A DNA stretch of 62,053 nt, the filler included, from Stramenopiles sp. TOSAG23-6 (lineage: Eukaryota), in NCBI GenBank assembly GCA_900128565.1. It is 20 parts of 20 records of this genome, joined end to end, with 100 filler letters (N's around TTAATTAATTAA, not from the genome) between each part and the next. Parts side by side here need not be neighbours in the genome. Positions count along the whole stretch, not along the records: positions 24,969 to 27,985 come from LT637703.1; 19 more parts are not named here. One strand, given 5' to 3'. Every line of letters starts with the position of its first letter. Position 1 is the first letter of the stretch. Of this stretch, positions 1-62,053 are shown piece by piece. Position numbers and translations under genes: made by a program. The notes below the pieces were generated by a model. That model ran no database searches. It worked only from the letters and a program-made list of their open reading frames with translations, and was not told the origin of the DNA.

Positions 1-24968: not shown

Positions 24969-27911
24969 TGTGTATGATGATGTATGTTTCAGATTTCAAT
25001 TTTTTTTTTTTTTTTTTTTTTTTATACGAAATTTTTTACCTAACCAAAAAAAAAATGTTTTTTTTTTTTTGAAATATTTTCCCAAAATACATTCTTGCCA
25101 CTGTTTTATATTATTATATTAATTTAAAAGGTGCTAAAAAAGATTATGGAGATACTGTTAGAGGTATCCAATTAGCTGCAGCAAAGAAAGCTTTATTAGC
25201 CCTTAGAAATAAAGATATTAATGATGATCGACCAGAACATTCAAAAAACTGGCGGCCACAATTACTTGTTTTAGTGAAATTAGTAGAAAAAAAAACACCT
25301 AACCCTAACCCTAACATTGATTTGAATACAGTTAATTTTTCAGAGTATTCCAAAAATCAAAATGGTAATGAAAATGTAAAAAATAAAAGTGTTTTTACAG
25401 TGAGTAGACCAGCATTATTAGATGTCGCACAAATGATGAAAAAAGGACGAGGATTAACGATGTACGTTTTCAAAAATTAATTTTTTTTAATTTTTTTTAA
25501 TTTTTTTAATTTTTTTTTTTTTACTATGAAAATTTTGTACCTAACAAATATTTGTACTACACTTTTTTTTGACAATACATGATTCGTTCTTTTATACATG
25601 GTAGTGTTGTTACTCCTCATGATAATGAACATAGACGTCCTGCGGCTATTTCATCATTAAATACTGCAGTAACAAAAGCAAAGATTAATGGATTTGTTGG
25701 TGTTACTGTACGTTTTATTTTTTTTTCAATTTTTTTTTCGTACGTAATTTCGTACCTAACAAATTTTACAAAACACAAAATTTTAATTTTTTTTTCAATT
25801 TTTTTTTCGTACGCAATTTCGTACCTAACAAATTTTACAAAACACAAAATTTCATAATACATGTGGCAAGAGAATTTAAAACTGGAATGGATTGTATTCT
25901 TCAAGAAGTCGGCTTAGCAGGACTTACACCAAATGCTATAATGTATGTTTTAGTTTTTTTTTCAAATTCGATTTTTTTTCGTACGAAATTTCGTACCTAA
26001 TGATTTTTTTAGATTTTTTTTTAAATATTTTTCCAAAATTCATGATCGCATGGCCTAAAGATAAAGATGATGTACATAAAACACGAAATTTTGATGATTC
26101 TCATAAAACAGAAAATAATGTATCTAATAAAGAAGATTTCGTGTATACTTTAAAAGTTGCTTTATCATTAAAAAAAGCTGTCGTGGTGGTCAAAAATCCA
26201 GAATTATTCCCTAATTCTGATACTCAATTACAAGGAAGCATTGATATTTGGTGGATTGTTCATGATGGTGGTATGTATGTTTTTCATTATGAATTTCAAT
26301 TTTTTTTTTCTTTCAAACATTTTTTCAAATTTCAAATTTATTTTTTTTTTCAAACATTTTTTCAAAAATTTTTTTTTATCAATACTTTCAATTGTAATCA
26401 TCATATATAAACCGAATAAACCTAATAAATCTCAAAAAGACAAAAAAAATATTTTCCTAAAATATATGCTTTTATTATTATCTTACCTATTACAACAACA
26501 TCGCATATGGCGTGGATGTACGTTTTATATGAATTTCTAATTTATTTCCAATTTTTTTTTTCATACGAAATTTCGTACCTAACAAATTTTTTAAATTTTT
26601 TTTTTGAAATATTTTGTCAAATAAATGCTCTTTACGTTTATTTATGATTGCAAGTTCTTCTGCGAATGTCGGAGAATTATATTCAGAGTATATGAGACGA
26701 ACACACGAATTAAGAATAAATGTAGAGTTGGAAGTGGTACCACTCGAAGGTCGATTGCTTCAAGCGGCAACAAATAACAGAACTATTGTACATTTTCATC
26801 ATTTTAATTTTTTTAATTTTTTTAATTTTTGATTTTTTTTTCATACGAAAATTTGTACTTAAGAAATTGTACAAAAAAATATTTTTTCACAATACTTGCG
26901 GTACGTCCTGAACCAAGAAGAAAATATGTAGAAGATGTCGAGTCCAGTAGTACCTTGACTGTACATGTGCCTAAACGAGGTAAACGTTATGTATGTTTTA
27001 ATTTTTTTTTTTTTTACAAAAAATCGAATTTATTTTTCATACGAAATTTTGTACCTAACGAATTTAATTTTTTTTTTTTAATATTTTTCCAAAATATATC
27101 TAACACCTATAATGGGTCGTCAGCGTTCGCTTTCCGATATGTTTATTTCTCCAAGATCTTCAAGATCAAATTCACCAAGATCAAATTCATCAAGATCACC
27201 AAAAACAAATTCAGCAAGATCTTCAAGATCAAATTCACCAAGATCACCAAAATCAGAACATTCATTATTTATAGAAAATAATGATAATGAATTAATGCCA
27301 AGTACAAAAAATAATGATAATGAATTAATGCCAAGTAAAATTGATAGTACAACTCAACCACCAAAACCACCAATTGATGTACTATCTAATATAGCATTCC
27401 CAGCATCGCCTCATCTAGAAAATGAGAAAACACAAACTCCACCACCAAAACCATCAACACCAAAAAACTCAGAGACAAAAACACAAACACCACCACCATT
27501 TATCTCTACTACTTCTCCTACACCTCCAAAATCACCACAATATACTCCACCTGCAACATTAGGATCTAGATTATCAATTGCAGCATCTTGTTATGAAACG
27601 TCAGGATTTCTAGAAACAGCATCAAAGGTAAATACACTTATGAAAGAACGATCGAGTGTTTGTTTTATGTTTTCTTTCAATTTCGAATTTATTTTTTTTT
27701 TTTTTGGTATGAAATTTTGTACCTAACAAATTTTGAATTTGAAAAAAAATTCACAGTATATGAAGCTGCTTTAATTGTAACAAATCTTCCTTTGACTCGT
27801 GCATTATCAACAAATACATTTATGAAATATTCATCTACTTTAAGTGATGGTATTGATAAAATGTTATTAATACGTGGTTCAGGTTATGAAGTTGTTACTA
27901 GTTATGCATGA
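24969..27911 (+). CDS. Cation-chloride cotransporter (SLC12, KCC-like), C-terminal region, 10 exons
   Basis: After removing 9 family introns: [107 protein letters not shown]. Confidence 0.92.
24982..25092 (+). other. Non-canonical GT-AT intron (KCC intron 1)
   Basis: AT|GTATGTTTC...ATACGAAATTTTTTACCTAAC...CCCAAAATACAT|T. Confidence 0.8.
25462..25580 (+). other. Non-canonical GT-AT intron (KCC intron 2)
   Basis: AT|GTACGTTTT...TTGTACCTAAC...[22 protein letters not shown]. Confidence 0.85.
25708..25862 (+). other. Non-canonical GT-AT intron (KCC intron 3) with 69-nt internal tandem duplication
   Basis: ACT|GTACGTTTT...GTACCTAAC at 25752 and 25821...CATAATACAT|GTG. Confidence 0.85.
25943..26043 (+). 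other. Non-canonical GT-AT intron (KCC intron 4)
   Basis: AT|GTATGTTTT...GTACGAAATTTCGTACCTAAT...[21 protein letters not shown]. Confidence 0.88.
26275..26467 (+). other. Non-canonical GT-AT intron (KCC intron 5, degenerate interior)
   Basis: AT|GTATGTTTT...CCTAAAATATAT|G; restores [13 protein letters not shown]. Confidence 0.85.
26518..26626 (+). other. Non-canonical GT-AT intron (KCC intron 6)
   Basis: AT|GTACGTTTT...CATACGAAATTTCGTACCTAAC...[25 protein letters not shown]. Confidence 0.88.
26788..26897 (+). other. Non-canonical GT-TT intron (KCC intron 7)
   Basis: ATT|GTACATTTT...CATACGAAAATTTGTACTTAAG...CACAATACTT|GCG, in frame. Confidence 0.7.
26991..27099 (+). other. Non-canonical GT-AT intron (KCC intron 8)
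   Basis: TAT|GTATGTTTT...GTACCTAAC...CCAAAATATAT|CTA; in frame with ORF 27112. Confidence 0.8.
27658..27761 (+). other. Non-canonical GT-AT intron (KCC intron 9)
   Basis: AGT|GTTTGTTTT...GTACCTAAC...[26 protein letters not shown]. The nearby CAG is out of frame and leads to a stop. Confidence 0.82.
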
Positions 27912-28085
27912 TAAAATGTTATTAATACATTTATTTTGGAAAAATATTTCAAAAAAAAAAAAAAAAAAATGTTAGGTACAAAATTNNNNNNNNNNNNNNN
28001 NNNNNNNNNNNNNNNNNNNNNNNNNNNNNTTAATTAATTAANNNNNNNNNNNNNNNNNNNNNNNNNNNNNNNNNNNNNNNNNNNN

Positions 28086-30405
28086 AAATATACAATAAAA
28101 ATGATACGAATGTAATAAAACTAAATTGTGGTGAAATTCGGCCTAGTACCGCATTAATACATATAAACGCAAACACAGCGAGAACGAGTTGTGTAGCCTG
28201 TTTTTTGGAAAAATATTTTCTACGTTTGAAATTTGTTAGGTACAAAATTTCGTATGAAAAAAATAAATGACATCTATGATGAAAACGTACATGTAATATT
28301 TTACACACCGATCCAGCAACAGCAAATGTTGATAGAAAATGAAAGAAAATATTGTTTCCTACAACAATTCTTCCAAATTCATCTTCTACACATTGATCAG
28401 CAAATAGCCCGTAACTTTGAAGACTGCTCCAAAGTATGATTACATCTAATAGTAAGACCATTATTAAATCCATTTGAAATAATTTCAAGGTCAAAGTCAT
28501 CACTCGGCGTTCTATTTTTTGTCTATTCAAGAAAAATTCACGTCTTTTGATTTCTAATGCCTTTTTCGCTTGTTCTTCTCTCTGTTGAGATAGAATTGCA
28601 GCATGTCGCCGATCTTCAGATTCTATAAATTCTCTATGACGTAATTGTTTCTTCCTACATTCTTTTTCCCATGCTCTAGCTTTTTTCTCCGCATGTAATC
28701 TTTTTGCTTCAGCATCTGCAAACCATTTTTGTCTATCATCTTTTCTTAATTCACTTGCACGACGATTTATCTCACGCTGGGTTCTTTCCCACTGAACGCG
28801 ATCGGTTCGTTGCGTCACTAAAAGTTTCTTCATCTCTATATCATGAGCTAGCATTCGATCAAATACTACTTTACGTGCTTCAGCTTCGTCAACACCTAAT
28901 TGGGCAGCACGGGCGACCATTACCTCCACATCAGTTGGAGTCGCATTTGTGGAAATAATAGGCTTACTATTAAGATTGTCCTTACCCGTATGAATAATTT
29001 CCGTTTGTGGATTTTCACTGTCATAATCACCTAATAACAAAGGTCGTTTTTTTTCACCATTGCAAATATTTTCTAAAGGGTTGACATTATGTAACTTCGT
29101 TTGAGCATCAATCAATTGTTTTTCTTCAGTTTTTACTGTGTGTCGATCTAAACATTCCTGTAACGATAGTAATGTAGACATTCCTTTTTTAACTGAGGGT
29201 AAATGAGCAAATCCAGATTCATATGCAGCTTCAACAGCAACTTTTAGAACCGGTGCAATTAATACAAATTGTGCAATATCAGAAGTATCTGGAATATCAT
29301 TATCTAATTCTTCATTTGTATACTGTATCTTGGATAAAGCAGCCTCACAGTCTTTAGATACGATATCACCAACTCGTAATTGACTACAAATTTTCGTCGT
29401 TGTTTCATCAATTTCTTCGTGAAATTTCAGCATAAATTCTAATATTGCATTTGCTGTATGTGTATTATGTTCTATATATGCCGCACGGTGAAGTGCAAGT
29501 CTAAGTGAATTTCGTAAATGACTCAACTTTGTGAATTCATTTTTGATACTTTCTGATATTTTCAATAGATTTGAAGTGAGATAAACTTTGCGGCCAACAA
29601 CACTTCCTTTTCTATATGATTTCAATGAATATGAAAAATCAGATAAAGCTTCTGTAAGATATCCAACAGTGTCAATAAGTTCTGTAAATGTTTTAGCACC
29701 CAAAGGAAGACATATATGCTCAGTAGTATACGTCGTATTGGGCTCTTCTCTTGACTCTTTTGACTCCTTTGACTCATTTACATCTGAGCAGGATGAATGG
29801 GACTTTACATGACATACGGAATCAGTCATCTTCCGAATTTTCATTATATCCAACACTACAGCTTCTAACTTCTTCACAATCATTGGTGATTCTACAGTTG
29901 TCGACGAAGAGGAAACTGCGATATTCGATTGACTTGTATCTAGAGATAACGTAGAACTGGCATCCAAAGTCAGCCCAAAACTAGAACAGACAGTCTGTTC
30001 CGTCAGATTAGGATCAGATAATATTTGACAAATTTGGCGAATAGTTACCTTCAAGTCACCGAGTACACTGCATCGATGTAATTCGGCAGCGTTCATAGAG
30101 GTTGTTGCGAGTCCAGTTTTAACCATCCAAACAAAAGTAAGCACTAAACTACAAAACATACCTACTATAACAACGTACTGATTCCACGTTTCGAAAGATA
30201 TGGCTTTCATTTTTGATGGAATAGACTCTATGGTGGATAGCAGATTAGAAGCTTTCTGTCGTAACGGGACGGGAGCTCGCTCGTGGGCGTCCTCAGAGAA
30301 AATATCGAAAAAGTCGTCTTCGAGCTCAAAAACATCAAAATCCTGAACGGCGTAAACGTGACTAAACACCACCATAAAAATTAGCAAATGTGAAAAGAAA
30401 CTCAT
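28086..30405 (-). CDS. Hypothetical membrane protein with signal peptide, long coiled coil and C-terminal TM helices (3' truncated)
   Basis: ~750-codon ORF with hydrophobic N-terminus, charged helical region and in-frame intron 28198-28290. Confidence 0.75.
28198..28290 (-). other. Family intron with a canonical AG acceptor (GT-AG variant)
   Basis: CAT|GTACGTTTT...CATACGAAATTTTGTACCTAAC...ATTTTTCCAAAAAACAG|GCT. Confidence 0.8.
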
Positions 30406-32008
30406 ACTTCATACATCTATTCGTATACTCACTAAAACTATCAATAACTAGTCTGATGTAAAATCAATTCATTGAGGTTGTTCATTCGAAAGAATTTGAA
30501 TTTGAAGGAGAAAAAATTCTTGCAGTCAGTCAGTGCTCTCTATTTTTTTGGAAGTTTTGGAACATCGATCTGAACATCAACTTGACTCGATCGATCCCTT
30601 TCTTTAGGTACAAAATTTCGTACTAAAACCACCCACGAAATGATAAAACGATTGAGCGATACCGGGTAACAGAAATCGAAAACGTATTGCATTTTTAATT
30701 GTATAAATGTGTCTAAATCATCAAATTTCAAAAATGCAATGCATGTAAAAATTCTGATTGTATACGAAACCAAATCTAAATAATAATAATTGATCAGAAC
30801 CTGGTGTACAGCTCCACACCAAAAACAAAGATGCGACACAACGAACAAACAAGGTAACTTCGAAAGACTTCGAAACAACTCGAACTCGTGTCAAAGAATT
30901 TTGAAAAAAAACTCCTTTGAATATAGATATAACACGTGTCACTATTAGGGTTAGGGGTTATAAGGGTCATAATCGTCGAAAATGTCAATTGATATGAATG
31001 ACTTGTCGGATTTGTGTTTCACTTTTGAAGAGAAGAGAGAAGCTTGTAAACGTATTCCTCCAAAGCGCAACATTGTGGATTATTCATTTATAACTCTANN
31101 NNNNNNNNNNNNNNNNNNNNNNNNNNNNNNNNNNNNNNNNNNTTAATTAATTAANNNNNNNNNNNNNNNNNNNNNNNNNNNNNNNNNNNNNNNNNNNNTN
31201 TTTTTTTTTTTTTTGGTTTTTTTTTCGTAGGGAATTTTGTACCTAACANTTTTTTTTTTTTTTTTGTTAAATTAATTTCACAATATATTTCCTGGTTTAA
31301 CTGAATTAGCATTATGTGGAATTGGGTTACATAATGAAGTTAAAACTCATAATTGTAGTCTAGAATTGACCTACGAATTAATTTTGATTCCTCCATTGGT
31401 AAACTCAGACATAAAATACAAAACATCAAAAAAATCATGAAATATCAAAAAATCATGAAATATCTAAAAATCACGAAATATCTAAAAATCACGAAATATC
31501 TAATACGAAATGCATTTCAAATGGAAAGAATGCAACACAAATTGATGCATATAATGGTATTTCGTATACATATCATATAAAAACAAAATTAATTTTGATT
31601 CAAATCATTAGTATTGTATTACCTTCAATTCTCTGTGAAGACCCTAACCCTAGATGTTCAATACAAAAAAATCAAAAACATCAAAAAAATCAAAAAATAC
31701 AAGATATTGTAACAAAACTGTCTGAGCGATGTCATAGATCACGAAATGAAGTCTGGGGTTCAAGGCCAATTTATTTTGATACAAGTATACAAAACACGAA
31801 ATCATTCAAAAATACAAAAAATACAAAAAATACAAAAAATACAAAAAACATAAAAAATATAAAATTTCAAGATAATTCAACATTTGATCCATGTACGTTT
31901 TCATCATGAATTTATTAATTTAATTTTTTTTTTTGGTTTTTTCGTAAAAAAATTTCGTACCTAACGATATTTTTTTTTTTGNAAANTTCGGNTTTTTTCA
32001 CAATACAT

Positions 32009-32728
32009 GGGTCAACGTTATTGGGCAGTGATCAAAATGTACCAACGGGGAAAACGAAAGAATTTATTGAAAGACAAATTAATCTGAAAATAGAAAATGC
32101 AATGAAATTACATCAAATTCAAAATGGACTTGGTGGTGGTGGTCAACGTAATTTTGAACGAAAACTTCAAGAATCAAATGAATTAATGGCAGATATGTAT
32201 GTTTTTTTTTTGAATTTTTTGAATTTTTTGAAATTAAAAAAAAAAAAAAAAAAAAAAAAATTTTTTTGGTAAAAAAATTTTGTACCTAACAATTTTTTTT
32301 TTTTTCGGTAAAAAAATTTTGAAATATTTTTTTGTAATACATGAGAGATGGTATGAAACGTGCTGGTGATGCTGTAAAACAAACTTTGGATGCATGTAAT
32401 CGAAAGCATGAAGAAGAAATGAGACGGTTATTGGGAGAGATGAAACGACAAAGAGAAGAACATGAGAAAGCGATGTATGTTTTTTTTTTTTTTTTTTTTC
32501 CGGTAAAAAAAAAAAAAAAAATTTTGAAATTTTTTTTTCATAGTAAATTTTGTACCTAACCAAAAAAAAAAAAAAAAAAAATCCAATATTTTTCCAAAAT
32601 ACATGCGCTATATGAAAGATATTGTTCACCAAGCTAAAGAAACAGTGAAGGATGCATTGAGTTCAAGTCTATCTGGTCAACAAGCTCTTGAGCGTAAATT
32701 CGAAACGAAGTTGGATGAGCTTCGATAA
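32009..32728 (+). CDS. Coiled-coil protein, 3' exons (32009-32196, 32343-32474, 32605-32728)
   Basis: GT-AT introns 31893-32008, 32197-32342 and 32475-32604 link ELMADM-RDGMKR...HEKAM-RYMKD...LDELR*. Upstream exon structure unresolved. Confidence 0.65.
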
Positions 32729-33175
32729 AATCAATAATTTAGAATTGTTTTTTTTATTTGTTTCTGATTCAATCAAATCTGAAAACAAATATGAAAATGA
32801 GTATAATGAAAATGCACAATTTTTTCTAATTGTTTTCAATAGAAAGAAAAAAAAAAAAGTCATTGTTGTACAAAGATTATCGAATATTCAATATATAAAA
32901 CCTATATAAAACCTATATAAAAAGAAAAATCGTTTTTGGTTTCATACATTTAAAAAAAAAATTAAATTAAAAATATTTTTTCAAAAAACAATTCATACGA
33001 AATTTCGTACCTAACAAATTGTACCAAAAAACAAAAAAAAAAATTACAAGAAAGATCGTTTTTGGTTGTTCATCGTGATTTATTATCTTTTTGTTATAAA
33101 AATGTACATTCAAATGTACATTCAAATGTACATTCAAATATACATTTTTCGTACGAAATTTTGTACCTAACAAAT

Positions 33176-33636
33176 TTAGATCATTCTTTGAATGAGTTTG
33201 TTGATTGCTTCACCTCTGTTTCCAGAAGATCCACCTTCATTAAAGTGCAAAAGTTTTTTTGCGAAACCACCTTTAGGTGAATTCATTTTGAATGGGAAGA
33301 GAAAGTTATTTGCAACTTTGAAGTTATCTCCACAAGTGAAAATTTCATGAATGAGATCTTCAATGCAAATGATTCCTTGTTCACCAAGAACATTCTCAAT
33401 AATGAGATTATCAGTCAATGTATTTTGGAAAAATATTTCAAAATTTTTTTTTTTTTTTTTGGTAGTAAAAAAAAAATTGTTAGGTACAAAATTTCGTATG
33501 AAAAAAAAAAAAAAAAAAAAAATTAAAAAATTAAAACATACAAGGAATTCTCTGTCCACTTGATCTCTTTGATTTAGCACCTTTTCCGAATCCACGTTTG
33601 TAGATTAATTCACGTACTGATTTCAAGTTTGGTGTT
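33176..33636 (-). CDS. RPL7: 60S ribosomal protein L7 (uL30), 3' exons (33542-33636, 33176-33417)
   Basis: [18 protein letters not shown]...[49 protein letters not shown]...[15 protein letters not shown]. Confidence 0.93.
33418..33541 (-). other. Non-canonical GT-AT intron in RPL7
   Basis: CCT T|GTATGTTTT...CATACGAAATTTTGTACCTAAC...TCCAAAATACAT|TG ACT GAT AAT restores the conserved QRIPLTDN. Confidence 0.9.
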
Positions 33637-33808
33637 CTGTGTAGTAAAAAGTATTGTAGACAGATAAAAACGATAAGTTACAATTCTAAAAAAAAAAAAA
33701 AAAAATTTTAAATCTCAAAAAAAAAAAAATCTAAAATAATTTGTTTGGTACAAAATTTCGTATGAAAATAAATTCGAAATTGAACCTTTACACAAATATA
33801 CAAAATGA

Positions 33809-33893
33809 CCTCAGAATGAGTAGGAGGTTGTTTCAATCATGAAAGCATCAGGGTTCACCTAGAAAGGATCACCAAACTTTTTAATCCTCAAGG
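33809..33893 (-). ncRNA. Putative intronic box C/D snoRNA
   Basis: C-like TGAGGA, D' CTGA, C'-like ATGATT, D CTGA. The D-guide ACCTCCTACTCAT is complementary to the conserved LSU rRNA tract (Y)GAGTAGGAGG. GC-richer island in an AT-rich intron. Confidence 0.65.
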
Positions 33894-33955
33894 GAAATTT
33901 TGTATTGTAAAAAAAATTCTAAAAAAAAAAAATCTAAAAAAAAAAAAAAAAAAAA

Positions 33956-34072
33956 GATACCCTCAGATTTTACTTCGCATCATTCTCTTGAGTCCTACAT
34001 ACCGACTAAAGCATGCCTCCAACAAGTGGAGATAGGTTCGTAAGTGTAGCTGATTAGAATTCATTGGGTATC
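33956..34072 (-). ncRNA. Putative intronic box C/D snoRNA/scaRNA
   Basis: 7-bp terminal stem GATACCC/GGGTATC flanking C-like ATGAAT and D box CTGA; internal ATGATG. Confidence 0.6.
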
Positions 34073-34395
34073 CCTAACCCTAAGAAAAAAAAAAAAATAA
34101 ATTAATTTTTGTTTTCTGGTTTTTCTATGAAAATTTCGTATGAAAACCAAAAAAAAAAAAAAAAAAAAAATTAAATTAATAAATTCATGAAAAACACAAA
34201 AAACATACCNNNNNNNNNNNNNNNNNNNNNNNNNNNNNNNNNNNNNNNNNNNNTTAATTAATTAANNNNNNNNNNNNNNNNNNNNNNNNNNNNNNNNNNN
34301 NNNNNNNNNTCAAATTCGTTTTTTTTTTCGTACGAAAGTTTGTACCTAAGAAATTTTAGTTTTTTTTTTTTTTGAAATATTTTTCCAAAACAAAT

Positions 34396-34500
34396 GTCCC
34401 TCGAGCACTTTTAATGTCTCTCCAATATGCAGAAAAATATTTTTCTAAAAATAATATTGAATTTAAATCCACTCAGGAATTTCTTTTACATTACTCATAG
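34396..34500 (+). CDS. Terminal exon of an unknown gene
   Basis: Follows a family acceptor (GTACCTAAG...TTCCAAAACAAAT|); VPRALLMSLQYAEKYF...HYS*. Confidence 0.55.
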   Translation, partial: VPRALLMSLQYAEKYFSKNNIEFKSTQEFLLHYS

Positions 34501-34616
34501 TACTATATTATATTTAATAAAAAGATAATCTTGATCAATATATTTTTTGTTACGTATGTTTATTTTTGCACAACAATTTTTTGTCTCAAATTATTCTTAT
34601 TAATAAAGTTTTTTTC

Positions 34617-37314
34617 TCAAATCATTCTTATTAAGAAAGTTCTAACATCCATTGGTCGTAGTGTAACCGTGGGATAGGAAAACGGAATTTGTTTTTCGTA
34701 TGAATGCTTTTTTACATTTTCAAAATATTCTTCAGTTTCAGCGTTTGCATATTTTGTTTTCCATTTATGTTTCGAATGTTGATACTGCTGCCAATCACGA
34801 TTACCAGTCAAAGTAGTTTCATGGGCTTCGATAACTTTCATACCTGATTGTGCAAATATATTTTCAAGATTAACTTTGACGGGAAGTGAAAGAATTGGGT
34901 GTTCATTTGCTTCATAAAGATGAGATAAACGCAATAAATATTGTCCGTCATTGTACGATGCATAATTCGATGTCAACGTAACAAGTTTGACATTATCAGG
35001 CAAAGCAGCAGACACAGCACTAAATAATGATCCATATTTAGACAATCCTTCATTTGTAAAAGTCAAAAGAGGAGGAAAATTTAATGATTCAGAGAGTTTT
35101 CGTCTAATTGAATGTACTGATTTGATTGTATCAAATATTAACCAATGTCGCCCTCGCATAGTTAAACCTTCAGACATACAACCACCATCACCTTCATGGC
35201 CAAATTCGCCCATTTGGCCAGGAGCTGCATGAATGTCGTTACTACATTTAAAAAAATATTAAAAGTGTGAAAAGATGAGATATTATGTAAATACAAAAAG
35301 AAATAGGTATACAAGTGAATAAATATATGTTAACATACCATCCGGACATTGTTTCGTTCAATGCCTCTTGAACGCCACGAGCATCATCAGCTTGTAATCT
35401 TCTATGAACCATAAATTCAAGTTCTCCATCATGTAGTGATGACCCTCCTTGACTAACATCAGTAAGAATAGCTAGTTCATGATGTATATCATTAATGGAC
35501 ATGAGTGCATTTACAGGGTAATAATTACCTGCGACTGGCTCAGAGATTAAATATGGATGAGGATAGGTAGGCCCACGTTTGTTTCTCCTTCGCTTTACCA
35601 TTTCTTTACCATTTGAGTCAGTGTACCATTCTCCTTTACTCTTGAGTCCACTCTTGTAACGAATAACAACCTCCTTGCCCCAATTATTTGGCATTGGCTT
35701 TCCATTATTGAACGCGACAGGTGGAAACCATGGTGTATCAACTGGTATTGGTCCTGCGGTCCACTCTAGCTCGACGTATGGCTTCTCATTGTACAAACGA
35801 ATTACATGAGATGCCCATCGAGAGAATGATTGAATAACTTCCGTGACGACTTCACCATAATTTACTGATAATGATGGAGCTACTTTTGGTCCAGGATAAA
35901 AAAAATTCAGTCGAATTAGGGCGGAAGATATATGCCCCAGATGCTTGTGAAGAGCATGCAGGTTCTCTAATGCCTACTGGAATACTTGAGTCGTACTGAG
36001 TGCAACCACCTATTGAGCTGTTGTACCACCCCCATTGAATTGATAGATCTGTAGAAATACCTGAAATCTTGTTGGTTATCTTAGTGACATGTCCATTTTT
36101 AAACTCCAGAGAATACATCTCATTTTCAACTGTTCTATCCAATGTACTTGATGTTTGATTGTGACGTAATAACTGATTATGCACAACGACTAATGGTGGT
36201 TCATTGTGCTGAACTGTTTCTGTTTTCTTTGCATGAAAAGCGGCAAGTCCTACGGGTGGAATTTCCATATCAAAGACTAGCACATGATCTGCCTTATTTT
36301 CGAGTTTCATCTTTTCCATTTTTATTTCAGTCGAATTCATTCCAAATGAATTTAAGTATAAAAGGGGAAGAGACTTGGTTCGTTCATCAATAGCTATCAC
36401 TTGACTAGGTAATAGTTTTCCATTTTCAGTTGTCACTTCCCAAAACTTACCATTAACTGGAATTCTAGCAATGCTTTTAGCTTTATGTGCCCGAGGATTC
36501 CATGCTGCAACACCAAACGTATCTATTCCAGTTGTAGCAGCACACATTGTCATATTTAAGCAATTTCCAGCAGTATGGCAATTACAGTGTTGTATACTGG
36601 TAGCATTAACTTTAAGAATTTTACTGATTGCCAATGAAATTCCAGCTTGTACTTCCACACTTGACTCAGATATCCTTTGTTCATAGTCATCAGCAACAGA
36701 TTGACGTTCAGTTCCAGACATACCATCATGATGTGTTGCTACTCCAACAGTACCTTCAAGTGAATCGGTCCATGAGTCACCCACCGTTGGAGATTTTTTC
36801 GCTGTAGGACAATGTACCTCTTTTGCAGTAGTTGTTGTTGCAATTTCAAGTTGCCTTGCTGACATGAGCAAGTTCGTTGCAAACCGAACTTGTCGTTTTA
36901 AAGCAGGTCGACTAGTAAAGTAACCTGACCAATAATTGTGGCTACTGTCCAATAGCGGGAAAATATCATCAGGGCGTACATTCCATGAAACATTTGAAAG
37001 TTTCTTTTGATCAGTGTATATGTATTTTGGAAAAATATTTCAAAAAAAAAAAACTTAAATTTGTTAGGTACCATCAAGGCATTCTGGACAAATTTATCTA
37101 CCCACTGGTCAACATTATAATCATGGCGGTAAGGGTCATCAACAACTTCGCTATTTGTCCCATCAAAGTTAAACCAAGTTGCATAACCTCCACTACCAGT
37201 ACCAAAAAGGTTCCCAGCAAATATATCAGCTGATGAGCCTAGCGATTTTGAGCCTTCCCAAATCCACTCAAATCCGTTAGTATTTCCTTCTTTTTTGAAA
37301 CGCATATCTCGATC
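34617..37314 (-). CDS. Lysosomal-type alpha-mannosidase (GH38), 5' truncated, with one apparent frameshift and an internal gap
   Basis: YWSGYFTSRPALKRQVR, THHDGMSGTERQ, SGAYIFRP, WYTDSNGKEM, EPVAGNYYPVN, GELEFMVHRR, LLRLSHLYE. Canonical intron 35242-35338. Extra base in the homopolymer at 35898-35905. Confidence 0.9.
35242..35338 (-). other. Canonical GT-AG intron lacking the family motifs
   Basis: TG|GTATGTTAAC...AAATGTAG|T joins ETMSGC-NDIHAAPG. Confidence 0.85.
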
Positions 37315-37473
37315 NNNNNNNNNNNNNNNNNNNNNNNNNNNNNNNNNNNNNNNNNNNNTTAATTAATTAANNNNNNNNNNNNNNNNNNNNNNNNNNNNNN
37401 NNNNNNNNNNNNNNTTAGGTACAAAATTTTTATAAAAAAATAAATTCGAAATTGAAAAAAAAATAAAACGTAC

Positions 37474-38381
37474 ATGAGCGGACATTTGTCAAGTCATTCA
37501 TTAGCATACGAAAATGCATGTATTATAAAAAAATATAGACATTCGAAATTTGTGAAAAAACGTTAGGTACAATTTTTTCTATGAAAAACAGATACATTCG
37601 AAATGGGTAAGAAAAAAAAAAAAAGTATAATGAAAATGTACATGACATCTTTGCCTAATGGGTTATCCTGAGAAGCTCCACAAACGTTAAGTAATGCTCC
37701 TGATAGTTCGTAAGCTGTCGCAACAAGAGCATCAACGCGTTTTTGAAAAGCAGTAGCACCATTTTGGATGTTGAGAAGAGCTTTTTCTACTGATAGAAGC
37801 TCTTCATACATTTCACTCCATTCAGGATCATCTAGTCGTAGTTTAGTTACGTTGTTTATTTCGACAAAATTAGTCAAGTTCGTTGCTGTCCTTGAGGCGG
37901 CAAGACGAACGACTCCAGTTGTTTTTTTTAACTCATTTGCAACATCAATCTTTGACACTCTATCTGCGCCAGCCCGAACTGAATCGCCTAAAGTAGTAGC
38001 AGCAGTTGCCATAGAGTTACTGATTCCTTCCGTATCAATTTTACTAACCTCTTGTTTCAGAGCAATGGCACCAGATTTTATTGTTTTTGCTGCACTGAGA
38101 GACCATGCAGTCGCTTTTTCTGAAAAACTATCGAACGCTCGTCCCCATGTTGTTGTTTTCATATTTCTTGAATCGGGAATAATACGAAAAGATGGAATAT
38201 CTCCGTCAAGGGCACTGGGGCTATCTGCGCTGATAAATTCGTAAGCTTCCGATGCATTACTTCCAACTGGCTCCAAGTTTGATGGTTCCGATAAAGTGCT
38301 TGGAGTTGACGCTGGAATTGGTGGTGGACGTTCCCTTGGAGTATATTTCTTATCCAAAGGGTCAGATTCTGACATAGTCAA
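37474..38381 (-). CDS. Hypothetical protein, possibly BAR-like helical domain (5' exons 37642-38381, 37474-37517)
   Basis: Long ORF. GT-AT intron 37518-37641 (KDVM-HFRML); next donor at 37473. Confidence 0.6.
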
Positions 38382-38642
38382 TAAGAACCAATGTAATTTG
38401 AATTTTCAATCAATATAATATTATGAACAAAATAGATAGCCCAATGTCTTCGAATCTAAATCTCGATATCTTTTTGTCAAAAATTCGCAGCGCTCTAGCT
38501 AGGGTTAGGGTTTCGTGGTCTACCTTCTTTCTTTGTGTTACGAACCGAACACCTCCTCATTATATCCTCGTTCGTTCGCACTAGTAGTACCCTCCTCCTC
38601 AACAAAAAGTTAAGTTTTTGCTTGCCCTTTCAGTATTTTAGA

Positions 38643-39671
38643 ATGTCTCGATTTGGTCGTAGTAAACGGAAACCTGCAGGATATGCATATATAGAGCCAA
38701 TATTAGATGCATTGGATGAGGAGATGCGCCGAGCGGTTGAAAGACCATCTGATAAACTTCGGAAAAATGAAGCCCTCTGGCCAATACATCAGATTACCTG
38801 GCAAAGGAGCCGCTATGTCTACGACATGTATTACAAGTACAAAAAGATTTCCCGTGAACTTTATGATTGGTGTATCCGGGAAAAGCTCATAGATGGTTCT
38901 TTGTGTGCTAAATGGAAGAAGCCAGGCTACGACAAACTTTGCTCTGTTCATGTTATCAATACTCGCAACACTAACTACGGCACAACTAGTGTGTGCCGCG
39001 TGCCTAAAAAAGATCTTGACGAGGGTACTGTGGTATTTGATCATATGACTGGTTGTCGTGGTTGTGCAAGCGGGAGAGAAGGCTGCAGTAATATCTTTGG
39101 TAACAAGTATGGGCAGTTTCTCGCGAGCATTCAGATAGCACGGGAAGAAAGAGCAAAGGCCCAGGGACAGGAATACAGTAATAAAAAAGAGACGGCGTAT
39201 GGTAACGATGACGAAGCTACCGTTGCTGAAGAGAATCAAGATGGTGAGGCAAAAGAGATGTCACGACAAAAGAAAGAGAATGAACCATGGCTCGGTGGAC
39301 AAAAACCAAGAGATGTAAATTCTATAGCGCCGACGAAAGATAAATTGGAACAATCCAAGTCTTCTGTTACTTCCTCAAATCGAGGACAAAAAAGGAATAA
39401 TGATGAAGTTGATTCTGATGCTTCAGACAATGAAGGTTTTGATTCAGATGCGACAGATGCTGGTGGCGATGGCGGCGGCGGTGGTGACTCTGATACTGAA
39501 GGAGAAGATGAAATTAGTGAAAAAAAACGCTCTCTACAAAACTTCATACCTAGTAAGAGCTTTACCGGCAGTAAAAAAGGTTATTATTTTTCAAAAGGTG
39601 CTGATGGTTTAGGGTATTATATTGACAATAATGCAACTGTATACAAAGGGGTAAAGCGAGCTCGGCATTGA
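38643..39671 (+). CDS. BUD31: BUD31/G10 spliceosomal protein with long acidic C-terminal extension
   Basis: KRKPAGYAYIEPIL, EALWPIHQITWQRSRYVYDMYY, AKWKKPGYDKLC, CRVP, GCRGCAS. Confidence 0.9.
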   Translation: MSRFGRSKRKPAGYAYIEPILDALDEEMRRAVERPSDKLRKNEALWPIHQITWQRSRYVYDMYYKYKKISRELYDWCIREKLIDGSLCAKWKKPGYDKLCSVHVINTRNTNYGTTSVCRVPKKDLDEGTVVFDHMTGCRGCASGREGCSNIFGNKYGQFLASIQIAREERAKAQGQEYSNKKETAYGNDDEATVAEENQDGEAKEMSRQKKENEPWLGGQKPRDVNSIAPTKDKLEQSKSSVTSSNRGQKRNNDEVDSDASDNEGFDSDATDAGGDGGGGGDSDTEGEDEISEKKRSLQNFIPSKSFTGSKKGYYFSKGADGLGYYIDNNATVYKGVKRARH

Positions 39672-39764
39672 TATACTATACTTTGTTTTTATTAATATAA
39701 GTTGCTATTTGTAATGTACAATTGTTTTTTTTATCTCTAATTTTTTAAAACTATTATAAATCTA

Positions 39765-40363
39765 CTATTTTAAACGTCTCGTGGCAGCAACTTTACTTCG
39801 ATGCTTGGCTGCCGCAACTTTTCGACCAGTTTTGTTCTTATGAGACATTGCACCAGCGGCGCGTCTCTGTGATAGCATCTCACCTCTTAAAGTGACAACA
39901 CAAGTTTGAGATCCATCAGCACTACTAGTGATATCCTTCTTTAATTCAGTATTTATTTCATTGCTTGTAGGGACTAAAATTGTCCAGTTGCAAGATTCTT
40001 TTGGTATTTGTAGTAAAATTGCATCCAACGAAGAATTACTACGACTTTTAATACCTAAAGAAATTCTAGATTTTTTCATTGCTACGATGAAATAATATTT
40101 TGTTTCCTGTATAACAATTACATGTATTGTGAAAAAAAAAAATTACAAAAAAAAATCGTTAGGTACGAAATTTCGTATGAAAAAAAAGTTAAATTAGAAA
40201 TTCATATAAAACGTACATCATTACCAAGTAATAACATCAATGGAATCGTACCAACAAACATACCATTCTTATTCATGCCTTCAAGATATCGAAATGGCTG
40301 GGCACAAGAAATTGGATATCGTGCGTATTGATTATTTACTCGAATGATACGAAGTGTACAACC
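39765..40363 (-). CDS. Hypothetical protein, 3' exons (40217-40363, 39765-40121)
   Basis: GT-AT intron 40122-40216 joins LLGND-VIVIQE in frame to the stop at 39765; upstream family acceptor at 40364. Confidence 0.6.
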
Positions 40364-40516
40364 ATGTATTTTGGAAAAATATTTCAAAAAAAAAAAAACT
40401 AAAATTTGTTAGGTACNNNNNNNNNNNNNNNNNNNNNNNNNNNNNNNNNNNNNNNNNNNNTTAATTAATTAANNNNNNNNNNNNNNNNNNNNNNNNNNNN
40501 NNNNNNNNNNNNNNNN

Positions 40517-43515
40517 AATAGGCTTTACTTNAGAGTATATATATCGTGNAAGTGCNCGTATTGTACTATGCTCATATACAAGTGTTGCAGACATTTTCAT
40601 TCCTGTTAAAGATCTTAGCTTATTACGCAACTCAACTGAACCCAGAGAACCAAGACCCATGCTATCTAATGGAGAGTCGGGATCAATAGAAGTTGTAGAT
40701 TCAGTTATATCATCAAAAATAGATACTATATTCTTGACCAATTCAATTTCAGCATCATTTTCACTCATATTCAATAAGGAAGATATAAATTTATTGTTTT
40801 GTGCCTTACCTTTATTGTTATCTTTTTTCGTACTTGATGATTCGATTTCTGTAACAAGATCTAAGTGCAAACGTAAATGTGTATTTGTTTTCTCGTAAAG
40901 GTTACTATGTAGCTCATGAAATTGAAAGTTTGACGCCGCAACTACACTTGGCGATAATTTCCCGGCTGACATAATATTCCAGAGTAGCTTTAGCCCTTCA
41001 TCATTNGTCAATCCTCTAAAACCTGTTCCATCAAAGTCGATATTCGATGCCATTCCAATATCTGCCCAAGGTCCCCACTGTATNCTTGTAGCACACATGC
41101 CNCCAAGTCGTAAACGTGATGCAATATTATCCAGTTGAGCATTTGCTGCAGCGTAATTACTTTGTCCAATATTACCAAATAAAGCTGATGTTGAAGAAAA
41201 GAGAATAAAGAAACACGGCTTTAAATCAAGATCTGTGAAAACTTTTTCAAGGTTTTCAGCACCTTCTATCTTTGGCTTCCATACTTTGTAAAATCTATCA
41301 GATGTTTGATTCTCTATTTTACCATCATCAAGCACTCCAGCACAATGTAATACACCAGCAATATTCCCATACTGTTTAGTGATTCGTGCAAATGTGTGTT
41401 GCAATTTGCTATAATTACATATGTCACACACCACAATTTCAACTTTATCCCCATATGTATCACGAATTTCATTCCAAATATTTGTTATCTGAGGTTTTCC
41501 ACTTCTTGAGAGTAAAATTATATGAGATGCACCATGCATAAGTAACATTTTTGTAGTTGCTAAACCCAATGCACCAGTGCCACCAGTTATAATAACTGTA
41601 TCCTCAGTCAGTGATTTTTGAAATATTATTTCAAATGGTGTACTAAACTTTAAATTTGCTTCTGCAATTTCATCTTCGCCGATTGATTTTAAAGTAGCAC
41701 ATAAGCGTTTTCCATTTTGAAGAACACAGCTGATAGAGGAATTGTGTATTGCACGCGCAACAAGTTTCCCAGTCAATGTATGATCACTGTTGCTACTGAT
41801 ATCGAGACACGCAATATGAGCCCATGGCATTTCCATATCAGCGCATTTCAACAATCCCCATAGACTAGATCCTCGCACATCATGAGAAGTTTTTTGCTCA
41901 AGTGATGATACTTCATTGACATCTTGAGTAAGTACAAATAGATCCGGTACCTTATTTCCAGAGGAATGTAAATTTTGAATACATTGTAGAATATCTAGAA
42001 GATATATAGTATCTTCAAATGATTGTGGATTTTGTGTAAGTGTTTTGCTATATATTACGGTATCGTATCCACGTAATAATTGCAAAGTATCTGTATTCGT
42101 TTTGTCATTGTCCATCATATCCGGGAAATCTTCGGTGTATTTTACAGTACCTTTATGAGAAGTTATGACATTAACTTCATTTTCAAATGATTCGAATAGA
42201 CAGTGATATCCAGATGATTGGATATCATCGCAAGNGTCGTTTTTTCTTGAACCGATAACGAGAACTTTTGTGATATTNTTTTCAGANTNAGAAACCGTTG
42301 ANGGNATTNCNTCTTCTACCCANTCAACTTTCAANAGATTTNTNTNCATNTCATAAGTANTATCATCNTCANTGTTTNCANTNGNCAAACCTTTCAAAAG
42401 NTGCNTACTTACTGGTGCAGTTGAAAATGTTTCTAAATTCACAATAGCCTTNCCNGATGAATCCCGTAATACCATCGAAGATATGCCGTTTGTAGATGGT
42501 ACCATTTGACAAATCCATTGATCCGTATNATTATTNGNTANTTTACCCAANANAGTCATTTTCTTGATATATCGAGGTACGTAGACTTCTATATTGTCGT
42601 GATCTTTGACTATATCTGATAAACTACGAATAATACTTGCNTGTANACANGCATCNAGTAATCCAGGATGTATNACATCATCNATTATGTCNCTTTGNAT
42701 NGAATNTTTNTTTGACGACTGACCAAGTAATATTATTTGCTCATTTGATTCTGATTTTGTCATAATTTCTTCCATCCATTGAAATGAAGGACCATATTGG
42801 AANCCTGCGATTTCAATANTTTTATACATATCAAGTTTATCACTAGATGATCTGACAAACCCTTCCTCTATGCAATTATCAATGCTTCTTTTAGGTATAT
42901 TGGTATCATTCTTTTCTATTGAAATAATATATTGACATGAAAAATGATCCGTCCATTCTATATTTTTCATGTCATCATTACTAACAATATGAATATATCC
43001 AAATTGTACAGTTGAATCCNCTTCGGNAAATGAAGGTGTTACAATGATATTAATTTCNGTAGATCNACCAGATATATTAGTTTCTGGNATAACAAGAGCT
43101 TCTTTAAATTCAATGTCTTCAAGTTCACATACTGAATTGTTACCATAGAGATTCTGCAATATTCCAAAGGCCGTGGATATATAATACATTCCAGGACAAA
43201 CAGATATATCAAAAATACAGTGATCCGAAAATAACTTTCTCAAATATTCGTCTACAGTTATTTTAAATATAACTTTTCCTGTGCTTAGTGGAATATTCAA
43301 ANGAGTTCCAATTAATGGATGCTCATTTCNATGGACTACATTGGTANTNANTTCNTTCTTTTCATACCAATACNTTTGNCCGCTCAATACAGTAGTAGGT
43401 AAACGAACNCGCTTGGCTCCTTCGATTAGTTGATCCCATTNCAAAGNTACACCACTCACATGAAGCATTGCNGCTGTTTTACANATATTCTTCCAATCNT
43501 TTCCATCTNTCTTCA
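40517..43515 (-). CDS. Modular type I polyketide synthase fragment (end of AT linker-DH-KR-ACP)
   Basis: LPT..QxYW linker; DH HPLIG...DHCIFDISVCPG and IHPGLxD; KR IITGGTGALG, HCAGVLDDG, GNIGQSNYAAAN, WGPW; ACP MGLGSLGSVELRNKL. Confidence 0.9.
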
Positions 43516-43615
43516 NNNNNNNNNNNNNNNNNNNNNNNNNNNNNNNNNNNNNNNNNNNNTTAATTAATTAANNNNNNNNNNNNNNNNNNNNNNNNNNNNN
43601 NNNNNNNNNNNNNNN

Positions 43616-44471
43616 AAATATCTATGAATAGCTTCTAAGGCTGTGGTGAAATTGCGATGATGCAAACAATTTAAATATCGTAGAAAATATGTATTACGAA
43701 AAATATTTCAAAAAAAAAAAATACAATTTGTTAGGCACAAATTTTTCAAAAAAAAAAAAATGAAAAATAAAAATATGATGAAAACGTACATGCACTAGGT
43801 AAATTTGGTCTATCTGCGAGTAAATCTTGAATAGCTGCTTCGGTTTCGGCCTCTGGTCGCCAACCAATGGTACCTTTTATTTCTACCACACGTTGTTGAA
43901 GCTGCAGCTTAGATTGCATGAGAGAAAGTTTTCGATCACTATTATCAGTTTTACCAGTCTTCCCTTCTTCTAAATATGCTTGCACTTCAACAAAGAGCTT
44001 TGACATTAAACTAAATGAAAGTTGTGTTGCAGTTAAGCTTAATCTACGAAGGAAACGACCAAACACACTCTCGCGTTCAACATTCGATGGTTGTGTATTA
44101 CTTGACTCACTATTTTGAAGTTCATCGGACGACTTGAGCAACTCATTTGTACTCGTACTAGATATAAAATCATTCAAAGCATCAGGTGAATCTATCTCAC
44201 ATAATATTTCCAAAAGTACATTTCCTACAGTGCAAGAATTCTCGCCAGTTCTATGTATTGTAAAACAATCAGATTTGAGATCAAAAACAAGTTTACTAAG
44301 TAACAACTGTTCCGGATTCCGTATTTCTCTCATTATACACAAAGCTAAATGTTTGGCACAATCTGCGGATAAACTATAGGAGGTCATATCACAGCTAGGG
44401 GTGCTCTTGCGGAGGTAAATTCGCATTAAAGCATAAATTGATATTATGTGGGGAGATATAAATGATGACAT
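43616..44471 (-). CDS. ANAPC5: Anaphase-promoting complex subunit 5, 5' part (exons 43790-44471, 43616-43688)
   Basis: ISPHIISI, SVFGRFLRR..LSFSLMSKLF. Splicing 43689-43789 (GT-AT) gives PSAY-FLRYLNCLHHRNFTTALEAIHRY. Confidence 0.85.
43689..43789 (-). other. Non-canonical GT-AT intron in APC5
   Basis: GCA T|GTACGTTTT...GTGCCTAAC...TTCGTAATACAT|AT. Confidence 0.85.
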
Positions 44472-44620
44472 TGTGCTAGAATTCTAAGTCTACACTGAGA
44501 GGAGGAGTAGAAAGTAAGAATTCTCTCTTTGGTTTGTTCAAAATCTTTCAAACTTTTTGATTTTGTTTTTGACTTTTTTGGCACTTTTTTGACCGTGACC
44601 GAAAAAAAAAATTGAAGGAG

Positions 44621-44629
44621 TACCGGGTA
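44621..44629. promoter_or_regulatory. Recurrent upstream motif TACCGGGTA (also 30660, 50184, 59257)
   Basis: Exact near-palindromic 9-mer seen in four independent contigs, each time 5' of a gene start. Confidence 0.5.
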
Positions 44630-44844
44630 TCCAAACCAAACAAAATCGCCCGACACGTGTTGTGCTGTCGTGAACGATACGTAGCAGTAGTTCTCTCAAC
44701 TGCTTCTCTCATTCTATAGATCGTTAAAATTTTGACAAGTTGAACAGGCTTACTGAGAGGGAGACGTCGTGTTCTAGTGAGTTGTATACACGTGAGCAAG
44801 AGTAGTGTAGTCATAGTATAGTTTATTCTTTCTAACTTCAGATA

Positions 44845-46613
44845 ATGTTGGGGTTACGTGCTCTACGGATGAGATTTTCAGTTTTTAGTGGTAAAGTTCT
44901 TTCCGACAGCTGTTTACGCGGAGTTCGCAATTTTAGCGCAGTAAATGATTGTATCACTGAATATGACAATGAGACTCATGGTTATCCTTCCTCTAGAAAT
45001 AGTACAGAAAAGCGTACAGATGTAGATGGAAAAATGTACACGAAAGATGAGTTTTTTAGTTTTTATGGTGGACATTTTGAGTGGAATGACGCTTCGCCTT
45101 CTTTATCCAAAAAGAGCAATAAAACGAAACCGAAAGATGAATCATATATTCAGAAAAAGCTTATAGGTGATGCTAATGCAGAAAAAATTCGATCCGATAA
45201 AAAAGCTGATGGTAGTTTTACGAATTATCGTCCAGAAGTCTATGAAGCTGTCACTTTTGAAGGAGGTGATGCTGACTTGAGCCAGCGTATTGAAGACATG
45301 AGCTTCTTGAACGATATGATTAAAAAAGGTGAAATTGGAAATGCAAAGTCCTATGTCAAAGATTTGATTGAAACAAATACAGTAGATGCCCGTCATTTGA
45401 CACGAATAGCCGGTATTAGTACAAGTGTTGAAATCCGAAAAATCGTTGATGTCATTATGCCNTCTTTAGACATNCATCCAAGTNTTCACATATACAATAA
45501 GCTTGTTTACATGTTATACTTGGAAGGANACATAGATGAAGCTCGAAGAGTCCTCAATACTGAAATGGTAGAAAAAGGTTTTACAGTGGATTCTAAAAGT
45601 TTTACTCAACTTAACGAATTAGGGTCAGGGTTAAGAAAAAAACGGATGNTNCATTTAAGAAAATTATTAGGTATTTTAGAATATAATAATGAGCTTGATA
45701 AAAACTGGTCGTGTACTTCGTGTGGTAAACGGAATTTCTCGTATAGAAGTAAATGTTATCAATGCAATACACTCAAACCTGAAAATGAAAAATTGTGTTT
45801 GAATTCTGAAGCTTGGGTTTTTTTTAATACACTCACTCAAAACATTATAAAGTTAAGTGAGAAAACTTCTATACGGCCAGAAACCCTTATTGATACAAAG
45901 ATGTTTAGATTGATGATGTTTCAAGGTTGTCAAAGTTCTGAAGAGTTACAAACCTTATTAGGAGATGTCATGCCATTAGTTGGCTGTACACCTAAGCCGT
46001 ACATGCGACGGGCATTAATAGCGTCTTACTGTGAAAATAATAACCACGAATCAGCAACGTTACATTTTTCAAAGATGTTGAAATCTGGTGATGTCGATCC
46101 GACATTGTGTAATATAATGCTCGAGCATCTAGGTATAAAATATGTTCTTCGAGATTTTTTTCTACAGTGTAAATCTGGGATGCAGACAAATATAGTAATG
46201 AGTTTGAAAGAGTGGTTGCATTCTCTATCTCAAACAAATAGACGTTCATTAAATGTATCAATGTGTACAGTGAAAGATTGGCCTGATTCCAGAAGTTTTA
46301 TGTTATTGAGAAATTATCTCAGAGAAAAGAACATGTATAAAGAATCAGATGTAGTCATTGATGAAATGTATCTTTCAGGAATACAGTTCACACGCGATAG
46401 TATATTAGATAAAAAGTTTCGTAAACGTTATTTAAAGAATCAATCAGATGCTCATGAAGATGTAAATCAAAAACGTTATTTAAAGAATCAATCAGATGCT
46501 CATGAAGATGTAAAGAATCAATCAGATGCTCATGAAGATGTAAATCAAAAATCTTTAAAAATCGATTCAGCTACTTTCAAAACAAAACCAAATCAAATAG
46601 AAACATTTGAAAA
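44845..46613 (+). CDS. Probable mitochondrial PPR-like RNA-binding protein with RanBP2-type zinc finger (3' truncated)
   Basis: Arg-rich targeting-like N-terminus; helical repeats (HIYNKLVYML..EARRVL..M..KGF); WSCTSCGKRNFSYRSKCYQC. Confidence 0.65.
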
Positions 46614-46795
46614 NNNNNNNNNNNNNNNNNNNNNNNNNNNNNNNNNNNNNNNNNNNNTTAATTAATTAANNNNNNNNNNNNNNNNNNNNNNNNNNNNNNN
46701 NNNNNNNNNNNNNAAAAAAATTACATTTGAAATTCATTTTCGTACAAAAAAAAAAAAAAAATTAGGGTTAGGGTTAGGGTTCATATCAAACGTAC

Positions 46796-48102
46796 ATGGA
46801 ATTGATCAATATGAGAAGTTCCTTTTGATGATCTTGACGTGGTACGACTTTTTCAGTTTGTAGATTTTTTATCATAGATACATCTATGCTTAAGTGAGTA
46901 CCAAATGAATTTCGAATTTCTTTTGTTTTAAGTGTTGAACCTTTTCTTCTAACTACCTTATTTTTCAATTTATTCAATTTATTCAATTTGGCATTATTTA
47001 CATGTATATTTGAAATTGTAAACATATCAGGTGTTATATTTGGTATATTGACTGTACTCAATTTGTCATTGATCTCCTTATACGCTGTTGTAACCAGTTT
47101 TGTTCCATCACCTTCGAATTTTGGATCTTGATATAAAATTTTTAATATTTCTGAAAAATATTCCAAACGTTCGAGCTTTGATGTTTTTTGGAAAAATAAT
47201 TTTTTTTTCGTAAAATTTGTTAGGTACAAAATTTTTTTACCAAAAAAAAAAAAAATAAATTCGATTTTTTTGTAAAAAAAAAAATAAAACATACATAGTT
47301 GATGTTCACTTTTTGATGATTTCGGATTCATTCGCATCATTTTTCGAACATTTGCCAAAGCTTGTTGAATTGAAAGTGCTTGATTTGGATTATTTAACTT
47401 GGTAGATTTCATCAATTGTGAACAATGCATCAATTTCAAAACTACATCGACCCATTGCTCTCCTTCATTCTCCATTATTGACAAAGCTGCTGCAAAATTA
47501 TCTTGTGTTTTTGATTGGGATGATACAGCTAAAGTATTAGTCGATAAAACAGATGAAATGTGTGATGTATTTGGTTTTGAAGAAGAGTTTGATTTATGTT
47601 TCTTCATATTTTGCTTCTGTGGTAAGGCATCTTCATCTGTCGAAGAATTCTTCATATCGTGCTCAGTTGATATGTGATTTTGTTTATCCATATTTTTTAG
47701 GGGTGATCGAAGACGTTTTTTGCTGCCACTATCAGCAGTTTTAATGTCAACGTTGATAAGATTTTTCTTTTTTGAAAGTCTTTTTGAAGCGAAAGTGGTC
47801 GCACTAGACTCACTATCGTTGCTACTTGAAACAGAAGTAACTTTGTCATTTTCAACGAGCCATCTGATACAATCTGAAGTGCTTCCCTTCGATAACTGCA
47901 ATGCAGATGTTATATCAGGATCATGCGCAATTATTTTCAATTCTGCTAAAGCATCTTTCACCTTAAAAAAAACATTTTTGGGTATGCTACTGGACTTAAC
48001 TACGCATACATCATTTGGGACTCGACGACTCGATTCATTCTTGGTATCTCTAATGTGTCTTTCACTCTTTCCAAAAAATACATTACCAAGTGCATTCAAC
48101 AT
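46796..48102 (-). CDS. Hypothetical protein, 5' exons (47295-48102, 46796-47180)
   Basis: ORF with in-frame GT-AT family intron 47181-47294; next donor at 46795. Confidence 0.6.
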
Positions 48103-48417
48103 AATAGATGTAATAGAAAATACTCTACTTTATCAATGTAAAAAAATCTATACTACCTAATGAACCTTATCCAGAAATGGGGAGGATTTTATTTAAAAAA
48201 AATTTATGAGATGAGTTCGAAAAACAGGAATCTTCCGAAGAAGATCTCGAATAAAAATAATCATCTCGAATCTCGATCTGATCTTTGAATCTGAAAACAC
48301 GAAATATGGATACAATTGTAAAAACTGTGTACCTTGAGGAGCTGAACGAAGTTTCCGGTCAAAAATCAAAAGCTTAGTTTCGTAATCAATTAAATTTGTT
48401 GGTTTAACATAAAGTCA

Positions 48418-49602
48418 ATGTCATCCGCTTTTATGATGCGTTTAATGATAATGATTGTTATTAATTTGTCAATCTTAGCTAGTCTCTCTCAAGCAGCAAC
48501 AGACGTAATGAAGCAACGACGCGGCGACAGAATTAAATATTTCACGTTAAGAATAAAAAAACTGGAAGAGAAAGTGAAAAAGCAGACGAGAGAGAATTCC
48601 CTTGGTCCAGAGCTACCTGGACTACAATTGAAAATACAAGCTATGAGAGAAAGTCTAGATGATGCAATTGATAATTATGATGCAGCTTCTTCAACTTCAA
48701 GTGAAGAGGAGGATAGTTCAAGTGAAGAGGAGAATGACTCTTCAAGTGAAGAGGAGGATAGTTCAAGTGAAGAGGAGAATGACTCTAAAGATAAAATCGA
48801 TGAACTGCGTATTCGAATAGCCTTGCGAAAAGCAGCCCAAAAACGTAAAAGGAGTGCCGAACAAGCAAGTACACAAGCACGCACTGCTGTACATGCAGCA
48901 AAAACGTCAATTGAGAAAGCAGATTCAGAAATATCTAAATTATTTCACTTTCTTGAAAATGACGCTCAAATCAAAAGAGTAGTAGACAAATTGACGACTT
49001 CAAATCCTTCAAATACAGTTATTATACCAACTGTGGTGGATGAACATCATTTTCCTGGTGATAACCTACCAGTGATTGACTTTTACGATAATGATTCAAA
49101 AAATGGTAGAAAAAAGTGTATGTTGACTGCAGTAGAGGCAAAGCGACACCTCCACTTTCATAAAATTAAAGATGACACACGATTTAATAATCATTCTGAT
49201 TTGGTTGACGCATTGGGGAATAAAGAACCATTCCTCAAAGATCTTGAAACCAAATGTAGTATCCTTCATGAAAGTCAAATAAGAAGTCCGCTCAATTCTA
49301 TACTTGTCGAAAAATATCTCCGTTCAATTTTTTTCATTTTGAAAAATAGTATAGGACAAGACAAACCTATACAGAGTTATGATCCACTCTCTGGAACCTT
49401 TTTTTCTACAGAATCAGGGAAAACTGTGGATATGATTGAAGATGTAATTTTTAAATGTACACGAAAAACAGAAAAAGACAAATTACTTTTTATTTTTGAC
49501 TGGGATAGAACTCTTTCAATGCTGGAAGGTTTAATTCTTTTTGTAGATGAAAGACAAAAAACACCTGAAGAAATTATGCTTTTATATACAGCAAAGTTAC
49601 AT
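48418..49602 (+). CDS. Hypothetical signal-peptide protein, first exon; possible HAD-like motif I at the end
   Basis: Hydrophobic N-terminus, SSEEE repeats, LFIFDWDRTL (hhhDxDxT); family donor CAT|GTATGTTTT at 49603. Confidence 0.6.
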
Positions 49603-49804
49603 GTATGTTTTATTTTTTTTTTTTTTAACCGAAAAAAAAAAAAAAATCGAATTTTTTTTTTTTAGTAAATTTTGTACCTAACAATTTTTTTTAGAATTTT
49701 TTTTNNNNNNNNNNNNNNNNNNNNNNNNNNNNNNNNNNNNNNNNNNNNTTAATTAATTAANNNNNNNNNNNNNNNNNNNNNNNNNNNNNNNNNNNNNNNN
49801 NNNN

Positions 49805-50066
49805 CCGTAGCACGCAGTTTTGCATGTGCATCAGCACCTGGAGGATACCATTGTGGTATATGACGATCAGTATCATCCGAGAAAAAGTTATCCGAACAAG
49901 AGTTATTTCGTTCTTTGTGCTGCATTGCTTGAGCGTCCTCTATAGCCTTAGCTTTTTTGGCTGCCTTTTGCTTCTTCTTCTTAAGCCTCTTCTTCTGACT
50001 CTTGCTTAATTCTTGGTGAGGGACAGCCGGAGGATCCTCATTGGTGAATGAAGGTGAACTCATCAA
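49805..50066 (-). CDS. Hypothetical protein, 5' fragment
   Basis: Lys-rich ORF divergent from NDUFA9, truncated by linker. Confidence 0.45.
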
Positions 50067-50346
50067 TAAAAATGTGTATTATAAAGAATAGTACTAGTTT
50101 GTTCCAAGATAAAAACTGTTGACGCTACTTGACAAAGTTACTGACTGCTTCTGCACCCACGAAATCGGGATCGCAGCTTGTGGTACCGGGTAACAAACGA
50201 CGGTCATGCATGACAATGTCATGCATCGAACGATATTTTCGATTTCTATAATTCTGAATTGCGGTGTGTGTCTTTACTCGAGTTTTCGAGTTTACAAGTT
50301 TAATACATTGTACAATAATATTACCAAGTTAAGATTATTATCAGTT

Positions 50347-51480
50347 ATGAATTCTTGCACTCGTGCTTGTGTTTTACGTCACCGCATTGCACATTATCGA
50401 CCATGCTCTTCTCGCCAGATACGCTTAATGAGCACTTCACCGAATTTTAATTCTAGTCCTACTGCGTTTGGTGATGACCTAAACGAAACACCGTTTGAAG
50501 ACGATACTATGTATAGACCCCAAGGTTATCAAACAACTAGTGGCATCACGGCGTTAGCAGGAAAGGGTACTGAATGCTTGATTCCATATCGTGGAGACGA
50601 CCAGGAGGTAAGACACCTAAAGCTCATGGGAGACTATGGCAAAGTAGTTTTTCACCCATTTCATGCGAAAGACACAAATTCTGTTCGCCAGGCAATGGAA
50701 CGGTCTGATGTGGTCATCAATCTTATCGGAAAACACTATGAAACAAAACATGTTCTTCCATTTATGATCAACAATAGCTTCCATGATACTCACGTGAAAG
50801 CGGCTGGGACCATTGCTAAATGTGCGAAAGAAATGGGAGTCAAACAATTGATTCATGTTAGTGCCCTTGCAAGTAGTGAGAATTCCCCATCTGCGTGGGC
50901 TCGTTCAAAAGCAGAAGGTGAGAAAGCTGTTCGTTCAGAATTCCCGGAGGCTACGATTGTTCGACCTGCGACAATGTTCGGGGATGAAGATCGCTTTCTC
51001 AACGCTTACGCGGTTGCCGCAAGAGCTGCACCTCGTTTTGCTTTACCAAATGGTGGTACTGCAAAAGTTCAACCTGTCTTCTGTCATGATGTTGCAGATG
51101 CCATTGAAAAAATGGTACGTAATCCTAATGTTGTCGGGAAAACTTTTGATTTAGCTGGGCCTGATGTCCTAACAGCTAAAGAGTGTGTGGAATTTGTATT
51201 CCGTACTATTAAACGTCCACCAACAGTTGTTGATCTTCCAAATGCTGTTCTTATGGCAAGTGCATTTGTTGCGGAGCTTTTACCAAACCCTGTTACTACA
51301 AGAGATAAGCTAATTTTGGATATGGAGAATATTACTATTGCAGACTGTGGTGACCGCCAACACTTGGACTGGTCAGATCTCGGTATGGACGTTTCGAAAG
51401 ATGTTACTAAAATGCGCGATGTATCGATTCGTTTCCTACACCAGTATCGCATGGGTGGTCACTTTATTGAAGTTCAATGA
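50347..51480 (+). CDS. NDUFA9: NADH dehydrogenase 39-kDa subunit (complex I, SDR fold)
   Basis: IPYRGDD..RHLKLMGDYG, SDVVINLIG, IHVSAL, SKAEGEKAVR..FPEATIVRPATMFGDEDRFLN, QPVFCHDVA. Confidence 0.92.
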   Translation: MNSCTRACVLRHRIAHYRPCSSRQIRLMSTSPNFNSSPTAFGDDLNETPFEDDTMYRPQGYQTTSGITALAGKGTECLIPYRGDDQEVRHLKLMGDYGKVVFHPFHAKDTNSVRQAMERSDVVINLIGKHYETKHVLPFMINNSFHDTHVKAAGTIAKCAKEMGVKQLIHVSALASSENSPSAWARSKAEGEKAVRSEFPEATIVRPATMFGDEDRFLNAYAVAARAAPRFALPNGGTAKVQPVFCHDVADAIEKMVRNPNVVGKTFDLAGPDVLTAKECVEFVFRTIKRPPTVVDLPNAVLMASAFVAELLPNPVTTRDKLILDMENITIADCGDRQHLDWSDLGMDVSKDVTKMRDVSIRFLHQYRMGGHFIEVQ

Positions 51481-51679
51481 TTGCTGCAAATTTGTGTGAA
51501 ATCCTTTCTAAATAAAATAAATACAAAAGATAAATAAGTTGAATGATCCATTATACGACTACTACAACACTTACTACTATACATGGAAAATGGTTTATAA
51601 TTACTTTACTTTACTGCACTATCAATATTGTGTTTATAATTAAATATTACGCGGTTCATTTCAGCAATAACAGTATCAT

Positions 51680-52336
51680 TTACAATTCCGATGAGCTTTG
51701 CGACGTTTTAGTCAGAATGCGCATAATGTTTTCCTTGTCACTTATATTCATCAACTTCCCAGAAACTCCATAACATCGAAAGCTTTCTAAGGAACCCTTG
51801 CTAGCGTCGATACCCATTTTCTCCAAATATTTTTGGTGCTCTTCATGTGAGGGCCAAAATTTAAATGCTGCTGCTGATAGAACCTGTGTAGCTACAAATT
51901 CACCTCCACCGCGCAGCTTTTCCAGTGTATTTTTACTTTCATTAATTGCATTTCTTTGTTCAACACTATGATACCATAAAGCAGTTCTATAGCTTTCCCC
52001 ACAGTCATATCCTTGACATTTTGAGTTGAAAGGATCGTGAATCTCCCAAAATATATCAAGCAACTCCATATACGATACTATATCTGGGTCAAAGATCACT
52101 TCGACAGTCTCAGCGTGACCTGTACCTTCTGCAGGATATTTAGGGTCAATACTCTTTTCCCCCTTGCCGCCACAAAATCCTACTTGAGTAGAAAGCACTC
52201 CTGGGACTCTCTGGTATACTAATTCAATACCCCAATAACAACCTGCAGCAGCGGTAAGAGTTTCGACTCTCGCAGTAACTAGAGTCAATGCTTTGAAAGT
52301 AATACACAAATATTTAAGCACATTAGATAAAGTCAT
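51680..52336 (-). CDS. msrA: Peptide methionine sulfoxide reductase A with N-terminal signal-like sequence
   Basis: AGCYWGIE, TGHAETVEVIFDP, FWEIHDP, YRTALW, EEHQKYLEK. Confidence 0.9.
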   Translation of the reverse strand: MTLSNVLKYLCITFKALTLVTARVETLTAAAGCYWGIELVYQRVPGVLSTQVGFCGGKGEKSIDPKYPAEGTGHAETVEVIFDPDIVSYMELLDIFWEIHDPFNSKCQGYDCGESYRTALWYHSVEQRNAINESKNTLEKLRGGGEFVATQVLSAAAFKFWPSHEEHQKYLEKMGIDASKGSLESFRCYGVSGKLMNISDKENIMRILTKTSQSSSEL

Positions 52337-52956
52337 ACGCTAATATAATATGAGCTACTGCAAACGTCGACTGGGATTGGAAGTGTAGAAAAAATTGAAA
52401 CTCTCAGTAAATAACAAAAAATTGTTGTTTTTTTTATTTCGAAAAAAAACCCGGCCAAAAAAAATCTTGAAAAAAATATATTTCAAAATTTTAATCAAAG
52501 TTCTCTCCTACTATTTATTTCACGATAATTTTTACGGGCTTTTTACGGTGCTTTTATATATGTTAAATTTCTTCACCATTTCCATAAAAATATTTTCCAT
52601 AGACTTTAGAGGTAGACTCACTACGAATTTTCGTTAAACAAGGTCTTTCCTTTTGAAGAAAGTGTTTCATCCTGAGAATCCATTCTGGGAATTCCTATAG
52701 GTAGTCTTGGTGGAATAGGTCTGTTTTTTCTTTCGTGCCATTCGTCTAAGTCTTGCTCAAATTTGGGTTTGAGTACCATACAATTGTTTTGGGTNNNNNN
52801 NNNNNNNNNNNNNNNNNNNNNNNNNNNNNNNNNNNNNNTTAATTAATTAANNNNNNNNNNNNNNNNNNNNNNNNNNNNNNNNNNNNNNNNNNNNTTGTTA
52901 GGTACAAAATTTCGTACGAAAAATAAATTCGAAATTGAAAAAAAAATAAAACGTAC

Positions 52957-55881
52957 GTGTCTTGATCTTGAGAAACTTGATCACTGTTTCTGCTTGTCCT
53001 GCCATCCACACCAATATGATAAAAAAGTGAATTACATCTTGTCGACTCTTCATTATCACATGTGTCTTTATCTTTTCTCAATTGAATTTCTCCAAGACAA
53101 AAATTTGCAATACCAACTCTGAACGCAAAATTTGCCTCTGTGTACTTTGCACTGAAAGGGAAACCATCTTTATTATTTAATTCACCATGCATGTTTTTTG
53201 GAAAAATATTTCAAAAAAAAAAACCTAAATTTGTTAGGTACAAAATTACGTACGAAAAAACAATTCGATTTTTTTGTAAAAAAAAAAATAAAACATACAT
53301 TCTTCCAACACTGCTAAGTCTTTCACGATCATACAATGAAGCACCATTAGTATATGAACCCCAAACTACACCTTTTTGAATATTTATACACCTATGTCTC
53401 ACTTTCATATTTAACTTTTCATATTTTTTCCAAGGTTTTCGTATAATTTTTTCTGACCATTCTTTGTAATCTTCTCTTAAAATTATCCCAACTAATTGAG
53501 TATCTATTTTTAGTATATTAATTGCACTTTGAATTGGATTTTTTGCAGCAATTGTAGCTCTTTTATCATCAAAGAAATTAGGTTGCATAACCCAATCATT
53601 TTCTAATGTTAAAATGTATGGGGCAGAGCAAAGTATTTTGGAAAAATATTTCAAACAAAAAATCGTTAGGTACAAAATTTCGTATGAAAAATAAATTCGA
53701 AATTGAAAAAAAAAATAAAACATACATGTAAGCCATGTCATAGCATATATTTTCATCACAACCATTGGGGTGGTTGAACTCTTTACAACTTCCCATGATT
53801 CTTTCCACAGAAATATATGGCGCATTACACAAAAATTTTTCCCGAAGATTTTCCCGTAACTCCTTCAAGTTCTCAAATTTATTGATGCGGTTTTTATCAG
53901 GCGTTGCGAGTTTACACAGAATATATGAAGACATGGGTACCTTTGAAATCAAATAAATTAATGCGAAAGTAATACCTAATATCGCACATATCCGATATAG
54001 ACATTTTCTAGCCCCACTCCTCAAAATAGCAAATGGTGACCACAGAGCACAAGTAAAAAATACCATATTAACAAAATTTATGTTTTGTATCGTTATAAAA
54101 ACTATTATCAAACAACACACAAATTCCCCAAATGATGCACTCGCTATCTTTGCATTTATTAAAATTTTCCATTTGTGTTTTTTGGTATTTGGTCGACTCC
54201 CAAAGAAATTCAATAAAACACAAGAAAGAACGAGTATGTATTTTGGAAAAATATTTCAAAAAAAATCTAAATTTTTTTGTTAGGTACAAAATTTCGTACG
54301 AAACAAAAATCGAATTTGAAAAAAAATAAAACATACATCATTATGGGTTTCCAAATGACACGCACAACTTGCAACTTTTTCGACGTTTGGAGATCCCGAT
54401 ATTCATTTATATCTGCATTTCTAATTCCATATGATTTCAAAATATACTCCGACATCAATCGATACAACGGGAAAACTGTCGGAAATGGCCATGAAAAAGC
54501 TAAATACTCCATGGTGATGATCGACACCGAAAATATTACAAAACATATTAAAGAACGTCTCGTTGCAGCAACAGAAGTACATTTTTTAGAAGTTTTGTTG
54601 TTGTATTTAGATAAACCATTCCATGATGAAGGCAATGTAAATTCCAATACAAAATAAATATAACTAAGCATCCAAACAGTACCATAAAAAGACACATTCA
54701 CTTCTACTGCGATCAAAACCAAAATACTTAGAAATAAGAGCCACCGAAGAATGTAGAATGTATCAGAATTTCGATCTCCCTTTAACGGTAGCAGACATTT
54801 TATGAAATATGACATGTTCAATTTCTTCAATTTTAAAAAACAATTCCCTATTATCACAATAAGCAAAGTTGAAATAAAACCGTCTGTATCATTATGTATT
54901 TTGGAAAATATTTCAAAATAAAATCGTTAGGTACAAAATTTCGTACGAAAAATAAATTCGAAATTGAAAAAAAAAATAAAACATACATAGGTCTGACGAT
55001 GACTCCATTCAGTTCCATATATTGATTCGAAATCCGAGCAATACTTGGTTGAGTCGAGAGCATGATCTTTCATATTACACCATGAGGCTAACAACAAACT
55101 TGCAAAAGATGTCAATATAAGTGAAAAATTATAAATTGGCAAAATGGAAGATAATTTCTTTGGAAAAATTAGCAAAATTTGAGCAGCGAATAGACTGATA
55201 AATCCAACTACACTTCCATCTACGAAAGCCTTTAGAAAACTGAGAAGAATTATGGCCCAATAATGTGTATTCATTGATTCGCAAAATACTTCCACAAATA
55301 ATATGAATTTATGCCAACTTGATCTTATTTTGAAATAAATTTTATCATCGCGCTCCTCAATTTTCTTTCCCTCTATATTATCATTGGATTGAATTCCCCC
55401 TTGACCTTTGGCTTCTCTTTCTACTGTTGCTCTTACGTTCGTTGCTTCAAATTCTGTTCCATCCTCACCTCTGCTTCTACGTTCATAAAATAATGAATGG
55501 GAGCCTTGTTTTCCTTCAATTTTATTTTCTCCATTGAATTCATCTTTTTTTATATTACACGATGCGATGTCAATACTATCTTGTTTTCCTTCAATTTTAT
55601 TTTCTCCATTGAATTCCTCTTTTTTTATATTACAGGATTTGATTTCGGGAATTTCAATAATTACTTCTGATAGTAAAGGTTCCCCACATTTACCACGTCT
55701 AAAATCGTGGTATGGACTACGCCGAGTATTAAATTTCAAAAAAAACAAGAAAAGTGTTATAGGAACTTGTAACAGTATAAACAAAAATGCATCATTTGTT
55801 TTACTACGCCAAGTTTCGTTGGCAAAAATAGAAATTAGCGAGGTGAGGATGGAACAGAATTTGAAGCAACGAACGTAAGAG
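52957..55881 (-). CDS. Multi-exon membrane protein with C-terminal glycosyltransferase-like segment (partial, possibly chimeric)
   Basis: GT-AT introns 54894-54986, 54236-54336 and 53191-53298 join in frame. The junction at 53631-53725 is off by one. Motifs PYILTLENDW and WGSYTNGASLY. Confidence 0.55.
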
Positions 55882-56471
55882 NNNNNNNNNNNNNNNNNNN
55901 NNNNNNNNNNNNNNNNNNNNNNNNNTTAATTAATTAANNNNNNNNNNNNNNNNNNNNNNNNNNNNNNNNNNNNNNNNNNNNTCTGTGGCAACATACTAAA
56001 TATTTTTTACAAACTGAACAAATGACAGCGGCCTTGGTTGGAACACATACACTCATAATTCGACCTTTAATGCTCAATACAAAATATTATATAAGTTTTT
56101 CAGATATGTTTTTCAGATTGATTAAGCGAAATATCTAAATATTACTGTCTTAGAATGGTCAGAATGTGTCATGAGGCTGCTTTTTAAATAAGTAGAGTGT
56201 GAATTTAAAGATAAAAGATGTGAAATAAGCCTTACGGGGGTATTGTCTGTGTCCAATTGGCTTTTCTCCGAGGCGGCAGCGTCAGCTGTCAAATGTACAA
56301 AAACACGAAATCTACAAAACATNNNNNNNNNNNNNNNNNNNNNNNNNNNNNNNNNNNNNNNNNNNNNNNNNNNNNNNNNNNNNNNNNNNNNNNNNNNNNN
56401 NNNNNNNNNNNNNNNNNNNNNNTTTGTTTCCAAACGGCATTTGAAATTGATTTGGTAGCAAAGAAAGGAAC

Positions 56472-57053
56472 ATGGTAATTAATTGCCCAAAACCTGGGGA
56501 TCCGGGGATGTTTGGGTCCCGTTCATCAAGGCGAAAAAGGAAGGTGAAGAAGGCACCTATGAAGAAACGAACGTCGCCATCTTCATACAGACAGTACCCT
56601 TCGCGACCATCAAGTAATTTTATGGCAAGTGTTCCTAACCAAAGACCTGCATATCCGAATTATTCGCCACCAAATAAAATGTATGGTACATCACCTCGTA
56701 GTATATACCAAATTCAACAACCTCAATATCAGGCTCCATTACCTTCACCTCCAGTTAGTGATACTCAACCGAAATTTCAATCGTCACCCTCCTCATCACC
56801 CGTAACAACTGTCGGCTACACAGGAGAAGACGTCAATTCTACTACCAACTCAACTGAAACTCAATATTCGTGCACAATAGCAGGGTGTAATTTCAAAGGA
56901 TCATATGATTGTGTTGAAAAACATGAAGCTTCGGCTCATGGATTATTTAGTTGTGAAAATTTGTGTGGTTATACTGGGGATTGGGACACTGTGGTTCTTC
57001 ATGAAAAACACTGTCATTGTTGTACTCAAAAGTCAGATTCTTCTTTTGCTTAA
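56472..57053 (+). CDS. Hypothetical Pro/Ser-rich protein with two C-terminal C2H2/C2HC-like zinc fingers
   Basis: YSCTIAGCNFKG..VEKHEASAH and FSCENLCGYTG..VVLHEKHC. Confidence 0.65.
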   Translation: MVINCPKPGDPGMFGSRSSRRKRKVKKAPMKKRTSPSSYRQYPSRPSSNFMASVPNQRPAYPNYSPPNKMYGTSPRSIYQIQQPQYQAPLPSPPVSDTQPKFQSSPSSSPVTTVGYTGEDVNSTTNSTETQYSCTIAGCNFKGSYDCVEKHEASAHGLFSCENLCGYTGDWDTVVLHEKHCHCCTQKSDSSFA

Positions 57054-57310
57054 AATGTCTTACTTCCATTGATTTGATTGATATGATATTATAGTATATT
57101 TATTGTACATAGTATATTTTTCATTTTGATTTCACTTTTTGGAAGACCTGCCTAACTAATCATCAAAATAATTTCCAATTATGATTGTCACAAACCTGTA
57201 AAAAAAACAAAAGAGAACTTTTTTTTTTTTTCGAAAATTGATAGGATGTACGTAACCGTCATATAATGACAGGCTATTATTTTATTATCAACATCTTTTC
57301 AGTATGGTGA

Positions 57311-57509
57311 CGCGAGACCTCAAAGGAGAAACCACTACCAATGCCCAGTTTGTCAACAACCACAGTGTAAGCAACCGACTGCGTGCCCATGTGGTCATGT
57401 GTTTTGTTGGGATTGTGTGATAAAATGGGTTCATTCTCATCCGGTGTGTCCTTTATGTAGAGAATCGTGTCAACCTCAAGAACTTCTTTGTCTTGTGAAC
57501 CTAAATTAG
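57311..57509 (+). CDS. C3HC4 RING finger (PEX10-like) exon or fragment; not in the ORF track
   Basis: CPVCQQPQCKQPTACPCGHVFCWDCVIKWVHSHPVCPLCRESCQPQELLCLVNLN*; 5' structure unresolved. Confidence 0.7.
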
Positions 57510-57546
57510 TTAAATTATTTATTAAAAAGATCTTTGTGAACTCTTC

Positions 57547-58902
57547 TCAAGATATATTTTTTATTAATAAATCTGAAGCTCCTTGATGTGCCAATCCGTG
57601 ACGTCTATAATACATTTTCGTATATGATGTTGTATCTACAAACTGTCCACTAGTGAAGTCTATATCGTTGATACTGGGACTATGTAGCTTTCCCTCTGGT
57701 ATTCTCTGTTTTGATCGTCCTTCTTTTGATTCTTTTGAATGTTTCTCAAGTGAATGTGTTAAAAGACAAAGTCGTTTTGTACAATCCAATCGAATTTGTG
57801 ACGGATGGAAATTTCCAGGTATGCGATTAGGATTGTTTGGGGTAGATTTTCGTTTTGAAAGATGTTCAAAATTGAAAGGTCTCAAATGCACAACTGTTTT
57901 ATCTTTACACTGAGAAATCCGAGACGTCGACGGGCGTTTCTGTGCCGCGATATTAAAGTCTTTTCTAGATCTAATAGAAACGGAAGCATTAGCACTAAAA
58001 GGTCGTCTTTTCTGATATTTTGTAAATTTCCTATGACCTTGAATTAAATTATTTTGTTCGTACATTGTATCAGTGTTATATTCATTATAATTATAATCTG
58101 TATTTGATTTCAATGAATTAGGCGTCAAGTTTACATTTGATCGATTTTGGTTTGCTTGTTGAGCTATATCATTGTCACTTTTCTTTGTTCTTGACTTTGC
58201 CAGAGACTGCATTAATACAGAGTAGTTGCCTCGATCGTATATTTTTGATTTTGATGATGGATTTATATACTGCCTCTGATTACGTACATATGCTATTCTA
58301 CCACGCGATTTTGGTGGAGATCTTGTACTTCTTTTACGTGATGACTTCTTCATGTGCCTTCTTTTCATACTTTGATTAAGCTTTCTTGTAGTCTTTCGAC
58401 CAATAGGAGATTCATTTCGATAAAGAATAGAGGGATCAGTTAAAAAATACGAAGTCTCTATAGTAGGCTTCTGATTTGGAAATCTGCGCTGCTTCAAACC
58501 TTCGAGATCACCGACATCATGCATTTCTCCTGTGAATGCGCACATCATAGCATCAGTAATACATGAAGAGTTTTCTCTTTTCCTCGCAGGTGCTGTTGCA
58601 GGTCTACAAAAAAGTTTGGTATCTGTATTACTGTTGAGTTTAGATGCCGAACTTTTTATACCTTGAGAGTATTTTTGCGTTACTGGGAGAGAACAGTTTA
58701 TTTTACGTGATTTTGAAAAGTCCGTATAGGATATAATGCATTTATCTTGAATGGCGTTCACTGACTTGTGAAATATTTTCTTTTTTCGTCCCGAGATCTT
58801 TGCCCCTAATGATGTCTGTTTGATTTTTGTACTATTTTTCATTGTTGAAGCCTGCGCAACCCTTTTTTTTTTCATTGATGTTGATTTTTTATTTTTATCC
58901 AT
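57547..58902 (-). CDS. Hypothetical basic low-complexity protein
   Basis: 451-aa ORF, K/R/S-rich with RPATAP, RPFSA and RPSTS motifs. Confidence 0.65.
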   Translation of the reverse strand: MDKNKKSTSMKKKRVAQASTMKNSTKIKQTSLGAKISGRKKKIFHKSVNAIQDKCIISYTDFSKSRKINCSLPVTQKYSQGIKSSASKLNSNTDTKLFCRPATAPARKRENSSCITDAMMCAFTGEMHDVGDLEGLKQRRFPNQKPTIETSYFLTDPSILYRNESPIGRKTTRKLNQSMKRRHMKKSSRKRSTRSPPKSRGRIAYVRNQRQYINPSSKSKIYDRGNYSVLMQSLAKSRTKKSDNDIAQQANQNRSNVNLTPNSLKSNTDYNYNEYNTDTMYEQNNLIQGHRKFTKYQKRRPFSANASVSIRSRKDFNIAAQKRPSTSRISQCKDKTVVHLRPFNFEHLSKRKSTPNNPNRIPGNFHPSQIRLDCTKRLCLLTHSLEKHSKESKEGRSKQRIPEGKLHSPSINDIDFTSGQFVDTTSYTKMYYRRHGLAHQGASDLLIKNIS

Positions 58903-59817
58903 GATATTTTGTGTTGAAATGGTCTCATTTGATGTTATTGTTTCAACTTTTTTCTTTGATAAATTATGNNNNNNNNNNNNNNNNNNNNNNNNNNNNNNNN
59001 NNNNNNNNNNNNTTAATTAATTAANNNNNNNNNNNNNNNNNNNNNNNNNNNNNNNNNNNNNNNNNNNNATGGATTTGTCAAGTATATGATGGGAAATCGG
59101 AAAATCAGGGAAATTAGATTTGCATTATCTGAGATGTAAAGATATCTGAAGATAATGAAATTATTTTATTGATACAAAGTGTAACAGTCATTCAGCCTAA
59201 ATTTTGCAGTTACTGGATGGGCTCAGTGACGGTTTCACTATCTAGGAAGAAGTGGGTACCGGGTAAACCATTTATTTTTATGGTAATATTTTGGAAAGTC
59301 TTTTGTAATCAATAATAGTTTGGGAATTGTACTGGAAATGGAGACGTTGGCACAATTGAAGACAATTGTTTAACGTGGAGGAGAGCTAGATTGAGTAACA
59401 CGAAATCTGGACTTATGAACGAATGTTCGTGATGATTGATCGGCCGGTCATATTAAATGAATGGCAGATTGTTCACTCTCTTCGATACCGTTTGTGGTTA
59501 TATAGTTAAGATAAGAGTAATAAGGTTATAAGTGTTTGGTTGTTGGCTTAGGGGTATTTAGAATATAATTCTAAATACATTATACAATCAAATAAAGTAG
59601 AATAGTTAATTGGTAAACTGTTTGATTCAGGGTTAAAGTTATATTGATCAAATAGTTATATTACAAACATATCGTTGTGCACGAAATCCGTCACTGCAAA
59701 TCAAGCTTAGGCAAGCGCAAAAACAACAAGAGAACTGAAAAGGTTCGTGATCGGCTGCACGTCTCAATCTTGTGCGGGATTTTGTGAGTTGGACTGTACT
59801 CCTCGAAAGAGACTACA

Positions 59818-60807
59818 ATGGCTACATCTGCAATGCAACCACCTCTTGGCATGTCTATGCCAAATGCTTCACAGAATGCACCTGGGAATGTACAAACAGG
59901 AGCTGATTACTTAGCGCCTTTGGTATTACAACTTACAAATCCTGAGCAGCGAGAATCTGCTCTTTTGGATCTTAGCAAGAAGCGTGAATCGTTTCCCGAC
60001 CTCGCACCGATATTATGGCACAGTACTGGTACAGCAGCTGCTTTATTACAAGAAATTGTATCTATTTATCCAATGTTATCCCCTCCTTCACTTAATGCTC
60101 ACGCATCTAACCGTGTTTGCAATGCTCTAGCTTTACTTCAGTGCGTGGCTAGTCACCCAGAAACGCGGACACTGTTTTTAAACGCACACATTCCCTTATA
60201 CTTATATCCATTTTTGAATACCATATCAAAGAGCCGCCCTTTTGAATACTTGCGACTTACCAGTCTTGGTGTTATTGGTGCTCTCGTAAAAGTTGATGAT
60301 TCCGAAGTTATTTCTTTTCTTTTGCAGACTGAGATCATTCCTTTATGCCTTCGTATTATGGAATCAGGTTCTGAGTTGAGTAAGACAGTGGCTACATTTA
60401 TTGTTCAAAAGATTTTATTGGATGATACAGGTTTAGGTTATATATGTGTTACAGCCGAGAGGTTTTATGCTGTTTCTACCGTTTTATCAAATATGGTATC
60501 GACAGAAGCTAGACAAGAAAAAGGACCTAGTGGACGATTAGTGAAACATATAGTCCGTTGTTATCTCCGCATTTCAGATAACCCGCGTGCTAGAGAAGCG
60601 TTACGTAGTTGTTTACCTGAGGAACTCAGAAACGATACATTTAAAGCTGTTCTATCAAATGATGCTGCAACAATTCGTTGGTTGACACAGTTGCGTAGTA
60701 ATATAGCTGCAAGTGCTTCAACGGGTGAGACAGCTATTGGTGCTGTTCCTGGTGGTGCTCCTCCAGGGCAACAACAGCAGATTCAGAATGATCAGAAAAA
60801 TATATAA
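59818..60807 (+). CDS. CNOT9: CCR4-NOT subunit 9 (RCD1/CAF40)
   Basis: [68 protein letters not shown]. Confidence 0.96.
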
Positions 60808-61070
60808 TAATTGTGTGAACTTCAACTAATATTTTATGAGATCAATTGTGCTTTTCTATTCTGTCTGTTCATGATAATTCTTATTTATTTTGTAGATAAG
60901 TTTTTGCTACTACCTTATAATATTTATGAAAAATAAATTTCAATTTTTAAGTGAAAAATATATTGTGCAGTATTATCATGATGTTAAATTTGATAGATTT
61001 TAAATATATTGTGCAGTATTATCATGATGTTAAATTTGATAGATGTTTATTATAAAATACGATGATTCGA

Positions 61071-62053
61071 TCAACAAACGTAGCCCAAAGTAACTTTTTT
61101 TGGAAGCGATTTGGTGTCATTGACATGTTGAATTGCTTCATATACACCACCAATAATCATAAATATACTCAAAACTAATAATAGCTTGGCACAGAACTGA
61201 TGTATATCAGATGGTTTTTCTTTTTTCCCACAGAGATTTAAATAACATGATGCAGGTATTACATAACCAATAATGACAGAAATGGACGAGCCCATAAATG
61301 TCCAAATGACAATAATTGAAGGGATTTGTATTGCTGAAAGTAAAGCAAATGTTGAAATCGAAATGGCTATAAAAAACCTCTGAAGAAATGATAAATCATC
61401 AACATAATTTTCATCTACATATTCAACATTTGTCGTACTGTTTTCAATATCCTTTTCATTTTGAACACTGTCATCATTCAGATTTAGTAATGTGACTTGA
61501 TGAGATTCTAGCATTGAAGAATTTGACTCCCCTATTTTGAGAGTATTTTCATTATTTTGACTTTCTTTTGTTACTGTATTTCGTGTATTATGATACACCA
61601 ATGCGACAAGTGCATCTCTGCATGGTAATACTAAAAGAGGAAAGGAAAAAAATAAAGTCAAAGCCAGACCATGTATTGTAAAAAAATTTAAATTCTAAAT
61701 TTGTTAGGTACAAAATTTCGTACGAAAAAAAAATTTTGAAATTCATAATGAAAACGTGCTAATCGACCAGTATTAATGACCATATCTTCCGGATCAAAAT
61801 TATCTAAAATATCCCCACATGTTTGATCCAATTTAAAGAAATAACCAAATAAACCAACAAGAGTATATAAGCAAAAACAAATCATTATTGTAGATCGAAT
61901 TACAATACGTACATTGGACCGCTTTGGGTTTTTTAGTTCACTATGAGTCCCAAGAACATGTATTTTGGAAAAATATTATTTTTAGTAAAATTTGTTAGGT
62001 ACAAAATTTGGTACAAAAAAAAAATTCGAAATTCAATTTTGAAAACGTACATT
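61071..62053 (-). CDS. Amino-acid transporter (SLC38/AAAP family), 3' exons (61760-61957, 61071-61670)
   Basis: N-VLGTHSELKNP, YTLVGLFGY..TCGDILDNF, GRL-GLALTLFFSFPLLVLPCR, FMGS..GYVIPA. Confidence 0.85.
61671..61759 (-). other. Non-canonical GC-AT family intron
   Basis: TTA|GCACGTTTTCATT...TCGTACGAAATTTTGTACCTAAC...TACAATACAT|GGT, in frame. Confidence 0.78.
61958..62050 (-). other. Non-canonical GT-AT intron
   Basis: AAT|GTACGTTTT...GTACCAAATTTTGTACCTAAC...CCAAAATACAT|GTT. Confidence 0.82.

What the first reader, a model, noticed from the sequence alone, without database searches (positions are those of the whole stretch)
25974..26001. Palindromic hairpin fused to an atypical TACCTAAC branch-like motif
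Seen: the most conserved part of the introns is TTTCGTACGAAA, a perfect palindrome. It overlaps GTACGAAATTTCGTAC, also perfect in this copy, which runs into TACCTAAY. The poly-T/poly-A spacers vary freely. Established: the U2 branch consensus is TACTAAC and the U12 consensus is TCCTTAAC; this motif matches neither exactly. Inference: the ~22-nt element is a recognition site for a variant snRNA or protein that makes up for the missing AG.
Basis: partly seen in the sequence, partly recalled or inferred. Interest (0 to 1): 0.75.

Follow-up and report, generated by a model that had tools for sequence, protein, structure and literature searches.

The report
Branch box of copied GT-AT introns
The motif is the middle of a roughly 100-base intron copied almost unchanged into many genes of an AT-rich marine protist; only its GTACCTAAC half is tightly kept (probably the branch site), and these introns appear to end in AT instead of the near-universal AG.

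Summary
The sequence at 25974-26001 is exactly as described and is far more frequent than chance allows. The reading needs correcting.

- **A repeated intron, not a stand-alone element.** The motif is the core of one 89-193 nt intron family: GTAYGTTTT, T-run, (AATTTCGAATTT), T-run, C[G/A]TACGAAATTTT, GTACCTAAC, spacer, GAAATATTTTTCCAAAATACAT. A sequence-only model finds about 45 unique loci on 10 of 14 unlinked contigs. Copies in different genes are up to 95% identical.
- **What is conserved.** It is the branch box, not the palindrome. Among 28 introns picked by donor alone, GTACCTAA occurs in 23 and exact TTTCGTACGAAA in 6.
- **No hairpin support.** Neither palindrome shows covariation. Introns with broken palindromes still keep their reading frames.
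- **The missing AG is real at the DNA level.** Of 20 informative candidates, 18 restore the frame only as GT...AT. Homologue alignments confirm three junctions. Among 19 validated introns, 18 end in AT and 1 in AG.

Best reading: an introner-like, self-contained intron cassette whose GUACCUAAC is the branch site. The 3' site is more likely set by the conserved AAUACAU tail than by the palindrome.

No RNA evidence was obtained, and no snRNA gene could be examined.

The parts
25943..26043 (+). The intron that holds the finding (101 nt, GT...AT, phase 2) in an SLC12 cation-chloride cotransporter gene
   Evidence: Removing it joins open frames of 84 and 121 codons. It scores 55.8 bits, E 1.7e-16, full length against family model R1 (it was a training sequence). 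It is 89% identical to the intron at 54236-54336 on another contig.
25943..25951 (+). Donor GTATGTTTT, preceded by exon ...AT
   Evidence: In the family, G+1 is 19/19, T+2 18/19, A+3 19/19 and G+5 19/19. Positions +1 to +8 were used to pick the set, so those counts are partly circular.
25963..25971 (+). Box A remnant CAAATTCGA (family consensus AATTTCGAATTT, itself palindromic)
   Evidence: Alignment A2. A TTCGAA/TTCGAT/ATCGAA core is present in 12 of 28 donor-picked introns.
25977..25988 (+). Palindrome 1, TTTCGTACGAAA
   Evidence: Exact in 6/28 introns. No covariation: 84.3% paired against 83.8% in shuffles.
25981..25996 (+). Palindrome 2, GTACGAAATTTCGTAC, perfect in this copy; it can form a 6-bp hairpin
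   Evidence: The 28-nt stretch folds at -6.5 kcal/mol, z -3.95, but the whole intron gives z -0.20. Across 35 copies it is 78.1% paired against 78.2% in shuffles, with 0 compensatory cells.
25993..26001 (+). Branch box GTACCTAAT (family GTACCTAAC); inferred branch adenosine at 26000, 43 nt before the 3' end
   Evidence: GTACCTAA occurs in 23/28 donor-picked introns. T, C, C, T, A, A are invariant in A2. The branch position is inferred by analogy with UACUAAC (recalled) and is not mapped.
26023..26043 (+). 3' tail AAATATTTTTCCAAAATTCAT ending in AT (family ...CCAAAATACAT)
   Evidence: At -1, T is 18/19; at -2, A is 19/19; at -3, C is 16/19; at -6 and -7, A is 19/19. The UAG at 26010-26012 is skipped; using it gives an early stop (read by hand).
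25708..25862 (+). Family intron with an internal 69-nt tandem duplication, so it has two branch boxes
   Evidence: Frames are open for 45 and 45 codons in phase 0.
25462..25580 (+). Family intron, GT...AT
   Evidence: phase 2, 129/91 codons open.
26275..26467 (+). Diverged intron (branch-like AAACCTAAT), GT...AT
   Evidence: Homologue P0228 residue 839 spans the junction with no gap.
26518..26626 (+). Family intron, GT...AT (ends AAAT)
   Evidence: phase 1, 115/67. P0228 and P0229 align contiguously across it.
26991..27099 (+). Family intron, GT...AT (ends ATAT)
   Evidence: phase 0, 55/208.
256..345 (+). Family intron on another contig
   Evidence: phase 0, 79/180. It is 91% identical to 54894-54986.
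3488..3626 (+). Family intron (ends TTCAT); repeated in the six further copies of this contig
32197..32342 (+). Family intron with a decayed palindrome (GGTAAAAAAA)
   Evidence: phase 2, 67/71.
32475..32604 (+). Family intron with a decayed palindrome (CATAGTAAA)
   Evidence: phase 2, 45/40.
33418..33541 (-). Family intron in ribosomal protein uL30 (RPL7)
   Evidence: Homologue P0001 residues 158 and 159 abut across it; phase 1, 45/79.
28198..28290 (-). Family intron whose last base is G: the only AG acceptor, at the same element position
   Evidence: phase 0, 706/37.
40122..40216 (-). Family intron
   Evidence: phase 0, 64/118.
43689..43789 (-). Family intron (branch box GTGCCTAAC)
   Evidence: phase 1, 231/23.
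47181..47294 (-). Family intron
   Evidence: phase 1, 278/130.
53191..53298 (-). Family intron
   Evidence: phase 2, 188/98.
54236..54336 (-). Family intron
   Evidence: phase 2, 196/212.
54894..54986 (-). Family intron, 95% identical to the copy at 53631-53725
   Evidence: phase 0, 298/208.
61671..61759 (-). Family intron with a GC donor (GCACGTTTT) in an amino-acid transporter gene
   Evidence: phase 0, 72/199.

Best explanation
The 28-nt stretch is the internal core of a short intron, about 90-150 nt, that exists in many near-identical copies in unrelated genes of this genome. In that sense it is an introner-like or MITE-like intron family.

Each copy carries its own set of splicing signals: the donor GUAYGUUUU, a 9-nt branch box GUACCUAAC, and a 3' tail ...CCAAAAUACAU.

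Shown here:
- the family exists and is dispersed;
- GTACCTAAC is the part kept by selection, while the two palindromes are features of the youngest subfamily consensus and are not maintained;
- removing GT...AT restores the reading frames.

Inferred:
- The copies are removed from pre-mRNA by a U2-type spliceosome, with the second A of CUAAC as branch point.
- The 3' cut after AU is specified by the conserved tail. That tail is also the inverted complement of the exon-AU/GUAU donor junction, so the two ends could pair.
- The family spread by a transposon-like process. The AT before the donor and the AT at the intron end would then be a 2-nt target duplication.
- The palindromes are left over from the element's origin: an internal TTTCGTAC duplication and self-complementary GTAC/TTCGAA cores, possibly former protein-binding sites on DNA. 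They are not an RNA hairpin needed for splicing.
For: - Family and dispersal. Sequence-only model R1 gives 94 hits at E<=0.01. By my collapsing of the seven duplicate contigs and of weak opposite-strand echoes, that is about 45 unique loci on 10 of 14 distinct contigs.
- Similarity over the whole length. Pairwise identity between introns at different loci reaches 95%, 91% and 89%; the highest value among shuffled controls is 69%.
- Subfamilies share non-signal blocks.
- Orientation. Copies lie sense to the coding strand wherever that strand is known.
- Branch box. GTACCTAA occurs in 23/28 and CCTAA[CT] in 25/28 donor-picked introns, against 6/28 for the exact palindrome.
- Hairpins are not maintained.
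- Boundaries. 18 of 20 informative candidates keep long open frames on both sides only with GT...AT (chance is about 1 in 3 each). Homologues align without a gap across three junctions.
- Ends, in 19 validated introns: intron -2 is A in 19/19 and -1 is T in 18/19; exon -2 is A in 15/19 and -1 is T in 17/19.
- The one AG acceptor sits at the same element position (28198).
- Five introns skip an AG in the tail.
- Phases are spread 7/5/7, my tally.
Against: - No RNA evidence.
- Two candidates do not fit. 31893-32008 is frame-inconsistent and has Ns inside. 53631-53725 is off by one base and ends ACTT. The assembly also has at least one homopolymer frameshift.
- No transposase, no empty site, no presence/absence polymorphism and no antisense or clearly intergenic full copy was found. 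Mobility therefore rests on similarity alone.
- The 2-nt AT repeat and the 6-nt inverted ends cannot be told apart from splice-site preferences.
- The branch-box counts anchored on the motif are circular; only the donor-picked counts are not.
- GTACCTAAC is longer than canonical U2 pairing needs.
- The family was not found in two public collections: 0 of 64 and 0 of 6 exact 17-mer matches belong to it.
Confidence: 0.6

Rival explanations
1. One reading: the palindromic hairpin plus TACCTAAC acts as one ~22-nt RNA recognition site for a variant U2/U12-like snRNA (GUAGGUA-type) or a protein, and this makes up for the missing AG.
For: - In this copy the 16-nt palindrome folds at -6.5 kcal/mol (z -3.95) and leaves CUAAU single-stranded at the foot of the stem.
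- GTACC just upstream of CTAAC is kept in 37-39 of 39 copies, more than canonical U2 pairing needs (motif-anchored, so partly circular).
- AG is absent in 18/19 validated introns.
Against: - No covariation in either helix; percent paired equals the shuffled controls.
- The exact palindrome occurs in only 6/28 introns.
- By my reading, 12 of the 19 validated introns lack a perfect palindrome 1.
- The whole-intron fold is no better than shuffles (z -0.20).
- The distance from the box to the 3' end varies from 31 to 63 nt, so the box cannot measure out the cut site.
- No snRNA could be examined.
Confidence: 0.15
2. Constraint only: these are ordinary, old introns of a compact genome whose spliceosome demands long rigid signals, as in yeasts or Ostreococcus. 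On this view they look alike because of selection, not because they are copies.
For: - Donor, branch box and tail are the best-kept blocks, and the spacers vary.
- Earlier scan notes on another genome (e1-562521, e1-563787) ended with exactly this verdict for a look-alike case.
- No sign of mobility was found here.
Against: - Identity of 89-95% over the whole length, non-signal blocks included (AATTTCGAATTTATTTTT, CATCATGAATTTATTAATTT and others), between introns of different genes and contigs; shuffled maximum 69%.
- Clear subfamilies.
- An internal 69-nt duplication.
- Very high density, about one copy per kb.
Confidence: 0.17
3. DNA-level elements: the palindromes (TTCGAA, CGTACG, GTAC cores) are protein-binding sites on double-stranded DNA. 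They would be either transposase sites of the element or signals for excision from DNA, like ciliate internal eliminated sequences, rather than RNA signals.
For: - The palindromes are perfect only in the youngest-looking copies.
- The element has inverted ends (AT)GTAT...ATAC(AT) and a 2-nt direct repeat.
Against: - Strand-specific, sense-only placement and the yeast-like donor plus CTAAC point to RNA splicing.
- The closest named relatives of the CNOT9 protein are mostly stramenopiles; that this group has no known DNA elimination is recalled.
Confidence: 0.06

Closest known systems
Introner elements of Micromonas pusilla and Aureococcus anophagefferens
   Same: Hundreds to thousands of short, near-identical introns in unrelated genes, sense-oriented, with short direct repeats and inverted ends. 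Each copy brings splice signals with it. Basis: a passage in PMC7789003 states that the Aureococcus elements always display direct repeats and terminal inverted repeats of constant length with canonical splicing motifs; the rest is recalled.
   Different: Those elements use canonical GT-AG. Here the acceptor is AT in 18/19, the direct repeat is only 2 nt, the sequence is extremely AT-rich, and mobility is not shown.
Non-canonical repeated introns (introners) of Amoebophrya, PMC7789003 (passages read)
   Same: Repeated non-GT-AG introns in a marine protist, with inverted repeats at the ends and 3-5 nt direct repeats over the boundaries. They were missed by standard gene prediction.
   Different: In Amoebophrya no terminal dinucleotide pattern dominates, and 8-20 nt hairpins join the ends. 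Here GT and AT are nearly constant, a yeast-like donor and CTAAC branch box are present, and end complementarity is only about 6-10 nt.
Rigid extended splice signals of compact genomes (yeast GTATGT/TACTAAC, recalled; Ostreococcus per earlier notes e1-562521 and e1-563787; PMC2483917 seen in a search listing only)
   Same: A near-invariant donor and an extended branch box ending in CTAAC; short introns.
   Different: Those introns share only the signals and end in AG. Here the whole intron is shared, and it ends in AT.
U12-type (minor) introns
   Same: An extended, near-invariant branch box ending in TAAC, and tolerance of non-AG ends (AT-AC class). Recalled; PMC12130899 methods list AG and AC as the accepted 3' sites.
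   Different: The donor is GTAYGTTTT, not [AG]TATCCTT. The box differs from TCCTTAAC at 2 of 8 positions. It lies 31-63 nt from the 3' end rather than about 10-15. The ends are GT-AT.
[quoted passage not shown]
   Same: A genome-wide departure from GT/AG, handled by a modified U2-type machinery (divergent U2AF, snRNA changes).
   Different: That lineage is animal, and the donor rule is also lost there. Here GT is kept, only the acceptor G is replaced, and the introns are one repeat family.

Membership tests
U2-type spliceosomal intron | GT (rarely GC) donor with extended consensus | tested here: met
   G+1 19/19, T+2 18/19 (one GC), A+3 19/19, G+5 19/19. Partly circular, because the set was picked by G[TC]A[CT]GTTT.
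U2-type spliceosomal intron | Branch site fitting yUnAy, tens of nt upstream of the 3' end | tested here: met
   CTAA[CT] in 26/28 and CCTAA[CT] in 25/28 (one of these is a telomere-like repeat). Distance to the 3' end is 31-63 nt, and 102 nt in the duplicated intron. The branch point itself is not mapped.
U2-type spliceosomal intron | AG at the 3' end | tested here: not met
   AT in 18/19 and AG in 1/19 validated introns. AGs inside the tail are skipped in 5 introns.
U2-type spliceosomal intron | Removed from RNA via a lariat | not testable with these tools
   Read laying returned nothing. Removal is inferred from frames and homologue contiguity.
U12-type intron | Donor [AG]TATCCTT (recalled consensus) | tested here: not met
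   The donor is GTAYGTTTT in all copies.
U12-type intron | Branch box TCCTTAAC close to the 3' end (about 10-15 nt, recalled) | tested here: not met
   TACCTAAC differs at 2 of 8 positions; the distance is 31-63 nt.
Introner / MITE-like intron-generating element | Many near-identical introns in unrelated genes | tested here: met
   Up to 95% identity over the full length against a shuffled maximum of 69%. About 45 unique loci on 10 of 14 contigs.
Introner / MITE-like intron-generating element | Terminal inverted repeats and target-site duplication | tested here: inconclusive
   Ends read (AT)GTAT...ATAC(AT). Exon -2/-1 is A in 15/19 and T in 17/19, matching the intron's last AT. This is too short to separate from splice-site preference, and no third matching base is seen.
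Introner / MITE-like intron-generating element | Evidence of movement: empty sites, polymorphic insertions, autonomous partner | not testable with these tools
   No genome or relatives are held. None of the 29 ORFs scanned has a transposase domain. The family is absent from the 64 metagenome and 6 viral 17-mer matches.
Structured RNA element (hairpin) | Base pairs maintained across copies by compensatory change | tested here: not met
   Helix 1: 84.3% paired against 83.8% shuffled, 1 compensating cell. Helix 2: 78.1% against 78.2%, 0 cells.
Structured RNA element (hairpin) | Folds better than shuffled sequence | tested here: inconclusive
   The 28-nt piece of this copy gives z -3.95. Whole introns give z -0.20, -1.05, -0.56 and -1.68.
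Euglenid/diplonemid-type nonconventional introns | Variable borders without GT-AG, with the ends brought together by extensive pairing (abstract of PMC12621601) | tested here: not met
   The borders are constant (GT, AT). End complementarity is about 6-10 nt. The C/T difference at donor +4 is not matched by a change in the tail.

The most novel reading that the evidence does not exclude
This lineage has switched its main acceptor from AG to AU. A self-contained intron cassette, carrying donor, a 9-nt GUACCUAAC branch box and an AAUACAU acceptor box, has colonised its genes. The extra length of the branch box is read by a co-evolved U2 (GUAGGUAC-type) or SF1-like protein, and the acceptor is chosen by pairing of the tail with the exon-AU/GUAU junction rather than by U2AF.
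Probability: 0.25. Interest if true: 0.85.

Novelty: new variant of a known kind. Interest (0 to 1): 0.62.

Why it matters
If RNA data confirm the boundaries, this would be a eukaryote in which most introns seen end in AU rather than AG while keeping a textbook donor and branch site. That would be a natural experiment on how the second splicing step picks its site.

It would also be an introner family that spreads with a non-AG acceptor. Annotation-based introner surveys accept only AG or AC acceptors (PMC12130899 methods), so they would miss it.

In practice, gene prediction that allows only canonical splice sites would break most genes of this organism.

For the finding itself, the useful result is negative: the eye-catching palindrome is inherited baggage, and the functional candidates are the 9-nt branch box and the 3' tail.

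Tried and rejected
- **RNA and DNA reads.** Read laying was asked three times and gave no data. Nothing is known about transcripts.
- **AT...AC register (shifted by 2).** It is possible wherever the exon ends in AT, but it fails for 4 of the 19 validated introns. Positions -4/-3 also vary (AC, TC, AA, AT) while the last AT is constant. Rejected.
- **TG...CA register.** Fits 17/19; rejected in favour of GT.
- **Downstream or internal AG acceptors.** They break the frames.
- **CpG decay as the cause of palindrome variants.** CpG observed/expected is 0.94, so no such claim is made. The CG/CA/TG variants may simply mark subfamilies.
- **Family elsewhere.** An exact 17-mer scan gave 64 metagenome loci and 6 viral loci, none with the intron context.
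- **Rfam on the window.** 0 matches.
- **Own genome.** Not held.
- **Near-identical transcripts in the protein database.** The best uL30 hit was 80% identical and the best SLC12 hit 36%.
- **Brute-force listing of all frame-compatible GT..AG/AT pairs.** Too noisy to use.
- **A motif-less intron in the mannosidase gene (about 35245-35340, minus strand).** First read as GT-AG, but an in-frame ...ACAT end 9 nt further on fits equally well. Left undecided.
- **A 51-nt copy at 37020-37072 that starts directly with GTACCTAAC.** It fits no register and about 100 residues of the enzyme seem missing. Treated as a possible assembly fault.
- **Literature.** Searches found no paper describing a GT-AT intron class. 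Term searches for 'intron' and 'splice' in PMC5778133 and PMC3998028 found only methods text. Two searches failed on syntax.
Full report
**What the window is.** The 62-kb window is not one molecule. It is a chain of contigs of about 3 kb, sorted by falling length and joined by 44 N + TTAATTAATTAA + 44 N spacers. Seven of these contigs (3126-24868) are near-identical copies of one 3020-bp contig, so raw counts over the window are inflated.
- No whole genome is held for the window.
- The DNA is AT-rich, with GC 0.20-0.40 in 2-kb windows.
- It encodes ordinary eukaryotic proteins: RMI1, GH38 alpha-mannosidase, BUD31, a polyketide-synthase KR/ACP piece, MsrA, CNOT9/Rcd1 and an amino-acid transporter. 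It also encodes ribosomal protein uL30 and an SLC12 cotransporter.
- The closest named relatives of CNOT9 are mostly stramenopiles.
- The source is therefore probably a marine protist, possibly a stramenopile. This is not established.

**The observation.** The letters are as described: TTTCGTACGAAA at 25977-25988, the perfect 16-nt palindrome GTACGAAATTTCGTAC at 25981-25996, and TACCTAAT at 25994-26001.
- Both halves are hugely over-represented: 36 hits against 0.34 expected, and 53 against 0.96. By my collapsing of the duplicate contigs that is about 24 and 35 hits.
- The branch-like half is strand-specific and always points the same way as the local coding frame.

**It is part of a whole repeated intron.** Listing the flanks of every GTACCTAA[CT] and of every donor-like GTAYGTTT shows that the motif never stands alone. 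It sits in a fixed order of blocks:
- GTAYGTTTT(A/C), then a T-run;
- often AATTTCGAATTT, then a T-run;
- C[G/A]TACGAAATTTT, then GTACCTAAC followed by (A/G)A;
- a variable A/T spacer, then GAAATATTTTTCCAAAATACAT.

Twenty full copies align over 179 columns with this consensus (A2). Evidence that these are copies of one element:
- A sequence-only model built from A2 finds 94 matches at E<=0.01. After removing the six extra contig copies and seven weak opposite-strand echoes, that is about 45 unique loci on 10 of the 14 distinct contigs. Twenty of them were training sequences.
- Introns in different genes and on different contigs are up to 95%, 91% and 89% identical over their whole length. The median is 69%. 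Shuffled controls have a median of 60% and a maximum of 69%.
- Subfamilies share blocks that have no known splicing role, for example GTACGTTTTCATCATGAATTTATTAATTT and GTATGTTTTATTTTTTTTTTTACAAAAAAATCGAATTT.

This is the signature of copies of one element, not of unrelated introns converging on the same signals.

**Which part is conserved.** To avoid circularity I counted motifs in 28 introns picked by the donor pattern alone.

| Motif | Introns with it (of 28) |
|---|---|
| GTACCTAA | 23 |
| CCTAA[CT] | 25 |
| CTAA[CT] | 26 |
| exact TTTCGTACGAAA | 6 |
| CGTACG | 8 |
| 16-nt palindrome | 6 |

In A2 the invariant columns are in the donor, in T-CCTAA of the branch box and in the tail, not in CGTACG. 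The TACCTAAC half passes.

**The hairpins.** I tested both proposed helices on 35 aligned copies.
- Helix 1 (UUUC/GAAA): 84.3% of cells pair, against 83.8% in column shuffles, with 221 of 500 shuffles at least as high and one compensating cell.
- Helix 2 (GUACGA/UYGUAC): 78.1% against 78.2%, with no compensating cell. Its outer G-C pair is broken in 21 of 35 copies.
- The 28-nt piece of this copy folds at -6.5 kcal/mol (z -3.95). The whole intron folds no better than shuffles (z -0.20), and three other family introns give z -1.05, -0.56 and -1.68.
- By my reading, 12 of the 19 validated introns lack a perfect first palindrome, yet they sit in intact frames of conserved genes.

A hairpin can form in some copies, but nothing shows that it is needed.

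**The missing AG.** For 23 donor-plus-branch candidates I set the 3' end by the family tail and asked in which phase long open frames continue on both sides.
- Two candidates are cut by contig or window ends, and one is a false donor inside an exon.
- Of the other 20, 18 keep at least 20 open codons on both sides only if exactly GT...AT is removed.
- Two do not fit. 31893-32008 has Ns inside. 53631-53725 is off by one base and ends ACTT.
- Homologues confirm exact removal at three junctions. uL30 relative P0001 has residues 158 and 159 abutting across 33418-33541. SLC12 relative P0228 is contiguous across 26275-26467 and 26518-26626.

In the resulting 19 validated introns:
- the last base is T in 18 and G in 1 (28198, at the same element position);
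- position -2 is A in 19, -3 is C in 16, and -6 and -7 are A in 19;
- the upstream exon ends in A at -2 (15/19) and T at -1 (17/19), and the next exon starts with G in 12/19;
- five introns carry an AG between the branch box and the end, and it must be skipped.

For the finding's own intron, using the TAG at 26010-26012 runs into a stop codon (read by hand). The shifted AT...AC reading is excluded, because four of the 19 validated introns lack the exon AT and because -4/-3 vary while the final AT does not. All of this is DNA-level inference. I obtained no RNA reads.

**How it most likely works.**
- Shown: a dispersed family of near-identical short introns; a near-invariant 9-nt GTACCTAAC; non-maintained palindromes; GT...AT as the only register that restores the genes.
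- Inferred: the copies are spliced by a U2-type machinery, since they have a yeast-like donor and a CTAAC 31-63 nt before the end.
- Inferred: the branch point is the second A of CUAAC, which is 26000 in this copy.
- Inferred: the cut after AU is chosen through the conserved tail. AT alone cannot define the site, because 3-7 other ATs lie between the branch box and the end.
- The tail AAAAUACAU is the inverted complement of the exon-AU/GUAU(G)UUUU junction, so the two ends could pair. The C/U difference at donor +4 is not compensated in the tail, so this pairing is not supported by covariation.
- The inverted ends plus the AT/AT direct repeat also look like a small DNA transposon with a 2-nt target duplication. 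That would explain why the acceptor dinucleotide equals the exon end, as in known introners, where the duplicated target supplies one splice site (recalled).
- The phases are spread evenly (7, 5 and 7). This is compatible with recent insertion, an argument from recalled knowledge.

**What stays open.**
- The strict conservation of GUACC in front of CUAAC exceeds what pairing with the canonical U2 box needs (recalled).
- No transposase, empty site or polymorphic copy was seen.
- The family was not found among 64 metagenome and 6 viral exact 17-mer matches.

**Comparison with known systems.**
- It works like introner elements (Micromonas, Aureococcus), but those keep GT-AG (passage in PMC7789003).
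- It resembles the repeated non-canonical introns of Amoebophrya in having inverted and direct repeats. Those lack any constant terminal dinucleotide.
- It is not U12-type: the donor, the box and the distance all fail.
- It recalls rigid-signal genomes such as yeasts and Ostreococcus (earlier notes e1-562521 and e1-563787). Those share only signals and end in AG.
- Tunicates show that a U2-type machinery can be re-tuned to non-GT/AG introns (abstract of PMC13326754).
- My searches found no description of a GT-AT intron class. A recent introner survey lists only AG and AC as accepted 3' sites (PMC12130899 methods passage).
- Supplements of these papers were not examined.

**Verdict.**
- The palindrome is inherited baggage of a copied intron.
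- The TACCTAAC half is the probable branch site.
- The absent AG is real at the DNA level and is the most remarkable feature, but it still needs RNA confirmation.
- I rate it a new variant of a known kind: an introner-like family with an AU acceptor.

Noticed in passing
window 1-62053 (spacers e.g. 3026-3125, 24869-24968): The window is a chain of ~3-kb contigs sorted by falling length and joined by 44 N + TTAATTAATTAA + 44 N. Neighbouring genes are therefore not physically linked.
   Followed up: yes
window 3126-24868: Seven near-identical copies of one 3020-bp contig. They look like a 3.1-kb tandem repeat and inflate every motif count. Whether this is an assembly duplicate or a real repeat is unknown.
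   Followed up: partly
window 25713-25852: A 69-nt tandem duplication (2.0 copies, 97% matches) inside one intron gives it two palindrome-plus-branch boxes.
   Followed up: partly
window ~35895-35915, minus strand: The GH38 mannosidase reading frame shifts within a T-run with no intron signals. This is most likely a homopolymer length error in the assembly, which warns that single-base frame misfits elsewhere may be errors.
   Followed up: partly
window 37020-37072, minus strand: A 51-nt family copy begins directly with GTACCTAAC at the exon edge and fits no splice register. About 100 residues of the mannosidase seem to be missing here. It may be a deletion or a mis-join between repeated introns.
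   Followed up: partly
window ~46750-46795 and ~34070-34090, minus strand: Telomere-like CCCTAA/TTAGGG repeats lie inside or next to intron-like sequence.
   Followed up: no
window 38499-39668, plus strand: An intron-less gene for the splicing factor BUD31 (Pfam E 7e-53). It is the only spliceosome component in the window and was not analysed further.
   Followed up: no
window 33600-33680, minus strand: The intron upstream of the confirmed uL30 intron may end in ...ACTACACAG, i.e. in AG, after a mutated tail (CAATACTT). The upstream exon was not found, so this is undecided.
   Followed up: partly
window 40517-43515 and 45462-45651: Many single Ns are scattered through a polyketide-synthase-like contig, pointing to low-quality or consensus-masked assembly there.
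   Followed up: no
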